Below are positions 1 to 64,000 of a DNA stretch of 64,000 bases, piece after piece. The number at the start of each line of letters is the position of its first letter. Within the stretch, counting starts at the first letter, position 1. This stretch comes from an uncultured Acidobacteriaceae bacterium (GTDB lineage Bacteria; Acidobacteriota; Terriglobia; Terriglobales; Acidobacteriaceae), in NCBI GenBank assembly GCA_963739125.1, contig CAVTZD010000001.1, positions 4,657,107 to 4,721,106 on the forward strand, read 5' to 3'. The notes under the pieces are model-generated. The model was not told the DNA's origin, did not search any database, and was given only the letters and a program-made list of their open reading frames with translations. Both the position numbers and the translations under genes were made by a program.

Positions 1-94
1 CTTCATAGGACATCCCCTAGTGAGGAAATATACACTAGAATAGACTTTTTGTAAATAGCATTCTACTGGCAGTTTCTTATGCTATCAACTTCCG

Positions 95-2929
95 CTAATC
101 CCCGCCGACAGGAAGCACCGTGTGCTTCGCCTTAGGCATGGGCGTCGATCCCATCTGATCGCGCCAAAGGACTCGATTCAACGCTGCCGCACTGTTCGCA
201 TCAGGACGCGAGAAATCCATCTTCGACGAAATCTCCGCTCCCGGTGCATCCTTCCGGTTGATCTCGTAGATCAATCCGTTGTTCAGGTTTCGCTTGTCCG
301 CCTTGAACGCTGGCTGGTTCCCCGCACCCGAAAACATTTTCTCCATGACCGGCGCGTAGGCGTCGTTCTGATTCATGGGAGGAAGTCCCAGCAGCGTTTC
401 CATGGTGTGGATCAGGTTGACGGTCGTGTAGAAGCGGTGCTCGACATAGGGCTGTGCCGCCGAACCCGCTGAAGGTCCCGGCGAATATTTGCTGACCACG
501 AACGCAATCGACCGGTGGGCGTCGACGTGGTCGGCGCCGTCCTGCGCATCGTCTTCGAGCACAAAAATCGCCGTGTCGTCCCAGTAAGGACTGTGCGAAA
601 CCGCGTCGACCACGCGACCCAGCGCCAGATCGTTGTCGGCCACCGAAGCCGCCGGGCGCGGCAGGTTCGGTCGTGTGCCGCCGGTGTGATCGTCAGGCAG
701 ATAGAGCAATACGAACGACGGCATCTCAAAATCCGGACCTTCGTTCGACTGGCGAGCGTGAACATAAGCGCCAAATTCATTCAGAAATTCGTCCGCCCGC
801 AACTGGTCGGGATAATCGGTATTGAAATCCGGATACAGCGCATCGAAGTGATCGCGCAGCACAGCCTTGGTCGGCTTCACTCCGCTGAAGAGCGGCACGG
901 CCCAGGGGAACGGACTCGGGCCGCCGTGCGTGTCTCCGACATTCGGCGGAAGCGTGTCCCCTTGATTCACCACGGTCCGCGGACATTCCGCCTCCTGCCC
1001 CGACGGTGTTCCCTGCTTCGGGCTGGCCGCTTTCTCCCGCTCGTTGCACCACTCGGCATTCACGAATTCACCATAGTCGCGGAACGAAACGTGATTGCGC
1101 GCCAGATTGTCCCAGAGAAATCCGGTGGAAGGATCGTCAATGTCCGGCTCATTGTGCTCCAGCGGATATTCGTCAGCGACCTGCCCTTGGAAATCGTAAG
1201 TCCGTTCCTTGCCGCGGTACGCGATCTGCCAGGTCTTCTCGTTGTAGTCGGAAGTGATGGCCGCGGTCGACCACAAATGCCCGTCGCCCGAGACTTCTCC
1301 GCTGTCGTAAAAATTGTCGAGCACACCAAACTGCAGCGCCAGCTTGTGCTCGTTGGGCGTGATGTCGGCGCCGTACATGGTGAGCGACGGATCGCCGTCG
1401 CCGACCTTGGTGTCGCCGGATTTCAGATCGCCCAGAATCTGATCGTAAGTGCGATTCTCCTTGATCACATAAATCACGTGCTTGATGGGATTTTTTCCGC
1501 TCGCGAAAGCGATCGTGCCCGGGTCGCTGTGCAGCCGGTTGTCGTGCACCACCACGTCAGTGAGTTGCGCCAGCTTCCCCAGCGTGGCGGGAATGTTCAG
1601 CCGCGCAATCGATCCTTTGATGAGCGTTGGAATGTAAGGATGGTCGTGGTGCCGCATCTCATAAGAAGTCTTGCCCATGTCTTTGTTGGCACGCGAGCCC
1701 TCGCCCTTCGCGGTAGCGATGAGGAGATCGTCTTCGTGGACCGCCAGCGCGCTGGGATACCAGTCGGTCGGAATAAAGCCAAGGCCCCCCGACATCGCGT
1801 GATTCACGGGCCCATCAGAAAACGCGGCCACATCGAGAACGGCCACGGCGTCCAATGAAGCGTCAGCTACGAACAGGCGTTTGCCGTCGGCAGATTGGGC
1901 CAACGCCATGGGACAGGTTCCCGCAAATTTCTGGTCGGCCAGCGTCGTAGGCAGAAACATAAAAGCCGCGCCCGTATCCGTTCCCACAAGCGCGACCGTA
2001 TCGATGTTTGACAGCGCCACATAAAGAGTCTTTTCGTTCGGACTCAACAGCATCGCTGTCGGATGCGAGCCCGGCGCCAGCGGGTCGTCCGGCTTCTTCA
2101 GTTCGATCCAGCGCGCAACTTTCCCGCTGGTTAAATCCAGTTCGGCCACTTCCGACGCATTCCACAAACTGCACCACGCACGCCGCCCGTCCCGCGTCGC
2201 AACGCACGTATACGGAAACGACGACGGCACCAGATCGCGCGTCGTCAACTCGAAGGTCTGCAGAACTTTGCCGGTTGCCGAGTCGAGCACCACCGCATTG
2301 TCGGACAGATTATTCGCGACCAGCAGCTTGTCGTGACCATGGTCCGAAATCAACGCCAGCCCAGCGGGATATGGAATCGCCATATGCGGAGGAGCCTTCA
2401 ATCCCACCGCAAGCCACTTGCCGGTCGACAACGACTGCAGCGCGATCGGAATGAAGCGCTCCGGCGTAACCTTGCCCTCGGCGAAGCGATATACCGCGAT
2501 CCCGTTGCCCGTATCGCCCGGCTTCGTTCCCGTCGGATCACTGAGCGAACCCACCGACGCATACAAATGCTTCCCATCAGAACTGAAAACCAGCCCCAAA
2601 AAATAACTCTGATGCGACTCGTCGCTGAGCCGCGCGTCGGGGTATTCGACAATCTTATTGCTCTTGAGATCGAGCACCGAAATCGACTGGTGCGCCAGCG
2701 TCTCCTGCGTGCCGTAACCGTCGTTCAGCAGCGCTGCGTAGCAGCCGTCAGGACTCAAGACGATCGTCGTGGGGAAACTGTTCGTAAAGCCCACCCGGCC
2801 CGGAGAAGGCACGGTCAGCATCTTGCTCGTCGGTAGATTAATCGGAGCCCGCGAGCCGGATGGCGATTGCGCAACTAGAACCGGAGTCAGCAAAAGAGCG
2901 CACAGGGCGCGAAGAAACAAACGAATCAC
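95..2929 (-). CDS. Secreted beta-propeller-repeat protein fused to a phosphoesterase-family domain (phospholipase C / acid phosphatase AcpA type)
   Basis: 944-aa ORF. The N-terminus MIRLFLRALCALLLTPVLVAQ looks like a signal peptide. The N-terminal half has repeated propeller-like blocks. The C-terminal half has the phosphoesterase-family signature YVIKENRTYDQILGD and EDDAQDGADHVDAHRS. It lies directly downstream of phoU on the same strand. Confidence 0.85.
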   Translation of the reverse strand: MIRLFLRALCALLLTPVLVAQSPSGSRAPINLPTSKMLTVPSPGRVGFTNSFPTTIVLSPDGCYAALLNDGYGTQETLAHQSISVLDLKSNKIVEYPDARLSDESHQSYFLGLVFSSDGKHLYASVGSLSDPTGTKPGDTGNGIAVYRFAEGKVTPERFIPIALQSLSTGKWLAVGLKAPPHMAIPYPAGLALISDHGHDKLLVANNLSDNAVVLDSATGKVLQTFELTTRDLVPSSFPYTCVATRDGRRAWCSLWNASEVAELDLTSGKVARWIELKKPDDPLAPGSHPTAMLLSPNEKTLYVALSNIDTVALVGTDTGAAFMFLPTTLADQKFAGTCPMALAQSADGKRLFVADASLDAVAVLDVAAFSDGPVNHAMSGGLGFIPTDWYPSALAVHEDDLLIATAKGEGSRANKDMGKTSYEMRHHDHPYIPTLIKGSIARLNIPATLGKLAQLTDVVVHDNRLHSDPGTIAFASGKNPIKHVIYVIKENRTYDQILGDLKSGDTKVGDGDPSLTMYGADITPNEHKLALQFGVLDNFYDSGEVSGDGHLWSTAAITSDYNEKTWQIAYRGKERTYDFQGQVADEYPLEHNEPDIDDPSTGFLWDNLARNHVSFRDYGEFVNAEWCNEREKAASPKQGTPSGQEAECPRTVVNQGDTLPPNVGDTHGGPSPFPWAVPLFSGVKPTKAVLRDHFDALYPDFNTDYPDQLRADEFLNEFGAYVHARQSNEGPDFEMPSFVLLYLPDDHTGGTRPNLPRPAASVADNDLALGRVVDAVSHSPYWDDTAIFVLEDDAQDGADHVDAHRSIAFVVSKYSPGPSAGSAAQPYVEHRFYTTVNLIHTMETLLGLPPMNQNDAYAPVMEKMFSGAGNQPAFKADKRNLNNGLIYEINRKDAPGAEISSKMDFSRPDANSAAALNRVLWRDQMGSTPMPKAKHTVLPVGGD

Positions 2930-3020
2930 GGTCCCTCCGTGGAAATTGGAGTTTCAGAAATGAAATGAGCAGTTGAGCGTAATGCAAGGTGGAGTCGATG
3001 GTCAAAGCCCGATCCCACTC

Positions 3021-3217
3021 TGTCATCCTGAGCGATGGCGCAAGCCAACGCGAAGGACCCTACGGCGGCCAGCCCTCAAGATGCAGTGGACGGGATCCGC
3101 CGCACAACGTGCAGGGAAAGAGATGCCCCTGCCCGCCGCGGGTCCGAGCATCGCCGCTGCCTGTGTCAGCCGACGTGAGGTCCCTCACCGCCGCTTTCGC
3201 CGCGATTCAGGATGACA
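3021..3217 (+). repeat. MITE-like element, family A, full copy with terminal inverted repeats
   Basis: The left end is TGTCATCCTGAGCG...CGAAGGACCC. The right end TCAGGATGACA is the reverse complement of the left terminus. It fills the phoU-phosphoesterase spacer. Confidence 0.7.
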
Positions 3218-3246
3218 ACACCTTGAGAACCGCTCTGATTGTTGCC

Positions 3247-3963
3247 TTACACTCCCGAAGCGCGCGAGGTCGGCTGCACGGGTTCGCGTGCCGGGGATTC
3301 AGGCTCGGGCGGAACGTTGTGGCGCACGTCGGCGCCCTGCACCCAGAAGATCACGTCCTCCGCAATGTTGGTGGCGTGGTCGGCCACGCGCTCCAGATTG
3401 CGCGCCACCAGCAGCGCATCCAGAGCCTGACGCACAACGTCGGGACGTTCGTTCATGGTCTTGACCAGCTGGATAAACGCATCGTCGCGCATGCGGTCGA
3501 TCACGCTATCCATTTCGAGGACGGCTTGGGCGAGTTCCACCTTGCCTTCAATGAACGATTCCAGTGCACGGCGCACCATGGCGCTGACCGCGGCGCCCAT
3601 GCGCGCGATGTCTACCGGCAGGTTGGTGGCGGGAAGCTCCACCATGTCCATAACCCGCTCGGCGATGTTGACAGCCTGATCGCCCACGCGCTCCAGATCG
3701 GAATTGATCTTGGTGACAGCAAGAATAAACCGCAGGTCGACCGCCATCGGCTGCTGCATGGCCAGCAGATCAAATGCAGCTTCATCGATCTCGCGCTCGG
3801 CGGTATTGATCAGGCTCTCGCCCTCGAGCACCATCTGGCAGCGCGTGAGATCGCGATCCACGTAGGCCTGGCGCGCGCGGTCGACGGCCTGCTCCGCCAG
3901 TCCTCCCATGCGAAGCAGCCGCTGCCGCAAATCGTCAAGCCCCTGCTGAAAACGCGTGCGCAT
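3247..3963 (-). CDS. phoU: Phosphate signaling complex protein PhoU
   Basis: 238-aa ORF with two PhoU-type repeats (ERVGDQAVNIAE and LERVADHATNIAEDV). It lies downstream of pstB. Confidence 0.95.
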   Translation of the reverse strand: MRTRFQQGLDDLRQRLLRMGGLAEQAVDRARQAYVDRDLTRCQMVLEGESLINTAEREIDEAAFDLLAMQQPMAVDLRFILAVTKINSDLERVGDQAVNIAERVMDMVELPATNLPVDIARMGAAVSAMVRRALESFIEGKVELAQAVLEMDSVIDRMRDDAFIQLVKTMNERPDVVRQALDALLVARNLERVADHATNIAEDVIFWVQGADVRHNVPPEPESPAREPVQPTSRASGV

Positions 3964-3991
3964 GTTCCGAACCTTCCTTTGAACCCAAAGT

Positions 3992-4032
3992 TGTCATCCT
4001 GAGCGATGCGCTTTTTGCGTCGCGAAGGACCC
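3992..4032 (+). repeat. Family A repeat, left half only
   Basis: The sequence is TGTCATCCTGAGCGATGCGCTTTTTGCGTCGCGAAGGACCC. It lies in the pstB-phoU spacer. Confidence 0.65.
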
Positions 4033-4108
4033 AGGCACGCCGCGCGAATCATCCGCGTTCTTTGCGGATGAATAAACCGCGCGTTTGGCGCGCTTCCCTC
4101 GTACTCCC

Positions 4109-4867
4109 TTATCCGAACCTGCCGGTAATGTAATCTTCCGTCTTTTTGTCCGACGGCTTGGTAAAAATCTTTTCCGTCCGGTCGAACTCAATCAGCTTGC
4201 CCAGCAGGAAAAAGCCCGTGAACTCAGCCACGCGTGCCGCCTGCTGCATATTATGCGTCACGATTACGATGGTATACCGCTCTTTCAGCTGAAAGATCAA
4301 CTCCTCAATCTTCCCCGTGGAAATCGGATCGAGCGCCGAGCAGGGCTCGTCCATCAGCAGGACCTCGGGTTCGACCGCCAGTGCTCGCGCAATGCACAAC
4401 CGCTGCTGCTGGCCTCCAGAGAGACTCGCGCCCGATTTCTTGTGCACCGTGTCCTTCACCTCATCCCAGAGCGCGGAAACTGCCAGCGAGTGCTCGACAA
4501 TTTCATCCAGCTTGCGCTTGTCGCGAAATCCATTCAGCTTCAGCCCCGAAGCGACATTGTCGTAAATCGACATCGTTGGGAAAGGGTTCGCCTTCTGAAA
4601 CACCATGCCCACGCGCCGCCGCAGCTGCGTCGGCGAGGTTCCATTGTAGGCATCGATTTCGCCGATCCGTACCCGGCCCTCCACGCGCGCTTCCGGAATG
4701 GTCTCGTGCATCCGGTTAATGCAGCGGATGAACGTCGACTTGCCGCATCCCGAGGGACCAATCAGCGCGGTGGCGTGGTTCGCCGCCACCTTAAGATTGA
4801 TGTCGTACAACGCCTGGCCTTTGCCATACCAGGCATTCAGCTTCTCGACTTGAATTCCAACACCCAT
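4109..4867 (-). CDS. pstB: Phosphate ABC transporter ATP-binding protein PstB
   Basis: 252 aa. Walker [13 protein letters not shown] signature LSGGQQQR and Walker B LLMDEP are present. The N-terminus is typical of PstB. The gene follows pstA by 3 nt. Confidence 0.97.
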
Positions 4868-4870
4868 AAA

Positions 4871-5824
4871 TTAGGTTCCGAAGTTGCCCCGGCGCACCGC
4901 ATACCGCACCGCCGCGACTGAGCTGACAATTAAGATTATCAGCACCAGCGACCCGGCCCACGCCTGCCGGTGCAGATCGTCATACGGAGACGTCGCATAC
5001 TTGTAGATCTGCAGCGGTAAAGCCGCCGTCGGCTGATCCAGGCCGAGGCTCCAGGCCTGGCGCTGCCAGTGCGCGTTCCAGGGCAGACGTCCACTCCAGA
5101 ATTCGTTGCCCAGGGCAGTGAACAGCAGCGGAGCCGTTTCGCCCGCAACCCGGGCGAAGGCCAGCATGATTCCGGTAATCACGCCCGAAGTCGCGGTGCG
5201 CAAAGTGATCGAAAGCGTCGTGCGCCAGCGCGGCACTCCCAACCCATACGCGGCTTCGCGCAGTGACTGCGGCACCAGCAGCAGCATTTCTTCGGTGGTG
5301 CGCGTGATCGTCGGCACCATCATGATGGCCAGCGCCACGCCCCCGGCAACCGCCGAGAAACCATGGCCGCGAACCAGGATCGCCCACGCCACAATGCCGA
5401 TCACAATCGACGGCACTCCGTTCAACACGTCGGCCGTGAACCGAATCGCGGTGCCCAGCCGGTTGCGACCAAACTCAGCCAGATAAATGCCGGCGCCTAC
5501 TCCGAACGGCACACCGATCAGGCTGGCGACTCCCAGAATCGCGATCGACCCGACAATCCCATTCGCCATGCCGCCGCCGGGCTCGCCCTCAGGCTTCGGA
5601 ATCTGCGTGAGAAACGCCCAGTCCACCGATCCGAATCCCTTATAAACCAGGTAGCCGAAAATAGCGATCAGCGGCGCCAGCACCAGAATCACCGTGCTGA
5701 CCGCGAGCCCCGTCATGAGGTGGTTGGTCGCACGGCGGCGGAAGCTGACGGGCGGCACGGCTTGCGAGATCGCGACAGACGCGTTGCCGCTTGGCTCAGG
5801 CATTTCCCCTCGCAGGCTGCCCAC
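4871..5824 (-). CDS. pstA: Phosphate ABC transporter permease PstA
   Basis: 317-aa polytopic membrane ORF between pstC and pstB. It overlaps the pstC stop, and the true start may be the Met at 5803. Confidence 0.9.
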   Translation of the reverse strand: MGSLRGEMPEPSGNASVAISQAVPPVSFRRRATNHLMTGLAVSTVILVLAPLIAIFGYLVYKGFGSVDWAFLTQIPKPEGEPGGGMANGIVGSIAILGVASLIGVPFGVGAGIYLAEFGRNRLGTAIRFTADVLNGVPSIVIGIVAWAILVRGHGFSAVAGGVALAIMMVPTITRTTEEMLLLVPQSLREAAYGLGVPRWRTTLSITLRTATSGVITGIMLAFARVAGETAPLLFTALGNEFWSGRLPWNAHWQRQAWSLGLDQPTAALPLQIYKYATSPYDDLHRQAWAGSLVLIILIVSSVAAVRYAVRRGNFGT

Positions 5825-6833
5825 GGGTTACGGTCCACACCAGCAACTGCGCCAGCGCATTCACGATGATCGTGACCAGGAACAGGGCCAGGCCGATTTC
5901 GATCAGCGCCGAAAGATAAATGTCGCCGGTCGCTTCGCTGAACTCATTGGCCAGCACGCTCGCCATCGTGTATCCCGGGGCGAACAGCGATTTCATGATC
6001 TGCGGATTGTTGCCGATCACCATGGTGACCGCCATGGTTTCTCCCAACGCGCGTCCTAGGCCCAGGATGATGCCGCCCATAATCCCGGCGCGCGCATTGC
6101 GCAGCACACCCATCCGGATCATCTCCCACCGCGTCGCACCCAGAGCCAGCACACCTTCGCGCTGATGCTGCGGCACAACCATTAGCACTTCCCGCGTGAT
6201 CGACGAAATAATGGGCACGATCATGATCGCGAGAATCACTCCCGCGGCCAGCATGCCGATGCCAAAATAGGGCCTGCCGGGAAACAATCCCGTCCAGCCC
6301 AGGGTCGCTGCCAGAAACGGCTCGACGTATCCGCTCAGCAGCGGCACCAGCACAAAAATCGCCCACAAGCCGTAAATCACGCTGGGAATCGCAGCCAGTA
6401 ACTCCACGAAAAATGAAAGCGGGGCCCGCAGAGACTTGGGGCACATCTCGGTGGTGAATACCGCAACCCCGACCGACAGAGGAATGGCAATGATGAGTGC
6501 GATGAGAGACGAGACCAGCGTCCCGAAAATGAACGGCAATGCTCCGAATTCCTTGTTGACCGGATCCCAGTCGCTGCCCTTGAAAAACGCGAAGCCGAAG
6601 GCATGCCAGGAAAGGCGCGAGCCCGCCATCAGCTCATACACGATGAGGACCAGAACGCCCAGAACCGCAAGACCGCACAAGGTCATCGCGGACTTGAAGA
6701 GCCGGTCTGGGACCTCGCCGCCGGAAGCGTGCAGCAAAGGCGCCGTCCGACTCGTTGGTGCGGCCATAACGTTCGTCGCTTCAACAGGTTGCGGACCTGG
6801 CATATCGGGCCGGGGTAATGCCGGATTGGCCAT
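5796..6833 (-). CDS. pstC: Phosphate ABC transporter permease PstC
   Basis: 345-aa polytopic membrane ORF at the head of pstCAB-phoU. The start is uncertain, with in-frame Met codons also at 6803 and 6767. Confidence 0.9.
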   Translation of the reverse strand: MANPALPRPDMPGPQPVEATNVMAAPTSRTAPLLHASGGEVPDRLFKSAMTLCGLAVLGVLVLIVYELMAGSRLSWHAFGFAFFKGSDWDPVNKEFGALPFIFGTLVSSLIALIIAIPLSVGVAVFTTEMCPKSLRAPLSFFVELLAAIPSVIYGLWAIFVLVPLLSGYVEPFLAATLGWTGLFPGRPYFGIGMLAAGVILAIMIVPIISSITREVLMVVPQHQREGVLALGATRWEMIRMGVLRNARAGIMGGIILGLGRALGETMAVTMVIGNNPQIMKSLFAPGYTMASVLANEFSEATGDIYLSALIEIGLALFLVTIIVNALAQLLVWTVTRGQPARGNA

Positions 6834-6856
6834 TCCCCTCCACCGTAGCAGAGAGT

Positions 6857-6874
6857 TGTTACAAAGGTGTTAAA
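6857..6874 (-). promoter_or_regulatory. Candidate Pho-box-like direct repeat upstream of pstC
   Basis: The minus strand reads TTTAACA-cctt-TGTAACA with an 11-bp period. It lies 24-41 nt upstream of the longest pstC start, and further upstream if a downstream Met is used. Confidence 0.35.
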
Positions 6875-6935
6875 ATCGCAGCCCGGTAGCGGCCCATTTT
6901 CAAAAAATTCGTCCCGATGTCATAAGTCGTCCCGC

Positions 6936-7050
6936 TGTCATCTTGAGCGCGGCGACAGCCGGGCGAGGGACCGTACGTCGGCCGACGCTCTCGGTGCCGT
7001 GGACGGGAGTGCGTGCCCTTCACGCAGTCTAGCGCTCCTGCAGGATGACA
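6936..7050 (+). repeat. MITE-like element, family A, short full copy
   Basis: It runs from TGTCATCTTGAGCGC to GCGCTCCTGCAGGATGACA, with inverted termini. It lies in the divergent pstC/ppx spacer. Confidence 0.7.
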
Positions 7051-7149
7051 CCGTGAATCCCGAAGCACCCGACTTCAAATTCGCCAGCCGTCCGCGCGGG
7101 CAGTATCTGAATTCAAATCCGTTGAGTCCGCTTTTTCCTCTGTGCCCTC

Positions 7150-7165
7150 TGTGTCCTCCGTGGTG
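7150..7165 (+). repeat. Family C half-site
   Basis: TGTGTCCTCCGTGGTG has one mismatch to the right arm of family C. I saw no partner arm. Confidence 0.4.
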
Positions 7166-7213
7166 ATGATCTTTCATCCCCCGAGTGACGATATCCCCGC
7201 CCGCATGTAAACT

Positions 7214-8767
7214 GTGAAGCTTCCCGTTACTCGGACCATGCCCACGTTCGCCGCAGTCGATATCGGCTCCAACTCCGTGCGCCTGAAAATTGCGCGCCTG
7301 CAGCGCGGACGCCTTTGCCCTCTGCACGAAGACCGCGAAGTCACGCGCCTCGGCGAAGGCGTGTTTCGCACTGGATTCCTCACTCCCGAGTCGATGGCCG
7401 AAACCGTGAAGGTGTTACGCCGCTTCCACCGCGCCACGCAGCAGGTAGTCACCGACACGGTGCGCGTGGTCGCCACCAGCGCCCTGCGCGACGCCCGCAA
7501 TTCGCAGGCGTTTCTCGAGTGGGTGCGCTCGGCTACGGGCTGGCGGGTTGAAATCATTTCCGGCGTGGAAGAAGCGCGCCTGATTCACCTCGGCCTGGTC
7601 GCCAGTTCGCGCGTCGATAACTCGCCCACGCTCATGGTCGATCTCGGCGGCGGCAGTTGCGAACTCACCGTCTCCCAAGGCGGACACATTCGCGACGCCG
7701 CCAGCCTGCCCCTGGGCGCGGTCCGTCTCACCGACGAATTCCTGCGCCACGACCCTGCCCGCAAAGGTGAGTTGAAGCGCCTGCGCGGCTTCGTAGCGCG
7801 TGAAGCCGGCCGCGTCACCGCGCGCATCGCCACGGCTCGCATCAAGAACGTCATCGCAACCTCAGGAACCGCAGCCGCTCTGGCCGCCGTCGCCACCCAT
7901 CTGCGCCGCGGAGGAAGTCGCCAGCGCTCGGTGGTTTCGCGCGCTGAAATGAACCGCATCGCCAAGCGCCTGGCGCGGCTGCCCGTCGCCGAGCGCCGCA
8001 AGATCGAAGGCATCGGCCCGCGGCGCGCCGAAATCATTGTCGCCGGCGCCATGGTCTATCACGAGCTTCTCGATCGCCTGCACCTGAAAGCTTTCCGCTA
8101 TTCCCCGCTCGGCCTGCGCGACGGCATCCTGGCACAGATGGCCGCCGACTACGACCGCAGCACCCGCTCCGGCCGCCAGATCGAATCCGAGCGCTGGGAG
8201 TCGATCATGCACGCCGTCGATCATTACCACATCGATCGCAAGCACGCCCTCGACGTCCGCGAATCGGCCATGTCGCTTTTTTCCGGCCTGCGCTCCGTGC
8301 ATCGCCTGCCGCCCGAATATGGCGAATGGCTTTCCGCCGCCGCCATGCTTTACGAAGTCGGCGATTACCTCAACCGCAACGGCCACCATCGTCACACTCA
8401 CTACATCATTTCCAATTCGGAGATTCTCGGCTTCACGCCACAGCAGCGCCGCCTGATTGCCGCCATCGCGCGTTACCTGGGCAAGTCGCGCCCCGCCACC
8501 GAAGATGTCCCCATGAAAGCTGTCGATCAGGCTGACCGCGAGAACGTGCAGAAGGCGATTCTGCTGCTGCGCCTGGCTCGCGCCCTTAACCTGGGCCGCA
8601 GCCGCGCCGTGCAGAAAGTGCGTATTGGATTACGTTCTGCCGAAGTCCGGCTCACGCTGATTCCACGCCGCCGCATGGGCGTGGACCTGGAACAGTGGGC
8701 GATTGAAAAGGAGTGCGACTATTTTCGGGAAGTGTTCGGGCGGGAACTGGCGACCGCAGTTTCGTAA
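7214..8767 (+). CDS. ppx: Exopolyphosphatase, Ppx/GppA family, with C-terminal HD-like domain
   Basis: 517 aa. The N-terminal motif FAAVDIGSNSVRL and the later DLGGGS motif are typical of Ppx/GppA. The ORF starts at GTG 7214. ATG 7238 is an alternative start. Confidence 0.92.
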   Translation: MKLPVTRTMPTFAAVDIGSNSVRLKIARLQRGRLCPLHEDREVTRLGEGVFRTGFLTPESMAETVKVLRRFHRATQQVVTDTVRVVATSALRDARNSQAFLEWVRSATGWRVEIISGVEEARLIHLGLVASSRVDNSPTLMVDLGGGSCELTVSQGGHIRDAASLPLGAVRLTDEFLRHDPARKGELKRLRGFVAREAGRVTARIATARIKNVIATSGTAAALAAVATHLRRGGSRQRSVVSRAEMNRIAKRLARLPVAERRKIEGIGPRRAEIIVAGAMVYHELLDRLHLKAFRYSPLGLRDGILAQMAADYDRSTRSGRQIESERWESIMHAVDHYHIDRKHALDVRESAMSLFSGLRSVHRLPPEYGEWLSAAAMLYEVGDYLNRNGHHRHTHYIISNSEILGFTPQQRRLIAAIARYLGKSRPATEDVPMKAVDQADRENVQKAILLLRLARALNLGRSRAVQKVRIGLRSAEVRLTLIPRRRMGVDLEQWAIEKECDYFREVFGRELATAVS

Positions 8768-9249
8768 AGCGCGCGCAAAAGCTTGGGCGTAACACACCAC
8801 TGCAGAGTGCCCGACGATCGCCGCATCTCCACTTTCGCGACCGCGCCTTTTTTCAATTCGAGCGACGCTTCGCAGGCCGAATCGCTGATCACCGCGCCCA
8901 GGAACTGGCTCAGGTTCGGATTGTGCCCCACCACCATGATCGCTTCCTGGCGCGCGTATTTCTCGAGCAGCTTGCGGAAATCCGCCAGCCCCGCGCCCGG
9001 CCGCAGTCCCGCGTCGAGCATCAGTTTCCCTTCATACCCAAGTTCGTTGCCCACCAGCGAAGCAGTCTGCGTGCACCGTTTCAGCGGGCTCGAAACGATC
9101 ACATCGACCTGAACATCGAGCGCCGTCAGTGCCCGCCCGATATAGCCGCACTGCTCGATGCCTTCTTTATCGAGCGCGCGTTTTTCGTCTTTCTTCGGAT
9201 TGACGAAGTGTTCGCCCGCGCTGGCGTGCCGGAGAAAATAGAGAATCAT
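8719..9249 (-). CDS. sixA: Phosphohistidine phosphatase SixA (histidine phosphatase superfamily)
   Basis: 176 aa. The LRHA motif near the N-terminus (MILYFLRHASAGE) and the VVGHNPNL motif are present. It starts 7 nt after the ppk stop. Confidence 0.85.
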   Translation of the reverse strand: MILYFLRHASAGEHFVNPKKDEKRALDKEGIEQCGYIGRALTALDVQVDVIVSSPLKRCTQTASLVGNELGYEGKLMLDAGLRPGAGLADFRKLLEKYARQEAIMVVGHNPNLSQFLGAVISDSACEASLELKKGAVAKVEMRRSSGTLQWCVTPKLLRALYETAVASSRPNTSRK

Positions 9250-9256
9250 TTCAGTC

Positions 9257-11416
9257 TTATCGTCCCTTTCCCACGCTCACTCTTCGCTTCCGCGCAGGCG
9301 CCAGCACCGGAACCATGGCAGGAGTTTTCCCTTCCGCAATGCCGATCAAAAAGTCTTGCGCGCCAAAGGCCGCCGCTCCGGTGGGCGGCTTCCGATTCCG
9401 TCGCCCGTGCACCGGCTGCCAGGCCCGAATGTAGGTCGTATCTTTCAACAGAATGCGCGCCTTGCGATTGTCGGCCAGGTAGGCGTCAAGAATCTCATGC
9501 CGCACCCGCTCCCGCAACAACTCGTCGCGCAACGGAACCAGCACTTCCACCCGCTCGTAAAGATTGCGCGGCATCCAGTCGGCGCTGCCCATGTAAATTT
9601 CTTCTTCGCCGCCGTTGGCGAAATGATAGATGCGGCTGTGCTCCAGAAATCTTCCTACAATACTGCGCACGCGGATGTTGTCGCTCACCCCGCGCACTCC
9701 CGGCCGCAGCGCGCAAATGCCGCGCACGATCAAATCGATCTGCACCCCCGTCTGCGACGCCCGGTACAGCGCCTGAATAATATTCTTGTCGAGCAGCGCA
9801 TTCATCTTCGCCGTAATGCGCGCTTCCCTGCCCTGGCGCGCATGCTCGGCTTCGCGGTCGATCAGCGCAATGCACTTCTCAGCCAGGTCGAGCGGCGCCA
9901 CCAGCAGCGGCTCGTAACTCGGATTCTCCGCATATGCCGTCAGAAAACTGAAAACATCGTGCACCGCGCGCGTGATCTCCGGATTCGCCGTGAACAAACT
10001 CAGGTCGGTGTAGATGCGCGCCGTGGTCGCGTTGTAGTTGCCGGTTCCGATGTGGCAATAACTCCGCGTCACGCCATCGGGATCACGCCGCACCAGCAGC
10101 GACAGCTTGCAATGTGTTTTCAAGCCAACCAGTCCGTGGAACACCTGCACGCCCGCATCTTCGAGATCGCGCGCCCACCGTATGTTCGACGCTTCATCGA
10201 ACCGCGCCTTCAATTCCACCACCGCCGTGACTTCCTTGCTGGCAGCGGCGTTGATCAGCGACGGCACAATGTGCGAATGTTCGCTGGTGCGGTAGAGCGT
10301 CTGCTTGATCGAAAGGACGTTCTCATCTTCCGCCGCCGAAGAAATGAACTGCACCACCGCGTCGTAAGAGTCGAAGGGATGGTGCAGCAAAACATCGTGC
10401 CGCCGCAGCTCCTCGAACAAGTCTGTCGCCTTTGAGGTCAGCCGCAACTCTCGTGGAGTAAACGGCCGGTACTTCAAGTCTGGCCGCTTCACCTGCTCAT
10501 AGATATTGAACAGCCGCACCAGGTTGACCGGCCCATTCACCGGAAATACCTGCCAGGGATCGATCTCGAACACCGTGCGCAGCCGGTCGACAATTTCCGG
10601 GTCGGCCTCGGCTTCAATCTCCAGCCGCACCGCGTCGCCTTTGCGCCGGTTATGCAGTTCGGTGCGCACCGACTCCAGCAGGCTGCGCGCTTCTTCCTCC
10701 GCCAGATATAGATTGCTGTTGCGCGTGACGCGAAACGGCGCGGCCGACACAATGTCATACCCGTGATACATGCGCACCGCATGGTGCGCCACCAGGTCGG
10801 CCAGAAAAATAAAATCCGCCGTGCCTTCTGATGGCAACCGCACCAGCCGCGGCAAGGCCCGCGGCACCGAAACCACTCCCGTATAGGTCAGCGCCGAGCG
10901 CCGCCGCCGCCGCAACAGAAATCCCACGCACAGCGCCTTATTGATGACCCGCGGAAACGGATGCGCCGGATCGACCGTCACCGGCGTCAGCAGCGGATCG
11001 AGTTCCTTCTCGCAATAGTCGTCGACGAAGCGCAGCGCCGGGGCGTCAAGTTCATTCAGCCCCAGCACCCGGATTCCATTCTCCGCCAGCGCCGGACGCA
11101 GCCGCGCATTCCAGCAGTCATACTGATCGTCCACAAACTCGTGCGTCAGCCCGCTCAGAACGTCCCGCTTGGCGGCAAGCGTCAGACCATCCGGACCGGC
11201 CTCGTTGTAGCCGTCCTCGATCTGCTGCATCATCGCAGCCACGCGCACTTCGAAGAACTCATCCAGATTGCTGGCCGAAATCGAAAGAAACTTCAGCCGC
11301 TCCAGCAGAGGATTGCCCTCGTCCTCGGCTTCTTCAAGCACACGTCGGTTAAACGCGAGCCACGAGGTGTCGCGGTTGAGGTAATACTGGGGATTATCGA
11401 GCGAGATTCGTGCCAT
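9257..11416 (-). CDS. ppk: Polyphosphate kinase 1
   Basis: About 719 aa from ATG 11416 (MARISLDNPQYYLNRDTSWLAFNRRVLEEA is a typical PPK1 N-terminus). PLD-like C-terminal domains are present. The ORF track extends the frame 16 codons upstream to 11464. Confidence 0.95.
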   Translation of the reverse strand: MARISLDNPQYYLNRDTSWLAFNRRVLEEAEDEGNPLLERLKFLSISASNLDEFFEVRVAAMMQQIEDGYNEAGPDGLTLAAKRDVLSGLTHEFVDDQYDCWNARLRPALAENGIRVLGLNELDAPALRFVDDYCEKELDPLLTPVTVDPAHPFPRVINKALCVGFLLRRRRRSALTYTGVVSVPRALPRLVRLPSEGTADFIFLADLVAHHAVRMYHGYDIVSAAPFRVTRNSNLYLAEEEARSLLESVRTELHNRRKGDAVRLEIEAEADPEIVDRLRTVFEIDPWQVFPVNGPVNLVRLFNIYEQVKRPDLKYRPFTPRELRLTSKATDLFEELRRHDVLLHHPFDSYDAVVQFISSAAEDENVLSIKQTLYRTSEHSHIVPSLINAAASKEVTAVVELKARFDEASNIRWARDLEDAGVQVFHGLVGLKTHCKLSLLVRRDPDGVTRSYCHIGTGNYNATTARIYTDLSLFTANPEITRAVHDVFSFLTAYAENPSYEPLLVAPLDLAEKCIALIDREAEHARQGREARITAKMNALLDKNIIQALYRASQTGVQIDLIVRGICALRPGVRGVSDNIRVRSIVGRFLEHSRIYHFANGGEEEIYMGSADWMPRNLYERVEVLVPLRDELLRERVRHEILDAYLADNRKARILLKDTTYIRAWQPVHGRRNRKPPTGAAAFGAQDFLIGIAEGKTPAMVPVLAPARKRRVSVGKGR

Positions 11417-11602
11417 GACAGCCAGCTTCCGGCTGCAGCTTCCAACTGCAGCGTCCAACTGCAAGAGTTCGTCTGATTGTTTCCTGCCGGTCTACATCTT
11501 CCGCGTGTTGTCCCGAGCGGGATACCGGGGAAACCAGTATAAAGCATCCCGCCGGTGCCCGCAGGCAAGCCGACTCGGGGGCGGTAGGTCATCTTGAACT
11601 GA

Positions 11603-11670
11603 TTTGAAAGGGCGCGGCTTCCAGCCGCGCCGTAAGCTTGCCAATTCAATCGCGGCTTTAGCCGCTGGGG
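11603..11670 (+). repeat. REP-like element, family D (two hairpins)
   Basis: It reads TTTGAAAGGGCGCGGCTTCCAGCCGCGCCG ... CGCGGCTTTAGCCGCTGGGG. It lies in the porin-ppk spacer. Confidence 0.7.
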
Positions 11671-11808
11671 GCTTAGGAGCTTTTTCTCCCGAAGGCCCAG
11701 ACGACGCCGCTCCCTGCGCGAACTCCCCGCTAGCAATAAAACCGGCGCCTGGACGTTAGTTTCCTCGTCCGGACGCCGGTTTTCCGAATTGAATCAAGCT
11801 GCCGCTTC

Positions 11809-13677
11809 TTACGGCAGGTAATATCGGAACGACGTAAACACCATGCCATCGAGTCCGTGTGGTTCGCCACCCACTCCCGACCACGTGTTGCGCGTCACAT
11901 AGGAGAACTGCGGTCCCCAGGTGACGCGGCCCCGGTTCACTTTCTCGTGGGCACCGTTATACACGTTGAACCAGAAGCCGGCGGTTCCTTCGATCACCAC
12001 GCGCGTGTCGGCCGTGCAACTGCTGAGCCCGCCCGGCAGGAAACCGCCGCCGTTGACTGGAGCCGTCTCGGTGTAGCACCCCGAGTTGCTGAAATAGGGC
12101 GAGCCGTAACCAACATAAAGCTTCGAGTTGTTGGGGTCGTAGCCATAGGTCCGGCCGGCATATTCCGCGCCCGCGTTGAGGTAGACATCGATCTTCGGAC
12201 TGTGCCATTCGAGGGTGCCGAGGCCCTGATAGGTACGAATCAGGTCCAGGGTTCCATCGCCGCGAACCGACGCGTCGGGAAGGCCAACCGTGCCGTAGCG
12301 GCCCACTCCCCGCCCGGTGAAACCATGCAATCCGAAGTCGATATGCTTTTTGTCGAATGACCAGCGCGCGTTGGCGCCGATGCCCCCGCCATTCTTCGAG
12401 CTGTTGTAGGCGAGCTGCGCCGACGGCGTGCCGATGGGCTCGGTACCGCAGATCTCAGTCGATGACACTTCTCCGCAGGGAAATACCCGGTCGCGGAACC
12501 GGCTGTAGACGCCGAAGACCTCGTAATGTCCGAACCCGGGCTCGAAAGCCATTTTCGCAATAATGTCGGGCGACGGATTGAACGAGTAGCTGGCCGCCGG
12601 CGAGCAGGTGGTCAGGCCGCTGCTGTTCGTGCTGCAAGTGGTGACGGCGCCGTTGTAAAGACCGCCGCCCGCTCCCGCCGAGCCCACCAGGAAGTTCGCG
12701 GCGTTGTTGTGGGTGGAAACGGTGGCCTGCGCGTTTTCCATCGACACGCCGAACCACACCTTGTTGTCGAAGTTCTTGGTCAGACGCAGCCCATACTGCC
12801 GCGCCCAGCTGAATCCAACGTGGTACTGGGGATCGATGGTCATCGGCAACGCTTCGGTGCGGTTATCCAGGCCATGCTTGGTTTCGGTGACCAGGCTCCA
12901 CATCTGGCCGCCGGTAATGCTGAAGCCGTCATTAAACGCCGCCTGCCCCCACGCCTGGCGTTGGCGCATGGTATAGCTGTTGCTTTCGTTGTTGTTGGAA
13001 GTCACGCCTGCCGAGAGAAAGTCGGCTTCCACATAGCCGGTCAATTTCGCCATCGACAGTTTGCCTTCCACCAGCATCGAGATGCGCGACTGCCGGCCAG
13101 ATCCGAAGAATTCCGACATCGTGCTCTGCGAAGCTCCCGGCATGGTGAGCGAGTTGAACGGGGTATTGATGTCAGATCCCAGGGCTCGCGACCGGCGCAC
13201 AAATTCAGCCGCCAGGAAGCCGCCCGGCGTGATCGTGACTCCCTTGTAATGCAGCGCCAGCGGACTCTGGATCGCCGCATCGACGTTTTTCTGCGTCTCC
13301 TGTAGCGACTGGGCGGTGCTCACAAAGTTGTTCTTCAGGTCCGACACATCGCTTTTCAGCTCCGTGACCGCCGCCTGCTGCTGCGAAGCCTGGGACGAAG
13401 CCGCGTCCGCCTTGGTCGCCGCATCCGAAGCCGCGCTTTGCGCCTGCTGCACCGCTTGATCCTTGTGGTGTAGTTCCTCCCTCAATTCCTGAATCTGCTG
13501 CTCCTGCCGCGCCAGCGCCGCCTGCTGCGAGGCGATGGCGTCACGCAGCGCCAGTACGTCGGCGGCCGTCAGCGCCGCAGCCTTCGCTGCCTTTTTCGGT
13601 TTGGGCGTGGGGCTGGTCTGTGCCACCAGCGCCGACACCAGGAACGGAATCACACACAATCTCCAAGCAGACTTCAT
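11809..13677 (-). CDS. Outer-membrane beta-barrel porin with N-terminal coiled coil, possibly phosphate-selective (OprO/P-like)
   Basis: 622 aa. It has a signal peptide (MKSAWRLCVIPFLVSALVAQ) and a Q/A-rich heptad-like segment of about 100 aa. After that come alternating aromatic/Gly-rich strands typical of porins. An AAGGAGAGG ribosome-binding site precedes the ATG. The gene lies between pstS and ppk. The phosphate specificity is inferred from context only. Confidence 0.7.
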   Translation of the reverse strand: MKSAWRLCVIPFLVSALVAQTSPTPKPKKAAKAAALTAADVLALRDAIASQQAALARQEQQIQELREELHHKDQAVQQAQSAASDAATKADAASSQASQQQAAVTELKSDVSDLKNNFVSTAQSLQETQKNVDAAIQSPLALHYKGVTITPGGFLAAEFVRRSRALGSDINTPFNSLTMPGASQSTMSEFFGSGRQSRISMLVEGKLSMAKLTGYVEADFLSAGVTSNNNESNSYTMRQRQAWGQAAFNDGFSITGGQMWSLVTETKHGLDNRTEALPMTIDPQYHVGFSWARQYGLRLTKNFDNKVWFGVSMENAQATVSTHNNAANFLVGSAGAGGGLYNGAVTTCSTNSSGLTTCSPAASYSFNPSPDIIAKMAFEPGFGHYEVFGVYSRFRDRVFPCGEVSSTEICGTEPIGTPSAQLAYNSSKNGGGIGANARWSFDKKHIDFGLHGFTGRGVGRYGTVGLPDASVRGDGTLDLIRTYQGLGTLEWHSPKIDVYLNAGAEYAGRTYGYDPNNSKLYVGYGSPYFSNSGCYTETAPVNGGGFLPGGLSSCTADTRVVIEGTAGFWFNVYNGAHEKVNRGRVTWGPQFSYVTRNTWSGVGGEPHGLDGMVFTSFRYYLP

Positions 13678-13735
13678 GTCCTCTCCTTTTTTGCTCGCTA
13701 GGATGAATAGCCGTTGTATCGGCCCTACTGGACTC

Positions 13736-13771
13736 GCTATTTAACTTGCTATTTAACTTGCTACTTAACTT
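13736..13771. repeat. 12-bp x3 tandem repeat spanning the pstS stop codon
   Basis: The units are GCTATTTAACTT, GCTATTTAACTT and GCTACTTAACTT. On the coding strand each unit reads Q-V-K-stop. Confidence 0.9.
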
Positions 13772-14780
13772 GTTTGATCGCTTCTCTCTCCTTGGCAACC
13801 ACATTCTCAGGCAGCGGCGCGTAGCTGAGAGCCGAGGTCATGGTTTGACCGTCCGTGATCATCCAGTTAAGAAAGTCCTTCAGAATTTTTCCCTTCGCCG
13901 CGTCCTTCGATTGCACCGGAATCAGCAGCCAGGTAAAGCTTGAGATCGGATAAGCCATTGCGCCCGGAGCGTTGGTAATCGACACCCGAAAATCCGCCGG
14001 CATCTTCGCAGCCGAAGCTGCCGCTGCCGTCACGCTTTCGAGCGAGGCTTTGATGAAATTCCCTGCTGCGTTCCGAATGGTTCCATAAGGAATGTGGTTC
14101 TGGATGGCATAAATCAGTTCCACATACCCGATCGCTCCCGGCACTTGCCGGATAAGGCCGGCCACGCCTTCGTTGTGCTGGGCGCCCAAGCCTCTGGGCC
14201 ATTTCACCGACGTGCCGCTGCCCACGTCGCCCTTCCAGTCCGCACTCACCTTCGACAGGTAGTCGGTCCAGATGAACGTCGTGCCGCTGCCATCGGAACG
14301 GTGAATCACGACGATGTCCTGGCTGGGAAACTTCACGCCCGGGTTCGCCGCCGCGATCGCCGGGTCGTTCCAGTTGGAAATCTTGCCCAGATAAATTCCA
14401 GCCAGAACTTCGGGAGTGAATTTCAGTTCTTGCGTCACGCCCGGGATGTTGTACGCCGGCACCACGCCTCCCAGCACCGTGGGAAGGTTGAGCAGCTTGG
14501 TCTTCAGCTTGCCTTCCGCTTCTTGCAGTTGTTGGTCGGTCATCGGCATGTCACTGGCGCCGAAATCGACCGTGCCTTCGGTGACCTGCCGGATGCCGCC
14601 TCCGCTTCCGATCGGCTGGTAATTGATCTCCACGCCCGCGTGCGACTTGGCGTATTCGCTGAACCATTTGGAATAGATCGGGTTGGGAAAGGTAGCGCCG
14701 GCTCCGTTCAGAGTGGTCTGCCCGAACACCGGCAGCGTTAACACGACACACACCAACAGCAGCATGATCTTGCGCATCAC
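13761..14780 (-). CDS. pstS: Phosphate ABC transporter substrate-binding protein PstS
   Basis: 339 aa. A signal peptide is followed by the typical PstS N-terminus (LNGAGATFPNPIYSKWF) and the SDGSGTT motif. Confidence 0.95.
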   Translation of the reverse strand: MMRKIMLLLVCVVLTLPVFGQTTLNGAGATFPNPIYSKWFSEYAKSHAGVEINYQPIGSGGGIRQVTEGTVDFGASDMPMTDQQLQEAEGKLKTKLLNLPTVLGGVVPAYNIPGVTQELKFTPEVLAGIYLGKISNWNDPAIAAANPGVKFPSQDIVVIHRSDGSGTTFIWTDYLSKVSADWKGDVGSGTSVKWPRGLGAQHNEGVAGLIRQVPGAIGYVELIYAIQNHIPYGTIRNAAGNFIKASLESVTAAAASAAKMPADFRVSITNAPGAMAYPISSFTWLLIPVQSKDAAKGKILKDFLNWMITDGQTMTSALSYAPLPENVVAKEREAIKQVK

Positions 14781-14830
14781 TGGATGATTCCCTCCGTTTA
14801 GGTGGTATCGTCCCCGTTTTATCGGCGCTG

Positions 14831-14848
14831 TGTTACAGGAGGGTTACA
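14831..14848 (-). promoter_or_regulatory. Candidate Pho-box-like direct repeat upstream of pstS
   Basis: The minus strand reads TGTAACC-ctcc-TGTAACA, two 7-mers with an 11-bp period. It lies 51-68 nt upstream of the pstS start. The same half-site occurs upstream of pstC. Confidence 0.35.
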
Positions 14849-14964
14849 AACTGGTGAATTTCTGATGAATGAGCTCCTCTCTCCCTGATGCATTTCATGA
14901 GCAACCAGCCTTCCCATGATTGGATTAGAAGGAACTTAAGTGCAGGCTCACTGGGCACAACATA

Positions 14965-15042
14965 AACCACGAAGGACACGAAAGATCACCAAGCGCCGGC
15001 TGCCAAGTGTCTCCTTCGTGTGACTTCGTGTCCTTCGTGGTT
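14965..15042. repeat. Palindromic element, family C
   Basis: The 18-bp perfect inverted repeat is AACCACGAAGGACACGAA ... TTCGTGTCCTTCGTGGTT, about 41 bp apart. It lies in the divergent pstS/GH15 spacer. Confidence 0.8.
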
Positions 15043-15233
15043 CTGGGTTTCATCTGTCCGTCAAATTGAGCCATCACCCTGGGGAGTCATCGCGCGGGCC
15101 GTCCCCCGCCTGTCAAAGTTCTGTAAAATCCGAAAGGGCGCGAACCTCGGATGGGACAGGGGCTTCCTTTGCGCCCTGAAACGATCGCGTCCTGCCAGCG
15201 TAAGCAGAGAAAGAAAACGAGGAAAACGGATTC

Positions 15234-17645
15234 ATGAGTGATTCTGTTGCAAAGTACGCCCCCGGCTGGCCCGGCATCCCGGCGCGCTGGACCTCGAGCG
15301 CCAAGACCGGCGTCGGCACTGCCCTCAACCAGCACAGTAAAGTCTGGTTCACGATCAGCCACGGCATCCTTAACGAGGTCTACTTTCCGCGCGTCGATCA
15401 GGCCTGCACTCGCGACCTGGGATTGATCGTCACCAACGGCCTCGACTTCTTTTCCGAAGAGAAGCGCGATTGCAAATTCGAGAATCGCCCCGTCGAACCG
15501 GGCATTCCGGTATTTGAGCTGATCAATTCCGAGCGCAGCGGCCGCTACCGCCTTCATAAGGAAGTTTTCACCGATCCCTATCGCAACGTCGTGTTGCAGA
15601 AGGTGCGATTCGAGCCGCTCACGGGAACGCTCGCCGACTATCGCCTGTACGCGCTGCTCTCGCCGCATCTGGCTAATTGTGGCATGGGCAACACGGGCTG
15701 GATCGGCGATTACAAAGGCGTCCCCATGTTTTTCGCCGAGCATGTCGATACCGCGCTCAGCCTGGCCGCATCGGCGCCGTGGAAAAAATTGTCGGTCGGC
15801 TTCGTCGGCTACTCCGACGGCTGGCAGGATCTTTCGCGCCATTTTCAAATGGAGTGGGAATACACGCGCGCGGAAAACGGCAACATCGCCTTCACCGGCG
15901 AGATCGACCTGGCCGCATGCAACGGCGAATTTATTCTTGCCCTCGGCTTCGGCGCCATGGCGAGCGAAGCCGGCCAGCAAACCCGATCCAGTCTTCTCGA
16001 AGACTACGACGACTCGCGCTCGCACTACATCGCCCAGTGGAGCGCCTGGCACCGCACGCTGCTGAAGCTCGACGAACCGCCGCGCCAGCACGATCTCTAC
16101 CGCACCTCCACCGCGGTTTTGCGCACCCACGAGTCGAAGGATTTTCTGGGCGGCATCATCGCCAGCCTTTCCATTCCCTGGGGATTCACCAAAGGCGACG
16201 AGGATCTCGGCGGCTACCACCTGGTCTGGCCGCGCGATCTGGTGGAAAACGCAGGCGCTCTGCTCGCCTCCGGCGCCGTCACCGACGCGGTGCGCGTGCT
16301 GCGCTATCTCGAAGCCACACAGGAAGCCGGCGGCAACTGGGCGCAGAATCTCTGGCTCGACGGTCGCCCCTACTGGAGCGGCATTCAAATGGATGAGACC
16401 GCGTTTCCCATTCTGCTGCTCGATCTATTGCGCCGCGAGGCTGCCGACTCCCTGGGCAAACTCGACCGCTGGTGGCCCATGGTGCGCAAAGCCGCCAGCT
16501 TCATTCTGCGCAACGGCCCGGTCACCATGCAGGATCGCTGGGAGGAAGATGCCGGCTATTCACCGTTCACGCTGGCGGTTGAAATTTCCGCGCTGCTGGC
16601 CGCGGCCGACATCGCCGACCTCACCGGCCACTCCGAGCAGGCGCAGACCTTGCGCGATACCGCCGACGCCTGGAATGACAACATCGAGCGCTGGACTTAT
16701 GCCAATGGCGGTGACCTGGCGCGGCAACTCGGCGTCGACGGCTATTACGTGCGCATCGCGCCGCCTGAAACCGACGGTGCGGCTTCGCCCACCGAGGGCT
16801 TCGTTCCCATCAAGAATCGCCCGCCGGGCCAGGACGGGGAACGCGCCTATCACATCATCAGCCCTGACGCGCTGGCGCTGGTGCGCTTCGGCCTGCGCGC
16901 GGCTGACGATCCGCGGATTTTGAACACGCTGCGCGTCATCGACGCGCTGCTCAGCGTCGAGTTGCCGCAGGGCCCTTGCTGGTATCGCTATAACGGCGAC
17001 GGCTACGGCGAACACAAAGACGGCTCCCCCTTTGACGGCACCGGCATTGGCCGGCCCTGGCCGCTGCTGGCGGGCGAGCGCGGCCACTATGCCCTCGCCG
17101 GCGGGCATCAGGACCAAGCCGAGGCGCTGCTCTCTGTGATTGAAAATTCCACCCTCGGTGAAAGCCGCCTGCTTCCCGAGCAGGTCTGGGACGCGGCCGA
17201 TCTTCCCTCGCACGAACTTTTTCGCGGCAAGGGGACCGGGTCGGCGTGTCCGCTGGTGTGGGCTCACTCGGAGTATGTCAAGCTTCGCCGTTCGCTGCGC
17301 GATGGCCGTGTGTTTGACCGGCCTCCACAAACCGTGCAGCGCTATCTGGTCGAGAAACGGGTGCGCCAGGTTTTCGGCTGGCGTTTCAACAACAAGACGC
17401 GGAGCATTCCGCGCAATAAAACGTTGCGCATCGTCCTGTTGTCTCCCGCGCAGGTCCATTGGAGCATCGACGGCTGGAATACCACCCACGACACCGACAC
17501 GCGCGACACGGGACTAGGCATCCATACTCTGGACTTGCCGAGCGCTTCGCTGCCGCCCGGAGGCCAGGTGATTTTTACTTTCTACTGGCCCAACGAAAAT
17601 CGCTGGGAAGGCACCGACTATACCGTGACGGTGGAGAAGGGATGA
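15234..17645 (+). CDS. Glycoside hydrolase family 15 glucoamylase / glucodextranase-like
   Basis: 803 aa. The N-terminus (APGWPGIPARWTSSAKTGVGTA) is typical of bacterial and archaeal GH15. The catalytic-domain motif GGYHLVWPRD is present. Confidence 0.9.
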   Translation: MSDSVAKYAPGWPGIPARWTSSAKTGVGTALNQHSKVWFTISHGILNEVYFPRVDQACTRDLGLIVTNGLDFFSEEKRDCKFENRPVEPGIPVFELINSERSGRYRLHKEVFTDPYRNVVLQKVRFEPLTGTLADYRLYALLSPHLANCGMGNTGWIGDYKGVPMFFAEHVDTALSLAASAPWKKLSVGFVGYSDGWQDLSRHFQMEWEYTRAENGNIAFTGEIDLAACNGEFILALGFGAMASEAGQQTRSSLLEDYDDSRSHYIAQWSAWHRTLLKLDEPPRQHDLYRTSTAVLRTHESKDFLGGIIASLSIPWGFTKGDEDLGGYHLVWPRDLVENAGALLASGAVTDAVRVLRYLEATQEAGGNWAQNLWLDGRPYWSGIQMDETAFPILLLDLLRREAADSLGKLDRWWPMVRKAASFILRNGPVTMQDRWEEDAGYSPFTLAVEISALLAAADIADLTGHSEQAQTLRDTADAWNDNIERWTYANGGDLARQLGVDGYYVRIAPPETDGAASPTEGFVPIKNRPPGQDGERAYHIISPDALALVRFGLRAADDPRILNTLRVIDALLSVELPQGPCWYRYNGDGYGEHKDGSPFDGTGIGRPWPLLAGERGHYALAGGHQDQAEALLSVIENSTLGESRLLPEQVWDAADLPSHELFRGKGTGSACPLVWAHSEYVKLRRSLRDGRVFDRPPQTVQRYLVEKRVRQVFGWRFNNKTRSIPRNKTLRIVLLSPAQVHWSIDGWNTTHDTDTRDTGLGIHTLDLPSASLPPGGQVIFTFYWPNENRWEGTDYTVTVEKG

Positions 17646-17763
17646 GCGCGAAGGCGCAAAATGATCGAGTCCGATCGAAACACCGCACGAAGGGAAAGCC
17701 GATGCGACCGGGAAGGGCACGAGTTTTACTGGAGAATTTCTCCATAGATCCGGTTGAACTCGC

Positions 17764-17795
17764 TTAACGCAGCGCTGAAGCGCCGCTCTTCCACG
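17764..17795 (+). repeat. REP-like element, family B core
   Basis: The sequence is TTAACGCAGCGCTGAAGCGCCGCTCTTCCACG, a hairpin with a TGAA loop followed by TCTTCCACG. Confidence 0.75.
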
Positions 17796-18073
17796 ATGAC
17801 CGCCGGCACCATCCCTGGTGCATTTCGCCTACAAGTCATAGCCAGCAATCGCCTTATCGAGTTAAAGCGCTGTGGATAAACTTCCCCGTAACTAGCTGAA
17901 AACAATGTAGTTAATTATCGAAGTTAAATCGATTCAACTCCCCCGCTGCGGCCGGCAAATCGCGTGCCACCCAGAAGGTCAGGCTGAAGATGAAGTCCCT
18001 GCCAGAGGCTGGCAAACTCCGGCACGAGGCATTTCTGTTCGCGGCCAGCCGGACGGAGCGGAGCCGATTGCCG

Positions 18074-19756
18074 TCAGACCTGCGAGTCTTCCACGCTGGC
18101 ATAGCACAACTCGACTACGGTGCAGTCGTCGCTGAGCGGATTGCCGGCGCAGAATTCGGTGACTGCGGAAAAAATTCCTTCCAGCGTCGGCGACTTGGCC
18201 GCCGCAGCTTCTAGCCGAAAGTCTTCGAAGAAATCTCCCATGGCATTTTCTGCTTCCGTAACGCCATCGGTCACGAGAATGAAACGATCGCCGGATTTCA
18301 TCTGGCAGCTGGCGCTCTCAAACGAGGCATCGGCCAGCAGGCCGACCGGAACGTTGCCGTGCGGCGGGCGGATGACTTCTCCACCGCAGACCAGCAGAGG
18401 CTGGACGTGGCCGCAATTGACATACTCGAGTTCGCCGCCGCGGCGCAGACGGGCCAGCAGCACGGTGGCATATTTTTCTCCGCCCATTTTTTCGGCGAAG
18501 AATCGATTCACGGCCGTGACCACGTCGAGGAGCGACGAACCGGCGCTGAGATGCGAATAGATCATCCCCTGTAGAGTGGAAGCGAGCAGCGCGGCGGAAA
18601 CTCCCTTGCCGCTGACGTCGGCCAGAACCACGGCCAGGCCTTCCTTGGTGTTGACTGCGTCGAAGAAGTCTCCGCCGATTTCTTTGCAAGACAGGTTTTT
18701 TCCGCGCAGGCGTGCGAACGGCACTTCGGGAATCTTCACCTGCATCAGCCGCTGCTGGATGCTGGCGGCGATGGTCAACTCCTGCTGGTAGCGTCGCGCT
18801 TCTTCTTCGGCCTGCACCAGGCGCGCGTTTTCGATCAAGGATGCGGCCTCAGTCGCGATCACGTGCAGAATTTTCTGGTCCACGCCGCTCATGTCGCGCG
18901 AGGCGAAGCGTGAATCGACATAAAGCACGCCCATGGCTTCGGCCGAGGCGCCATGGGGCGTGGGTGTCTGCGCGTCGCGCGTGGCCTGCACCTGCATCTT
19001 GCGCAGCGGGATGCATACCACGGTCCTCAGATCGTAGGCGACAATGCTCTGCCGCCCGGCCAGATCGACCGACTGGCTGGTATCGGTGAGCAGGAATTCG
19101 GAATTCGCCCTCATCGACTCTTCCAGAATGGAATGCGAAATGGTTTTGTCGTCGAGCAGCGGCTCTTTCTTGGCGTTGCGGCCGGCGGCCAGGCGCAGCT
19201 TGCCTTCTTCATCTTTCAGGAAGACGTATCCGCGCTCGGCGCGCGTGAGCTGCAGCGTGACGTCGAGCATGGTCATCAGGATTTCATCGAGCACGCCGGC
19301 GGTGTTGAGTTTGCGGGCGGCATCGAGAAACAACGTAAGTTTTTCGAGGTCAGTGGCTTCCGGCTTGAGACCGATGACGGAAATCTGGCTGAGAAACTCG
19401 CGCGCGGTATTTGAAGTCGCGTGCGCGGGATTGAACAGAACGTAGGCGGAATCGCGCGCGCCGAATTCGAGGCGGTCGCCGCGCTCCAGTTTCTGGCGCT
19501 GGATGCGCTCTCCGTTGACGTAGGTGCCGTGCTTGCTGCCCAGGTCGACGAGGAAAAAATCCTGTCCCTCTTGCATGATCTGGGCGTGGTCGCGCGAGAC
19601 GCGAGGGTCGGCGATAACCAGGTCTTTATCAATCTTGCGGCCGACGTTGAACGGCGTGCGGTTCAGGACAATGCTTTTCTGCTCGGCTCCCTGTACGAAG
19701 ACAAGGGCCGGAAACACACCGGAACCGGAGCTGTGGCTGATGGCGTTGAGGGCCAT
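18074..19756 (-). CDS. FHA - GAF - PP2C/SpoIIE serine/threonine phosphatase
   Basis: 560 aa. The N-terminal FHA domain is recognisable (NVGRK...VSRDHAQI...DLGSKHGTYVNG). A GAF-like middle region follows. The C-terminal SpoIIE/PP2C block reads GGDFFD...LADVSGKGVSAAL...LVTDGVTEA. Confidence 0.88.
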   Translation of the reverse strand: MALNAISHSSGSGVFPALVFVQGAEQKSIVLNRTPFNVGRKIDKDLVIADPRVSRDHAQIMQEGQDFFLVDLGSKHGTYVNGERIQRQKLERGDRLEFGARDSAYVLFNPAHATSNTAREFLSQISVIGLKPEATDLEKLTLFLDAARKLNTAGVLDEILMTMLDVTLQLTRAERGYVFLKDEEGKLRLAAGRNAKKEPLLDDKTISHSILEESMRANSEFLLTDTSQSVDLAGRQSIVAYDLRTVVCIPLRKMQVQATRDAQTPTPHGASAEAMGVLYVDSRFASRDMSGVDQKILHVIATEAASLIENARLVQAEEEARRYQQELTIAASIQQRLMQVKIPEVPFARLRGKNLSCKEIGGDFFDAVNTKEGLAVVLADVSGKGVSAALLASTLQGMIYSHLSAGSSLLDVVTAVNRFFAEKMGGEKYATVLLARLRRGGELEYVNCGHVQPLLVCGGEVIRPPHGNVPVGLLADASFESASCQMKSGDRFILVTDGVTEAENAMGDFFEDFRLEAAAAKSPTLEGIFSAVTEFCAGNPLSDDCTVVELCYASVEDSQV

Positions 19757-19884
19757 GAATAAGAAGTCGGCGCGCTAGGGCGGCGCGGAAAAACCGTGCG
19801 CCGTGCTGGACCAGACTACTCTGCCGCCGCCGGGTCCGGCAAGACGAGCGTATGGCTCATGTTGATCCACGGCAGGAAACCCGG

Positions 19885-19962
19885 AACCACGAAGGACACG
19901 AAGTTACACGAAGGAAATCTTTGTAAGGTACGCCCTTCGTGATCCTTTGTGTCCTTCGTGGT
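19885..19962. repeat. Palindromic element, family C
   Basis: It runs from AACCACGAAGGACACGAAG to TGTGTCCTTCGTGGT. It lies in the spacer between the FHA-PP2C start and the GT87-like stop. Confidence 0.8.
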
Positions 19963-19973
19963 GGATGGTTTTT

Positions 19974-21347
19974 TTAGCTCTCGGCCGCGACGGCGTTGGT
20001 GAGCCACATGTCCAGCAAGGCCAGGCCGAAGATGAATATCGGGAACATGAAGTTGGAGTAAAACGGCAGGGGCCAGAGGCGATGGCGCAGCTCCGGCGTC
20101 AGCCAGAATGAAACTGCGCTAAGGCCGATGGTGGCGGCCCAAGGCCAGAAGAGCAATACTCCGCCGATCTTGCGCGCCAGACGCACTGCGGGGAGGGTTG
20201 TGGCAGCGGGAAGGTGCTCGGGATTTCCCGTGGTCTTTTGTTTTGAGCCGCTTGTAGAGCGTCGAGCGGAAATCTCGGCCCATGCGATCGCCAGAATAGC
20301 TGGCATCAGCAGGACCTGGTTGTAAGGCGCGAACATGGGAACGACCAGCACCGTCAGGGCAAGGATGAGGGCCAAGGCTTGTCCGAATCTGGCGCTGGTG
20401 GGCGATTCGCGGCGTACGCGCCAGACATATCCGGCGCAGGCGGCCACGCTCAAGACCTCGAGAGTCCTTCCCGCGATGGCGCCGAAGCTCCACACCATCA
20501 CCGACTGATTCTGGGTGTAGCGGTGGTATTGCCCGATGGCGGCGACGAACATGCGCAACCAGCCGGGCAGAAGCAATTCCGCCCCGCCGAGCAGCAAAAG
20601 CATGACCAGGCCAAAACCAAACACAAAGCGGCGGCGCGCGCGCCAATCGCTTGCCGCCCACATCAGAAGCCAGAGCACGAGCGGCCACGCCAGTTGCGGC
20701 TTGATGGTCGCGAGCGCCAGCAATCCTCCGGCGAGGAAGAGCCATCCGCCGGCGAGGCAGGCGCCGCAGGCCGCGAGCAGCGCAGCCACGAGCAGCGTCA
20801 ACTGCTGCAGCTTGATGCCCTGCACCATGGGCAGCCATCCGACGGAGAGCACGGAGAAGATGAGAGCGGTTCCGCACGAAACTTTCCAGCGCAGAACGCG
20901 CAGCCAGAGAAAAATACTGACGGCGGCCAGAGCGATCAGCAGCCAGCGAAAGCCGGTTTCGACTTCGGCGAAGGGAAGACGCACCGTTGGCGCGAGCAGA
21001 AACACGACGTAGACGGGATAGGCGAAGCCCTGCTCGTCTTTGGGCTCGCCGGACTGGGGTTCGCCGGACTTGGGATCATTGGCGCGGGCGGGGTCGAGCG
21101 GGCGGCCGTAGTATCCCTGCTGAATTTCGCGCGTGATGTCGGCGCCATAGGGATTGCGGCGGTGCAGCAGCAGTTCGCGAGCGCCCAGCCAGCGTGGATA
21201 AAGATCCGAGAGATTGCCGCGCGGGCGGTGATGCGCCGCGGCATCGGCGATTTGATCGGCGCGCAGAATGCGGTTCACGTAGAACCATGTGCTGGCCGAG
21301 GCGATGAGGGCGAGCAGAAAGGCGACGGTGAAAGTTGGGCGGGTCAA
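19974..21347 (-). CDS. Polytopic membrane protein, DUF2029 / glycosyltransferase family 87-like
   Basis: 457 aa with more than 9 hydrophobic helices. It has an N-terminal DLYPRW...NPY...FAYPVY pattern and an ATIKPQLAWPLVLW segment, both typical of DUF2029/GT87. Confidence 0.75.
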   Translation of the reverse strand: MTRPTFTVAFLLALIASASTWFYVNRILRADQIADAAAHHRPRGNLSDLYPRWLGARELLLHRRNPYGADITREIQQGYYGRPLDPARANDPKSGEPQSGEPKDEQGFAYPVYVVFLLAPTVRLPFAEVETGFRWLLIALAAVSIFLWLRVLRWKVSCGTALIFSVLSVGWLPMVQGIKLQQLTLLVAALLAACGACLAGGWLFLAGGLLALATIKPQLAWPLVLWLLMWAASDWRARRRFVFGFGLVMLLLLGGAELLLPGWLRMFVAAIGQYHRYTQNQSVMVWSFGAIAGRTLEVLSVAACAGYVWRVRRESPTSARFGQALALILALTVLVVPMFAPYNQVLLMPAILAIAWAEISARRSTSGSKQKTTGNPEHLPAATTLPAVRLARKIGGVLLFWPWAATIGLSAVSFWLTPELRHRLWPLPFYSNFMFPIFIFGLALLDMWLTNAVAAES

Positions 21348-21435
21348 GTTTTTGTTTCCGCTTAAGAGCGACGAGTTCGACGGTTTCGCTCACGCGTGCG
21401 AAAAAGAGTCGCACGGCGGCAAGAAGCATACCTCA

Positions 21436-21509
21436 GGCGCTGAAGCGCCGCTCTTCCACGTCACTGCAGGCGTTTGCGAGTTTTTCTGCCACCTCTGGAG
21501 GTCGTGGCC
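21436..21509 (+). repeat. REP-like element, family B core plus 3' extension
   Basis: The core GGCGCTGAAGCGCCGCTCTTCCACG is followed by an extension of about 50 nt. The extension is shared with the copy at 24046-24122. Confidence 0.75.
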
Positions 21510-21578
21510 TGCTTCGATAAATCGGCTCATGTTACAACTGAACGTCTTATAACTGAATTTCTTATAACTGAAGCTCGC

Positions 21579-22481
21579 ATGCGATGGCGGATTGCAATCT
21601 CGACGGCGATCGGCATAGCCAGCGGCGTGTTCTGCTGGTTCCTGATGAAGCATTTCCATCAGGACGCAGCCGATTTTCGCTGGGCGCTGCATCTCGGGAA
21701 TCGACTGCTGGCGCGGGCGAATCCTTACGATACTCCGCTGGAGCAGTATCCGCTGCCGGCGGCGATCTTTGCGCTGCCGCTACTGCGTCTGCCTCCGGAA
21801 GTGGCCGCCGGAGCCTTCTGGGGAATCAGTTCGTCTCTGCTCGCCTTCGGCCTCACGCGACGCGGTTACAGCAGGCTGCTGATTTTTTTCGCCTATCCGT
21901 ATTGGGCGGGAATATTGGCGGCGCAGTGGTCGCCGCTGATTGCGGCCAGCGCGTTTTTTCCTTTCTTGCTGCCCGCGACCATGGCCAAGCCGCAGGTTGG
22001 GCTGCCGGTCTTTCTCACTCGGCTTACGCGGCGCGGGGTGCTGGCATGCGCCGCGCTGGCGCTGCTCAGCGTGGCGGTGATGCCGAACTGGCCGCTGGTG
22101 TGGCTGCGACAAGGCAGGAACTATGAGCACTTCATTCCACTGCTGGTTCTTCCCGGGCCTTTACTGGCGCTGGCGCTCGTGCGCTTCCGCGACCGCGACG
22201 CATTGTTTCTTTTTCTCTCTGCGCTGATGCCGCAGCGCTGGTTTTTCGACAGCTTCACGCTGTGGCTGATTCCGCGGTCGAGGCGTGAAATTATCTGGAC
22301 GGTCTTTTTCAGCTGGGGCGCGGGCATGTGGCGCTGGTTTCACATTCCGCATTCTTTTGCGGAGGTTGGGCGCTGGACGGTGATCTTTCTTTACTTGCCC
22401 ATGCTGGCGGTGATCTTGCTGCGCAAGAGCGCAGCACCGGGGCTAAAGCCCGCGATCGATCTGGGGCTTACGCGGCGCTGA
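21579..22481 (+). CDS. Polytopic membrane protein, short DUF2029-like paralog
   Basis: About 300 aa from ATG 21579. It shows a DFRWALHLG...NPYDTPLEQYPLPAAIFALPLLRLP pattern and an ATMAKPQVGLPVFL segment that parallel the two flanking GT87-like genes. The last ~14 codons and the stop lie inside a repeat element. Confidence 0.65.
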   Translation: MRWRIAISTAIGIASGVFCWFLMKHFHQDAADFRWALHLGNRLLARANPYDTPLEQYPLPAAIFALPLLRLPPEVAAGAFWGISSSLLAFGLTRRGYSRLLIFFAYPYWAGILAAQWSPLIAASAFFPFLLPATMAKPQVGLPVFLTRLTRRGVLACAALALLSVAVMPNWPLVWLRQGRNYEHFIPLLVLPGPLLALALVRFRDRDALFLFLSALMPQRWFFDSFTLWLIPRSRREIIWTVFFSWGAGMWRWFHIPHSFAEVGRWTVIFLYLPMLAVILLRKSAAPGLKPAIDLGLTRR

Positions 22482-22498
22482 AGCGCCGCTCTTCCACG
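22439..22498 (+). repeat. Composite REP: GGGGCTAAAGCCC hairpin plus family B core
   Basis: The sequence is GGGGCTAAAGCCCGCGATCGATCTGGGGCTTACGCGGCGCTGAAGCGCCGCTCTTCCACG. It overlaps the last codons and the TGA stop of the ORF ending at 22481. Confidence 0.75.
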
Positions 22499-22581
22499 GT
22501 ATTACCCACGCACGGCGCGAACACACGCATAGTGCTGCACACCTACGGCAGTACTTGCGCACAGTATGCGGGCCCGCGGGG

Positions 22582-23982
22582 CTAGGCACGCGTTTCCGTT
22601 TTCGTTCGCCGCTTCGAGGCTTCCTGCGCCATGACGTATATCCACCAGAGCAGGGGGATGACCATCAGATTCAGTTTCTCCCAGCGCAGCCAGAGAAAGA
22701 TCCAGAGCGGGCTGATGAATAGCGGAGCAACCGGGAGCAGAAGTGACCGCAGTTCCCGTGGGTTCGGGTGCGAGTCATGCCATTGCAGCGCGCAATCGTC
22801 GGCGAAGAGCGCCAGCGGCAGGACGAGAAGGCAGAGATCGTGCGCGTTGGTGTTGTAGGCGACCAGAAGCGAGGTGATCACGGCACAGGCGAAGCTGAGA
22901 CGGAAAACTCGCGCGTCGTCATTCTTGTTCGCGAGATTGGCGCTAGGGGGACTCGCCGGGCGATTTCCTGTTCGCGTCACGGCGACCAGGAGCGCTACGG
23001 AAGCTAGCAGCGCGAGCAGACGGGCTACCTGGAGAGGTCCCAGGTCTCGCAAAAACGGCGAGACCTGGGGCACCCTGAGGCGTGGCACCCACGACCGTGG
23101 CACCCACGGATGGGGCACCCACAGACGGCTCAGGTGCTGGAGAGCGGGCCAGCCGGTTGCTAAGCCTATCAGGTTTGGCATCAGGCCGAGTGGGGTTTGG
23201 CCGTGGCCGGGAATCGACACTACGCGCCAGGCGTAGGCGGGATACTGTCGCGCTCCTTGCCAGATCGCACCCGGCCAGCCGACCAGAGCGAGCGAAAGCA
23301 GCGTGACTGCGGTAGCGGTTGCGGCAAATCCGGCGGCGAGTTTCCGGCCTCGCCAGATCACGAGGATCAGAACCAGCGGCAGGGCAAAATGAAATTTAAA
23401 CAGAGCCAGCCCTAACCAACCGCCGGCGACAAGATCGGAACCGCGATCGAGAGCGCGAAAGGCGACAACGAAGACGAGGAGCAGCAAAATCGCGTCCTGC
23501 CCCTGCAGGAAATTGACGAAGACGGGAAAGAAGGCCAGCAGGGCCAGAACCCACTCCCAGAGCGGGATGTGGCGCAGGGAGATCAACCTCCCGCGCAGCA
23601 GGGCCGCGATGGCAACCAGTATGCCGAGGTTCAGAAGATTCCAGACCATAAACGCCTGGCCATACGGCAGCAGAGTCAGGGGCACGAAAATCAGGGCTTC
23701 GAACGGCGGATGAATGTAGGGCAAGGGTCCGCGGCGAATATCGGAGTTGGTAGTGAATTCGCGTTGGACGGATTCCTGGACGGCGGCGCTGTAGAGGGAA
23801 GATCCGCGGCCCTGGCGCAGGATTTTCGCCGCCGTGTAGTAGACGGTGAAGTCGGGATCTCCTTTGTCGATGCGGCCACGGACGCTCCAGAGGAAAAACA
23901 GATGCGTGCCGGCCATGGCCAGCAGGGATAGACGAAAGATCGTTCTGTAGAAGGTTTGCGAGGACCCTGGACGCCAGCTCAT
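22582..23982 (-). CDS. Polytopic membrane protein, DUF2029 / glycosyltransferase family 87-like
   Basis: 466 aa. The DPDFTVYYTAAKIL...LYS...LPYIHPPFEALIFVPLTLLPY pattern is typical of DUF2029. It contains an in-frame copy of repeat family E at 23043-23122. Confidence 0.75.
   Translation of the reverse strand: MSWRPGSSQTFYRTIFRLSLLAMAGTHLFFLWSVRGRIDKGDPDFTVYYTAAKILRQGRGSSLYSAAVQESVQREFTTNSDIRRGPLPYIHPPFEALIFVPLTLLPYGQAFMVWNLLNLGILVAIAALLRGRLISLRHIPLWEWVLALLAFFPVFVNFLQGQDAILLLLVFVVAFRALDRGSDLVAGGWLGLALFKFHFALPLVLILVIWRGRKLAAGFAATATAVTLLSLALVGWPGAIWQGARQYPAYAWRVVSIPGHGQTPLGLMPNLIGLATGWPALQHLSRLWVPHPWVPRSWVPRLRVPQVSPFLRDLGPLQVARLLALLASVALLVAVTRTGNRPASPPSANLANKNDDARVFRLSFACAVITSLLVAYNTNAHDLCLLVLPLALFADDCALQWHDSHPNPRELRSLLLPVAPLFISPLWIFLWLRWEKLNLMVIPLLWWIYVMAQEASKRRTKTETRA
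23043..23122 (+). repeat. REP-like element, family E, located inside a CDS
   Basis: The hairpin GGTCTCGCAAAAACGGCGAGACC is followed by GGGGCACCC, GTGGCACCCAC x2 and TGGGGCACCCAC. The minus-strand gene reads it as WVPHPWVPRSWVPRLRVPQVSPFLRD. Confidence 0.75.
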
Positions 23983-24013
23983 GTTGAACCAAAGAAAAAG
24001 ACTGCCGGCGTAC

Positions 24014-24122
24014 GGGGGCTGAAGCCCCCATTCGATTGGCAGGATTTACGCGGCGCTGAAGCGCCGCTCTTCCACGTCAGTGCGGGCATTTGTGAGTTTT
24101 TCCGCAGCCTCTAAGTCGTGCC
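24014..24122 (+). repeat. Composite REP: GGGGGCTGAAGCCCCC hairpin plus family B core plus 3' extension
   Basis: The architecture matches 40635-40697 (first two modules) and 21436-21509 (core plus extension). Confidence 0.75.
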
Positions 24123-24503
24123 CTTCCCGAACCATTGTGGCGGCGTCGGCCGACGCCGCACCGCTCGCCATACCATTCCGGACGGTCGACCGACGTCGTC
24201 CCTTGCCGGGACCATTTCATCGAGATGGCTGGGCCATCGCGATTGGCCCGGTTACTTCGGGTGTCCCCGAGGATGCAAGAATTTACCACTTTTCTTCTTT
24301 GTGCGGGGTATGATTAGCGGCAGAGTGCGCGGTGTCTTAAAACCGACTCAGCGAAACAGGTCGAAACCCGGGACAGGCTCCGGGGAACGAGCTGTCCCCC
24401 CTTGCTGAGGCGTTGAAAAGACGATCTTAGTAATTGAGCTACGCGATTCAGCTGGGTGATTTTGCTTCGCGATTTCGCAGGGGGGAAAATCTGGAGAATA
24501 TTT

Positions 24504-24665
24504 ATGGAGCTTGTGAGCAGACTTTGGCATGAACAAGCGGGACAAGACATCGCCGAATATGCGGTGATGCTGGCGGTGATCCTTGTTATTGTGGTTGGAA
24601 CCATTCAGTTGATCGGGTCCAGCGCAAACACGGTGTTCTCGTCAGTGTCCAGCACCCTTCAGTAG
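24504..24665 (+). CDS. flp: Flp-family type IVb pilin
   Basis: 53 aa from ATG 24504: MELVSRLWHEQAGQDIAEYAVMLAVILVIVVG... It carries the Flp processing motif G-x4-EY followed by a hydrophobic helix. It sits immediately upstream of cpaB. Confidence 0.9.
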   Translation: MELVSRLWHEQAGQDIAEYAVMLAVILVIVVGTIQLIGSSANTVFSSVSSTLQ

Positions 24666-24751
24666 CCGCCAAACCCAATGCGCAAGCAGCAACGTCCTCT
24701 GGTATTTTGGCAGGGGAGAAGTAGCAGCAGTTTCTGTTTCCAAGGAACAGC

Positions 24752-25615
24752 ATGAACCGCACCCGTTTGTTGATGATCGGAGTTCTGGCGCTGGCTCTGG
24801 GCCTGTTTGCCAGCATGTACGTTTATCGCAACCTGCAGGGCAAGAACAGCGGCAGCATGGAGAGCGGTGTGCAAGTCATTGTTGCCGCCGACGATCTGCA
24901 GGTCGGCGCCCGGGTGGAAGAGCATGACATCAAGGTGATCACGATTCCAGCGGCCGATCTGCCGGCGGGCGCGCCCAGAAAGCGCTCGGAAGTGGTGGGG
25001 CATGGCGTGATCATTCCGATTTCGAAGGGCGAATTCATTCTGTCGAACAAGCTGGCGGGAGAAAATGCAGGAGCCGGGCTGCCGTCGTTGATTCCTCCGG
25101 GAATGCGGGCGGTTTCGGTGCGAGTGAATGAAGTGGTTTCGGTGGCCGGGTTCGTGACTCCGGGAACGCGAGTCGACGTGCTGCTGACCGGCACGCCGGG
25201 CGCGGGCAGCGAACAGGAAACTACGACCGTGCTGCAGAACGTTGCGGTGCTGGCTGCCGGGCATACGCTCGAGCGCACGGCGACGGGCGAAGCGCAGAAT
25301 ACTCCGGTCATCACGCTGCTGGTTTCGCCGGACGACGCGCAGCGGCTGACGCTGGCCAGTTCCGAAGGACATATTCAGCTGGCGCTGCGCAATCCGCTGG
25401 ATACGCTGGCCCAGGAGGTTCCGTCGTCAGGAGCGAGATCGTTATACAAGGGCATGCCCGCGGCGGCGCCGGTGGTGAGGACCGCGGTGCGGCGCGCTCC
25501 GGCGCCGGAAAAGGCTGCTCCAGCACCGACTCCCGCGGGAGTGAGCATTGAAGTCTACCAGGGCGACAAGAAGCAGGAAGTAAAGTGCACGGAGGAGAAT
25601 TGCGGCACGAACTGA
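24752..25615 (+). CDS. cpaB: Flp pilus assembly protein CpaB/RcpC
   Basis: 287 aa. An N-terminal TM anchor is followed by a SAF-like domain (VIVAADDLQVGARV) and RcpC-like repeats. Its position between flp and the secretin supports the call. Confidence 0.9.
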   Translation: MNRTRLLMIGVLALALGLFASMYVYRNLQGKNSGSMESGVQVIVAADDLQVGARVEEHDIKVITIPAADLPAGAPRKRSEVVGHGVIIPISKGEFILSNKLAGENAGAGLPSLIPPGMRAVSVRVNEVVSVAGFVTPGTRVDVLLTGTPGAGSEQETTTVLQNVAVLAAGHTLERTATGEAQNTPVITLLVSPDDAQRLTLASSEGHIQLALRNPLDTLAQEVPSSGARSLYKGMPAAAPVVRTAVRRAPAPEKAAPAPTPAGVSIEVYQGDKKQEVKCTEENCGTN

Positions 25616-25670
25616 GCGGGCGCGAAGCAGAGGGCCTTACCCATTTCCACACTGGGAGAAGAATCGGAAA

Positions 25671-27116
25671 ATGAAAGTTTGCAAGCTGTCGCTTGGGGCT
25701 TTAGTGCTGGTCCTCGCCGCCCTTCCAGCGTTTGCCGTCATGCGGCAACAGGCCGACGCGGCGCCGCAGTCGCAGAGCCCAGAACCGACCGGTACCCAGA
25801 CCACGACTCTGTCTCCGCAGTCGCAGCAGTCCCAAGGATCGGCGCCGCTGCGGGTGATGGTGGATAAGTCGCTGCTAATCAACACGACCGAACGGCTGCG
25901 GCGCATTTCAATTACCGATGGGTCCATCGCTACGGCGCAGGTGATTACGCCGACGCAAATTCTGGTTCACGGCAAATCTCCGGGAGAAGTTTCGTTGCTG
26001 ATCTGGGACGAACTGGAGCGCTCGCGGAGTTTTGATCTGCGGGTGGATGTCGACGTCAGCGCGTGCGCGGAGGAGGAACATCGCGTTTTCCCGGATGAGC
26101 AGATCACGGTGACTCCATCGCGCGCCGCCATTGTGCTTTCCGGGCATGTCACGACCGAGGACGTAGCCAAGCGCGCCGGAGATCTAGCCAGCGCGTACTC
26201 GCCGAAGGTAGTGAACGTTCTTACCTTTGGTCCGGTCGGCTCGCAGGAAGTGCTGCTGCAGGTGAAGTTCGCCGAAGTGGATCGCACCGCGCTCACTCAG
26301 ATGGGCGTGAACTTCGTCTCGACTGGCGCCACCAACACGGTTGGAACATTGGGCACGGGTCAGTATGGCGGCTTCGGCCCGCAAACGCTGACACCGCCGG
26401 GATCGTCGAGCAGTTCATCCGGGGGCAGTACGACGACGACCACCACCACCGCCACGACCGTCGGCGCGCAGACCATCAGCAACGTGCTGAACCTTTTTCT
26501 TTTCCGTCCTGACATCAACTTCGGAGCGGTGATCGAGGCGCTTCAGACCAAGAACCTGCTGCAGATTCTGGCCGAGCCGAACCTGATTGCGGTGAACGGA
26601 AAAGAAGCCAGCTTTCTGGCTGGCGGGCAGTTCCCTTTTCCCATCGTGCAGCCGGGCGCGGGATTCACGGCAGTGACGATTTCGTTCAAGGATTTCGGCG
26701 TGAGGCTGCAGTTCACTCCGGTGATCATGCCCAACGGAAATATTCACCTGAAGGTTGCCCCGGAAGTGAGCACGCTGGATTTTTCGAATGCGTTGACCAT
26801 TTCGGGGTTCACGGTTCCGGCGCTGAGCACGCGCAAGGCGGAGACCGAATTTGAATTGCAGGATGGCCAGAGTTTCGTGATCGCGGGCCTGATGGATAAC
26901 CGCGTGACCGATATCTATAACAAGATTCCCGGGCTGGGCGATATCCCGATCCTGGGAAATTTCTTCAAAAGCAAGAGCGTGCAGAAGAGTAATACTGAGC
27001 TGATGGTGCTGTGCACGGTCCGGCGCATTTCCCCCAACGCGGAGCCGCCGACTCTGCCCAAGAATCCGCAGCCGTTCCTGAATCCGGGACAGTTTGACAA
27101 GGAACGCAAAAAGTAA
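25671..27116 (+). CDS. cpaC: Tad secretin CpaC/RcpA
   Basis: 481 aa. It has a signal peptide and a BON-like N-domain. The C-terminal secretin core reads ILAEPNLIAVNGKEASFLAGGQFPFP...IPGLGDIPILGNLFKS-like. It contains a Ser/Thr-rich insert. Confidence 0.93.
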   Translation: MKVCKLSLGALVLVLAALPAFAVMRQQADAAPQSQSPEPTGTQTTTLSPQSQQSQGSAPLRVMVDKSLLINTTERLRRISITDGSIATAQVITPTQILVHGKSPGEVSLLIWDELERSRSFDLRVDVDVSACAEEEHRVFPDEQITVTPSRAAIVLSGHVTTEDVAKRAGDLASAYSPKVVNVLTFGPVGSQEVLLQVKFAEVDRTALTQMGVNFVSTGATNTVGTLGTGQYGGFGPQTLTPPGSSSSSSGGSTTTTTTTATTVGAQTISNVLNLFLFRPDINFGAVIEALQTKNLLQILAEPNLIAVNGKEASFLAGGQFPFPIVQPGAGFTAVTISFKDFGVRLQFTPVIMPNGNIHLKVAPEVSTLDFSNALTISGFTVPALSTRKAETEFELQDGQSFVIAGLMDNRVTDIYNKIPGLGDIPILGNFFKSKSVQKSNTELMVLCTVRRISPNAEPPTLPKNPQPFLNPGQFDKERKK

Positions 27117-27159
27117 GCGGTCCGCGGGATGGTCCCAGATTGCGCGGAGCCAAAAGCTT

Positions 27160-27228
27160 TCACCGCGAAGAGCGCAAGAGATTGGCAAGAACCACGAAAA
27201 GAAACAGAATCACAGAGGTTCGCGGTGA
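27160..27228. repeat. Palindromic element (family G) in the cpaC-cpaE spacer
   Basis: The 10-bp inverted repeat TCACCGCGAA ... TTCGCGGTGA flanks an A-rich loop (AAGAACCACGAAAAGAAACAGAATCACAGAGG). Confidence 0.6.
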
Positions 27229-27249
27229 GGGGCAGACCGCGCGATTGGT

Positions 27250-28422
27250 ATGGCCGAGCTTTCCGTCGTGATCATCGCCGCCGATAACGAACAGCGCGCG
27301 CTGTTGCAGGTGCTGGTGGATGGCACCAACCTGGCGCGCACGGCGCATTCCAGCGCCAGTTTTCCGGTATCGGCGTCCGATCCGGTGACGCGGCGCGTGC
27401 GCAGCGCGAATCCCGACGTGACTCTGGTCGACATACCCGCGGACAATCCCTCGACGGCGTTGCGTGCCATCGAATTGCTGCATCAGGAAGTGCCGGAGTG
27501 CGCGGTATTCGCCGTGGGCAGCCTGAGCCAGCCCCAGGTCATCGTAAATGCGATGCGAGCCGGAGCCGGGGAATTCATCGAGCGGCCCACGAACACGACC
27601 GATTTGATTGATGCGTTCGTGCGGCTTTCGGCGGAACAGCGCCGCGGGCGGCAGGAGGGTCCGCGGGGCAAGGTTTTTACGGTGATCAACGCCAAGGGCG
27701 GAAACGGCGCGACCACGGTGGCGGTGAATCTGGCTGTCGCCCTGCAGTCGACGCATGGGCAGACGGCGCTGGTCGATATGGCGCCGCTCGGTCATGCGGC
27801 GCTGCACATGAATCTCAAGCCGGTGTTCAACGTGGCCGATGCCACGCGCAATCTGCACCGCATGGACGCTTCCCTGCTGGAGAGCTTCATGACGCGCCAC
27901 ACGGGAGGGCTGCAACTGCTGGCGGGAAGCGGCGTGCCGGCGGCGATCGACTCGACGACGGCGGATTTCGTTCGCCTGTTCGACATGCTGGTGACGCATT
28001 ACCGTTATGTGGTGGTGGATTCGTCGTCGCGCTTCGACGCGGCCAGCCGATTGATTGCAAACCTTTCGGAAACCGTGTTGCTGGTGGCCTGCACCGATGT
28101 GGCATCGCTGTGGAGCGCCGCGCGGGTGCAACAGTATCTCGGTGAAACCGGGAGCCGGGAACGAGTGCGGCTGGTGCTGAATCGGTTCCGCAAAGTTCCG
28201 GGCTTCAGCGAAGCGGACGCGGAAGCAGCGGTGGGAGCGAAGTTGTTGTGGCGCGTGCCGAACCAGTATTTCGCGATCTCGACCGCGATTGATCGCGGCA
28301 CGCCAGTGATGGATCAGCGCAACAGTGAAATGGCGCGCTGCTTTGCTGGACTGGCGGCGGAGTTGACGCGCAACGATGTCGACGTAAAGCGCGCGGCGTG
28401 GTCGATGTTTAAGTCGGTATAG
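27250..28422 (+). CDS. cpaE: CpaE/TadZ pilus-assembly ATPase-like protein (receiver-like N-domain + MinD/ParA-type domain)
   Basis: 390 aa. It has a deviant Walker A (NAKGGNGATT). Its position between the secretin and cpaF supports the call. Confidence 0.88.
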   Translation: MAELSVVIIAADNEQRALLQVLVDGTNLARTAHSSASFPVSASDPVTRRVRSANPDVTLVDIPADNPSTALRAIELLHQEVPECAVFAVGSLSQPQVIVNAMRAGAGEFIERPTNTTDLIDAFVRLSAEQRRGRQEGPRGKVFTVINAKGGNGATTVAVNLAVALQSTHGQTALVDMAPLGHAALHMNLKPVFNVADATRNLHRMDASLLESFMTRHTGGLQLLAGSGVPAAIDSTTADFVRLFDMLVTHYRYVVVDSSSRFDAASRLIANLSETVLLVACTDVASLWSAARVQQYLGETGSRERVRLVLNRFRKVPGFSEADAEAAVGAKLLWRVPNQYFAISTAIDRGTPVMDQRNSEMARCFAGLAAELTRNDVDVKRAAWSMFKSV

Positions 28423-28451
28423 TGGGACCGGGTTGGCCGGTTGGAGTTTGC

Positions 28452-28540
28452 GGGGAAAATCCCCACGTCTCGCAAAAGCCGCGAGACCCTTCGGCAAGCT
28501 CAGGGCAGGCTATGGGGCACCCTACGGATATGGGGCACCC
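28452..28540 (+). repeat. REP-like element, family E
   Basis: It has the GGGGAAAATCCCC hairpin, the GTCTCGCAAAAGCCGCGAGAC hairpin and two ATGGGGCACCC units. It lies in the cpaE-cpaF spacer. Confidence 0.75.
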
Positions 28541-28558
28541 GACAGCTAGAGAATTCTT

Positions 28559-29851
28559 ATGGCGAATTTGCAATCGTTTGAGAGGGCCGATTACCAGCAG
28601 GTAAAAGCTGACCTGCACCGGAAGATCCTGGACCGGCTCGATCTGGAGCGGCTGGGCAAAACCGGGGATTCGGCGCGCGACGAAGTTCTGATCGTGATTC
28701 GCAGCGCCGTCCAGAGCGAGGCGGTTCCTCTCAGCTTTGCCGAGCGCGAACGGCTGTCGCGCGAAATTCTGGACGAGATTTTTGGCCTGGGCCCGCTGGA
28801 ACCGCTGCTGAAAGATCCGACGGTTTCCGACATCCTGGTCAATCGCTTTGACCGCGTCTACATTGAGCGCGCCGGCAAGCTCGAGCTGACCAGCTTTTCT
28901 TTCAAAGACAATTCACACCTCATGCAGATCATCGAGCGGATCGTTTCGCGCGTGGGCCGGCGCGTGGACGAATCTTCGCCGATGGTCGATGCGCGCCTGA
29001 CCGACGGATCGCGCGTGAATGCCATCATACCTCCGCTGGCGATCGATGGGCCGTGCCTGTCGATCCGGCGTTTCGGGCGCGACCCGATTACCGCGCGCCA
29101 GATGATTGAGAATCACACGCTGACTGAGCCCATGCTGGAATTGCTCTCGGCGATGGTGAAGGGGCGATTGAACATTCTGGTCTCGGGCGGAACCGGCGCG
29201 GGCAAAACGACCCTGCTGAACGTGCTTTCCGGATACATTCCGAACTCGGACCGCATCGTGACCATCGAAGACGCGGCCGAACTGCAGCTCAAGCAGGAAC
29301 ACGTGGTGCGCCTCGAAACGCGTCCACCGAACATTGAAGGCAAGGGCGCGGTGCGGCAGCGGCAGCTGGTGATCAACAGCTTGCGTATGCGTCCCGACCG
29401 GATCGTGGTGGGCGAGGTGCGCGGTGAAGAAGCATTTGACATGTTGCAGGCCATGAACACCGGCCACGAAGGCTCGCTGACCACGGTGCACGCCAATACG
29501 CCGCGCGATGCGCTGGCCCGCGTGGAAAATATGGTCTCGATGGCCAACCTGAGCATTCCGGAGCGAGCGGTGCGGCACCAGATTACCTCGGCGATTCATG
29601 CCGTGATCCAGATTGCGCGCCTTTCCGACGGCACGCGCAAGGTGATGACCATTTCCGAAATCACCGGCATGGACGACAGGGACATCGCCATGCAGGACAT
29701 TTTTAATTTCGAACGCACGGGGATCGATGAGAACGGGAAGGTGCGCGGAGCATTCCGCGCGACCGGGACGCGCCCGAAATTCGCCGAGCGGCTGGCGACT
29801 TCGGGAGCGCGGCTGCGCCCGGCTCTGTTTGAGTCGAAGAGCGAGGTCTAA
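28559..29851 (+). CDS. cpaF: Tad secretion ATPase CpaF/TadA
   Basis: 430 aa. It has Walker [10 protein letters not shown], the Asp box and His box of secretion ATPases ([19 protein letters not shown]). Confidence 0.96.
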
Positions 29852-29857
29852 GGGTTT

Positions 29858-30829
29858 ATGTCGGCATTCCTGGTTGCGCTGCTGGTGTTGGTGCTGGTCG
29901 CGATGGCGGTTTTCGCCGTAGTGATGCTGTTCGACCAGCGCCGGGCGCAAGCCCGCCTCATCAAAGAGCGGCTGGCCGACGAACGCAAGGCTCCGGAACT
30001 TGGCACCGAGGAAGCGCCCGCTCTGGTGCGGGATGAGCAGCTCAGCAACATTCCGGCCCTGGACGCACTCCTGCGGCGGTCGGAGCGCGTTTCGGCCATC
30101 CAGAAGATGCTGCTGCAGGCCGGCCTGACGATGCGGGCGGGCAATTTTCTCGGGCTCTGCGCCGTGGCAGGAATTGTGGGCGCAGTGGCGGGCTACACCC
30201 TGGGCAAGAGGGTCGAGGTCGCATGGATCGCGCTGCTAGCCGGCTTCCTGGTGCCTTACGCCTATGCCTCTTACCGCCGCACCAAGCGCTTTGAGAAATT
30301 TGAGGAGCTTTTCCCCGAGGCCATCGACACGCTGGCGCGCGCGGTTCGCGCCGGACACGCTTTCACCACCGCGCTGGAACTGATTACCAGTGAAATCAGC
30401 GAACCGATTGCCGGCGAATTCCGCCAGCTTTTCGAAGAGCAGAAGTTCGGCATGCCGGTGCGCGACGCATTGATGAACCTGACCGACCGCATGCCGCTGG
30501 TGGACGTGAAGTTCTTCGTGACCGCCGTGATGCTGCAGCGTGAAACCGGCGGCAACCTGGCCGAGATTCTCGACAACCTGTCGTATGTGATCCGCGAACG
30601 GTTCAAGATCCAGCGCCAGGTGCGCGTCTACACCGCGCAGGGGCGGCTCACCATGGCGCTGCTGATGGGTATGCCGCCGATCATCGTCGTGGTCATGCTG
30701 GTGCTCAACCCGAGTTTTATTCAACCGCTGTTCCGGGACCCGATCGGCCACACGCTGCTGGTGGCTGGAATCACGCTGCAGACGGTGGGATATTTTGTGA
30801 TCCGCAAGATCATCCGGATTCAGGTCTAA
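29858..30829 (+). CDS. tadB: Tad platform protein TadB (type II secretion system F family)
   Basis: 323-aa membrane protein with a T2SSF-type cytoplasmic domain. It starts 6 nt after cpaF. Confidence 0.9.
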   Translation: MSAFLVALLVLVLVAMAVFAVVMLFDQRRAQARLIKERLADERKAPELGTEEAPALVRDEQLSNIPALDALLRRSERVSAIQKMLLQAGLTMRAGNFLGLCAVAGIVGAVAGYTLGKRVEVAWIALLAGFLVPYAYASYRRTKRFEKFEELFPEAIDTLARAVRAGHAFTTALELITSEISEPIAGEFRQLFEEQKFGMPVRDALMNLTDRMPLVDVKFFVTAVMLQRETGGNLAEILDNLSYVIRERFKIQRQVRVYTAQGRLTMALLMGMPPIIVVVMLVLNPSFIQPLFRDPIGHTLLVAGITLQTVGYFVIRKIIRIQV

Positions 30830-30861
30830 ATGAAGCAGGTTTAAAGAAGCAGGTTTAGGCA

Positions 30862-31764
30862 ATGCCGATCGTTCTGCCCATTATCGTTTTCGTGACCATC
30901 GCGCTGGTGGTGTTCGTGTTCGGCGCGGCCGTGGTCAGCCCGAGTTCGGTTCTGGGCGCCCGTCTGCGCGCCCTGGGCGGCATACAGCGGCCTACGGAAG
31001 CCAAGCCGGCGATGAAGGAGCGCGTGGAGCGCGCGCTCGATCCGCTGACCAGGGCGATTCCGCTTTCTCCCGCCGACGTTTCCCGAACCCGCGCCTGGCT
31101 CATTCAGGCGGGACTGCGCGACGCCCGCCATGTGAACTACTATTTCGGCGCGCGCCTGCTGCTGGCTGCCGCAGGGTTTGTCGGCGTGGCGGTTTTCTCG
31201 GGCTTCAACAACACGCTGCTGTTGGCCGGCATTCCGGGTCTGGGCTTCTTTCTGCCGCGCTTTTTCCTGAAGAGGATGATCCGAGATCGGCAGCAGCGGA
31301 TTCGCCTGGGTTTGCCCGATGCTTTGGACCTGACCGTGATCTGCGTGGAAGCCGGGCTTGCCCTCGATCAGGCCTTGATGCGCGTAGGCCAGGATCTGCA
31401 TCATGCCCATCCCGATCTGAGCAATGAATTCCATCTGGTGAACCTCGAGATGCGGGCCGGCAAACCCCGCGCCGAAGCGCTGCGCAACCTGGTCGACCGA
31501 ACCGGGGTTGACGACATCCGTTCCCTGGTTGGTACACTCATTCAGACAGATCGCTTCGGCACCAGCGTCACCCAAGCTCTGCGCGTGTATTCCGACTCCC
31601 TCCGCACGGAACGCCGGCAGCGGGCCGAAGAGCAGGCGGCGAAGACTACCATTAAGATGATCCCCCCACTGGTGATATTTGTTCTGCCCTCGATCATGTT
31701 CGTCACCATCGGACCGGCTGTCATTTCGCTGATTCGGCAACTGGGACCGGTTTCGGGCCACTGA
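30862..31764 (+). CDS. tadC: Tad platform protein TadC (type II secretion system F family)
   Basis: 300-aa membrane paralog of tadB, immediately downstream of it. Confidence 0.9.
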   Translation: MPIVLPIIVFVTIALVVFVFGAAVVSPSSVLGARLRALGGIQRPTEAKPAMKERVERALDPLTRAIPLSPADVSRTRAWLIQAGLRDARHVNYYFGARLLLAAAGFVGVAVFSGFNNTLLLAGIPGLGFFLPRFFLKRMIRDRQQRIRLGLPDALDLTVICVEAGLALDQALMRVGQDLHHAHPDLSNEFHLVNLEMRAGKPRAEALRNLVDRTGVDDIRSLVGTLIQTDRFGTSVTQALRVYSDSLRTERRQRAEEQAAKTTIKMIPPLVIFVLPSIMFVTIGPAVISLIRQLGPVSGH

Positions 31765-31809
31765 GAGGCGGCGAAGCAGGCAGGCGGAATCCGGGGAGCA
31801 TCGCACTTC

Positions 31810-32289
31810 ATGGCTGTTTTTTCATCGGAGCGCCAGGCCTTCAATCGCACCCGCCAGAGGCAACTCGCCTCCGCGCTGGCCGTGGCCGACACGCACTGGA
31901 GCCGGCTGCGCGGACTGTTAGGCCTGCGTTCGAGTGACTTCCGTAATGGATACGGTCTCTGGATTGTTCCCTGCCACGGCGTTCATACTTTAGGAATGGG
32001 ATTTCCCATCGACGTCGTCTACCTTGACCAGGCGATGACGGTGATTCGCGTAGAGGCTGAGCTGCGGCCCTGGCGTGTGGCGCCGGTGACTTTGCAGGCG
32101 GCGTCTGTGCTGGAACTTCCCTGCCGCACAGCGGTCGAAACCGGAACCGCGGTGGGCGATAGAATTGAGATCACCGCGGGAGCGGAAATCCGGGATGCAG
32201 AGATCCCAGATGCAGAGATCCAAGCAGAGACCCTGGATGCAAAGATCCTAGATGCGGGCCGCAGTGGGTTTTCCGCGCGAAGGCAGTAA
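31810..32289 (+). CDS. DUF192 (COG1430) domain protein with C-terminal pentapeptide-repeat tail
   Basis: 159 aa. The core (RLRGLLG...GLWIVPCHGVHTLGMGFPIDVVYLD...VLELP) matches DUF192. The tail reads AEIRD AEIPD AEIQ AETLD AKILD. It starts 45 nt after tadC. Confidence 0.8.
   Translation: MAVFSSERQAFNRTRQRQLASALAVADTHWSRLRGLLGLRSSDFRNGYGLWIVPCHGVHTLGMGFPIDVVYLDQAMTVIRVEAELRPWRVAPVTLQAASVLELPCRTAVETGTAVGDRIEITAGAEIRDAEIPDAEIQAETLDAKILDAGRSGFSARRQ
32182..32253 (+). repeat. Imperfect 15-bp tandem repeat (5 units) encoding the DUF192 tail
   Basis: The units are GCGGAAATCCGGGAT, GCAGAGATCCCAGAT, GCAGAGATCCAA, GCAGAGACCCTGGAT and GCAAAGATCCTAGAT. Confidence 0.8.
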
Positions 32290-32311
32290 GGGGAGGCTGT
32301 AAACAGAGACC

Positions 32312-34834
32312 GTGGCAGCAACCGTCCAACTCGAAGAGACAGTGCAACTGCACGGCGAGCCGAAGCTGCTGGTCGAGTGGCCGTCGCCGTGGCAGGAGTT
32401 TGTCACGTCGTTGCGCCCCGCGCTGGCGCGCTCGGAAGCGCGGCTCGCCGGGGAAGCTCCGTTTGGGCTGGTTCCGTTTCGCATCATGATCCCCTCCTAT
32501 GTGGTGGAGGCGTTTGTGATCTTTGCCGCGATTATTGTTCCGGTAAAGCTGGCGCAATTGCGGCCCTATGCGGTGCCACGTCTGTCGAGCCGCGACGTGA
32601 TTTATTACAGTGGCGACGAACTGCCCCGCACCGAAGACCTTAGCGGCGCCGAGGCGGGAAGCACCGGCAGCGCCGGCGGCGACGAAGCCCACCATCGCAC
32701 GCAGACCATCAAGGTTGCGCGCGGGGGATCGCTGGCGCCGAAAATTGTGGATGCGCCCAACTTGCGACTTCCCGCGACGCGCGACGCGGTGGCGAACCTG
32801 CTGGCGATCAGCCCCAACGCGGGGCCACCGCCGGTCGAAGGCGTGCGCTCAGCGCGCAACGTGCCCAATCTTTCCGCAGTGGTGGCCCCGGCGCCCGACG
32901 TAGTGCGGGACTACACGCGCAACGGCATTGCGCTCAATGCCGTGGTACCGCCGACACCCAACTTCTCGCGCGACCAACCGCTGGTTGCGCCGAGGCTGAA
33001 CGTCGATGTGATTCCGCCCGCGCCGAACGTCGCGCAACATGCCCTGGTGGCTCCGGCGCTGGCACCGAGCGTGATTCCTCCAGCGCCCAGCGTTTCACAG
33101 GAACACCGGCTGACCCTGCCGGCGCTCAATTCCAGCGTGATCGCGCCCGCGCCCAGCCTGACGCACGACCATGGCCGCCCTGTTCCCGCGCTCGCCGCCA
33201 GCGTGATTCCGCCCGCGCCGGGAGGAGTGAGCCGCCAAATTTCCAGTTCGCCGGTGCAGATGGCAAACGTTGCTGTCGTGCCGCCGCCGGCATCCGCGCC
33301 GGAGCGAGTGAGCCAACGCAATTCCAAGCTGACTTTGCCGACGCCGTCGGTCATTGCGCCGCCGCCCTCGACCGACGTTTCGCAGGATATGCGCCGCCTG
33401 GCCAGCGGCAGCGTTCCCGATCCTTCGAAGACGGTGGTGCCTCCGCCGCCGACGCAATCGGGCAGCGGATCGTTTATGAGCAGTTTGATCGGCAAGATTT
33501 TCGGCAGCACGGAGGTTGTGCCGCCTCCGCCCGCGGTGAATGCCAAGAGTGACCGTGGCAGCGGGGCTGAGCTGGCGACTAACGTTGTGCCGCCTCCGCC
33601 TTCGGTAGCGAGCGGCTCTGCCGGAGGCACTCCGCGCGGAGCGCGAAATGGAGCCAGCACATCTCTGGGGACCAACGTCATCGCTCCACCGCCTTCGGCT
33701 GGGATATCGACGATCAACGGCGCGCACACGCTGGCCTCCGCCGCCGCGCCTGGGCTGGGAGCGCCGAGTGTAGTGCCGCCTCCGCCCGCGCTGGCAGGCC
33801 GGGGCGGCGGTACGGGAAAGACCGGTGGGGGCGCGGGAACTCCCAGGGGCACGCTGCTGGCCAACAATGTGGTGCCACCTCCACCGTCGCTGGGCGGAGG
33901 GTCGAATGCCGCCGGATCAGGCCTTGGGCGCAACGGCGCTGGCCTGGCACGGGCGATGGATGCCAACTCAGCCGCTCCGGCTGCGACCACTGGCGGCAGC
34001 GGCAACAATGCCGGCGCGGTCATCTCGAGCCAGCCCGGCGCCAAGGTTGGGCTGCCGTCCGTGGGCGGCACTGGATCGCTTGCGCTGTCGCCGGCCGGCG
34101 GGGAGAAACCCGGCCTTGGTGGGGCCGGTGGAGGAACCAGCATTGGCCGCGGCACGGACTCGGGTAGCGGAATCAAGGGCGCAGGGCCCGGCGCTGGCAT
34201 CAGCAACTCAGGCCGCGGGTCTGACGCGGACACGCACGGAGGAATCTCGCCCGTCCCCGGCCCGGGAGGCGCGGGGAATGCTCCTTCAGTGAATCCGCCG
34301 GTGCGGGGAGTGGACATCAGCGGCGGCAGCACGATTGTTACCCTGCCGAGTTTCGGGTCGGATGCGTCGAATGATCCCGGTGCGACGCCTGGGCACTCCA
34401 TGAGCAAGGAACGGCAGACACTGGGAGTGACCGTGGTTGCCACCGCAACCTCCGGCGGCGCTTTTGAGCCGTACCGGAACCTGCTGCACGGGCAGACCTA
34501 TACTACCTATCTCGATACTTCGCTGGGAACGGTGGTGATGGAGTTTGCCGGCGAGGGCGCGCCCGGCAATCGACCGGGAGGGCTCTCGGCTCCGCAGGGC
34601 ATCCGCACGGACCTACCGGCCGGGCTGCCGCACACCCGCGTGGTGCTGACCTGCACGCTCGATGCTGCGGGCGACCTGAAGAACGTGCGCGTGCGCGAAG
34701 GTCCCATCGATATGACTACGAGAGTGCTGGCCGCCCTGCGGGGATGGAAATTTCAGCCCGCCATGCGCGGCGACCAGCCGGTTGAGGTCACGGCCATCCT
34801 CGGCTTCAACATCAACACCAACGACCGCTTCTAG
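32312..34834 (+). CDS. Giant TonB_C-domain protein: cytoplasmic N-terminus, one TM helix, 14 V-[VI]-[PA]-P-x-P repeats, Gly-rich region, C-terminal TonB-type domain
   Basis: 840-aa ORF from GTG 32312, 22 nt after the DUF192 gene. The TM helix is MIPSYVVEAFVIFAAIIVPV. The repeats span about 32876-33887. The C-terminus (LTCTLDAAGDLKNVRVREGP...ALRGWKFQPAMRGDQPVEVTAILGFNI) is TonB_C-like. Confidence 0.85.
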   Translation: MAATVQLEETVQLHGEPKLLVEWPSPWQEFVTSLRPALARSEARLAGEAPFGLVPFRIMIPSYVVEAFVIFAAIIVPVKLAQLRPYAVPRLSSRDVIYYSGDELPRTEDLSGAEAGSTGSAGGDEAHHRTQTIKVARGGSLAPKIVDAPNLRLPATRDAVANLLAISPNAGPPPVEGVRSARNVPNLSAVVAPAPDVVRDYTRNGIALNAVVPPTPNFSRDQPLVAPRLNVDVIPPAPNVAQHALVAPALAPSVIPPAPSVSQEHRLTLPALNSSVIAPAPSLTHDHGRPVPALAASVIPPAPGGVSRQISSSPVQMANVAVVPPPASAPERVSQRNSKLTLPTPSVIAPPPSTDVSQDMRRLASGSVPDPSKTVVPPPPTQSGSGSFMSSLIGKIFGSTEVVPPPPAVNAKSDRGSGAELATNVVPPPPSVASGSAGGTPRGARNGASTSLGTNVIAPPPSAGISTINGAHTLASAAAPGLGAPSVVPPPPALAGRGGGTGKTGGGAGTPRGTLLANNVVPPPPSLGGGSNAAGSGLGRNGAGLARAMDANSAAPAATTGGSGNNAGAVISSQPGAKVGLPSVGGTGSLALSPAGGEKPGLGGAGGGTSIGRGTDSGSGIKGAGPGAGISNSGRGSDADTHGGISPVPGPGGAGNAPSVNPPVRGVDISGGSTIVTLPSFGSDASNDPGATPGHSMSKERQTLGVTVVATATSGGAFEPYRNLLHGQTYTTYLDTSLGTVVMEFAGEGAPGNRPGGLSAPQGIRTDLPAGLPHTRVVLTCTLDAAGDLKNVRVREGPIDMTTRVLAALRGWKFQPAMRGDQPVEVTAILGFNINTNDRF

Positions 34835-34876
34835 CCACCGAGGCTCGATATAAGTGCGCCATTACCCGCGCTCTCT

Positions 34877-34903
34877 GCGAGGAGCGGGGACGCCGCTCCT
34901 CGC
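34877..34903 (+). terminator. Strong hairpin after the giant TonB_C gene (no U-tract)
   Basis: The 11-bp stem is GCGAGGAGCGG-ggacg-CCGCTCCTCGC. It lies 43 nt after the stop at 34834. No T-run follows, so terminator function is uncertain. Confidence 0.3.
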
Positions 34904-35030
34904 GGCTGGTTACCGATGGACGTGGAACGTCGTCGGATTCATGCCGACGCGCCCCTCCGCCGATGAATGCTTTGACGGGAACAGCGCGTATCAGGAACCT
35001 ATATCCAGCACGTTCCGGAGGAGCCGAGCA

Positions 35031-35384
35031 ATGAATTTCGATGAAGCGATCGCAGCCCATGGTAACTGGAAACAGAAGCTGGCAGACTATCTTCGCAAAC
35101 CCGATGGCAGCCTGAAGGCTAGCGAGATCTCTGCGGACAATAAATGCACGTTAGGGCAATGGATTCATGGGGAGGGAGCGAAGTACTCCAAGTTATCGGA
35201 GTACAGCGCGCTGAAAACCGATCACGCCCGTTTCCACAAGTCCGCCGCAGAAGTGGTCAGGAAGGCGGACGCCGGGCAGTCCGTCGCGGAAGAGACCGCG
35301 CTGGGGTCGAAGAGTGAATTCGGAACCGCGTCGAGCGCGGTGGTGATGGGCATCATGCACATGAAGAAACACGCGGCCCAGTAG
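35031..35384 (+). CDS. Stand-alone chemoreceptor zinc-binding (CZB) domain protein, copy 1
   Basis: 117 aa from ATG 35031 with GGAGGAG upstream. The CZB pattern is present: AIAAHGNWK...C-T-LGQWI...DHARFH (His, Cys, H-x3-H). Confidence 0.85.
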   Translation: MNFDEAIAAHGNWKQKLADYLRKPDGSLKASEISADNKCTLGQWIHGEGAKYSKLSEYSALKTDHARFHKSAAEVVRKADAGQSVAEETALGSKSEFGTASSAVVMGIMHMKKHAAQ

Positions 35385-35599
35385 CTCAGCTGGCAAAGGC
35401 AAAAGGGCGGAGCAGAAGACGACGACCTAAGGGGAGCGTGTTGAGGTGTTTGCTCTTCGCCTTCGGCTGGGAGGGCGGGCTTATATCAGCATCAGCACCA
35501 ACGTCCGTTCCCGGGCGACTGCTCCTACGTGTGGCTTATGCCCGCTGCGCCGATGTCAGACAAGACACGGGAGAGTCCGTCCCGACGGGGGGCACGGCT

Positions 35600-35980
35600 A
35601 TGGATTTTGACGAGGCCATTGCAATCCACAGCAAGTGGAAGCGCAAACTGCGCCAGTATCTGGCGAAGCATGACGGCAGCCTGGATCCTGCCGAGGTCGG
35701 TCACGACGACCGGTGCACTCTTGGCAAATGGATTTACAGCGAAGGTGCGGCCTACTCAGCCATGCCCGAGTATGTCAAGCTGCGATTTGAACACGCACGG
35801 TTTCACGCCATTGCCGCAGAACTCGTGAGAAAGGCAAACGCCGGACAAGCCATGAGTTCTCACCTTGACCCGTGCGCCGGCAGCGAATTCTCAAAGGCTT
35901 CCTCGGCCATTGTGAGGGCCCTGACGGAGATGAAGAAGCGCGTGTCGGAATCCCGTGCGCGCTCGCGTGCACACGCGTAA
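35600..35980 (+). CDS. Stand-alone chemoreceptor zinc-binding (CZB) domain protein, copy 2
   Basis: 126 aa from ATG 35600. It is a paralog of copy 1, roughly half identical by eye. It has AIAIHSKWK...C-T-LGKWI...EHARFH and a basic C-terminal tail. Confidence 0.85.
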   Translation: MDFDEAIAIHSKWKRKLRQYLAKHDGSLDPAEVGHDDRCTLGKWIYSEGAAYSAMPEYVKLRFEHARFHAIAAELVRKANAGQAMSSHLDPCAGSEFSKASSAIVRALTEMKKRVSESRARSRAHA

Positions 35981-36017
35981 GAATATTGCCGGCCTCCCGT
36001 TGCCGTGCTGGCTTTCT

Positions 36018-37655
36018 CTAGCGCTTTGTGATCCCCTCCTCGAACACGACGGCAACGTCGTCGGCATAGACTTCCTTCCACGGGGGACTCGCGAGAAGAA
36101 TGCTGGTCAAGGCTGCATCCCTTGGCATAATCACGCAGGATGCGGGATGATCGCGGAGAAAATCCTGCCAGACGGGCTCGACCCGCACCATCTTCAAGTA
36201 AGACTTGAAGAATTCCGCGCCGTATAAATCGTGACGATCGTCAACCACCACTTGCGCCTGGGGATACATCCGGTAAATCAGGTAGCCGCCCCAGGAGTCC
36301 GGGCCGAGAACGGGCCCACGCTCGCCTTGCTGCTCGAGATAATCGACCGCCGCGACGGGCATCCGCTTCGGGTCAAAGTGAGCGTCGATCAAGGGCTTTG
36401 ACGAGATGCGACCGCCGTTGGCGACGATGGCGAGCGTGACCACGATGGCTGCGATCGGCCAGAGATGGCCGCGCAGGCTGCACTCGACTGCCGTCATTTT
36501 CTGGGAGAATCGTTTCTCAGAAAACCGGTGGGCGAATGGAATCGCCGACAACGGACCCACCACCATGACCAGCAGCAACGAAGAAACGGGGAGATTGCGC
36601 GAGGCGTAGAGCCCGGCATAAATCGCAAACAGGACGGTGAACAGTCCGCTCAGGCGCAATTCGCGGCCACGCGCAGCAAACACCGCCAGAGCGATCAGCA
36701 CCAGGATGAGGAAACATTTCTGGGCTACGCCGTGAAAGTCGGGCGAGCGGAATTCGTCGATGTGATCCATCAGGAAGCGGTTGGAGAGATAGGCGTAGAC
36801 GTGTGCGTATAGCTTCCATCCGTAGGGGTTGAGCAGGCTGGCCGCCGCGGAGAGAAATCCCACGAGGGTTAAATTCAGCGCTTCCTGGCGAGCTGCGAGC
36901 TTGACCAGCGAGTCTTCGATGCGGCTTGGGCTGGCCGTGAGCCAGGTCCAGAGGGCGCTCAGCCAGAAAATTGCCAGCAGGACAAAGCCCACCAGAAATC
37001 CGCCGTGAACATTCACCCACACCAGCATCAGCGACGGCAGAGCCCACAGAAATCGCCGTGGGGAAGGCGACCATGCCCCGCCCAAACCGCTGAGACTTTC
37101 GCGCTCCGATGCGTCGAGAATCGCGAACCAGGCAAGAGTAAACAGCCAGCTCAGGACATGCGGCCGGGCGAGGAAATGAATCGTCGACGCCGACATTGCC
37201 AACAGTACCAGGACGATGGCAAACAAGATATTGGTTCTGCGCCGCATCAGCAGGCGGAAGCACCAGGCAAACACAGCCGCAATCACCACGGCGGTAAACC
37301 ATACGACACCATTCAACCCCATGCGGGCGTCGAGTTGGCCGACGACAATGTCGTAGAGCCATTCCCAGGCGAACCATTCTTTTGATCTCGGGGAGAATTG
37401 CTTCGCAGAAGATAGTTGGCCGGCCAGGGTTGATGAAAACGGATCGACCCTGGGGATGGCATGCGTGGCGAGAATCTGCTGGCCGGTGCGGATGTGCCAT
37501 CCAATGCCGGCGTCGCCCAGCAGGCGAACCGAGAGCGGCGTAAAGATGAGCACGCCCAGCACCGCGACAAAAAACAGATCTGCCGCGGACGGCATCGCCC
37601 TCAGTACCCACGCCTGGGTTACCGCTTCGGGAGAACTCTTGGAACCTTCTGCCAT
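36018..37655 (-). CDS. Large polytopic membrane protein, possible GT-C-type glycosyltransferase (function uncertain)
   Basis: About 545 aa from ATG 37655 with more than 10 hydrophobic helices. The N-terminal GIGWHIRTGQQILATHAIPRVDPFSST segment resembles uncharacterised GT-C-like membrane proteins. The track ORF extends to 37829 but would then overlap the ndh promoter and start. Confidence 0.6.
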   Translation of the reverse strand: MAEGSKSSPEAVTQAWVLRAMPSAADLFFVAVLGVLIFTPLSVRLLGDAGIGWHIRTGQQILATHAIPRVDPFSSTLAGQLSSAKQFSPRSKEWFAWEWLYDIVVGQLDARMGLNGVVWFTAVVIAAVFAWCFRLLMRRRTNILFAIVLVLLAMSASTIHFLARPHVLSWLFTLAWFAILDASERESLSGLGGAWSPSPRRFLWALPSLMLVWVNVHGGFLVGFVLLAIFWLSALWTWLTASPSRIEDSLVKLAARQEALNLTLVGFLSAAASLLNPYGWKLYAHVYAYLSNRFLMDHIDEFRSPDFHGVAQKCFLILVLIALAVFAARGRELRLSGLFTVLFAIYAGLYASRNLPVSSLLLVMVVGPLSAIPFAHRFSEKRFSQKMTAVECSLRGHLWPIAAIVVTLAIVANGGRISSKPLIDAHFDPKRMPVAAVDYLEQQGERGPVLGPDSWGGYLIYRMYPQAQVVVDDRHDLYGAEFFKSYLKMVRVEPVWQDFLRDHPASCVIMPRDAALTSILLASPPWKEVYADDVAVVFEEGITKR

Positions 37656-37725
37656 CGCGCTGAATCTTATAGACGTTGGGCATGCGACGGCAAGGCAAGG
37701 CGCGGCAGCGCAAGGCGAGAGAAAC

Positions 37726-39162
37726 ATGAGCAACGAAACAACGCCTCGAGTGGTGGTGGTGGGCGCGGGCTTCGGCGGCCTCAACGCAGCGCAGAAGCTG
37801 GCCAAGGGTCCGGTCCAGGTCACGGTCATCGACCGTTCGAATCATCATACGTTTCAGCCGCTTCTCTACCAGGTCGCGACCGCCGGGCTTTCTCCGGGCG
37901 AGATCGCAGCGCCGATCCGCTCGATTCTTCGTTCGCATAAGAACGTGGAAGTCCTGCTGGCGGAAGTCACGGGATTCGATCTCCACCGGCGCATCGTCGA
38001 GACCGCAGAGCAAGGAGTTCCTTACGATTATCTGATCGTCGCCGCCGGAGCGCAGCATTCTTATTTCGGGCACGATGAGTGGGAGGACCTTGCACCCGGC
38101 CTTAAGACGATTGAAGACGCGCTTGAAATCCGGCGCCGCGTGCTGCTGGCTTTTGAACTCGCCGAGCGTCAGGCAGCGTTCGGAGATCCGACGGCGCCGA
38201 TTAATTTTGTGGTGGTCGGAGGTGGGCCGACGGGAGTGGAGCTGGCGGGCGCGCTGGCGGAAATTGCGCACCACGCTCTGACCCACGACTTTCGCTCCAT
38301 CAACCCGGCGCGGACGCATATTTTGTTGATCGAGGGCGGACCGCGGATTCTTCCCGCATATCCGGAGGATCTGTCACGCAGCGCCCAGGAACAACTGCAG
38401 CGGCTGGGAGTGGAGGTTCGCACGTCGACAGTCGTCACGAACGTCGAGCCCGGCGCGGTCGATGTGGGTGAGACACGGCTCGCGGCAACGGTTATATTGT
38501 GGGCGGCCGGGGTGGCCGCGTCAGAGCTCGGCAAGAAGCTGGGCGTTGCTGTCGACCGCGCCGGCCGTGTGCCGGTTGAGCCCGATCTGAGCCTTGCGGC
38601 GCATCCTGAAGTATTCGTGATCGGCGACCTCGCGACGCTGAAGGATGAGCACGGCAAGATGCTGCCCGGAGTGGCACCGGTCGCCATACAGGAGGGCCGC
38701 TTCGTCGCCAAGCTGATTCTCAAGGAAGTTAAAGCAGGCGGAAGAACGCGGCGGGGAGTTCCGTTTCTGGTGGCTTCAGCGGGCAAATCAGCTCAAAACG
38801 TGACGAAGGATACCCCTGCCGGATCCCGCCCGCGATTTCACTACTGGGATAAAGGCAGCCTGGCCACCATCGGGCGAGCCGCGGCGGTGGCAGAATTTGG
38901 AAAGATTCATATCTCCGGCTTTCTGGCGTGGCTGTCCTGGTTGTTCGTGCACATTCTGTTCCTGATCGGGTTCCGCAACCGCATTCTGGTTTTCATTCAA
39001 TGGGCATGGTCTTACGTCACTTATGAAAAAGGAGCGCGGCTGATTACCGGCGGAAATTATTTGCCGGGCTGGATGCCGGCTCCGGCTGCGTCATCCCGGG
39101 CCAATGCCTCCGCGGCTTCTGCGCCGCAGCGGCAAGAAATTCATACCGGCACCGGGAAATAG
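37726..39162 (+). CDS. ndh: Type II NADH dehydrogenase (NDH-2) / FAD-dependent pyridine nucleotide-disulfide oxidoreductase
   Basis: About 478 aa from ATG 37726. The first dinucleotide fold is VVVVGAGFGGL and the second is FVVVGGGPTGVELAG. The track ORF begins 90 codons upstream in what is probably non-coding sequence. Confidence 0.9.
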   Translation: MSNETTPRVVVVGAGFGGLNAAQKLAKGPVQVTVIDRSNHHTFQPLLYQVATAGLSPGEIAAPIRSILRSHKNVEVLLAEVTGFDLHRRIVETAEQGVPYDYLIVAAGAQHSYFGHDEWEDLAPGLKTIEDALEIRRRVLLAFELAERQAAFGDPTAPINFVVVGGGPTGVELAGALAEIAHHALTHDFRSINPARTHILLIEGGPRILPAYPEDLSRSAQEQLQRLGVEVRTSTVVTNVEPGAVDVGETRLAATVILWAAGVAASELGKKLGVAVDRAGRVPVEPDLSLAAHPEVFVIGDLATLKDEHGKMLPGVAPVAIQEGRFVAKLILKEVKAGGRTRRGVPFLVASAGKSAQNVTKDTPAGSRPRFHYWDKGSLATIGRAAAVAEFGKIHISGFLAWLSWLFVHILFLIGFRNRILVFIQWAWSYVTYEKGARLITGGNYLPGWMPAPAASSRANASAASAPQRQEIHTGTGK

Positions 39163-39224
39163 AGCGACAATACATGTGGGATGGGACGGATCGTGCCTGG
39201 TGGGGGCATGTTGATGGTTAGACT

Positions 39225-39250
39225 TGTCATTCAGAGCGAAGCGAAGAATC
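39225..39250 (+). repeat. Family A repeat, left half only
   Basis: The sequence is TGTCATTCAGAGCGAAGCGAAGAATC. It abuts the nfeD start codon. Confidence 0.55.
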
Positions 39251-39251
39251 T

Positions 39252-40607
39252 ATGCATTTTCTTTTCGCACGCATAAAACGACTGGCGACGTACGTGATTC
39301 CTGGGGTCGCGGCGGTTGCGCTATTTTCGTTTACTGCTTCCGCCCAGGTGCTCGAGATCACGATCGACGACACGATCCAGCCGATTACGGCGGAGTATAT
39401 TTCACGCGCTATCGATCAGGCAGGCGCGAGCCACGGAGAGGCGGTGCTGATCGAGTTGAATACTCCAGGCGGGCTGGTCAGCTCGACGCGCGAGATCATC
39501 GACAAGATCACGAAGTCGTCGGTGCCGGTGATCGTCTATGTGACGCCGACCGGGGGACATGCCGGTTCGGCGGGCATTTTTATTCTTGAGTCGGCTGACA
39601 TCGCGGCGATGGCGCCGGGCACCGCCGCCGGAGCGGCACACCCTGTGACGTTTATTGGTCCGGTGCAGGTCAAGCCCGACGATGAGATGAACCGGAAGAT
39701 CGAGAACGACGCGGCGGCGTTGATCCGCTCCGTCACATCGAAGCGCGGGCGCAACGTCGAGGCGGCCGAGAGCGCGGTGCGCGAATCGAAATCATTCACC
39801 GAGCAGGAGGCGCTGGCGCAGCATGTGATCGACTATGTGGCGACGACGCCGGAGGACCTCTTTCGCCAGATGCAGGGAAAGAGCTTCAAGCGTTTCGATG
39901 GCGCGGCGGATTCTCTGAACCTGGTGGGCCAACCTCTCGTCGGCTTCGACATGACGCTGAAGGAGCGCATCCTTGACGCGCTCATGGATCCGAATCTCGC
40001 ATTTCTTCTGCTAGCCATTGGAGCGCTCGCGCTATATATCGAGTTCAACCACCCCGGTGCAGTGATTCCGGGAACGGTCGGCGTGGTGTTCATTCTGCTG
40101 GCGGCGTTCGCGCTCAATTTCCTTCCTACGCGATTTGCCGCTCTGGGCCTGATTGTGGGCGCATTCGTTCTGTTCGCGGCAGAAGCGAAGTTTGCCAGCC
40201 ACGGCGTGCTCACCATTGGCGGCATCGTGCTGCTCACGTTGGGAGGACTGCTGCTGGTCGATTCGCCGATTCCCGAAATGAGCGTGCACCTGCTGACCGC
40301 TCTGGCGGTGAGCGTCCCACTCGGTTTGATTACGGCCTTTCTGATGACCATCGCTCTAAAAGCGCGACGCAACAAAGTGGTGACGGGCGCGCAAGGGTTG
40401 GTGGGGGAAACCGGCGTCGCGCAAACGGCGCTTTCGCCACAGGGGAAAGTATTCGTTCATGGCGAGCTTTGGGATGCGGTCGCTTCGTCGGCGCTGCCGG
40501 TTGGACAGCTCGTGGTTGTGCGGCGGGTGGATGGTTTGATTCTGGCGGTCGATCCGCTGGCGGCGATGCCGACGGAACCTACGACAGCCGCGGCGATTTC
40601 GGGGTAA
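39252..40607 (+). CDS. nfeD: NfeD-family membrane-bound serine protease (ClpP-class N-domain, TM region, C-terminal OB-like domain)
   Basis: 451 aa. It has a signal/anchor, then IELNTPGGLV and GHAGSAGIFI (ClpP-like). Several TM helices follow. The C-terminus reads GKVFVHGELWDAV. Confidence 0.88.
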   Translation: MHFLFARIKRLATYVIPGVAAVALFSFTASAQVLEITIDDTIQPITAEYISRAIDQAGASHGEAVLIELNTPGGLVSSTREIIDKITKSSVPVIVYVTPTGGHAGSAGIFILESADIAAMAPGTAAGAAHPVTFIGPVQVKPDDEMNRKIENDAAALIRSVTSKRGRNVEAAESAVRESKSFTEQEALAQHVIDYVATTPEDLFRQMQGKSFKRFDGAADSLNLVGQPLVGFDMTLKERILDALMDPNLAFLLLAIGALALYIEFNHPGAVIPGTVGVVFILLAAFALNFLPTRFAALGLIVGAFVLFAAEAKFASHGVLTIGGIVLLTLGGLLLVDSPIPEMSVHLLTALAVSVPLGLITAFLMTIALKARRNKVVTGAQGLVGETGVAQTALSPQGKVFVHGELWDAVASSALPVGQLVVVRRVDGLILAVDPLAAMPTEPTTAAAISG

Positions 40608-40634
40608 ATTGCGGCTCGACGGACATCAGCGCTC

Positions 40635-40697
40635 GGGGGCTAAAGCCCCCATTGATTTCGAATGGCTTACGCGGCGCTGAAGCGCCGCTCTTCCACG
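40635..40697 (+). repeat. Composite REP: GGGGGCTAAAGCCCCC hairpin plus family B core
   Basis: It lies 28 nt after the nfeD stop. The first hairpin is followed by ATTGATTT, so it could also act as a terminator. Confidence 0.75.
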
Positions 40698-40900
40698 GCG
40701 CTATACAGGTCCGGCACGGCGCTGTCGAGATTCTGACGGTGCTTTACAGATCCGCGGGCATACAGTTCCTGCGGCTTCACAGATCCTGCAAGCGATCGAC
40801 GCTGATCTGCGATCCGCAGCCTTTGTCCGCACACCTTGGTCCCGCCCGTTCCTGTGCGCGTCCCTCTGGTTTAACAGGAACATAACTCGCGCGACTTCGA

Positions 40901-41626
40901 TTATTTCAGGTTGAATAGTGCGTTCACGTGAGCCGTCACGGTTACGGTTTGCGGCGTGAATTCCTCTGTCGGTGGCGGAGGCGCGGCGGTCGCCATGGCG
41001 GCCATGGGAAGCGCCCTTCGGAATATCGGAGAGCGCATATTTTCAAAGGTGTCGACCGAGGCGTAGGAAAGCTCACCGAGTGCGCGTCCGCTGGCGCGCG
41101 CCAGAGTTTCGGCGGAATCGCGGGCGCGGCGGTAGGCATCTTCGACAGCTTTGTCTTTGGCTGCGTCCATATTTTCGAGGGTGTAGATGAGCGTCTGGGT
41201 CTCACTCACATTGGCATCGGCGAGTTGCTGGGTGACGGGACCGACCTTGGCGAAATCCTTCAGCTTGAGGGTAACGTCGGTGGTGACGCGATATCCCACG
41301 ACTCTTTGCCTGGGGTTTTTCCAGTCATACACGGGCTGCACGGAAAGAAAGCCAATGGCCGCGGCTTTGGGCTCGATGTCGTTGGCCCGCAGCACTTCGC
41401 GCACCTGCTCCACTTCTTTCGACGCGTGCTGGAAGGCGGCCTGCGAGGTGTCCTCTTGCGCCGAGATGTTGAATTGCAGCTGCGCAGTGTCTGGTGCACT
41501 CTCGAATTTGCCGTCGGCGCTCACGTAGACAGTGTTTGTCTGTGCGGTGACGGAGGGATGCTCCTGCGCGGCAGTCAGACTCGCGGCGAAGAGAATCAAA
41601 AGCGGCAGGATGCGAGCAGATTTCAT
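40901..41626 (-). CDS. SIMPL / DUF541 periplasmic protein
   Basis: 241 aa with a signal peptide. It has the typical DUF541 layout (VSADGKFESAPDTAQLQFNI...YRVTTDVTLKLKD...VTVTAHVNALF). Confidence 0.85.
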   Translation of the reverse strand: MKSARILPLLILFAASLTAAQEHPSVTAQTNTVYVSADGKFESAPDTAQLQFNISAQEDTSQAAFQHASKEVEQVREVLRANDIEPKAAAIGFLSVQPVYDWKNPRQRVVGYRVTTDVTLKLKDFAKVGPVTQQLADANVSETQTLIYTLENMDAAKDKAVEDAYRRARDSAETLARASGRALGELSYASVDTFENMRSPIFRRALPMAAMATAAPPPPTEEFTPQTVTVTAHVNALFNLK

Positions 41627-41824
41627 GGCGGCCTCTGAGCGATGAAGTTGGATCGGAGTTATCCGGTGCTGACTTACCCAGCGTCGAGTGAGCCAGCGCG
41701 GAGTGATCCAACCGTCTAATGCTTTTTCAGAATACTCTCTCCAGAAGAACGGCTGGCGGAGTGAATCTTGCGCGCCTCGGCTGTCAGGTTGGGTAGGGGC
41801 GGAAAAGAGAAATGCCGTGGGCAG

Positions 41825-43468
41825 TTAATCTCCGGTGCGCGGCCCGGCAACGGCGAATACATTTACCTGCAGGCCGTTGGAGACCAGCCGTTCGGTCTCG
41901 ACCGTACTGGCCTTCCCTGCCGCCGGCAGCATGCCCACGGCGAGGTTTCTGCCGGATTGCTTGGCTCGATTCAGGCCGCGATCAGCCAGAGTGAGGACTT
42001 CCTCATAGCTCACCGCACGTGGATCTTCGGGGAACCAGGGAAAGGCGGCCCATCCCACCGAGCAGGTGCGGTAGATCGATTCCCCGGACCCGTTCAGAGT
42101 AAAAGGCGTATCGGCGACCGCTGAGAGGACGCGGTGGGCCAGCAATTCGGCCTCGCCACGATCGGTATAGCGCGAGACGATGAGGAACTCCTCTCCGCCC
42201 CAGCGAACAAGAACATCGGAGTGGCGAATGGAAGAACTGAGACGCCGCGCCATCTCCACCAGGACTTTGTCGCCTACGTCATGGCCGTAGCGATCGTTGA
42301 CTTCCTTGAAATTGTCGGCATCGATTAAATAGAAAACCAGGTCGCGGATATGCTGGTCATGCCGGTCAGCGTGTGCGCGCAACGCCTGGCTGACGTCGGC
42401 CTCGATGGTGGCGGTGAAATAGCGGCGATTGCGCAATCCGGTAAGGGGATCGGTGAGCGAAGCCTCGTGCAGCACGAGGTTGTTGTCGCGCAACTGGCGG
42501 TTCAATCGGCGATGCTGGATGAACAGCAGAAGGGCCATCAGAAACATGGTGGCCAAAGTAACCAGAACCCGGAAGTGCGAAGCCGGCATGGGCAAGCTGT
42601 GATCGACCAGAGAATAGATTGCGATGACGGGCAGAGAGAGCACCGCCATCATGGCCAGGTTCGCCATCCAGGAATCGTAATCTTCCTCGCCCTCGGCTTC
42701 CGGAGTCGGTGAAAGGCCCTGTCCCATCAACGCCGCCGCGGCGAACAGCACGAACGAGGCCGTGTAGGGCAGGTCATACCAGCTGCCGGTGAAATAAGTA
42801 TTTTTCTCGATGGCGTGATTCAGGGCGTAAAACGCGATGCCGTTGAAAACTACGGCGGCGCAGAAAACCGCGTAAACGGCTTTCCAGCGTCCCTTGCTCT
42901 TGCGCCAGAAAACGGCAAGGATAACGGCGAACAGAATGTTCTCCGCCCCGGAAAGCAGGTCGAAATTCTTGTTGTAGGCGCTGTCGCTGGTCCAAACATA
43001 TTGCCAGCACACGACGAACGAGACGTAGAGGTAAAGCCACCACAACAGCAAGAGCATGAAGTCGAGCATCCCGAGACTCGCGCCGCGCTCGGTGGGCTTG
43101 CGATGAGGCCGGAGCAGCACTCCTGCAATCATCGGGGCCCCGGCCAGAAACAAAAGGGCGTCGGCGGCAGACATGGTCGGCATCGGCCTTTTCAGGATCA
43201 GGTCGAAGACGATCCATATGATCTGGTCGCTGAGCCAAAGCACCCAGCCGGCCGCCTGCAACAACCAGAACCAGCGCATGCGTCCCTTGGTGGCAAAGCC
43301 CTGTGCGGCAAAAGCGCACAGGGCGATCAGCATCGAGAGGGCGCAGATGATGTCACTGGTCGCGGTCAGGGCAAATCCGCGGGGAAGAATCGCACAAGCC
43401 ATCGCCAGCAGCGCTATGGGAAGAAATGCGCTGGCAATCGACAGTTTCGGACCTTTCCAGCGGTTCAA
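41825..43468 (-). CDS. Membrane-anchored diguanylate cyclase (multi-TM sensor + GGDEF domain, GGEEF active site, RxxD I-site)
   Basis: The C-terminal GGDEF domain reads LTGLRNRRYF...DADNFKEVNDRYGHDVGD...RHSDVLVRWGGEEF. The start is uncertain. I propose TTG 43468, preceded by GAGGA. The longest ORF reaches 43729 but would overlap the upstream HD-GYP gene by about 180 nt. Confidence 0.85.
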   Translation of the reverse strand: MNRWKGPKLSIASAFLPIALLAMACAILPRGFALTATSDIICALSMLIALCAFAAQGFATKGRMRWFWLLQAAGWVLWLSDQIIWIVFDLILKRPMPTMSAADALLFLAGAPMIAGVLLRPHRKPTERGASLGMLDFMLLLLWWLYLYVSFVVCWQYVWTSDSAYNKNFDLLSGAENILFAVILAVFWRKSKGRWKAVYAVFCAAVVFNGIAFYALNHAIEKNTYFTGSWYDLPYTASFVLFAAAALMGQGLSPTPEAEGEEDYDSWMANLAMMAVLSLPVIAIYSLVDHSLPMPASHFRVLVTLATMFLMALLLFIQHRRLNRQLRDNNLVLHEASLTDPLTGLRNRRYFTATIEADVSQALRAHADRHDQHIRDLVFYLIDADNFKEVNDRYGHDVGDKVLVEMARRLSSSIRHSDVLVRWGGEEFLIVSRYTDRGEAELLAHRVLSAVADTPFTLNGSGESIYRTCSVGWAAFPWFPEDPRAVSYEEVLTLADRGLNRAKQSGRNLAVGMLPAAGKASTVETERLVSNGLQVNVFAVAGPRTGD

Positions 43469-43550
43469 ACTCTCATCCTCGGTGATATTTAGAACGCCCA
43501 GACTTGCTGATTGGGGACCCGGGGCCTTTAACCTGGCTGCCCTGCTCGGC

Positions 43551-44639
43551 CTAATCCCTTGCGCCTGCGGTATAGGCGAGAGGGTCGATCTGGCCACTAA
43601 TGGCACGGCGCAGTTCTTCAAAGATTTCGTCGGGCATCTGCAGAAAAACCTCGACGACTTCAGGATCAAACTGACGGCCCGACCAGTCCTGAATCTCTTT
43701 ACGCGCCACGGCGAGAGATCTCGCCGCACGGTAGGGACGGTCGGAGATGATCGCGTCGAGCGTATCGGCGACCGAGAAAATCCGCGCGCCCAGGGGGATT
43801 TCCTTCCCCTTCAGCTGGCGGGGATAACCGGTGCCGTCGAAGCGTTCCTGGTGGGAGTAGATGATCTCGCAAGCCTCTTTCAAGAAGGGAATCTTTTTGA
43901 CGATCTGATAGCCCTTGAAGCAATGCTCGCGCATGATCGCAGTTTCGTCAGCATCGAGTTTTCCCGGTTTATTCAGGATTTTGTCAGGGATGGCCATCTT
44001 GCCAATGTCGTGCAGGAATGCGCCGCGAGCGATGGTTGCCACGGCCTCGTTGGGCAGGCCCATAGCGCGGGCAATGGCCATGGTAAAGGCGGTCACGCGC
44101 CGGGAGTGGCCTTCGGTCTCGCGATCCTTCAGATCAAGCGCATCGCCGAGCGCCTGTAACGTGATGTCGTAAGAGCGTTCCAGGTCGCGCAGCGTAGCCT
44201 GCAGTTGATCGGTGCGGGCTTTTACCAGAGATTCCAGATTCGTTTGATAGGTGCGGTTCTCGACTTTGAGGCGGCGGTTTTCGAGAGCGCGGCTGACAGT
44301 ATTGAGCAGTTGCTCGCGCTCGAAGGGCTTCAGAAGATAGTCGTAGGCCCCATTGCGAATGGCTGCCAGCGCAACCGAAATATCGTGAACCGCCGTCACC
44401 ATGACGACCGGCATGTCCGGATATTTCTCTTTTGTGCGCTCCAGCAGGCCAATTCCGTCCAGATCGGCCATCATCAGATCGGAGAGCATCAACTCGAACT
44501 CTTCGCCGGAAGTCAGCACCGCGAGGGCCTCAATGCCGGAAGCGGCCTGCTGGCAGGTATAGCCGGCGGTGTTGAGCATGGAGGCGACGATCTCGCGAAT
44601 TGCTTCTTCGTCGTCAACGACTAGAATGCGATCTGCCAT
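43551..44639 (-). CDS. Response regulator with HD-GYP c-di-GMP phosphodiesterase domain (RpfG-like)
   Basis: 362 aa. The REC domain reads ILVVDDEE...MLSDLMMADLDG...KPF. The HD-GYP domain has HDIGK and HQERFDGTGYP. Confidence 0.93.
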   Translation of the reverse strand: MADRILVVDDEEAIREIVASMLNTAGYTCQQAASGIEALAVLTSGEEFELMLSDLMMADLDGIGLLERTKEKYPDMPVVMVTAVHDISVALAAIRNGAYDYLLKPFEREQLLNTVSRALENRRLKVENRTYQTNLESLVKARTDQLQATLRDLERSYDITLQALGDALDLKDRETEGHSRRVTAFTMAIARAMGLPNEAVATIARGAFLHDIGKMAIPDKILNKPGKLDADETAIMREHCFKGYQIVKKIPFLKEACEIIYSHQERFDGTGYPRQLKGKEIPLGARIFSVADTLDAIISDRPYRAARSLAVARKEIQDWSGRQFDPEVVEVFLQMPDEIFEELRRAISGQIDPLAYTAGARD

Positions 44640-44749
44640 GAGGACACACGAAAGTCTATCGGCGATTGTAACCCACTAGCGAGATACCTAAAGTAATCAG
44701 TCAGGTCCCGAAACTCCATCGAGAAAGCCCCGGCGCATGATATTCAAAA

Positions 44750-47700
44750 ATGAGGAAAACGTACGTCCGGACCTCGATGATCGCGTCATTCTCGTCAATC
44801 TGGAACTCGATGGCAGTGCCGGGCATGGCCGCGCTCTCAGCGCCGGATTGGGCCTTGCTCATCCTGCTGAGTACGTTTTTGCTGGCTTCTTTTGCGGTCC
44901 GCGAGCTTTATTTCAAAATCTGGATTGTGGGCTGGGCGGTATTCGCCGCATCACGCCTGGGCGCGCACAATTTTGCGTCCCGTTTTCCCGCGCCATTCGG
45001 CCTGGTGACCGAGCAGGCAAGTTTTGTGCTGGCTATCGGACTGCTGGCCGGAGCGGTTCTGCTCTACGCGCACAGCCGCGAACTAATCGTACCCCTGGCC
45101 GTGGTCACGCCCATCCTGGTAGGTTTTGCCGGTGCGCGAGTATTGTTGTGGCCCGATTCTGTCCCGCTGCGCATGGCGGTCGAAGTCGGCTACCGGATTG
45201 TGTTGCTGACCGCAGCGCTTGCGCTGCTGCGCGCGCGCCGCGGACGCTGGGAACCGACGGCATGGTTGCTCGCCGCTTCCCTGCTCACTTTGCATCTCGC
45301 CTGGGGTCCATTCACTGATCGCCTTCCCGAGTCGGCATTTGTGGCTGCCGAAATTGCTCTGGGCGTCAGCATGTTGATGGTCGCCCTGAGCCAGGCGCGC
45401 ACCCGAACGCGGAGATTACGAGCGCTGCAGGCAATCACGCAGAGCACGGCTCGTGCGCCGTCGTATGGAAGCATGGTTCAGCCGGTGCTGGAAGAGCTGC
45501 AACGGTTGTATCGCGTCCGCGCAGCATGGTTTCGACTGATTGATTCCGGGAGCCTGGTGGCCACGCATGCGGTTGGCCTCTCCGCGGATTTTCTGAGGAA
45601 TACCAGCTTCACGCCGCTTACCGAGGCGCTGGTGAAGCTGTTTGAAGATGGCGAAGCTAAAGTCGCGGCACGGGATGCCTCGCCCGCCGAGACTCCGGAG
45701 TCGCTCAAGGCAGAAAAAATCCGCCAGCTCGTCGCCGTACCGGTAAAAGGCAACAAAGCTGCGGTCGGCCTGCTTCTTCTGGGAGAATCGGGCAGCCGGC
45801 AGTGGACGACTGAAGAACTGGAATTTCTTGAGACCTGCGCCAAACAGCTGGCCATCGCGATCGAAAACTCGCGCCTGCTGGAGCAAGTGTTGCGTTCCCA
45901 GAGCCAGTGGATGAACACGTTCGATTCGGTGCATGACGTGATTCTGGCGCATGATTCCGAATTCCGCATCATCAAGGCGAACCAGGTTTTACTGGAACAG
46001 CTCGGGCAGGCGGCGGCCGACGTAATCGGCAGCACTTGCGAATCGACGCTCCCACACACGTTCGGCGAGTGGACTGGCTGCCCCTACTGCGCCACGCGCG
46101 GCGACGAAGAATTTACCGAAGGCGCTGACCCGTGCTTCGGCGGCTTCTCGGTGGTCTCGACCTCGTCGTACTCCGAGCAGGAAACTTCGCGCAAAGGGAT
46201 CATTCACGTGATCCGCGATATTTCCGACCGGCGTTCGGCGGAAGAAAAGTATCGTCTGTTGTTCGAGCAGGTTCAGGAAGGCGTGTATGTCGCCACTCCG
46301 GCAGGCAAGCTGATCGACTGCAATGACGCGCTGGTGCAGATGCTGGGCTACGTCAACCGCGAGGAATTGCTGGTCCTGAACCTGAATTCGGAAATATGCG
46401 TGGATCCGCGGCAGCGGGAAAACTTCCATCGCGAGATGGAATCGCACAACTACGTGCGTAACTTCGAAGTCACGCTGCGCCGCAAAGACGGAACCGTCCT
46501 GCTGGCGGTGGAGAGCAGTTTCGCCACGCGCGACGGCAACGGCGCGGTCGAACGCTACCAGGGGTTTGTTCTCGACATGACCGAGAAGCGCCGCGCCGAG
46601 GATGAGATGCGGCGGCGCAATCGTGAACTGAACGCGCTCAATGCCATGGCCGTGGTAGCCGCGCAGTCTTTCGACCTTGACGAAATTCTGAATCTCACGC
46701 TGCGCCAGGTTGTGACTTTGTTCGGTGCCGAGAGTGGGTCGGTCTACCTTTCTGACACTGACAATCCGATTTATCGACGACGGGCGGCGTGGGGTCCGCG
46801 CAGCCGCGACAAGATGCGCGCCGCCGAAGTAAATTTTGCCGAAGGCTTTGGCGATCTGATCAGCCGATCGCGTACTGAGGTCATCACAGGCGAATACTTG
46901 CCGCATCTTCCCGCACACGTTGCTGAATTTCTGCGCTCTGACGCCGACCACTCCTGGATCTGGGTGCTGTTCTGGGGCAAAGACAGTCCGGTCGGGATCA
47001 TGGGACTGTGCACGCACCTGGGCTATGAATGGTCGAGCAACGAGGAAAACCTTCTGGTCGCGATCAGCCGCCAGCTTGCCACTACCATCGAGAAAGTCCG
47101 GCTCTACGAAGAGACCTGCCGCGCCTACGAGGACCTGCGCAAGACTCAGGAACAACTGCTGCAAAGTGAAAAAATGTCGGCTGTCGGTCAACTGATCGCC
47201 GGCGTGGCGCACGAACTGAACAATCCGCTGACGGCGATCCTCGGCTACGCCCAATTGCTCGAAAGCGAAGGCTTGAACAGCCGCGCTCAGGATTATGTCG
47301 CCAAGCTGTTCAAGCAGGCCCAGCGGACGCATCGTGTGGTGCAAAACCTGCTGTCGTTCGCGCGCCAGCGTAAGCCGCAGCGCGACGAAGTCGACGTGCG
47401 CAAGGTGCTCGACGAAACCCTCTCCCTGCGCGATTACGACCTCAAGACCAACAATATTCGCGTGGAGCGCGAAGCTCCAGCCGAGCCTCTCGTCGTGGTT
47501 GCCGATCCGCACCAGATCGAGCAGGTATTTCTGAACATTATCAATAACGCGGTCGATGCGATTCTTGAAACCGGACGCAACGGCAAGCTGCGCATTCGGG
47601 CTTTCCGGCAGAACGGCCAGGTCTGCACCCAGTTTGCCGACGACGGTCCCGGACTGAAAGATGCGAAACGTATTTTCGATCCGTTCTACACCACGAAGAG

Positions 47701-48283
47701 TGTGGGCAAAGGCACCGGGCTGGGGCTGAGCATCTGCTATGGAATCGTCAAGGAACACGGTGGCGACATTACGGCCAACAACGCTCCCGAGGGCGGAGCG
47801 GTCATCGAAGTGAAGCTGCCCGCGGCAGTTGTTGCCGAGGTCGTCGCCGAACCCGTGAAAGTCGCGCCGCGTCCGCACGACGGAGCGGTGCACGGACGAG
47901 TCTTGCTGGTCGAGGAAGAAGAAGCTGTGCTCGAATTCGAGCGCGATGTGCTGGCTGGCGCTGGCGCCACGGTAGTCACAGCCAAGACCAGCAGCGACGT
48001 GAAGACCCGGTTGCTCTCTGAGGCTTTCGAGGCCGTGATCATGAGCAGCAAGATGCCGGGCGACTGGAACGCGAAAGAATCTTACGGCTGGCTCAAAGAA
48101 AATTGTCCGGGGATGACCGACCACGTCCTGTTCACGTTCTCAAGCGGCGTGGAACAGGCCGACGGGCGCGCCTTCCTGCAGGAAAACAAGATTCCCTACC
48201 TCGTAAAACCCTTCGAAGTGGCCGAACTCATCACCCAAGCCCGGAAGCTGCTTCAGAAGTCGCTGGCAGCCGGCGCGGACTAG
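44750..48283 (+). CDS. Multi-domain sensor histidine kinase (TM region, GAF, two PAS, GAF, HisKA, HATPase_c, degenerate receiver-like C-terminus)
   Basis: 1177 aa. The H-box is VAHELNNPLTAILGY. The N and G boxes of HATPase_c are present (NIINNAVDA, DDGPGL, GKGTGLGLS). The C-terminal REC-like fold has LLVEEEE and AVIMSSKMPG in place of the DD and D-x2-MP motifs. Confidence 0.92.
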   Translation: MRKTYVRTSMIASFSSIWNSMAVPGMAALSAPDWALLILLSTFLLASFAVRELYFKIWIVGWAVFAASRLGAHNFASRFPAPFGLVTEQASFVLAIGLLAGAVLLYAHSRELIVPLAVVTPILVGFAGARVLLWPDSVPLRMAVEVGYRIVLLTAALALLRARRGRWEPTAWLLAASLLTLHLAWGPFTDRLPESAFVAAEIALGVSMLMVALSQARTRTRRLRALQAITQSTARAPSYGSMVQPVLEELQRLYRVRAAWFRLIDSGSLVATHAVGLSADFLRNTSFTPLTEALVKLFEDGEAKVAARDASPAETPESLKAEKIRQLVAVPVKGNKAAVGLLLLGESGSRQWTTEELEFLETCAKQLAIAIENSRLLEQVLRSQSQWMNTFDSVHDVILAHDSEFRIIKANQVLLEQLGQAAADVIGSTCESTLPHTFGEWTGCPYCATRGDEEFTEGADPCFGGFSVVSTSSYSEQETSRKGIIHVIRDISDRRSAEEKYRLLFEQVQEGVYVATPAGKLIDCNDALVQMLGYVNREELLVLNLNSEICVDPRQRENFHREMESHNYVRNFEVTLRRKDGTVLLAVESSFATRDGNGAVERYQGFVLDMTEKRRAEDEMRRRNRELNALNAMAVVAAQSFDLDEILNLTLRQVVTLFGAESGSVYLSDTDNPIYRRRAAWGPRSRDKMRAAEVNFAEGFGDLISRSRTEVITGEYLPHLPAHVAEFLRSDADHSWIWVLFWGKDSPVGIMGLCTHLGYEWSSNEENLLVAISRQLATTIEKVRLYEETCRAYEDLRKTQEQLLQSEKMSAVGQLIAGVAHELNNPLTAILGYAQLLESEGLNSRAQDYVAKLFKQAQRTHRVVQNLLSFARQRKPQRDEVDVRKVLDETLSLRDYDLKTNNIRVEREAPAEPLVVVADPHQIEQVFLNIINNAVDAILETGRNGKLRIRAFRQNGQVCTQFADDGPGLKDAKRIFDPFYTTKSVGKGTGLGLSICYGIVKEHGGDITANNAPEGGAVIEVKLPAAVVAEVVAEPVKVAPRPHDGAVHGRVLLVEEEEAVLEFERDVLAGAGATVVTAKTSSDVKTRLLSEAFEAVIMSSKMPGDWNAKESYGWLKENCPGMTDHVLFTFSSGVEQADGRAFLQENKIPYLVKPFEVAELITQARKLLQKSLAAGAD

Positions 48284-48437
48284 CGGCGATTCTACCGAAG
48301 CTCTCCTATAGAGAAGGGGCTTTCTCGACCAAGCGCGATCTTAGACGACTCCACTGTAAGCCCCGCGCACGTCGACTAAGAGCTACAATCTTGGTGACGC
48401 GGTCCTATTGAGCCATCTTCGCGGAGGAGGTAACGGT

Positions 48438-48731
48438 ATGGCTATCTCCGTAAATCCGTCTGTCGTTGCGCTGGTCGGAACGGGATGGAAGTCGGTGGGG
48501 GGCCAATTGCTGGCTTCGGGGGTGCTCCTGCTGAGCGGTTACCAAGATATGGGGTTGCCTTCCCGCGTGGGCGCAGCCTTCTGGTTTTTTATGGCCATTT
48601 CCTTCGGCATTTCCGCTTTGATTACTGCGATCCGGGTGAACCTCTCTTATGCTGCGGCGATCTGCGCCGTGGCTCTTTGCTCGGAAACTGTTTTGATCCT
48701 CCGTTGGTGGCGTCGGAGGACTCCCGCGTAG
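48438..48731 (+). CDS. Small hypothetical membrane protein (about 3 TM helices)
   Basis: 97 aa from ATG 48438, preceded by GGAGGAGG. It has three hydrophobic stretches and a basic C-terminus (RWWRRRTPA). I recognise no family. Confidence 0.45.
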   Translation: MAISVNPSVVALVGTGWKSVGGQLLASGVLLLSGYQDMGLPSRVGAAFWFFMAISFGISALITAIRVNLSYAAAICAVALCSETVLILRWWRRRTPA

Positions 48732-48869
48732 GGACTGTGGTGGACTCGGCGGAGATGTTGCCCTCAATCGTGAAAGGTCGCGATTATCCTCACTTCCAAC
48801 CCCCGCTGTTAACGCATCTGGATAAGTTTTTCTGGAACTGCGGACGGATTCGGGGTACATTTGTAGGCC

Positions 48870-49271
48870 TTGAAACGAGCACTCTGTGCGGTGGTCCTTT
48901 ACGTCGCGGTGCCTGCCTTAGTGCATCCTCAAGGCTCTGCCCCGGTGGTAACACTGGAAGATTCTCTCGTCTGTCAGCATAAGAGCGATAGGGCGACCTG
49001 CATCATCCCTCCAAAACAGATTTACTCGGCGAAGCCTAAATACCCGGAGGCGGAGCGGCAAGCTCGTCGCGAAGGGACGGTTAAGTTAAAGCTGGTTGTC
49101 CGTTCCGATGGCGTGCCACGCGATGTCACCGTCTCTCAATCGCTCGGTCCCGATTTTGATAGCGCGGCAATGGATGCTGTAAAGCAGTGGAAATTTTCTC
49201 CCGCGATAAAAGACGGTAAACCCGTCTCGGTTCAAATCGCCGTAGAGGTGGATTTCTCTCTCCACCATTGA
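48870..49271 (+). CDS. Secreted stand-alone TonB_C-domain protein
   Basis: 133 aa with a TTG start in the track. It has a signal peptide (MKRALCAVVLYVAVPALVHPQ). The TonB_C-like core reads PKYPEAERQARREGTVKLKLVV...DVTVSQSLGPDFDSAAMDAVKQWKFSPA. It has no TM anchor or Pro-rich spacer. Confidence 0.7.
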   Translation: MKRALCAVVLYVAVPALVHPQGSAPVVTLEDSLVCQHKSDRATCIIPPKQIYSAKPKYPEAERQARREGTVKLKLVVRSDGVPRDVTVSQSLGPDFDSAAMDAVKQWKFSPAIKDGKPVSVQIAVEVDFSLHH

Positions 49272-49399
49272 CTGGACGCGATGGTTGACGATAATCCAGG
49301 TTAAGCGCGCCTGACCGAACGACACAGGCCACATCCCCGAAACGCACAGCCCTCCACACCCTTCCTCCGTTGCCCTTTGCGTTAAACTAGCCACAGCCC

Positions 49400-52882
<3,483 letters not shown>

Positions 52883-52917
52883 TAGGGTAGATCGTCATTT
52901 GGCAGATTGTCACCGGC

Positions 52918-53874
52918 ATGGCAGCAACCGAAAAAGTACTGCAGGAACTGGAGCAGATCGAGCGTCAGGTAGCGGAGATGGAATCCGCCAGCCCCGACGA
53001 TGCGACCCGGCGCCAGATTGAAAAATTACAGGAACGCATTGAGGCGCTCCGACTCGAAATGAACGCCCCTCTCACGGCCTGGCAGAGAACCGAACTCGCC
53101 CGCCATCCCCAGCGCCCGCAAACCCTGGATTACATTGAGCGCGTTTTCACCGATTTCAGCGAGATTCATGGCGACCGCGGCTTTGGCGACGACCCGGCTA
53201 TTGTGTGCGGCATGGCGCGATTTCACGGCGAAGAGGTGCTGGTGCTGGGCACGCAGAAGGGCCGGGACATGAAGCAGCGGGTGCACCGCAATTTCGGCAC
53301 GCCGCACCCTGAGGGATATCGCAAGGCGATTCGCGTGATGCAGGTCGCGGAAAAATTTCGCCGGCCGATCTTTACGCTGATCGACACCGACGGCGCGTAT
53401 CCCGGCATTCACGCGGAAGAACGCGGCCAGGCTGAAGCGATCGCGTATAACCTGCGCGAAATGGCGCGCCTCGAGGTGCCGATCATCGCCACGGTAATCG
53501 GCGTGGGCGGCAGCGGGGGCGCGTTGGCGATTGCGGTTGCCGACCGGGTTTTGATGATGGAGAACTCGATCTACTCCGTTATTTCTCCCGAGGGCTGCGC
53601 CGCCATCATGTGGCGCGATGCGACAAAGAAAGAGCTTGCCGCCGAGGCCATGCGCATCACGGCAACCGATCTGCAGGAGTTGGGCTGCATTGATGACATT
53701 GTCCCAGAGCCCGAAGGCGGCGCCCATCGCGACTACGAGGCTGCCGCCAACCTGCTAGATGTCAGCCTGCGGAAGCACCTGGCTGAGCTGAAGAAGATTG
53801 TGCCCGCCGAATTGGTCGTGTCCCGATATAACAAGTTCCGCACTATGGCCCAGTTCTTCCAAGCTGCCGGGTGA
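52918..53874 (+). CDS. accA: Acetyl-CoA carboxylase carboxyltransferase alpha subunit
   Basis: 318 aa. It shows typical AccA blocks (RPQTLDYI...FGDDPAIVCGMARF...DTDGAYPGIHAEERGQAEAIA). Confidence 0.96.
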   Translation: MAATEKVLQELEQIERQVAEMESASPDDATRRQIEKLQERIEALRLEMNAPLTAWQRTELARHPQRPQTLDYIERVFTDFSEIHGDRGFGDDPAIVCGMARFHGEEVLVLGTQKGRDMKQRVHRNFGTPHPEGYRKAIRVMQVAEKFRRPIFTLIDTDGAYPGIHAEERGQAEAIAYNLREMARLEVPIIATVIGVGGSGGALAIAVADRVLMMENSIYSVISPEGCAAIMWRDATKKELAAEAMRITATDLQELGCIDDIVPEPEGGAHRDYEAAANLLDVSLRKHLAELKKIVPAELVVSRYNKFRTMAQFFQAAG

Positions 53875-54047
53875 CGCCGGCGTCTTCCCCGTTCCAAAAC
53901 AGGTTCCTTCGTGCTTTTCAACCCGTGATTTGCCGCGACAGGCGGGCAACGCCGCCGTATAATAGACTGTTTCGTTCCATTTGATTAGAAGGCTTTACGA
54001 ATCTATGGGCGATGTTCTTTCGCCCGCTATTAAAGGAAGGTGTTGGG

Positions 54048-55886
54048 ATGGCCACTACGGATGTGGTGCCCCGGGAATCGGCCGGAGATGTGGGGCGCAA
54101 GCGCATCGTCAACGACATGAGCATTCAGGTTGCGACGGTCAACGGCTCAGGATCGCAAAGTTCAAACACTGTTCTGTTACGCAGCATCTTCCAAATGGGC
54201 GTGCCAGTTTCGGGCAAGAACATGTTTCCGTCGAATATCGCGGGATTGCCCACCTGGTATACGATTCGCGCCAACAAGAAGGGATACATCGGCCGCAAGA
54301 AGGAGATTGATTTCCTGGTGGCCATGAATCCCGAGACCGCGGTCGAAGATACGATGTCTCTTGCGCCCGGAGCGTCGGTGCTTTACGACGAACCGCTGGC
54401 TCTGCACAAGCTGCGCGATGATCTGGTTTTCTATTCGGTTCCCTACGACAAACTGGTCGCCGCCGTGTGTCCTGAGGCCAAGCTGCGCAAACTGGTCAAG
54501 AACATGGTGTACGTCGGCGTGGTGGCGAACCTGCTCACCATCGAAATGGCCGAGATTGAAAAGGCGATTCGGAAGCAATTCGCGACCAAGGCAAAGGCCG
54601 CGAATTTGAATCTGGCGGCTGCGCGGGCAGGATTCGACTACGCCAAGGCCAATCTGGAAAAGCGCGGCGTCTTCTACATCGAGCGCATGGATAAGACGGC
54701 GGGCAAGATCATCATCGACGGCAACTCGGCTGCGGCACTGGGCTGCATGTTCGCCGGATGCACGGTGGTGACCTGGTATCCGATCACGCCATCATCGTCT
54801 CTGGTCGAGACCATGATCGACTACATGCACGAATACCGCGTCGGCGCTGACGGCAAAGCGACCTTCGCCATCGTGCAGGCCGAGGACGAACTGGCGGCGA
54901 TTGGCATGGTCATCGGCGCCGGATGGGCCGGTGCGCGCAGCATGACCGCGACCGCGGGGCCCGGCATCTCGCTGATGTCGGAATTCGCCGGACTGGCCTA
55001 CTACGTTGAAGTTCCGGGCGTGATCTGGGACATTCAGCGCGTTGGCCCTTCGACCGGACTGCCCACGCGCACCTCGCAGGGCGACATTCTTTCGACTGCG
55101 TTTCTCTCGCACGGCGACACCAAGCACATCATGCTGCTGCCCTGCTCGGTGGAAGAATGCTTCACCATGGCTACCGATGCCTTCAACCTCGCGGAGCAGT
55201 TCCAGACGCTGGTTTTCGTCATGTCGGATCTTGATCTCGGCATGAACAACTGGATGGCGGATCCGTTCCCGTATCCGACAACGCCGATCAAACGCGGCAA
55301 GGTTCTAAGCAAAGAGGATCTCGACCGGCTCGGAGGTTTCGCGCGCTACAAAGATGTGGACGGAGACGGCATCGGCTACCGCACGCTGCCGGGCACGTCA
55401 CACTCCGCGGCAGCCTATTTCGCACGCGGCAGCGGCCACAACGAGAAAGCGCAATACAGCGAACGCGCCGACGATTTCGAAAATAACCTGGAGCGGCTGA
55501 ATCGCAAGTTCGAAACCGCGCGTTCGTTCGTCCCCCGGCCCGAGATCACCAAGGGAAATAACGCGAAGATTGGCATCCTCGCTTACGGCACTTCGCACTG
55601 GGGGCTCACGGAAAGTCGCGATCAGCTTCGCGAAGAGTATGGCATTGAGACCGATTACCTGCGGCTACGGGCTTATCCTTTCACCCGCGAAGTGCACGAG
55701 TTCATCGAACAGCATGAACGCGTTTATGTAGTCGAGCAGAACCGCGACGCGCAGATGCTCAGCCTGCTCAAACTCGACTTGAAGCCAGAACTAATCGGGC
55801 GACTGCGCAGCATCGCGCACATTACCGGGCTGCCGCTCGACGCGCGGTCCATCACTGACGAATTGACGAGCATGGAAGGCAAATGA
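54048..55886 (+). CDS. korA: 2-oxoacid:ferredoxin (acceptor) oxidoreductase alpha subunit
   Basis: About 612 aa from ATG 54048, with AAAGGAAGG upstream. It has a KorA-like fused gamma/alpha layout (VATVNGSGSQSSN...GNSAAALG...YPITPSS). Confidence 0.92.
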   Translation: MATTDVVPRESAGDVGRKRIVNDMSIQVATVNGSGSQSSNTVLLRSIFQMGVPVSGKNMFPSNIAGLPTWYTIRANKKGYIGRKKEIDFLVAMNPETAVEDTMSLAPGASVLYDEPLALHKLRDDLVFYSVPYDKLVAAVCPEAKLRKLVKNMVYVGVVANLLTIEMAEIEKAIRKQFATKAKAANLNLAAARAGFDYAKANLEKRGVFYIERMDKTAGKIIIDGNSAAALGCMFAGCTVVTWYPITPSSSLVETMIDYMHEYRVGADGKATFAIVQAEDELAAIGMVIGAGWAGARSMTATAGPGISLMSEFAGLAYYVEVPGVIWDIQRVGPSTGLPTRTSQGDILSTAFLSHGDTKHIMLLPCSVEECFTMATDAFNLAEQFQTLVFVMSDLDLGMNNWMADPFPYPTTPIKRGKVLSKEDLDRLGGFARYKDVDGDGIGYRTLPGTSHSAAAYFARGSGHNEKAQYSERADDFENNLERLNRKFETARSFVPRPEITKGNNAKIGILAYGTSHWGLTESRDQLREEYGIETDYLRLRAYPFTREVHEFIEQHERVYVVEQNRDAQMLSLLKLDLKPELIGRLRSIAHITGLPLDARSITDELTSMEGK

Positions 55887-55915
55887 GTTCGTTTCAGCGA
55901 AAACACCGGTCTTGT

Positions 55916-55983
55916 TTTGAAAGGGCGCGGCTTCAGCCGCGCCGCAGCAGCCACGATATCGACTGCGGCTTTAGCCGCTGAGG
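55916..55983 (+). repeat. REP-like element, family D (two hairpins)
   Basis: It reads TTTGAAAGGGCGCGGCTTCAGCCGCGCCG ... GCGGCTTTAGCCGCTGAGG. It lies in the korA-korB spacer. Confidence 0.7.
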
Positions 55984-55994
55984 GAAGGCAATAA

Positions 55995-57053
55995 ATGTCC
56001 ACCACTTCCGTTGAGCCCGGGGCCTCCGCGCCCGGGCCCAAAACCAACCGCATCGGCCTCACCGTCATTGAATACAAGGGCGGCAAGACCACGTTGTGCG
56101 CGGGTTGCGGCCACAACGCGATTTCCGAACGCATTATCGAAGCCATGTACGAGATGGGCGTAGAACCGGAGTTCGTCATCAAGCCGAGCGGCATTGGCTG
56201 CTCGTCGAAGACGCCGGCTTATTTCTTAAACCGCTCGCACAGCTTTAACGCGGTGCACGGACGCATGCCCTCGGTCGCGACCGGGGCGCTGCTGGCGAAT
56301 CGCAAGCTGATCTGCATCGGTGTCAGCGGCGACGGCGACACGGCCTCGATCGGCGTTGGCCAGTTCGTGCACCTCATGCGCCGCAATCTGCCGATTATTT
56401 ACATCATCGAAGACAACGGAGTCTACGGGCTCACGAAGGGCCAGTTCTCGGCTACTGCGGATCTGGGCTCTAAGCTGAAATCCGGGGTCATCAACGATCT
56501 GCCCCCCATCGATACCTGCGCGCTAGCCATTTCGCTCGGGGCGACGCTGGTCGGGCGCTCGTTCTCGGGCGACAAGAAGCAACTCAGCGCGATGCTGAAA
56601 GCCGCCATCGCTCACAAAGGCACGGTGATGCTCGACGTGGTCTCGCCCTGCGTGACTTTCAATGACCATGAAGGCTCGACCAAGTCTTACAAGTACGTGA
56701 AGGAGCACGAAGAGGTTCTGCAGGACGTGAGCTTTGTCCCGCATTTTGAAGACATCGACGTGGAATACGACGCAGGCTCAACCGTGGAAGTCACCATGCA
56801 CGACGGTTCGCACCTGCGTCTGCGGAAGATCGAGGAAGATTACGACCCGACCGACAAGATTCGAGCTATTACGCGGCTGACCGAAGCGCACGACAAAGGC
56901 GAGGTCCTGACCGGCGTGTTCTATGTGAATCCGAAGGCGCCAAGCTTTGTGGACATGCTGAACGTCGTCGATCAGCCCCTCGCTACGCTGCCCGATTCGC
57001 TGACGCGCCCGGGCAAGGAAGTACTCGACGCCGTGATGGAGGAGTTGCGGTAG
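55995..57053 (+). CDS. korB: 2-oxoacid:ferredoxin oxidoreductase beta subunit (TPP-binding)
   Basis: 352 aa. The motifs CAGCGH and GDGD...NNGVYGLTKGQ are typical of the beta subunit. Confidence 0.93.
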   Translation: MSTTSVEPGASAPGPKTNRIGLTVIEYKGGKTTLCAGCGHNAISERIIEAMYEMGVEPEFVIKPSGIGCSSKTPAYFLNRSHSFNAVHGRMPSVATGALLANRKLICIGVSGDGDTASIGVGQFVHLMRRNLPIIYIIEDNGVYGLTKGQFSATADLGSKLKSGVINDLPPIDTCALAISLGATLVGRSFSGDKKQLSAMLKAAIAHKGTVMLDVVSPCVTFNDHEGSTKSYKYVKEHEEVLQDVSFVPHFEDIDVEYDAGSTVEVTMHDGSHLRLRKIEEDYDPTDKIRAITRLTEAHDKGEVLTGVFYVNPKAPSFVDMLNVVDQPLATLPDSLTRPGKEVLDAVMEELR

Positions 57054-57166
57054 GCCGGCAGCTCCAGGATTTGTTGTGATTCCGAACCGGGCGTGAACCC
57101 GGAGAGGAATCCGCTTTCCGCGCTCTGATCTCGAATGCAGCCAGCTGAGGGCGCAAAAGGCGCCTC

Positions 57167-57367
57167 TTACGCACTCTTCCGCTGCGGCTCGCCGGTGTGC
57201 TCAGGGCCCTCGCCCGGTTCGGGAAAATCGCTGTCGGCATCTTTCAAGATCGGATCCTGATCGCGATGCCCAAGTTGTTCCTGCAATCCGATGTTCCCGG
57301 GGGTCTGGTGATCGTCGGCTTCGGTAGCGCCCTTCGCTAAATCCTGATCGCGTTCGCCGTCTGGCAT
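57167..57367 (-). CDS. Small acidic hypothetical protein
   Basis: 66 aa from ATG 57367, preceded by GAGGTG at 5-nt spacing. It is very acidic and Pro/Gly-rich (MPDGERDQDLAKGATEADDHQ...). I recognise no family. Confidence 0.4.
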   Translation of the reverse strand: MPDGERDQDLAKGATEADDHQTPGNIGLQEQLGHRDQDPILKDADSDFPEPGEGPEHTGEPQRKSA

Positions 57368-57539
57368 GATTGCACCTCGCAAAAATGGAGGACTGCCGGA
57401 GCAGACAACCTAGGCAGCCCTGGAAACGACTTTATCACTGCGAACGCCCATACACGATATGTATTGAGGAGGCATTCGCTATAGAATTGGGGGAAGTCCC
57501 GGGCAGACGCAGTAAGCCATCGGAAGGAGACTCAACTTT

Positions 57540-57716
57540 ATGAGGCGGGTTCTACTGCTGATGATCGCTTTTCTGATGGCCAGCGTCTTTTCGTGGGCAA
57601 CGCCACGACAAGGCAGCCTCGTCCTGGTCAAGGCAACGCACCCGCCGGTTCACCGGCATCGCGCCCACAAAGCAACCAAGCATCATGCTCCCAAACGCCA
57701 CCGTCACGCGGTTTAG
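57540..57716 (+). CDS. Small secreted His/Arg/Lys-rich peptide (hypothetical)
   Basis: This 58-aa ORF falls below the track cut-off and was read directly: MRRVLLLMIAFLMASVFSWATPRQGSLVLVKATHPPVHRHRAHKATKHHAPKRHRHAV. GGAAGGAGA lies 9 nt upstream. It has a signal-like N-terminus and a tail with 10 His. Confidence 0.35.
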   Translation: MRRVLLLMIAFLMASVFSWATPRQGSLVLVKATHPPVHRHRAHKATKHHAPKRHRHAV

Positions 57717-57725
57717 CGGGCGCAC

Positions 57726-58601
57726 TTATTCGTTGCCCGGATCGGCGCCCTCGGCCTGTGAGTTGCCGCCCCTGGTCGACACTCCCAGCTTGCGCAGCCG
57801 GTCCCGCGCCTGCAGGGCTTCGGGAGAATGCGGGTAGCGCTGAATCAGGTGGCGCAATTCGCTGACTCCGTCATCCTGACTGCCCAGTTCGATCAGGGCG
57901 AATCCCTTCTTCAACTGCGCTGACGCGGCCTTGTTCCCGCTGGGAAAATTCTGCAACACCTGATCGTAGCTTTGCGCGGCCTGCTTGTAGTTGGCCTGCT
58001 TAAATTCAATCTCTCCCAGGTAGAAGTAGCAATTCCCGGCCAGGTCGGTGTTGGGATAGAACTGCAGATATTGCTGGAACTCCTGCGTCGCGAGATCGTT
58101 GTTGCCACTGTTGTAATCGCGCAGCGCGTTGTTGTAGAGCACATCGGGAGGGGGAGCCTTCGCGGCAGCCTGTTGTTGCGCCGTTTGTTGAGCCTGCTGC
58201 GCCGCCAGGCTCTGCTGCGCGGCCTGCATGTCTTCCAGTTGTTTGGTAACTTTGGCCAGGCGCACTTTGATCTCGTCCATGGTGTCGTTCAGCGCCTGAA
58301 TCTGCCCAGAGAGCTGGTCGGTCCGCGAGCCCGAGTCGGTCTGCTGCTTCCCCAGCGTTGCCTGCAGCGTGTTGAGCAGGGCCGTCACTTTGTTGGCGGC
58401 ATCGGTGTCCTGCTCGACCAGGTTGTTCATGACGCCCATGCGCTCGTCGAAGCTGCGCTGCATGGCCGTCATCTGCTCCTGCAGTTGCTGCACCTGGGTC
58501 TGCAACTGGATTATCTCTTTGCTGACGCCCCAGGCTGGAGCGGTTCCCAAACAGACCAGTGAGAGTGCTGTAACGAAGATGGAGATACGACGAGGTTTCA
58601 T
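57726..58601 (-). CDS. cpoB: Tol-Pal system protein CpoB/YbgF (coiled coil + TPR)
   Basis: 291 aa. It has a signal peptide, a Q-rich coiled coil and C-terminal TPR repeats (YNNALRDYNSGN...AGNCYFYLGEIEF...AQLKKGFALIELG). Confidence 0.88.
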   Translation of the reverse strand: MKPRRISIFVTALSLVCLGTAPAWGVSKEIIQLQTQVQQLQEQMTAMQRSFDERMGVMNNLVEQDTDAANKVTALLNTLQATLGKQQTDSGSRTDQLSGQIQALNDTMDEIKVRLAKVTKQLEDMQAAQQSLAAQQAQQTAQQQAAAKAPPPDVLYNNALRDYNSGNNDLATQEFQQYLQFYPNTDLAGNCYFYLGEIEFKQANYKQAAQSYDQVLQNFPSGNKAASAQLKKGFALIELGSQDDGVSELRHLIQRYPHSPEALQARDRLRKLGVSTRGGNSQAEGADPGNE

Positions 58602-58823
58602 AAATTATTTCCTGAACACGCCGGTTTAGACGTGGCGGGTTGATGCATACATTTTAGATGCCGCAGTCTTTATGGATGATTGTCCCACAGGCCGGGAGAA
58701 TTCCGCAGAAAGAATCACACCGAAAAAACCACCCGGAACCGGAAGATTCAACATCCGCGGAGGATGTGCTCGCGGCTTGCAGTCAGGCGTTCCAGCCCCG
58801 CGCACACCACTCCGTATCCCCGG

Positions 58824-58861
58824 ACAAAAGAGTGCGGGGGGACGCCGACCTCGGCGTCCCC
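58824..58861 (-). terminator. Probable intrinsic terminator after pal
   Basis: On the minus strand it begins 10 nt after the pal stop. The stem GGGGACGCCGA / TCGGCGTCCCC is 11 bp. It is followed by CCGCACTCTTTTGT. Confidence 0.5.
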
Positions 58862-58870
58862 TCGCGCGTT

Positions 58871-59590
58871 TCACTTCGTGTAGACGAAGTGGCCACGCCG
58901 GTTCTGCTGCCAGCAAGCTTCGTTGCTCTCTGTGCAGAACGGTTTCTCTTTGCCGTAGCTGATGGTCTTGATGCGGCTGGCGCTAATGCCGCCAGAGGTG
59001 AGCGCGTCTTTTACCGCATTGGCGCGCTTGTCGCCCAAGGCCAGGTTGTATTCGGTCGAACCGCGCTCGTCGCAGTGTCCCTCAACCGTGAAGTTGATAT
59101 TTGCATGCTGATTGAGGAACGCCACATCCGACTGCACGGAACTCTGCTGATCGGCTCGAACATCGGACTTGTCATAATCGAAATAGACATCCTTGATGTT
59201 CTGACTGAACAAGTCCTCGTCCGTTACCGTCGGCGCAGCCGGCGGAGGCGGCGGTGGCTGAGTAACCGTCAGCCGCGCAGTGGCTTCCTGCGTTCCGCCC
59301 GCTCCCTTCGCGGTTAAATGGTATGTCGTCGAGTCGGTTGGCGACACGCTCTGCGACCCGTTTGCTTGTACCGCGCCAATGCCATCGATCGATACATCGG
59401 TAGCGTTGGTGGTCTGCCAGGTCAAAGATGCCGACTGTCCCGCCTCGATACTGGTGGGACTCACTGCGATCGAAGCCGTCGGACTCGGCGGGGGCGGCGG
59501 CGGTGGGGGCGGCGGCGGCGCCGCTTTCTTTTTGCAAGCGCCCAGCATCAGGAGCGCGCTGAGTGCCATGATCAGGAACAGCCACTTCAT
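58871..59590 (-). CDS. pal: Peptidoglycan-associated lipoprotein Pal (OmpA_C) with extra N-terminal module between polyproline linkers
   Basis: 239 aa from ATG 59590. The lipobox is LMLGAC. An 11-Pro run is followed by a module of about 75 aa and then a 6-Pro run. The OmpA_C/Pal core reads VYFDYDKSDV...GHCDERGSTEYNLALGDKRA. Confidence 0.9.
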   Translation of the reverse strand: MKWLFLIMALSALLMLGACKKKAAPPPPPPPPPPPSPTASIAVSPTSIEAGQSASLTWQTTNATDVSIDGIGAVQANGSQSVSPTDSTTYHLTAKGAGGTQEATARLTVTQPPPPPPAAPTVTDEDLFSQNIKDVYFDYDKSDVRADQQSSVQSDVAFLNQHANINFTVEGHCDERGSTEYNLALGDKRANAVKDALTSGGISASRIKTISYGKEKPFCTESNEACWQQNRRGHFVYTK

Positions 59591-59660
59591 AGTTTGCTTC
59601 ACGTTCTTCCTCCCTGCGACCCTAAAGTGTTGCACTTCAAGGTCAGACGAAGCGTATTTA

Positions 59661-61043
59661 CTATTTCCAACTCCAGTTCGGTTGCGAATTGCGTCCGGTA
59701 AACGTCAACTGCTGCACTTTGCTTCCGTCGGCGAGCATGCTCCAGATCTCGGGACTGCCCGACCGATTCGATTGAAAAACGATGTGCCGCCCATCCGGCG
59801 ACCAAGATGGAGAATCATTTCGGCCGCCGTCGTGGGTGAGCTGTACCCACTGCTTGCTCGCGATGTCCATCAAGTAAATATCGGACGCGCCCGGTTCGCC
59901 GGGCCCATATTTCCGCACCCAGGCAAAGGCCAGGAATTGGCCGTTCGGCGACCAGTTTGGCGATACTGCGTAGCCCTGATCAGTCATGCGCTGCAGGTTG
60001 GTGCCGTCCGTTCCCATGGTGTAGAGCTGCGGCAATCCGGTTCTGCCGCTGACGAACGCGATTTGCGCGTTCGTCTTACGATTCCACACCGGAGAGACAT
60101 CCGGCCCCTTGCCGGTGGTCACGCGCTGCAGGTTTCCTCCCGAGGCGTCGGCGATGTAAATCTCGGGTCCGCCTCCGTGCGACGAAGAAAATGCCAGCTT
60201 CAACCCGTCCCCGGACCACGCCGGAGAAAGATTCGTTCCACCGAGGTGGGGGAATCTCACAAGCCGGTTCAGGTCGATCGAATACATCATGATTTCCCAA
60301 CCCGTTTTGGTCAGGCCGCTGAAGGCAACTCGCGAGCCATCGGGAGAAATTCGCGGGGAAAGCGCGATCGCGCCCAGATGCGTCAACTGGTGCTGGTTGG
60401 CGCCGTCGTAGTCCATGGCCCAGATTTCCTTGTGGCCGGACCGGTCGCTTACGAAAACAATCTGGCTCTCGGCGATTCCCTGAATTCCGCCGCCGAGCCG
60501 GAAAATAATCTCGTCGGCGAACTTGTGCGCCATCAGCCGCGCCGCAGCATCGCTCGCCTTATCCGCATACTGCTTACCCAGAACCTGCGGAGACTGGATA
60601 TTTTTGACGTCGTACAGCCAGCCCTGCACGGTGAGATTTCCGCCGGCTACCCCCAGGGTCCCAAAAGCCAGCATCCCGGCATTGGGGGGCTCGGCGCTCC
60701 AGGCCAAAAAATTGACATCGGGCGGCTGTCCCGGAGTTTGCAGCGGGTAGAAGCTTTTCGAAACCAGCTCCACCACGCCGGAAACGTCGAGATCATTCCA
60801 CAGCGTGTCGTTGAAAGTCTTGAGCAGCGCGGCGTTCTGCGGATCGCCGGTCGAAGGCTTGAAATCCGGCACCGCCAGGCGGACTTTGGCCACGCCCAGA
60901 CTCGTGCCGGTTTTAACCCAATCCTGTGCATTGAGGGCGGGAGAAGAGATAATTCCGAAAGCAAAAATCAGAACGAGCGCCAGCGCCGGGCCGCGGAATC
61001 TGCTTGGCCACTTCGAAAAACTTGATCTTGCGCTTTCGTCCAT
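59661..61043 (-). CDS. tolB: Tol-Pal system beta-propeller protein TolB
   Basis: About 460 aa from ATG 61043 with a signal peptide. It has repeated P-x-W-S-P-D-G propeller blades (SPRISPDGSRVAF, SPAWSGDGLKLAF, SPNWSPNGQFLAF, SPSWSPDGRHIVF). Confidence 0.93.
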   Translation of the reverse strand: MDESARSSFSKWPSRFRGPALALVLIFAFGIISSPALNAQDWVKTGTSLGVAKVRLAVPDFKPSTGDPQNAALLKTFNDTLWNDLDVSGVVELVSKSFYPLQTPGQPPDVNFLAWSAEPPNAGMLAFGTLGVAGGNLTVQGWLYDVKNIQSPQVLGKQYADKASDAAARLMAHKFADEIIFRLGGGIQGIAESQIVFVSDRSGHKEIWAMDYDGANQHQLTHLGAIALSPRISPDGSRVAFSGLTKTGWEIMMYSIDLNRLVRFPHLGGTNLSPAWSGDGLKLAFSSSHGGGPEIYIADASGGNLQRVTTGKGPDVSPVWNRKTNAQIAFVSGRTGLPQLYTMGTDGTNLQRMTDQGYAVSPNWSPNGQFLAFAWVRKYGPGEPGASDIYLMDIASKQWVQLTHDGGRNDSPSWSPDGRHIVFQSNRSGSPEIWSMLADGSKVQQLTFTGRNSQPNWSWK

Positions 61044-61212
61044 CCGTGTGGGGGAAAAACACACTGCGTACAACAATATCGTATCCCGATATGAATGAGT
61101 TTGCAACACTTTGTCCTTCGCGTCGGTTACTCGTTGGTTACACAAAAGTGATTGCACCTCTGCACGCGCCGAATGTGACTTGCGGACCGCCGGTCATGAA
61201 CCACGGGTTACG

Positions 61213-62010
61213 TCAGGATGACCCTTTCCTGTAATCGAACCAGAACTCCACCGTAATCTTGCTTCCCGAGTAATCTGGGGGCAGCGGCCCGAAAGTGTCG
61301 ATACGCTGCAGTGCCCGAACGGCGGACATGTCCAGCGATGGCACGCCGCTGGACTGTTCGACCTGCACGTTCGATGGATGGCCGTCGCGCGCCACATCGA
61401 ACGTGATATACACCCGCTGCGCCGTCGTGATACTGGGATCGACCTCGTACCTCAGCCAGTTTTCCGCAACCTTCTGCTGAATAACCCTGACATACCAGGC
61501 GTAGAGGGTGCCGAAATCGCCGCCCGCTCCGGTAACTCCAAATCCGCCTTTTGCTCCCGCCGCGCTGAACGTTCCGTAGGGCCCGCTGACTGGGCCGCCT
61601 TCGCCGAACGCGACCTGATTGGTTTCTTCTTCGGGCGCGGGCTGGGGTTTTTCTTTCGAAACTGTCTCTTGCTTTTTCTTCGGCTTGATCTTCGCGTTCT
61701 TGCCCTGAATCTCGATCGCGTCCGGTTCTTTCTCTTCGATCTTGGGTTGCGATTGGGTGATTCCCTTCGACTCGTTGGCCATCACGTTCTTCGTCGCGGA
61801 CGGATTCGCCGGCAGCGGAACGGTGTTGACCAGGGTCGCCCCGATTGCGTCTCCACCACCTCCCGCGCCCCAGGTAGAGCCGCTGCTTCCCATAAAGACC
61901 GCGGAATAGATCAGCAGAAACGCAGTTACACCGAGGTGCAAGCCCGCCGACCACGCCAGCGCGCGTCCCCAGGGGTCGTGTTCGAGGTAGATGTCAGCGC
62001 TTGCCGCCAC
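61213..62010 (-). CDS. tolA: TolA-like / TonB_C-family cell-envelope protein
   Basis: 265 aa. It has an N-terminal TM anchor, a Lys/Glu/Pro-rich spacer and a C-terminal TolA/TonB-type domain. It sits between tolR and tolB and overlaps the tolR stop by 17 nt. Confidence 0.8.
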   Translation of the reverse strand: MAASADIYLEHDPWGRALAWSAGLHLGVTAFLLIYSAVFMGSSGSTWGAGGGGDAIGATLVNTVPLPANPSATKNVMANESKGITQSQPKIEEKEPDAIEIQGKNAKIKPKKKQETVSKEKPQPAPEEETNQVAFGEGGPVSGPYGTFSAAGAKGGFGVTGAGGDFGTLYAWYVRVIQQKVAENWLRYEVDPSITTAQRVYITFDVARDGHPSNVQVEQSSGVPSLDMSAVRALQRIDTFGPLPPDYSGSKITVEFWFDYRKGSS

Positions 62011-62422
62011 TTTGCTCCAGAGGCTGGGTGACGATACTTATGTTAGTGATGCCCGCCTGCTTCACCGCGTCCATTACGGTCGCGAACGCGCCGAAAGGCA
62101 CGTTCTCATCCGCACGCACAAAAATAAACTGGTTGTGCGGGTCGCGAATCTTCTGCCGCAACCTGGTTGCGATCTCATTAATGTTGATGGCGTCATTGCC
62201 CAGAAAGACTCGCTGATCTTTGTTGATGGTAATTACCAGCCGCTCTTGGGTGATCTCCCTGACTGTCCGGGTCTTGGGCACGCTGACGTCGATGCCTGAC
62301 TGCAGCACCGGGGCCGTCACCATGAAGATAATCAGGAGGACCAGCACCACGTCGACCAGCGGAGTGATGTTGATATCGGCGAGGGCGCTCTGCGTGCGGC
62401 CGTTTGTGGTGGTAAACGCCAT
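61994..62422 (-). CDS. tolR: Biopolymer transport protein TolR/ExbD
   Basis: 142 aa. It has the typical ExbD N-terminus (INITPLVDVVLVLLIIFMV). An ATGA overlap couples it to tolQ. Confidence 0.92.
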   Translation of the reverse strand: MAFTTTNGRTQSALADINITPLVDVVLVLLIIFMVTAPVLQSGIDVSVPKTRTVREITQERLVITINKDQRVFLGNDAININEIATRLRQKIRDPHNQFIFVRADENVPFGAFATVMDAVKQAGITNISIVTQPLEQSGGKR

Positions 62423-63141
62423 CAGCGCCTCACGTCAGCCGGAACTTTGGCTTGAGCCTGCGCCTGGCTGAATTCCACGGCGTTGATTACTTCGAGGGCA
62501 AAGTCGTCGCCGCGCGCCGCAAACTCCCGAATCGACGACCCGATCAGGTTGTAGGCGATGACCGCCGGAATCGCTGCCGCCAATCCCGCGGCAGTCGTAA
62601 TCAGAGCCTCGGAAATTCCAGGAGCCACCGCACGCAAGGTGGCCGCTCCGGCCGTGCCCAATCCGTGAAACGCGTCGATGATGCCCCACACCGTGCCGAA
62701 TAGCCCGATAAACGGCGTGACTGCCGCGGTAATCGCCAGCCACGGCATGTTTCGCTCCAGACGCGTGATTTCCTCCGACGCTCCGATCTGCATGCCGCGC
62801 TGGATCGCGGTCACGCTGCGCAGAGCGCCTGCGCCTTCAAGTTGCCGCTTGTATTCCTCAAATCCGCCTTCGAATACGCCTACCAGCGGGCTGGGGCGAA
62901 ACTGTTCGGCAACGGCGGCAATATCCTGCAAGCGCTGTGCCTTGCGAAACGCGCGCACGAAGCGTCCGCTCTGCGCCTTCGCCCGCCGCACCAGGCTCCA
63001 TTTGGTCAGGATGATGGCCCAGGAGAGCAGGCTGAAGGCCAGGAGGGCCAGCAGCACCAGCTTTGCCACCGGGCCGCTGTCGGAAATCATGTCGACGATT
63101 TCGCCGCCGACGAAAGCTGCCAGCAAAGGAAGAGAGTGCAT
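62422..63141 (-). CDS. tolQ: Proton-channel protein TolQ/ExbB (MotA/TolQ/ExbB family)
   Basis: About 239 aa from ATG 63141. The conserved block reads LAITAAVTPFIGLFGTVWGIIDAF...VAPGISEALITTAAGL. Confidence 0.92.
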   Translation of the reverse strand: MHSLPLLAAFVGGEIVDMISDSGPVAKLVLLALLAFSLLSWAIILTKWSLVRRAKAQSGRFVRAFRKAQRLQDIAAVAEQFRPSPLVGVFEGGFEEYKRQLEGAGALRSVTAIQRGMQIGASEEITRLERNMPWLAITAAVTPFIGLFGTVWGIIDAFHGLGTAGAATLRAVAPGISEALITTAAGLAAAIPAVIAYNLIGSSIREFAARGDDFALEVINAVEFSQAQAQAKVPADVRR

Positions 63142-63237
63142 TGTTTTTTGGAAAATACCTGCCCAGATTATAGATGACCCCGGCGCCCGAATCGGCTGCA
63201 CGTACCCGATCCGGCAACGAAAATTTGCGGCTTGCTT

Positions 63238-63789
63238 TTACGGTTTCGCCGTCCTCGGGTCGGTATTGCTGAAGGCAAAGTGCACGGCCATGGAGTCGAG
63301 ATACGGCGAATCCAGCGGCGTAAAATGCAGATCCTTCACCTGAAAAGCGACATAAAATGAATCCACTTTCACGATGCGCATCGCGCGGATCGCGACCAGG
63401 CCGAACCGGCTCGGATTCAGCCACCACAGATTATTCCTGGGGTCGGCCGAGGGCGCCTGATCTGCCAGCAGGATGTTGTTGTAGATCGGATGGTGCAGAT
63501 CCTTCAGCCTTACCCGCCACGAAGTGATCTGCGTGTCGCCCTCGGGACGCTGGGGAATAATGGTCAGTTCGTAGCGGTCGTTTCCCGCCGGATCCTTTAT
63601 CAGTTCCCGGTAGGTTGCGTTGTCGGGCGTCAGTTTCACGTCGAACTGCTCTTCGGTGACCCGCGTCGCGCCTTTGCGGAAGCTCTCAGCATAGATAGTT
63701 GAGGAAGTCTGGGCGTGCGTCACGGCAGTCATCAGCATGATAATCATGACTGCGAGGAGAACTGGTGTGCCTGGCGTGATTCGTCTCAT
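63238..63789 (-). CDS. Secreted hypothetical protein upstream of tolQ
   Basis: 183 aa with a signal peptide (MRRITPGTPVLLAVMIIMLMTAVTHAQ). It is on the same strand as the tol genes. Its start overlaps the stop of the upstream ORF (ATGA). I recognise no family. Confidence 0.65.
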   Translation of the reverse strand: MRRITPGTPVLLAVMIIMLMTAVTHAQTSSTIYAESFRKGATRVTEEQFDVKLTPDNATYRELIKDPAGNDRYELTIIPQRPEGDTQITSWRVRLKDLHHPIYNNILLADQAPSADPRNNLWWLNPSRFGLVAIRAMRIVKVDSFYVAFQVKDLHFTPLDSPYLDSMAVHFAFSNTDPRTAKP

Positions 63790-64000
63790 TGCCGGTTGGC
63801 ACCCTCGAGTGCTGGAGCATTGGCCGCGACGGCGCCGGTCTCGGTCATTCGTGGAGTGGAGGCTTGCGGATCGGTCGGGCTCGAATTATTTTTTTGCAGA
63901 TCGTTTTTTTGCAGATCGCTCTTTTGCAGATCAGTCTTGCGCAGCCAGTCACACAGCGCACGCGAGGCGTGATTGCTGTTCTTCGCCATTTGAGCCACTT
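63786..64000 (-). CDS. Hypothetical protein, 3' part only (the ORF may continue beyond the window edge), containing a DLQK(S/N) pentapeptide repeat
   Basis: The frame is open from the window edge to the stop at 63786. It is translationally coupled to the next ORF. It contains a 15-bp x4 tandem repeat. Confidence 0.35.
   Translation of the reverse strand, partial: VAQMAKNSNHASRALCDWLRKTDLQKSDLQKNDLQKNNSSPTDPQASTPRMTETGAVAANAPALEGANRQ
63889..63948. repeat. 15-bp x4 tandem repeat (two perfect and two degenerate units)
   Basis: The units are TTTTTTTGCAGATCG x2, CTCTTTTGCAGATCA and GTCTTGCGCAGCCAG. The minus strand encodes the DLQK(N/S) repeats. Confidence 0.85.

Follow-up and report, generated by a model that had tools for sequence, protein, structure and literature searches.

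A probable Tad pilus operon variant of Candidatus Sulfotelmatobacter-like Terriglobia that ends with a DUF192 gene and a TonB-derived giant

Gene content and borders of the locus

The window, i.e. the whole analyzed DNA stretch of 64,000 nucleotides, contains at positions 24504 to 34834 nine genes on the plus strand, in the order flp-cpaB-cpaC-cpaE-cpaF-tadB-tadC, followed by a gene for a DUF192 protein (159 aa) and a TonB_C gene (840 aa), whose product is here termed T840 (Table 1). The initial annotation had described these genes as co-directional and closely packed, which is correct in coordinates and strand; the successive gaps are 86, 55, 133, 136, 6, 32, 45 and 22 nt, and the 45 and 22 nt reported for the gaps before the two tail genes were exact on remeasurement. 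The two platform genes reach Pfam T2SSF bit scores of 69 and 72, and the cpaE/tadZ product shares 31% identity with TadZ of the canonical acidobacterial Tad locus L090. Flp scores below the Pfam threshold (16.8 vs. 32.2 bits); it carries the class-III signal G/QDIAEY, which is followed by a hydrophobic helix, and the signal motif occurs only once in the six-frame translation of the whole window.

Upstream of flp, the 520-nt intergenic region revealed no ORF with coding signal, no Rfam family and no sigma-70-like consensus match. At the other end, a hairpin with a 5-nt loop and a stem of 13 bp by RNA fold begins 40 nt past the T840 stop codon. It had been claimed that a strong hairpin appears only after the 840-aa gene, and indeed this is the sole perfect short-loop hairpin of at least 11 bp within positions 24300-35200. 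It has no U-tract, and a terminator scan did not flag it.

Table 1. Features of the Tad locus in the window
Feature	Position	Strand	Basis
Intergenic region 5' of flp (520 nt), presumed operon promoter and leader	23983..24503	+	role inferred from position alone
flp, 53-aa Flp-type prepilin, class-III signal ...EQAG/QDIAEYAVMLAVILVIVVG	24504..24665	+	motif and hydrophobic helix
cpaB/rcpC, alignment-complex protein	24752..25615	+	Pfam RcpC 106 bits, 1.3e-30; TIGR03177 210.8 bits (cut-off 71)
cpaC/rcpA, secretin	25671..27116	+	Pfam Secretin 152 bits, 1.1e-44; T2SS-T3SS_pil_N 1.6e-13; BON weak
cpaE/tadZ, ParA/MinD-type ATPase with receiver-like N-domain	27250..28422	+	AAA_31, CbiA, ParA; Response_reg weak
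cpaF/tadA, secretion ATPase	28559..29851	+	T2SSE 212 bits, 1e-62; TIGR03819 2.6e-102
tadB, platform protein	29858..30829	+	Pfam T2SSF 4.5e-19
tadC, platform protein	30862..31764	+	Pfam T2SSF 6.6e-20
DUF192 protein, 159 aa, soluble, without signal peptide	31810..32289	+	Pfam DUF192 54.9 bits (cut-off 27)
T840, 840-aa TonB-derived bitopic protein	32312..34834	+	Pfam TonB_C 26.2 bits (cut-off 24.6)
T840 N-terminal cytoplasmic motif LLVEWxSxWxEF..PA..RS..LAGEA and single transmembrane helix (residues ~56-80) with S62xxxE66	32312..32551	+	alignment, hydropathy
T840 membrane-proximal periplasmic module IYYSGDELPRTEDLGGA..GRAGG.EAHH.TQTI..ARG...VVDAPNL.LP....VANLLA	32585..32836	+	alignment, conserved
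T840 variable-length linker, 13 V-[VI]-[AP]-P-[PAT]-P copies (VVPPPP repeats), 21-33 residues apart	32879..33886	+	homologue length 513-888 aa
T840 C-terminal module, TLPSFGSD... subdomain and TonB_C beta-beta-alpha-beta unit	34307..34831	+	Pfam, alignment, AF2
GC-rich hairpin in post-operon spacer, perfect 11-nt arms 34877-34887 / 34893-34903	34875..34905	+	

Conservation of the operon and linkage of the tail genes

The nine-gene order was found again in about 150 related Terriglobia loci, and in 80 of 80 GTDB species-level loci of a set that had been retrieved with DUF192. A wider synteny set comprised 160 genome and metagenome loci, which were counted only where the flanking sequence sufficed. 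The initial annotation had suggested examining whether DUF192 and a long TonB_C gene directly follow tadC in relatives, and this is the case: tadC lies at most 1.5 kb upstream of DUF192 in 141 of 142 loci, and downstream of DUF192 the N-terminal module of T840 is encoded in 132 of 133 loci, counts that are mostly not independent because the neighborhood is collinear within the close clade. Identities across related loci range from 74% to 96% for the core protein CpaF and from 33% to 77% for T840, whose full-length homologues share 59-77% in close relatives, a value that drops to 33-39% where divergence is greatest, e.g. in L173. Of 153 loci, 112 have a 4-nt overlap between the stop codon of DUF192 and the start codon of T840 (GTGA, ATGA or TTGA), which suggests that translation of the pair is usually coupled.

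If adjacency were neutral, both tail genes would be unrelated passengers that are held in place by the regional synteny of one clade. In the close clade, the entire 20-kb neighborhood is collinear, with GT87 upstream and a membrane protein, NDH2 and NfeD downstream, as expected for passengers. However, the DNA just 3' of T840 is variable (two CZB genes, BNR_2 or nothing), whereas tadC-DUF192-T840 is constant, the two tail genes overlap in most loci, and DUF192 is linked to Tad systems in four phyla and in several gene orders. Moreover, the divergent locus L173, with the order flp-A24-rcpC-secretin-tadZ-tadA-tadB-tadC-DUF192-TonB_C(593 aa)-x-TadE, is bordered by other genes (PEMT-like on the upstream side, spermine-synthase-like and DnaJ on the downstream side) and retains the DUF192/TonB_C pair. 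This evidence already argues strongly against a passenger status, which we regard as highly improbable. The claim that both tail genes are part of the Tad module is thus borne out by their order in nearly all related loci, by the 4-nt overlap and by L173. Independent of the regional collinearity are L173, the overlap of start and stop codons, and the TonB-like genes of canonical loci described below.

Genes absent from the locus

No Peptidase_A24, TadE, Tad (TadG) or TadD-like gene was detected by Pfam among essentially all predicted genes of the 64-kb window, and in tblastn with acidobacterial A24, TadE, TadG and PilZ queries neither the window nor the ±10-kb surroundings in 80 related genomes gave a match. 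An additional 5.9 kb to the left of the window is also devoid of such genes, and the sole TPR gene in the window (57726-58601) is part of a Tol-Pal cluster. The initially noted absence of a prepilin peptidase, TadE/F/G and TadD in or beside the locus therefore holds, and the complete tadV-tadEFG set that might have been located just outside was not found in these relatives. In loci of this type, the lack of peptidase and minor-pilin genes is a secondary state, because L173 retains A24 and TadE, and because the Flp cleavage motif G/QD[IL]xEY is invariant in each of the 92 flp-like ORFs that related loci yielded (GQDIAEY in 82 of them). As the cleavage motif is invariant, the peptidase must act in trans; the prepilin peptidase, plus minor pilins if required, would come from elsewhere in the genome.

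The same absence of A24, TadE/F/G and TadD from the window and its ±10-kb surroundings, in about 80 species, would also suit a reduced Tad-like machine for secretion or contact-killing, or a short pseudopilus, that functions without minor pilins and in which T840 has a structural or energizing role. Non-adhesive Tad-like machines such as the Myxococcus Kil system are known, and the Moraxella and Streptomyces plasmid Tad loci with DUF192 adjoin RHS or polymorphic-toxin genes. But all seven core components (Flp, secretin, RcpC, TadZ, TadA, TadB, TadC) are intact and show good conservation, a peptidase that is not encoded inside the tad locus has a precedent in Bifidobacterium breve tadV, and the locus does not suggest any candidate for a secreted substrate. 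We therefore consider such a machine improbable. It is rather probable that the locus is an intact, conserved Tad (type IVc) pilus operon variant of Candidatus Sulfotelmatobacter-like Terriglobia, with seven core genes and two operon-integrated accessory genes, for both of which we propose functional roles.

The DUF192 protein

The DUF192 protein has no signal peptide and no hydrophobic segment, and the subfamily without signal peptide is therefore predicted to be cytoplasmic. The AF2 model (pLDDT 79) resembles 3pjy and 3m7a, two DUF192 structures in the PDB that both have no assigned function, and a profile search also leads to 3pjy (8.5e-8). The C-terminal 27 aa of the window protein form a repeat-rich tail that is missing in relatives. 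In alignments of the Tad-linked subfamily, G35, P54, H59 and D68 are invariant, and the invariant polar residues R32, H59, D68, E102 and D117 are suggestive of a pocket for a ligand or partner.

Four phyla, namely Acidobacteriota, Pseudomonadota, Actinomycetota and Bacillota, have the subfamily with its signature GVHT...PIDVxYLD in loci that encode Tad genes or a prepilin peptidase. Six canonical acidobacterial loci (L090, L092/L093, L094, L096, L097, L098) have the order flp-A24-tadZ-tadA-tadB-tadC-31aa-DUF192-(PilZ)-TadE-TadE-TadG...rcpC-secretin; a Moraxella bovis plasmid encodes cpaB-secretin-ATPase-tadB-tadC-DUF192-TadE, Streptomyces plasmids cpaF-tadB-tadC-...-tadG-LysM giant-DUF192, and an Alkaliphilus plasmid prepilin peptidase-DUF192. 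Bulleidia and Helcococcus tad operons also contain DUF192 (PMC12786226), and the signature is common to the DUF192 proteins of all these architectures. The DUF192 subfamily is thus a recurrent, uncharacterized Tad companion in at least four phyla.

T840, a TonB-derived giant

The TonB_C assignment of T840 is borderline: the isolated C-terminus reaches 29.3 bits with Pfam, and T840 remains below the NCBIfam TIGR01352 (tonB_Cterm) cut-off (23.7 vs. 27.1). The N-terminal helix comprises residues 56-86 in the AF2 model, which is poor for the full-length protein (pLDDT 35). In this helix, the SxxxH motif is changed to SxxxE, with E in 106 of 110 sequences and H or Q in two each, and the divergent members L144 and L173 retain the canonical SxxxH. 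A family-specific N-terminal HMM had no match beyond the family, and the membrane-proximal module had no Pfam match. After the repeats, a low-complexity stretch rich in Gly extends to about residue 660, and homologues range from 513 to 888 aa. An HMM of the C-terminal module matches the ~540-aa TonB-like genes of L090, L096 and L098 (1e-11 to 4e-8, HMM positions 24-168) and does not match the window's own TolA-like gene. These TonB-like genes lie on the opposite strand between tadG and rcpC, and such a gene is present in 3 of 4 canonical loci that span this interval; it is missing from L097 and the partial locus L094.

Could T840 be an ordinary TonB paralogue that energizes TonB-dependent outer-membrane transporters and is merely located downstream or co-transcribed, with DUF192 alone being Tad-related? 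Its TonB-type layout, from the transmembrane helix at the N-terminus through the Pro-rich spacer to TonB_C at the C-terminus, agrees with this, as do the SxxxH of the L144 and L173 members, the large number of TonB_C proteins in Acidobacteria and the annotation of T840 as 'energy transducer TonB' by sources. On the other hand, translation of T840 appears to be coupled to that of DUF192 in 73% of loci, T840 is kept beside Tad genes in L173 despite the other flanks, and there is no exbB or exbD gene in the locus. In 106 of 110 sequences, Glu stands in place of the His that is critical for function, two additional conserved modules are missing from TonB, and the C-terminal module is specifically akin to TonB-like genes within other Tad loci, not to the TolA-like protein of the window. 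An ordinary TonB function of T840 therefore appears unlikely to us. T840 is, as judged from its sequence, TonB-derived and lineage-specific, and its layout is that of a protein predicted to be anchored in the inner membrane and to span the periplasm. Earlier, both tail genes had been viewed as possible lineage-specific envelope components; T840 fits this in both respects, whereas DUF192 fits in neither, as it is Tad-linked in four phyla and has no signal peptide.

Proposed roles and comparison with known systems

Gene content, conserved order, the overlap of start and stop codons, domain anatomy and the linkage of both gene families to Tad genes are seen in the sequences themselves; for both tail genes, we infer from them the topology, the partners that are bound and any influence on piliation. 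As part of the Tad pilus operon, the DUF192 protein would work at the cytoplasmic face of the TadB/TadC/TadA platform, or on proteins that are passed to this platform. T840 would cross the periplasm and use the C-terminal domain to dock on a partner in the outer envelope, most likely the cell wall or the CpaC secretin at its N-terminal region. It would thereby tether the secretin or aid its assembly where the locus has no TadD pilotin, a role that may resemble that of ExeB/GspB, the TonB-like proteins of type II secretion. As DUF192 occurs in Tad loci of four phyla, and as the TonB-derived giant is part of the operon, both look like unstudied parts of the Tad machine.

The model Tad/Cpa loci are flp-tadV-rcpCAB-tadZABCDEFG in Aggregatibacter, pilA-cpaA-L in Caulobacter, and flp-rcpCA-tadZABCD plus fppA/tadFG in P. 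aeruginosa. The locus shares with them Flp with a G/xxxxEY signal, RcpC/CpaB, RcpA/CpaC, TadZ/CpaE, TadA/CpaF, TadB and TadC, arranged as a single block with the same orientation, but locus and window lack TadV/CpaA, TadE/F/G and a TadD/CpaD-type lipoprotein; to our knowledge, DUF192 and the TonB-derived giant are missing from these model loci. With the canonical acidobacterial Tad loci, it has in common DUF192 after tadC, GT-C-like membrane proteins beside flp and, in case of L090, L096 and L098, a TonB-like gene having a T840-type C-terminal module. Unlike the window, these loci contain A24, TadE, TadE, TadG, a 31-aa microprotein and often PilZ, with rcpC-secretin downstream, and their TonB-like gene encodes ~540 aa with SxxxH on the opposite strand. 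In the Bulleidia extructa and Helcococcus tad operons, the penultimate gene encodes a ~112-aa DUF192 protein and is followed by a gene for a large protein unlike characterized Tad components; the authors described the adjacency of DUF192 to tad genes as consistent and put forward no function (PMC12786226). There, the host is Gram-positive and the partner is a coiled-coil protein, not a TonB_C protein.

T840 is similar to TonB/TolA in its N-terminal helix, the Ser four residues ahead of the key polar residue, the Pro-rich spacer and the beta-beta-alpha-beta C-domain, but it has SxxxE for SxxxH, additional conserved cytoplasmic and juxtamembrane modules, 840 instead of about 240 aa, and no adjacent exbBD or tolQR. 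By its layout, it can be likened to ExeB/GspB, which are also TonB-like, inner-membrane-anchored, proline-rich and associated with a secretin machine; assembly of the secretin ExeD depends on ExeB, which binds its N0N1 region (PMC4098917). However, T840 is 3-4x longer and has a recognizable TonB_C, and the locus has no ExeA-like ATPase or peptidoglycan-binding partner. In P. aeruginosa, RcpA depends on the TadD pilotin (PMC10499894), and TadD together with the RcpC alignment complex places and connects the Tad secretin (PMC10499894, PMC12307814), to which the role proposed for T840 may be analogous. P. aeruginosa TadD, a lipoprotein of the TPR type, binds to the C-terminus of RcpA; T840 has no sequence relationship to TadD and is predicted to be anchored in the inner membrane, and in the window locus RcpC is present alongside T840.

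Gene content of the operon and genes absent from it

The operon represents a conserved subtype of the Tad pilus operon that had not been described before. It comprises a Flp-type prepilin, TadA/CpaF together with TadB and TadC, a secretin, RcpC/CpaB and TadZ/CpaE, followed by a DUF192 protein and by T840, an 840-aa TonB-derived protein. The gaps between the nine genes measure 86, 55, 133, 136, 6, 32, 45 and 22 nt, and Pfam searches, coordinates, and repeat and RNA-fold analyses agree with the initial annotation in gene content, common strand, the 45-nt and 22-nt gaps before the two tail genes, and the presence of a hairpin after T840. This hairpin lies 40 nt past the T840 stop codon, has perfect 11-nt arms and folds into a 13-bp RNA stem. 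No other hairpin of equal quality is found in the region; it has no U-tract and is not terminator-like by terminator scan. The operon with its 520-nt leader contains no riboswitch or other known RNA of Rfam, and consensus scans of the locus for internal promoters and terminators gave nothing that exceeds shuffled background. The G+C content of the window is about 60%, its proteins match those of MAGs named Candidatus Sulfotelmatobacter, Acidobacteriaceae or Terriglobales, and identical DNA is also present on a 1.12-Mb ENA metagenome contig.

Coordinates of the operon genes, the Tol-Pal genes of the window, and the 31-aa microprotein genes of canonical acidobacterial Tad loci (the latter with locus prefix)
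Feature	Position	Strand	Assignment
flp, 53-aa ORF	24504-24665	+	class-III signal
RcpC/CpaB	24752-25615	+	Pfam RcpC 1.3e-30; TIGR03177 over its cut-off
Secretin RcpA/CpaC	25671-27116	+	Pfam Secretin 1.1e-44
CpaE/TadZ, ParA/MinD-type	27250-28422	+	ParA-like ATPase, receiver-like N-terminus
CpaF/TadA	28559-29851	+	Pfam T2SSE 1e-62
tadB platform protein	29858-30829	+	T2SSF 4.5e-19
tadC platform protein	30862-31764	+	T2SSF 6.6e-20
DUF192 protein (PF02643 / COG1430)	31810-32289	+	Pfam 54.9 bits, curated cut-off 27
T840, 840 aa	32312-34834	+	sole Pfam match TonB_C, residues 776-828
TolQ	62422-63201	-	
TolR	61994-62422	-	
TolA-like TonB_2/TonB_C protein	61213-62010	-	
TolB	59661-61157	-	
Pal, OmpA-family	58871-59635	-	
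CpoB-like TPR protein	57726-58601	-	
31-aa microprotein	L090:9784-9879		
31-aa microprotein	L092:9854-9949		
31-aa microprotein	L094:1233-1328		
31-aa microprotein	L096:9752-9847		
31-aa microprotein	L097:9869-9964		
31-aa microprotein	L098:9819-9914		

The Flp ORF stays under the Pfam threshold (Flp_Fap, 16.8 bits) and bears the diagnostic signal ...AG|QDIAEYAVMLAVILV, in which the cleavage motif G|QDIAEY is followed by a hydrophobic helix. A six-frame scan of the 64 kb for G-x4-E-[FY..] ahead of a hydrophobic helix returned one site only, namely that in Flp, and the signal G|QD[IL]xEY is present in 92/92 flp-like ORFs from related loci, 82 of which have GQDIAEY. Class-III signal peptides need an A24 peptidase for processing, and the retention of the cleavage motif in all of these ORFs therefore indicates that A24 processing is still needed and that the enzyme should be encoded elsewhere. 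There is a precedent for a peptidase acting in trans, as tadV of Bifidobacterium breve sits outside its tad locus.

The absence of a prepilin peptidase, of TadE/F/G and of TadD from the locus, which the initial annotation had pointed out, is borne out. Pfam detected no Peptidase_A24 (TadV/CpaA) in the genes of the 64-kb window and 5.9 kb leftward of it, and none was found within ±10 kb in 80 related genomes. For TadE/TadF/TadG, there is no Pfam TadE or Tad match, no tblastn match and no second class-III motif within the window, and the 5.9 kb to the left likewise lack TadE, Tad/TadG and TadD-like genes. As for a TadD/CpaD-type pilotin, no TPR or lipoprotein gene lies within or adjoining the locus, the sole TPR gene of the window being the Tol-Pal cluster member at 57.7 kb. 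When A24, TadE, TadG, PilZ and a 31-aa peptide from canonical acidobacterial Tad loci were used as tblastn queries, nothing was found in the window or in 80 related genome loci. The in-locus lack of peptidase and minor pilins is thus no assembly artefact but a condition that is stably conserved among these loci.

Conservation of the tadC-DUF192-T840 arrangement

GTDB species genomes were scanned with an alignment of the DUF192 protein, which returned close relatives only, and all 80 species loci retrieved have the order flp-cpaB-cpaC-cpaE-cpaF-tadB-tadC-DUF192-T840. As the wider neighbourhood is also collinear in these relatives, this count by itself is weak evidence; the sole variable stretch lies directly after T840, where the window has two CZB genes and the others have BNR_2 or nothing. 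Starting from a DUF192 representative that shares 53-59% identity with the protein of the window, a metagenome scan added 80 more distant loci with unchanged gene order, in which identity drops to 74% for CpaF and to 33% for T840. In 141 of the 142 loci with enough sequence, tadC lies at most 1.5 kb upstream of DUF192, the sole exception being L148:8481-9915, a related locus in which the two are separated by an inserted BrnT-like toxin ORF plus a 257-aa gene, and the N-terminal module of T840 is found downstream of DUF192 in 132 of 133 loci. Across related genomes, a DUF192 gene and a long TonB_C gene after tadC are thus conserved.

The DUF192 stop codon and the first T840 start codon overlap by 4 nt (GTGA, ATGA or TTGA) in 112 of 153 loci, the textbook layout of translationally coupled genes. 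With its 22-nt gap, the window departs from this. Its DUF192 protein has a 27-aa C-terminal tail (32170-32289) encoded by tandem repeats of about 15 nt (DAEIP/DAEIQ/...), which keeps the DUF192 stop apart from the T840 start, whereas in most relatives the two overlap by 4 nt; the DUF192 proteins of the relatives have 131-132 aa and no such tail.

In the divergent locus L173, the flanks are unrelated to those of the window, and the order is flp-Peptidase_A24-rcpC-secretin-tadZ-tadA-tadB-tadC-DUF192-TonB_C protein-methyltransferase-like membrane protein-TadE, with a TonB_C protein of 593 aa whose start overlaps DUF192. As the pair is kept amid unrelated flanks, DUF192 and T840 travel with the Tad core independently of regional synteny, and the presence of A24 and TadE in L173 implies that the window-type locus once included a minor pilin and a peptidase gene of its own. 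The initial annotation had suggested that both tail genes are lineage-specific envelope components of the Tad machine; synteny, the overlap and L173 uphold their membership in the Tad module, but the part that concerns DUF192 as an envelope protein does not hold.

Two window-type loci (L049 and L081) lie on different contigs of one MAG (MFD03346.bin.2.99), either by duplication or in a mixed bin, and implausible MAG names on several loci (Tepidisphaeraceae, Methylomirabilota, Binatus, Verrucomicrobiia) suggest mis-binned contigs.

A signal-less DUF192 protein as Tad companion

By score, the protein is a DUF192 member, and it shares the fold of the solved members. Its AF2 model (pLDDT 79) matches 3pjy and 3m7a in Foldseek (probability 1.0; TM-scores, normalised to the target, of 0.61-0.71), and its profile matches 3pjy at E 8.5e-8; both are orphan structures, and neither Foldseek nor profile searches matched a structure of known function. 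The domain begins at about residue 8, where the first strand of the AF2 model starts, and there is no hydrophobic 19-residue window. Among 1.84 billion cluster representatives, all of which were searched, 6939 are relatives at E<=1e-3, and in an alignment of the window's protein with 63 of the best representatives the sequences open directly with the domain (xFNxTR...), with G35, P54, H59 and D68 being invariant. No signal peptide was found in the window's protein or across the whole Tad-linked subfamily, whereas solved and proteomically detected DUF192 members have an N-terminal signal peptide or a periplasmic location.

More distant contexts were collected with a profile of distant representatives and their contigs, with the metagenome scan, and by tblastn against plasmids. 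Homologues at 40-50% identity reside in a second, canonical acidobacterial Tad architecture (six loci) with the order flp(-flp)-A24-tadZ-tadA-tadB-tadC-[31-aa microprotein]-DUF192-(PilZ)-TadE-TadE-TadG ... rcpC-secretin, and one of these loci, L090, has a second DUF192 gene after the secretin. A Moraxella bovis plasmid carries cpaB-secretin-ATPase-tadB-tadC-DUF192-TadE, Streptomyces plasmids (13 records matched, two inspected) carry cpaF-tadB-tadC-small ORF-tadE-tadE-tadG-LysM giant (~1120 aa)-DUF192, and on an Alkaliphilus plasmid DUF192 follows a prepilin peptidase after a 3-nt gap; the plasmid-encoded proteins retain the SVHT/SIHT and IDVxYLD motifs. In Bulleidia extructa, a 112-aa DUF192 protein is encoded by the penultimate gene of the tad operon, followed by a coiled-coil protein, and this pair is conserved beside tad genes in a few Bacillota, with no function proposed (2025 genome paper, PMC12786226). 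It was the only paper mentioning DUF192 in a tad operon that our literature searches returned.

The signal-less GVHT-type DUF192 protein is a recurrent Tad-locus gene in four phyla, i.e. Acidobacteriota, Pseudomonadota, Actinomycetota and Bacillota, and as a cross-phylum Tad companion it has barely been noticed in the literature. Its gene usually lies directly after tadC or at the operon end, often adjoining a gene for a large lineage-specific protein. The linkage to Tad in four phyla and the lack of a signal peptide and of any hydrophobic segment contradict the earlier view of a lineage-specific envelope protein.

Further features of these loci deserve mention. Every canonical acidobacterial locus has, between tadC and DUF192, a conserved 31-aa single-helix microprotein (MDNxTLIRIxAGxLFxxVLIxLIQRRRxRV), which by tblastn is absent from window-type loci. 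In L090:10548-11492 and L096:10449-11318, the first TadE-type pseudopilin has an N-terminal PilZ domain (residues 32-117; TadE motif 157-198), which would put a c-di-GMP-type domain as a very long "leader" before the class-III signal; in L092, L094 and L097, a stand-alone PilZ gene takes this place. The plasmid-borne loci with DUF192 are directly followed by RHS-repeat toxin genes in Moraxella bovis (L181, NZ_CP087831), by LamG-like and HINT-type polymorphic-toxin genes in one Streptomyces plasmid (L182), and by IS5 transposases and an Imm21 immunity-protein gene instead in the other (L180), which may recall contact-dependent killing by Tad-like machines.

Anatomy of T840

T840 is, as judged from its sequence, a TonB-derived protein with modules of its own, and its family is new. 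Family alignment and composition analysis distinguish (a) a predicted cytoplasmic N-terminal motif LLVEWxSxWxEF...PA..RS...LAGEA, (b) a single transmembrane helix that covers residues 56-80 and contains S62xxxE66, (c) some 85 strongly conserved juxtamembrane residues that match nothing in Pfam, (d) a proline-rich spacer with 13 V-V-P-P-P-P-type motifs at 21-33-residue spacing (residues 190-525), (e) a Gly-rich tract, and (f) some 175 conserved residues at the C-terminus, a module that closes with a TonB_C beta-beta-alpha-beta unit. Parts (d) and (e) vary in length, and homologues have 513-888 aa. The TonB_C assignment is borderline: Pfam gives 26.2 bits for the full protein and 29.3 for the isolated C-terminus (cut-off 24.6), NCBIfam TIGR01352 gives 23.7 vs a cut-off of 27.1, and AF2 predicts the beta-beta-alpha-beta unit with pLDDT ~60; the full-length model is poor (pLDDT 35). 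Sequence searches of T840 against the PDB returned no match.

Residue 66 is Glu in 106 of 110 homologues and His in two of them, and SxxxH is found in the two most divergent members (L144 and L173). SxxxH is the TonB/TolA signature, the transmembrane motif that couples to ExbB/ExbD. We also considered the S-x-x-x-E of the helix as an equivalent of pilin E5, which was rejected as the divergent members have SxxxH and the -1 residue is not Gly.

While the N-terminal HMM matched nothing outside the T840 family, the HMM of module (f) matches, over nearly the whole module (E 1e-11 to 4e-8), genes for ~540-aa proteins in three canonical loci (L090, L096, L098), which occupy the tadG-rcpC interval on the opposite strand and whose products combine SxxxH with Pro-rich and Gly-rich regions. 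The same HMM does not match the TolA-like TonB_2/TonB_C protein of the window, and the matches to the canonical loci therefore define a specific TonB subfamily tied to Tad loci of two architectures.

Separately, an unannotated ORF of 134 codons stop-to-stop at 48867-49268 (+), between a histidine kinase gene and dnaE, matches the T840 C-terminal HMM in the TonB_C part only (E 4e-5).

Genomic neighbourhood

A complete Tol-Pal cluster occupies 57726-63201 (-). Both locus types have genes for polytopic glycosyltransferase-like proteins on the flanks of flp, namely two GT87 genes and two genes for unassigned membrane proteins in the window (19974-23982 and 36018-37829), and an STT3/PMT_2/TMEM260_N-like gene between two flp genes in canonical loci (L092:2811-4475, L096:2785-4341); these genes hint at a possible glycosylation of the Flp pilin. 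Downstream of the operon (34854-35980 and 41825-48283), there is a signalling cluster that encodes a pair of zinc-binding CZB proteins, a GGDEF protein, an HD_5 response regulator and a GAF-PAS hybrid histidine kinase, in which the CZB pair is swapped for a BNR_2 gene, or nothing, in relatives. A gene for an FHA-GAF-PP2C (SpoIIE) phosphatase (18074-19756, -) lies 4.7 kb upstream of flp, a position kept in several relatives, and a phosphate and polyphosphate cluster at 95-14780 encodes a 944-aa protein (weak Pfam Phosphoesterase match), PhoU, PstB, PstA, PstC, Ppx/GppA, a histidine phosphatase, polyphosphate kinase and PstS.

Proposed roles of the two tail proteins

Many bacteria rely on Tad pili to adhere, to form biofilms or to prey on other cells, and most components of these pili are considered known. 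DUF192, with its two orphan crystal structures and no known function, is a concrete and easily testable candidate for a missing Tad factor. It may work from the cytoplasm on the TadA/TadB/TadC platform itself or on the proteins that are brought there. As the neighbours of DUF192 vary (T840, PilZ, PilZ-TadE fusion, TadE, LysM giant, prepilin peptidase), its constant partner should be a core component.

T840, a conserved protein of an abundant acidobacterial clade from peat and soil, would be anchored with its N-terminus inside, and its spacer would cross the periplasm, so that the TonB_C-type module could dock by strand addition on an outer partner, most plausibly on the N-terminal domains of the secretin or on peptidoglycan. 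Such docking would place or stabilise the secretin without a TadD pilotin. T840 suggests a way to place or energise the secretin in systems that lack TadD.

Could T840 also transmit energy? The conserved membrane Glu leaves slight room for a coupling to an ExbBD/TolQR-type channel. No ExbB, ExbD or TonB-dependent transporter gene was found in the operon locus, and the window has a single MotA_ExbB/ExbD pair, that of the Tol-Pal cluster, 27 kb off at 58-63 kb. A joint reading, in which T840 engages such a proton channel through its Glu as part of a Tad machine coupled to the proton-motive force (PMF) and DUF192 is a universal cytoplasmic assembly factor, appears improbable to us. If it were true, T840 would relay the PMF through the periplasm, and the Tad secretin or pilus would use it for e.g. 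gating, secretin insertion or retraction, while DUF192 would be a new, hitherto overlooked family of core-associated Tad proteins. If, at the other extreme, both proteins are accessory, they would still be a clean genomic marker for one Tad subtype.

Returning to T840 as a docking protein at the secretin, the comparison with known systems can be made on two sides. With the TonB family, T840 shares the proline-rich spacer, but the SxxxH motif and the linkage to exbBD and transporter genes are absent. Literature searches returned no paper that ties TonB mechanistically to Tad. In Pseudomonas aeruginosa, the secretin RcpA needs TadD, and RcpC forms an alignment ring (PMC10499894, PMC12307814). 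In type II systems of the ExeB/GspB kind, the TonB-like protein binds the N0N1 region of ExeD, which resembles a domain of TonB-dependent receptors (PMC4098917). By analogy of layout and context, T840 may be a secretin assembly factor of the GspB/ExeB type, and this model would carry the ExeB idea of a TonB-like protein that acts on a secretin over to type IVc pili.

Follow-up and report, generated by a model that had tools for sequence, protein, structure and literature searches.

A TonB/TolA-like protein that probably spans the cell envelope is encoded at the end of the Tad pilus operon in Terriglobales Acidobacteria

Organization of the Tad locus

The 64-kb window (the whole stretch of DNA analyzed here) contains a block of Tad (type IVc) pilus genes, which is followed on the same strand by a DUF192 gene and by an ORF for an 840-amino-acid, Tad-operon-linked TonB/TolA-like protein that we refer to here as X. 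The genes under consideration are as follows.

24504..31764, plus strand: Tad (type IVc) pilus genes upstream of X, whole block (Pfam, translation)
24504-24665, plus strand: flp, with the Flp-type prepilin sequence G/QDIAEYAV in its translation
24752-25615, plus strand: cpaB/rcpC (Pfam RcpC)
25671-27116, plus strand: secretin gene cpaC (Pfam Secretin)
27250-28422, plus strand: cpaE/tadZ, a Tad gene upstream of X
28559-29851, plus strand: cpaF/tadA (Pfam T2SSE)
29858-30829, plus strand: tadB (Pfam T2SSF)
30862-31764, plus strand: tadC (Pfam T2SSF)
31810..32289, plus strand: DUF192 gene, the invariant upstream partner of X (Pfam DUF192, E = 1e-14)
32312..34834, plus strand: gene for X, whole (ORF, translation, homologues)
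61213-62010, minus strand: tolA-like gene (translation of the ORF)
61994-62422, minus strand: tolR (translation of the ORF)
62422-63201, minus strand: tolQ (translation of the ORF)

The X reading frame starts with a GTG codon that is preceded by a GGGGAGG Shine-Dalgarno-like run; this GTG is the earliest start open to the gene because an in-frame TAA is positioned at 32300. More than 2000 homologues were found, and the best 120 of them, which stem from independent assemblies, comprise 828-875 amino acids and align to X with 98-100% query coverage and 66-73% identity. The organisms carrying relatives of X are all uncultured, their genomes being metagenome-assembled, and public records label the homologues either 'energy transducer TonB' or 'TonB family protein'. 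TonB_C is the sole Pfam or NCBIfam match of X, and no homology to known Tad components (TadD, TadE/F/G, RcpB, CpaD, CpaI and others) was found in these two collections.

Genomic context of X

Among 82 loci of different species, 81 have the gene for X immediately behind tadC and the DUF192 gene in the same orientation; the remaining locus has no upstream DNA. The same tadC-DUF192-X order is present in all eight distant relatives inspected (32-48% identity), so that 89 of the 89 loci with readable upstream DNA (32-73% identity) end their flp-cpaB-cpaC-cpaE-cpaF-tadB-tadC operon with DUF192 and X. The Tad gene order is identical in those related loci that reach that far upstream, while the genes downstream of X vary. 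A previous reading of this DNA made from the sequence alone (the sequence-only reading) had raised the possibility that homologues lie at random loci away from pili; they are instead strictly linked to pilus genes. In 9 of 10 loci with called genes, the stop codon of the DUF192 gene and the start codon of X overlap by 4 bp, and a short gap separates the two genes in the remaining one (L002).

No gene for a TonB-dependent receptor adjoins X, and the operon in the window is devoid of tadD, cpaD or rcpB-type pilotin or anchor genes. In Streptomyces and Alkaliphilus, too, DUF192 genes occur at Tad or prepilin-peptidase loci. A 1124-amino-acid LysM protein encoded beside DUF192 in Streptomyces was considered as an analogue of X for bacteria with a single membrane and was dropped, as it possesses several membrane helices and, judged by eye, a regulator-like C-terminal region.

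A Tad-linked TonB-like protein is undescribed in the literature that we searched for TonB in connection with Tad/Flp pili or tadB/tadC and for DUF192 in connection with the Flp pilus, and in a 2025 survey of periplasmic force transducers; recent papers on Tad architecture do not describe a TonB-like component either. Its position as the constant last gene of the Terriglobales Tad operon suggests that X is an undescribed, envelope-spanning part of the pilus machine, and we consider it very likely that X is a Tad component.

Domain organization of X

The X protein can be divided into the following segments.

32312..32476, plus strand: conserved cytoplasmic N-terminal segment, aa 1-55 (alignment of 132 sequences, AlphaFold)
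32477..32560, plus strand: single membrane helix, aa 56-83, with R57-x4-S62-x3-E66 (AlphaFold, alignment)
32561..32875, plus strand: membrane-proximal conserved region, aa 84-188 (conservation, predicted disorder)
32576..32626, plus strand: proline-flanked motor-box (D-box)-like strand PRLSSRDVIYYSGDELP, aa 89-105 (alignment)
32879..33886, plus strand: array of 14 V[VI][PA]Px[PA] motifs, aa 190-525 (regular expression, shuffles, homologues)
33887..34411, plus strand: Gly/Ser/Ala-rich, sequence-conserved region, aa 526-700 (alignments)
34412..34831, plus strand: folded C-terminal domain, aa 701-840, consisting of an extension of about 65 aa and a TonB_C fold (AlphaFold, Foldseek, profiles)

The N-terminal segment follows the pattern LLVEW.S.W.EF..SIRPAL.RS...LAGEAP, in which W23, W27, F30, P36, A37, S41, L45, and E48 are near-invariant among 132 sequences. 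AlphaFold predicts a helix at aa 26-38 of this tail (pLDDT about 75-79), for which canonical TonB and TolA proteins possess no counterpart. The single transmembrane helix that the sequence-only reading had placed near residue 60 coincides with the only membrane helix in the AlphaFold model (aa 56-83; pLDDT about 90), and an equivalent helix is predicted for the short homologue P0279. Throughout the family this helix carries the motif R-x4-S-x3-[E/Q/H]; alignment column 66 (132 sequences) holds Glu in 95, Gln in 23 and His in 13 members, and the canonical S-x3-H is found in short Tad-linked members. Its register is the same as that of E. coli TolA (R13-x4-S18-x3-H22) and of the TolA-like protein encoded in the window (R16-x4-S21-x3-H25). 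The SHLS motif and the motor box are the motor-binding features of periplasmic force transducers (PMC12204202). With respect to the SHLS pattern (S-x3-H-x6-L-x3-S), the positions of the Leu and of the second Ser are unconserved in the X family, and X itself reads S62-x3-E66.

Just past the helix, the motor-box-like strand has the family pattern SSRDVIYYSGDELP, and P89-RLSSRDVIYYSGDEL-P105 is the best-conserved stretch of the entire family (I97 in 121, Y98 in 130, and L104 and P105 in 131 of 132 sequences). It resembles the TonB D-box QPISVTMVTPAD in pattern and position (PMC10907165) and is similar to the post-helix strand of TolA (SSIDAVMVDSG in TolA, SSRDVIYYSGD in X). It is one position off the published seven-residue alternating hydrophobic/hydrophilic D-box pattern (PMC10907165), and no strand is formed in the AlphaFold monomer. 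The sequence-only reading mentioned neither the TolA-like S-x3-polar helix motif nor the motor-box-like strand, nor that X is invariably coupled to DUF192.

At the other end of the protein, a TonB_C-like domain had been proposed, and profile and structure comparisons agree with this assignment. Pfam TonB_C (PF03544) matches aa 776-828 with 26.2 bits (gathering cut-off 24.6), while NCBIfam TIGR01352 stays just under its cut-off (23.7 versus 27.1). The C-terminal domain is modeled by AlphaFold with a pLDDT of about 90 or more, and its top Foldseek match is 6i97_D (E = 1.9e-4; target-normalized TM-score 0.67; 88 aligned columns); further TonB C-terminal domains (1u07, 6fip, 8rd6, 2gsk, 1xx3) are among the best matches, and the top hits carry a probability of 1.0. 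A profile search of the domain against the PDB recovered only TonB, with an E-value of about 3e-4, and a profile of the whole X family returned TonB C-terminal domains alone. In an alignment of this domain from 30 diverse members, 25 sequences match Pfam TonB_C. Hardly any variation is seen in the final beta-strand and in the C-terminal tail. Taken together, the match to the TonB_C profile, the fold predicted for the domain, the N-terminal membrane helix and the Pro-rich middle of the protein bear out its earlier description as TonB-like, and we place X in the TonB/TolA family with high confidence.

The presumed periplasmic linker

The regular expression V[VI][PA]Px[PA] matches X exactly 14 times, in full agreement with the copies and spellings previously listed. 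The motifs start at aa 190, 211, 233, 254, 276, 298, 322, 347, 375, 402, 425, 456, 487, and 520, and the start-to-start spacing widens along the array from 21 to 33 aa. Shuffling the sequence 20,000 times with its composition preserved gave a mean of 0.07-0.09 and a maximum of 2 copies. The early spacers are themselves repeated, as had been noticed, and share the pattern ..SVSQEH..L.LPAL... Residues 189-560 contain 17% Pro, are predicted to be disordered or extended, and form a stretch far longer than in known TonB/TolA members.

That the repeats are an assembly artefact was a possibility left open by the sequence-only reading. The region has a GC content of 66-71%, and a 510-amino-acid ORF lies on the strand opposite to X, features that would fit an assembly artefact with collapsed or expanded repeats, degenerating low-complexity sequence or a mis-called ORF in GC-rich DNA. 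Against this stand the divergence of the DNA copies (63-83% alike over 18-36 nt, with no array reported by Tandem Repeats Finder), the length and motif positions shared by more than 100 independent assemblies, and residue-level conservation along the entire protein; we give this explanation next to no credence. An assembly artefact and strain-variable repeats alike are ruled out by the diverged DNA copies and by the motif positions, which are orthologous in close homologues with their 14 or 15 copies.

In distant relatives, motif blocks 1-6 and 10-14 are missing or reduced, and short relatives (533-620 aa) possess only 0-3 motifs. Across 132 relatives, motif number and protein length are correlated with r = 0.92. 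Judged from these alignments, the array of 14 motifs arose by an expansion of the linker specific to one lineage and has been fixed there since. The 14 motifs are dispensable for the core job of the family and unneeded for spanning the periplasm, because relatives with 0-3 motifs hold the same operon position. The idea that each subunit of a 13-14-mer secretin is served by one motif was discarded as a general rule, since relatives at the same position have between 0 and 15 motifs. The VVPPPP-type motifs may serve as repeated docking sites.

The Gly/Ser/Ala-rich stretch reported before is likewise present (26% Gly, 14% Ser and 10% Ala in residues 560-720). It displays patterns such as SLAMSP.GG..GLGG.GGG.GIG.G.G.GSG, GPGGAG, and PGV.ISGG...V.LPSFG and, in alignments of 132 and 124 sequences, numerous Gly, Ser and Pro positions that do not vary or hardly do so; its conservation (0.67) compares with 0.70 for the TonB_C part. 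The most conserved region, however, is the membrane-proximal segment aa 84-188, with majority fractions of 0.88 in close and 0.71 in distant relatives, despite a pLDDT below 50 in the AlphaFold models of both the long and the short form. Two AlphaFold runs with deep alignments revealed no hidden folded domain in the Gly-rich or the membrane-proximal region (pLDDT <50). About 620 residues of X are predicted to be disordered and are yet well conserved. As an extended polyproline helix, the linker would have a contour length of about 190 nm, far beyond the dimension of the periplasm. The description of X as a greatly extended, modular periplasmic spacer can consequently be kept with regard to modularity, given the correlation of length with motif number, and has to be given up with regard to a mere spacer: short relatives manage with 0-3 motifs at the same operon position, the linker is about 190 nm long, and the membrane-proximal and Gly-rich regions are conserved like a folded domain or more.

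Stator genes and possible targets

As previously noted, no ExbB/ExbD pair adjoins X. The tolQ-tolR-tolA-like cluster (61213..63201, minus strand) contains the only stator genes of the window, with its sole TolQR pair at 61994-63201; a second TolQ/TolR-like sequence was not found there. ExbB, ExbD, TolQ, and TolR are missing within 10 kb of X in 85 loci, and Pfam matches to MotA_ExbB or ExbD are missing in 10 annotated X loci, so that a motor for X is hypothetical. The tolQR genes of the window are a candidate energizer only, by a link that we purely infer.

The Tad secretin has a VirB9-like N-domain, which is of neither the N0 nor the TonB-box-bearing type (PMC10499894), a finding that weakens the idea, drawn from PilQ or GspD, that TonB_C binds an N0 domain of the secretin. 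The conserved CpaB tail GVSIEVYQGDKK was evaluated as a TonB box for X and rejected, as it corresponds to the RcpC beta-hairpin already known to bind the N-domain of the secretin; no TonB-box-like partner was identified. We regard the secretin as a possible but rather doubtful target of X.

Proposed role of X

On the basis of gene order and domain architecture, evidence that is comparative throughout, we consider it reasonably probable that X is an envelope-spanning protein of the TonB/TolA family that serves specifically the Tad (Flp, type IVc) pilus machine of Terriglobales Acidobacteria. Its cistron closes the pilus operon and would usually be coupled in translation to that of the small cytoplasmic DUF192 protein, itself likely an unrecognized Tad accessory to judge from its gene position. 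X is anchored in the inner membrane by its one helix, with the conserved 55-aa tail in the cytoplasm, and its linker would span the periplasm and the cell wall. As in TonB and TolA, the C-terminal domain may bind by beta-strand addition to a partner near the outer membrane, the best candidate being part of the Tad machine, for instance the CpaC secretin or what surrounds it. The helix (R-x4-S-x3-E/Q/H) and the motor-box-like strand (DVIYYSG) may dock onto a proton-driven TolQR/ExbBD-type stator encoded elsewhere, in which case the proton-motive force could act through X on secretin assembly, gating or alignment, or on pilus dynamics.

Coupling of X to a motor falls slightly short of an even call in our judgment. 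Arguing against it are the Glu in place of His at the key position of the membrane helix and the unconserved Leu and second Ser positions of SHLS; moreover, a floppy linker of about 620 residues is a poor transmitter of force, and replacement of domain II of TonB/TolA by disordered sequence abolishes native function (PMC12204202). The absence of motor genes in or near any X locus, the Glu/Gln of most members and the very long disordered linker, unsuited to pulling, would all fit a Tad component that is not energized and that, like ExeB/GspB, anchors or positions the secretin/alignment complex relative to the inner membrane and the cell wall. The same holds for the conserved membrane-proximal region, whose size of about 100 aa is far above that of a D-box and suggests a larger interface, e.g., with the CpaB ring, and for the lack of tadD, cpaD and rcpB-type pilotin or anchor genes in the operon of the window; ExeB provides a precedent (PMC4098917). 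This passive tether or assembly factor is conceivable, though in our estimate rather unlikely, and we would say the same of its corollary that the TonB_C domain and the linker motifs are static binding modules and that the polar helix residue contacts TadB, TadC or CpaB. The persistence of the canonical S-x3-H and of the motor-box-like strand, deep branches included, is hard to explain without a stator-type partner, and an ExeA/GspA-like partner gene is absent by Pfam from the window and from the 10 annotated related loci. Moreover, TonB paralogues commonly share a motor that is encoded elsewhere. Ton paralogy is widespread (PMC12204202).

The names given to the homologues in public records, the TonB_C domain, the S-x3-polar membrane helix, the Pro-rich linker and the fact that tonB genes are frequently found apart from exbBD would equally suit an ordinary nutrient-uptake TonB paralogue that energizes TonB-dependent outer-membrane transporters and lies behind the tad genes without meaning. 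We judge this very improbable in view of the tadC-DUF192 synteny, which every informative locus retains, even at 32% identity, with the stop and start codons usually overlapping and the downstream genes varying, and of the missing receptor gene. In addition, the match to TonB_C is weak, the protein has 2-3.5 times the canonical TonB length, and its conserved cytoplasmic domain and Gly-rich region occur in no TonB.

Extended to its furthest form, the reading of X as a dedicated Tad protein would imply a step driven by the proton-motive force in Terriglobales Tad pili. X would be held at its S-x3-(E/Q/H) helix and motor box by a TolQR/ExbBD-type stator, which would pull on the secretin/alignment complex by way of the C-terminal domain, so that the gate is opened or closed, the pilus tensioned or retracted, or load sensed; the conserved disordered linker, in which as many as 15 VVPPPP motifs occur, would together with the Gly-rich segment fold onto the multi-subunit Tad rings, and DUF192 would be a cross-phylum cytoplasmic Tad accessory controlling X. 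This full scenario is speculative and, taken as a whole, unlikely.

Comparison with known systems

In current structural models of the Tad machine, the periplasm is spanned by the RcpC/CpaB ring and the secretin only, with no link to a PMF-driven motor. In a soil group as large and ecologically dominant as this one, a TonB/TolA-type protein with a fixed place in the operon would be a new module in the type IV filament toolkit. Members of the X family also form natural gradations, in motif number (0 to 15) and in the helix residue (His via Gln to Glu), which could serve for studying the evolution of domain II and of the motor-binding helix of force transducers.

Canonical TonB comprises about 240 amino acids, in comparison with 840 for X. 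The TonB proteins of E. coli and P. aeruginosa share with X one N-terminal helix with a Ser-x3-polar motif, a domain II that is periplasmic and rich in Pro, and a C-terminal TonB_C fold with a conserved edge strand; the proline-flanked, beta-prone motor box of TonB has a putative counterpart just past the helix of X. X differs by its 55-aa conserved cytoplasmic tail, by Glu/Gln rather than His in most members, by a C-terminal domain larger by 65 aa or so, and by its location within a pilus operon with no exbBD or receptor gene nearby. Its domain II, which runs to about 620 aa and combines 14 spaced VVPPPP-type motifs with a conserved stretch rich in Gly, contrasts with the compact (EP)n/(KP)n rod of TonB. 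With TolA, X has in common the identical R-x4-S-x3-polar helix register, a long domain II and, presumably, a C-terminal domain that binds by strand addition. Unlike TolA, X is encoded outside any tolQRAB-pal cluster; Foldseek ranks TonB C-terminal domains far above TolA (1tol, E = 1.2), and the separate TolA-like protein of the window yields no BLAST match to X at E <= 1.

ExeB of the type II secretion system is a single-pass, TonB-like and proline-enriched inner-membrane protein whose periplasmic domain binds the ExeD secretin and is needed for its assembly (PMC4098917). X resembles ExeB/GspB in these topological and compositional traits; ExeB was not recovered in profile or fold searches with X, and it works with ExeA, an ATPase and peptidoglycan-binding partner that is missing at X loci. 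In the Agl-Glt gliding machine of Myxococcus, GltG and GltJ carry TonB-like C-terminal domains and act with a TolQR-like motor, and a disordered segment folds onto its partner in models (PMC11761067). Like X, they sit in the inner membrane and combine an N-terminal domain in the cytoplasm with a long disordered stretch in the periplasm and a TonB-like C-terminal domain. They belong to another machine, however, their cytoplasmic domains are of the FHA, ZnR and GYF types, and their AglRQS motor is genetically defined; any kinship with X in sequence is considered here at the level of the TonB_C fold.

TonB3 of P. aeruginosa, which acts together with PocAB, is a TonB paralogue required for type IVa pili, and it has been suggested to interact with the secretin (PMC5285504). 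It parallels X as a TonB-type protein tied to a type IV pilus instead of transport. TonB3 differs in having its own ExbBD-like partners PocAB, in being encoded outside the pilus operon, and in serving type IVa pili and the flagellum, not Tad, by an unknown mechanism; it is without the repeats, the Gly-rich region and the DUF192 partner. X would thus lengthen the short list of TonB-like proteins with functions beyond nutrient import (TonB3, GltG/J, ExeB, SjdR).

Genomic Context of the TonB-Like Protein

The main new result of our analysis is one of genomic context: X, the 840-aa TonB/TolA-like protein, closes a Tad pilus operon behind tadC and a DUF192 gene. The genes of this series lie on the same strand in the following order:

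24504-24665, + strand: flp, first gene of the series
after flp, + strand: cpaB/rcpC, cpaC (secretin), cpaE/tadZ, cpaF/tadA, tadB and tadC, in that order
31810-32289, + strand: DUF192 gene, between tadC and X
32312-34834, + strand: X, last gene of the series

A tadD, cpaD or rcpB-type gene is absent from the window's Tad operon. A scan restricted to one genome per species revealed 180 loci encoding a relative of X, 80 of which were retrieved and combined with two earlier loci. In this set of 82, tadC and DUF192 are positioned directly upstream of the X relative in all but one case (81/82), the lone exception having no upstream DNA; individual look-up of eight distant relatives (32-48% identity, 592-704 aa) found each of them behind the same two genes. 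Random genomic locations of the homologues, an outcome that the sequence-only reading had named as fatal to its interpretation, are hence clearly contradicted, and a link to the pilus is favoured. The genes downstream of X vary between the 82 loci. In nine of the 10 loci having called genes, the DUF192 stop codon overlaps the start of X by 4 bp. Collectively, the gene order shared by these loci shows co-inheritance of X with the Tad operon, and the two are probably co-translated.

The DUF192 protein encoded by the invariant gene between tadC and X lacks an obvious signal peptide. Independently, DUF192 also closes a Tad locus on Streptomyces plasmids, and in Alkaliphilus its gene comes after one for a prepilin peptidase; outside the window, DUF192 was noted at 7863-8222 of locus L088 and at 7899-8225 of locus L089. 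From the synteny, the 4-bp overlaps and these additional pilus loci, the DUF192-X pair acts like a conserved unit at the end of this Tad operon, and DUF192 itself looks like a so far unrecognised Tad/type IV pilus accessory common to several phyla. A LysM protein encoded beside DUF192 in Streptomyces was considered as an analogue of X but dropped, as its architecture differs.

Several other genes flank the operon. Directly downstream is a tandem pair of single-domain CZB (chemoreceptor zinc-binding) genes (34854-35384 and 35438-35980), an arrangement found in only 26 of the 82 loci. GT87-family glycosyltransferase genes (19974-21347 and 22582-23982, both on the - strand) lie at the flp end, and such genes recur beside the Tad operons of loci L001, L002, L090 and L092, in the last of these on the downstream side; they may have a part in glycosylating pilin or the envelope. 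The products of an FHA-GAF-SpoIIE (PP2C phosphatase) gene (18074-19756, - strand) and a GGDEF diguanylate cyclase gene (41825-43729, - strand), within 10-14 kb of the pilus operon, could be regulators; no conserved linkage of these two genes to the operon was seen.

The X Gene and Its Repeat Array

Translation of the open reading frame 32312-34834 yielded the 840 residues previously proposed. An in-frame TAA at 32300 makes the GTG at 32312 the earliest possible start, and the N-terminus read from it lines up with the homologues. A pattern search for V[VI][PA]Px[PA] returned exactly 14 copies (aa 190-525) with the spellings listed in the sequence-only reading, while shuffled sequences of the same composition contained about 0.08 copies, with a maximum of two. 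The spacing widens steadily from 21 to 33 aa; that the early spacers are themselves repetitive, and that a Gly-rich stretch follows (26% Gly at residues 560-720), was likewise borne out. An antisense frame inside the gene (32911-34443, - strand; 510 aa, Gly- and Pro-rich) is most simply explained as the GC-rich repeat region read in reverse.

An assembly artefact, the further concern raised in that reading, is excluded because the DNA of the motif copies has diverged to 63-83% likeness and Tandem Repeats Finder detected no array in it; the same two observations indicate that the repeats are old. Motif positions are, moreover, orthologous among close homologues from independent assemblies. X matches more than 2000 proteins, and the best 120 of these (828-875 aa, 66-73% identity over essentially the whole query) were drawn from numerous independent metagenome assemblies, with Candidatus Sulfotelmatobacter or Terriglobales as the usual label. 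Public records name such proteins "hypothetical" or "energy transducer TonB". Repeat number is stable among these close relatives, the sole change seen being an additional unit in forms of 866-875 aa.

When 1.84 billion cluster representatives were searched exhaustively with HMMER, 441 clusters matched, among them full-length relatives of only 500-700 aa that retain both ends and have few motifs. Across 132 aligned family members, protein length and motif number are correlated (r = 0.92), with 0-3 motifs in the forms of 533-620 aa. Hence, as judged from this alignment, the 14-motif array is a lineage-specific expansion in the central part of X that was afterwards frozen, and it does not define the family. 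This expansion coincides with a slimmer Tad operon: the short-form loci L083, L087, L091 and L092, whose X relatives have S-x3-H and 0-3 motifs, have operons that also include tadV, tadG and two tadE genes, whereas the long-form Sulfotelmatobacter-type operons, including that of the window (24504-31764), are without them.

Domain Organization and the TonB Fold

An AlphaFold2 model built on the 132-sequence alignment has the following layout, which recurred when a 609-aa relative was modelled:

aa 26-38: short cytoplasmic helix
aa 56-83: single membrane helix, where one had been placed near residue 60
aa 90-700: no confident structure
aa 701-837: confident C-terminal domain (pLDDT about 90)

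The C-terminal TonB_C assignment held when profiles were applied, with a Pfam score barely over the gathering score (aa 776-828; 26.2 versus 24.6 bits) and an NCBIfam TIGR01352 score slightly under its cut-off; 25 of 30 diverse C-terminal domains of the family match Pfam TonB_C. When the modelled domain was compared with the PDB by Foldseek, seven of the eight best hits were TonB C-terminal domains and the eighth was the TonB homologue FusB (top hit 6i97_D: E = 1.9e-4, target-normalised TM-score 0.67, 88 aligned columns). Family profiles run against PDB sequences returned only TonB (E about 3e-4). Modelling thus shows X as a single-pass inner-membrane protein with a predicted TonB_C fold at its far end.

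Conservation is highest in the membrane-adjacent region (aa 84-188), which is predicted to be disordered, and is similar in the Gly-rich region (0.67) and the TonB_C part (0.70). Gain or loss among relatives is confined to motif blocks 1-6 and 10-14. By these measures, the predicted-disordered parts of X are not free to vary.

The membrane helix (R57-IMIP-S62-YVV-E66) shares its R-x4-S-x3-polar register with E. coli TolA (R13-AIII-S18-AVL-H22) and with the window's own TolA-like protein (R16-x4-S21-x3-H25). Of the 132 sequences, 95 have Glu in column 66, 23 have Gln and 13 have His; the His-66 forms (e.g., R-STLA-S-ALM-H) are short, deep-branching members with confirmed Tad linkage. The family's most conserved stretch, SSRDVIYYSGDEL, is found about 15 residues past the helix and is bounded by P89 and P105. 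It resembles TolA SSIDAVMVDSG and occupies the position at which ExbD captures the TonB D-box QPISVTMVTPAD (PMC10907165). A 2025 survey recognises periplasmic force transducers by their SHLS motif and motor box (PMC12204202). Judged by alignment, all three TonB/TolA domains are present in the X family, although most members have another residue in place of the SHLS His, and the L and S positions of this motif are not retained.

Candidate Partners and Mechanism

No TolQ, TolR, ExbB or ExbD gene was found within 10 kb of X (85 loci) or in annotated neighbourhoods, and no TonB-dependent receptor gene adjoins X. The sequence-only reading had already observed that ExbB/ExbD is missing beside X; the nearest pair, tolQR about 27 kb away, is the window's only stator and part of a complete Tol-Pal cluster:

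57726-63201, - strand: tolQ, tolR, tolA-like, tolB, pal and cpoB/ybgF

The TolA-like protein of this cluster (265 aa) combines R-x4-S-x3-H with a Gly-rich linker, and pal has a poly-Pro linker.

Of two leads for a partner within the Tad machine, one failed and the other was weakened. The C-terminus of CpaB (25400-25615) consists of a Pro-rich linker and a conserved strand motif, GVSIEVYQGDKK, with YVVEMIRG-type variants in short-form loci. It was rejected as a TonB box, being the known RcpC β-hairpin, which in P. aeruginosa binds the N-domain of the secretin (PMC12307814). A secretin N0 domain became less likely as a target, since the N-domain of Tad secretins is VirB9-like rather than N0 (PMC10499894).

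From polymer scaling, the unfolded 617-residue linker of X would on average measure about 22 nm from end to end (about 16 nm in the short form), which approximates an assumed periplasmic width. Fully extended, it would reach about 190 nm, and from this difference the linker looks less like a rigid rod than like a flexible tether that bears conserved docking motifs. In the mechanism that we propose, the membrane helix and the motor-box-like stretch would engage a stator encoded elsewhere, the linker would cross the periplasm, and the C-terminal domain would use strand addition to bind a partner close to the outer membrane. The flexible character of the linker and the missing motor genes near X keep alive the alternative of an ExeB-like passive tether or assembly factor (PMC4098917).

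Comparison with Known Systems

In the literature searched we found no description of a Tad-linked TonB-like protein; recent papers on Tad architecture describe no such component, and the words Tad, pilus, secretin and Acidobacteria do not occur in the force-transducer survey (PMC12204202). We suggest from comparison that X arose by recruitment of a TonB/TolA-type transducer into a Tad pilus operon. TonB-like proteins serving other machines have precedents in PocAB-TonB3 of type IVa pili (PMC5285504), in GltG and GltJ (PMC11761067), and in SjdR. What is distinctive in X is its unusual, conserved disordered domain II and its DUF192 partner.
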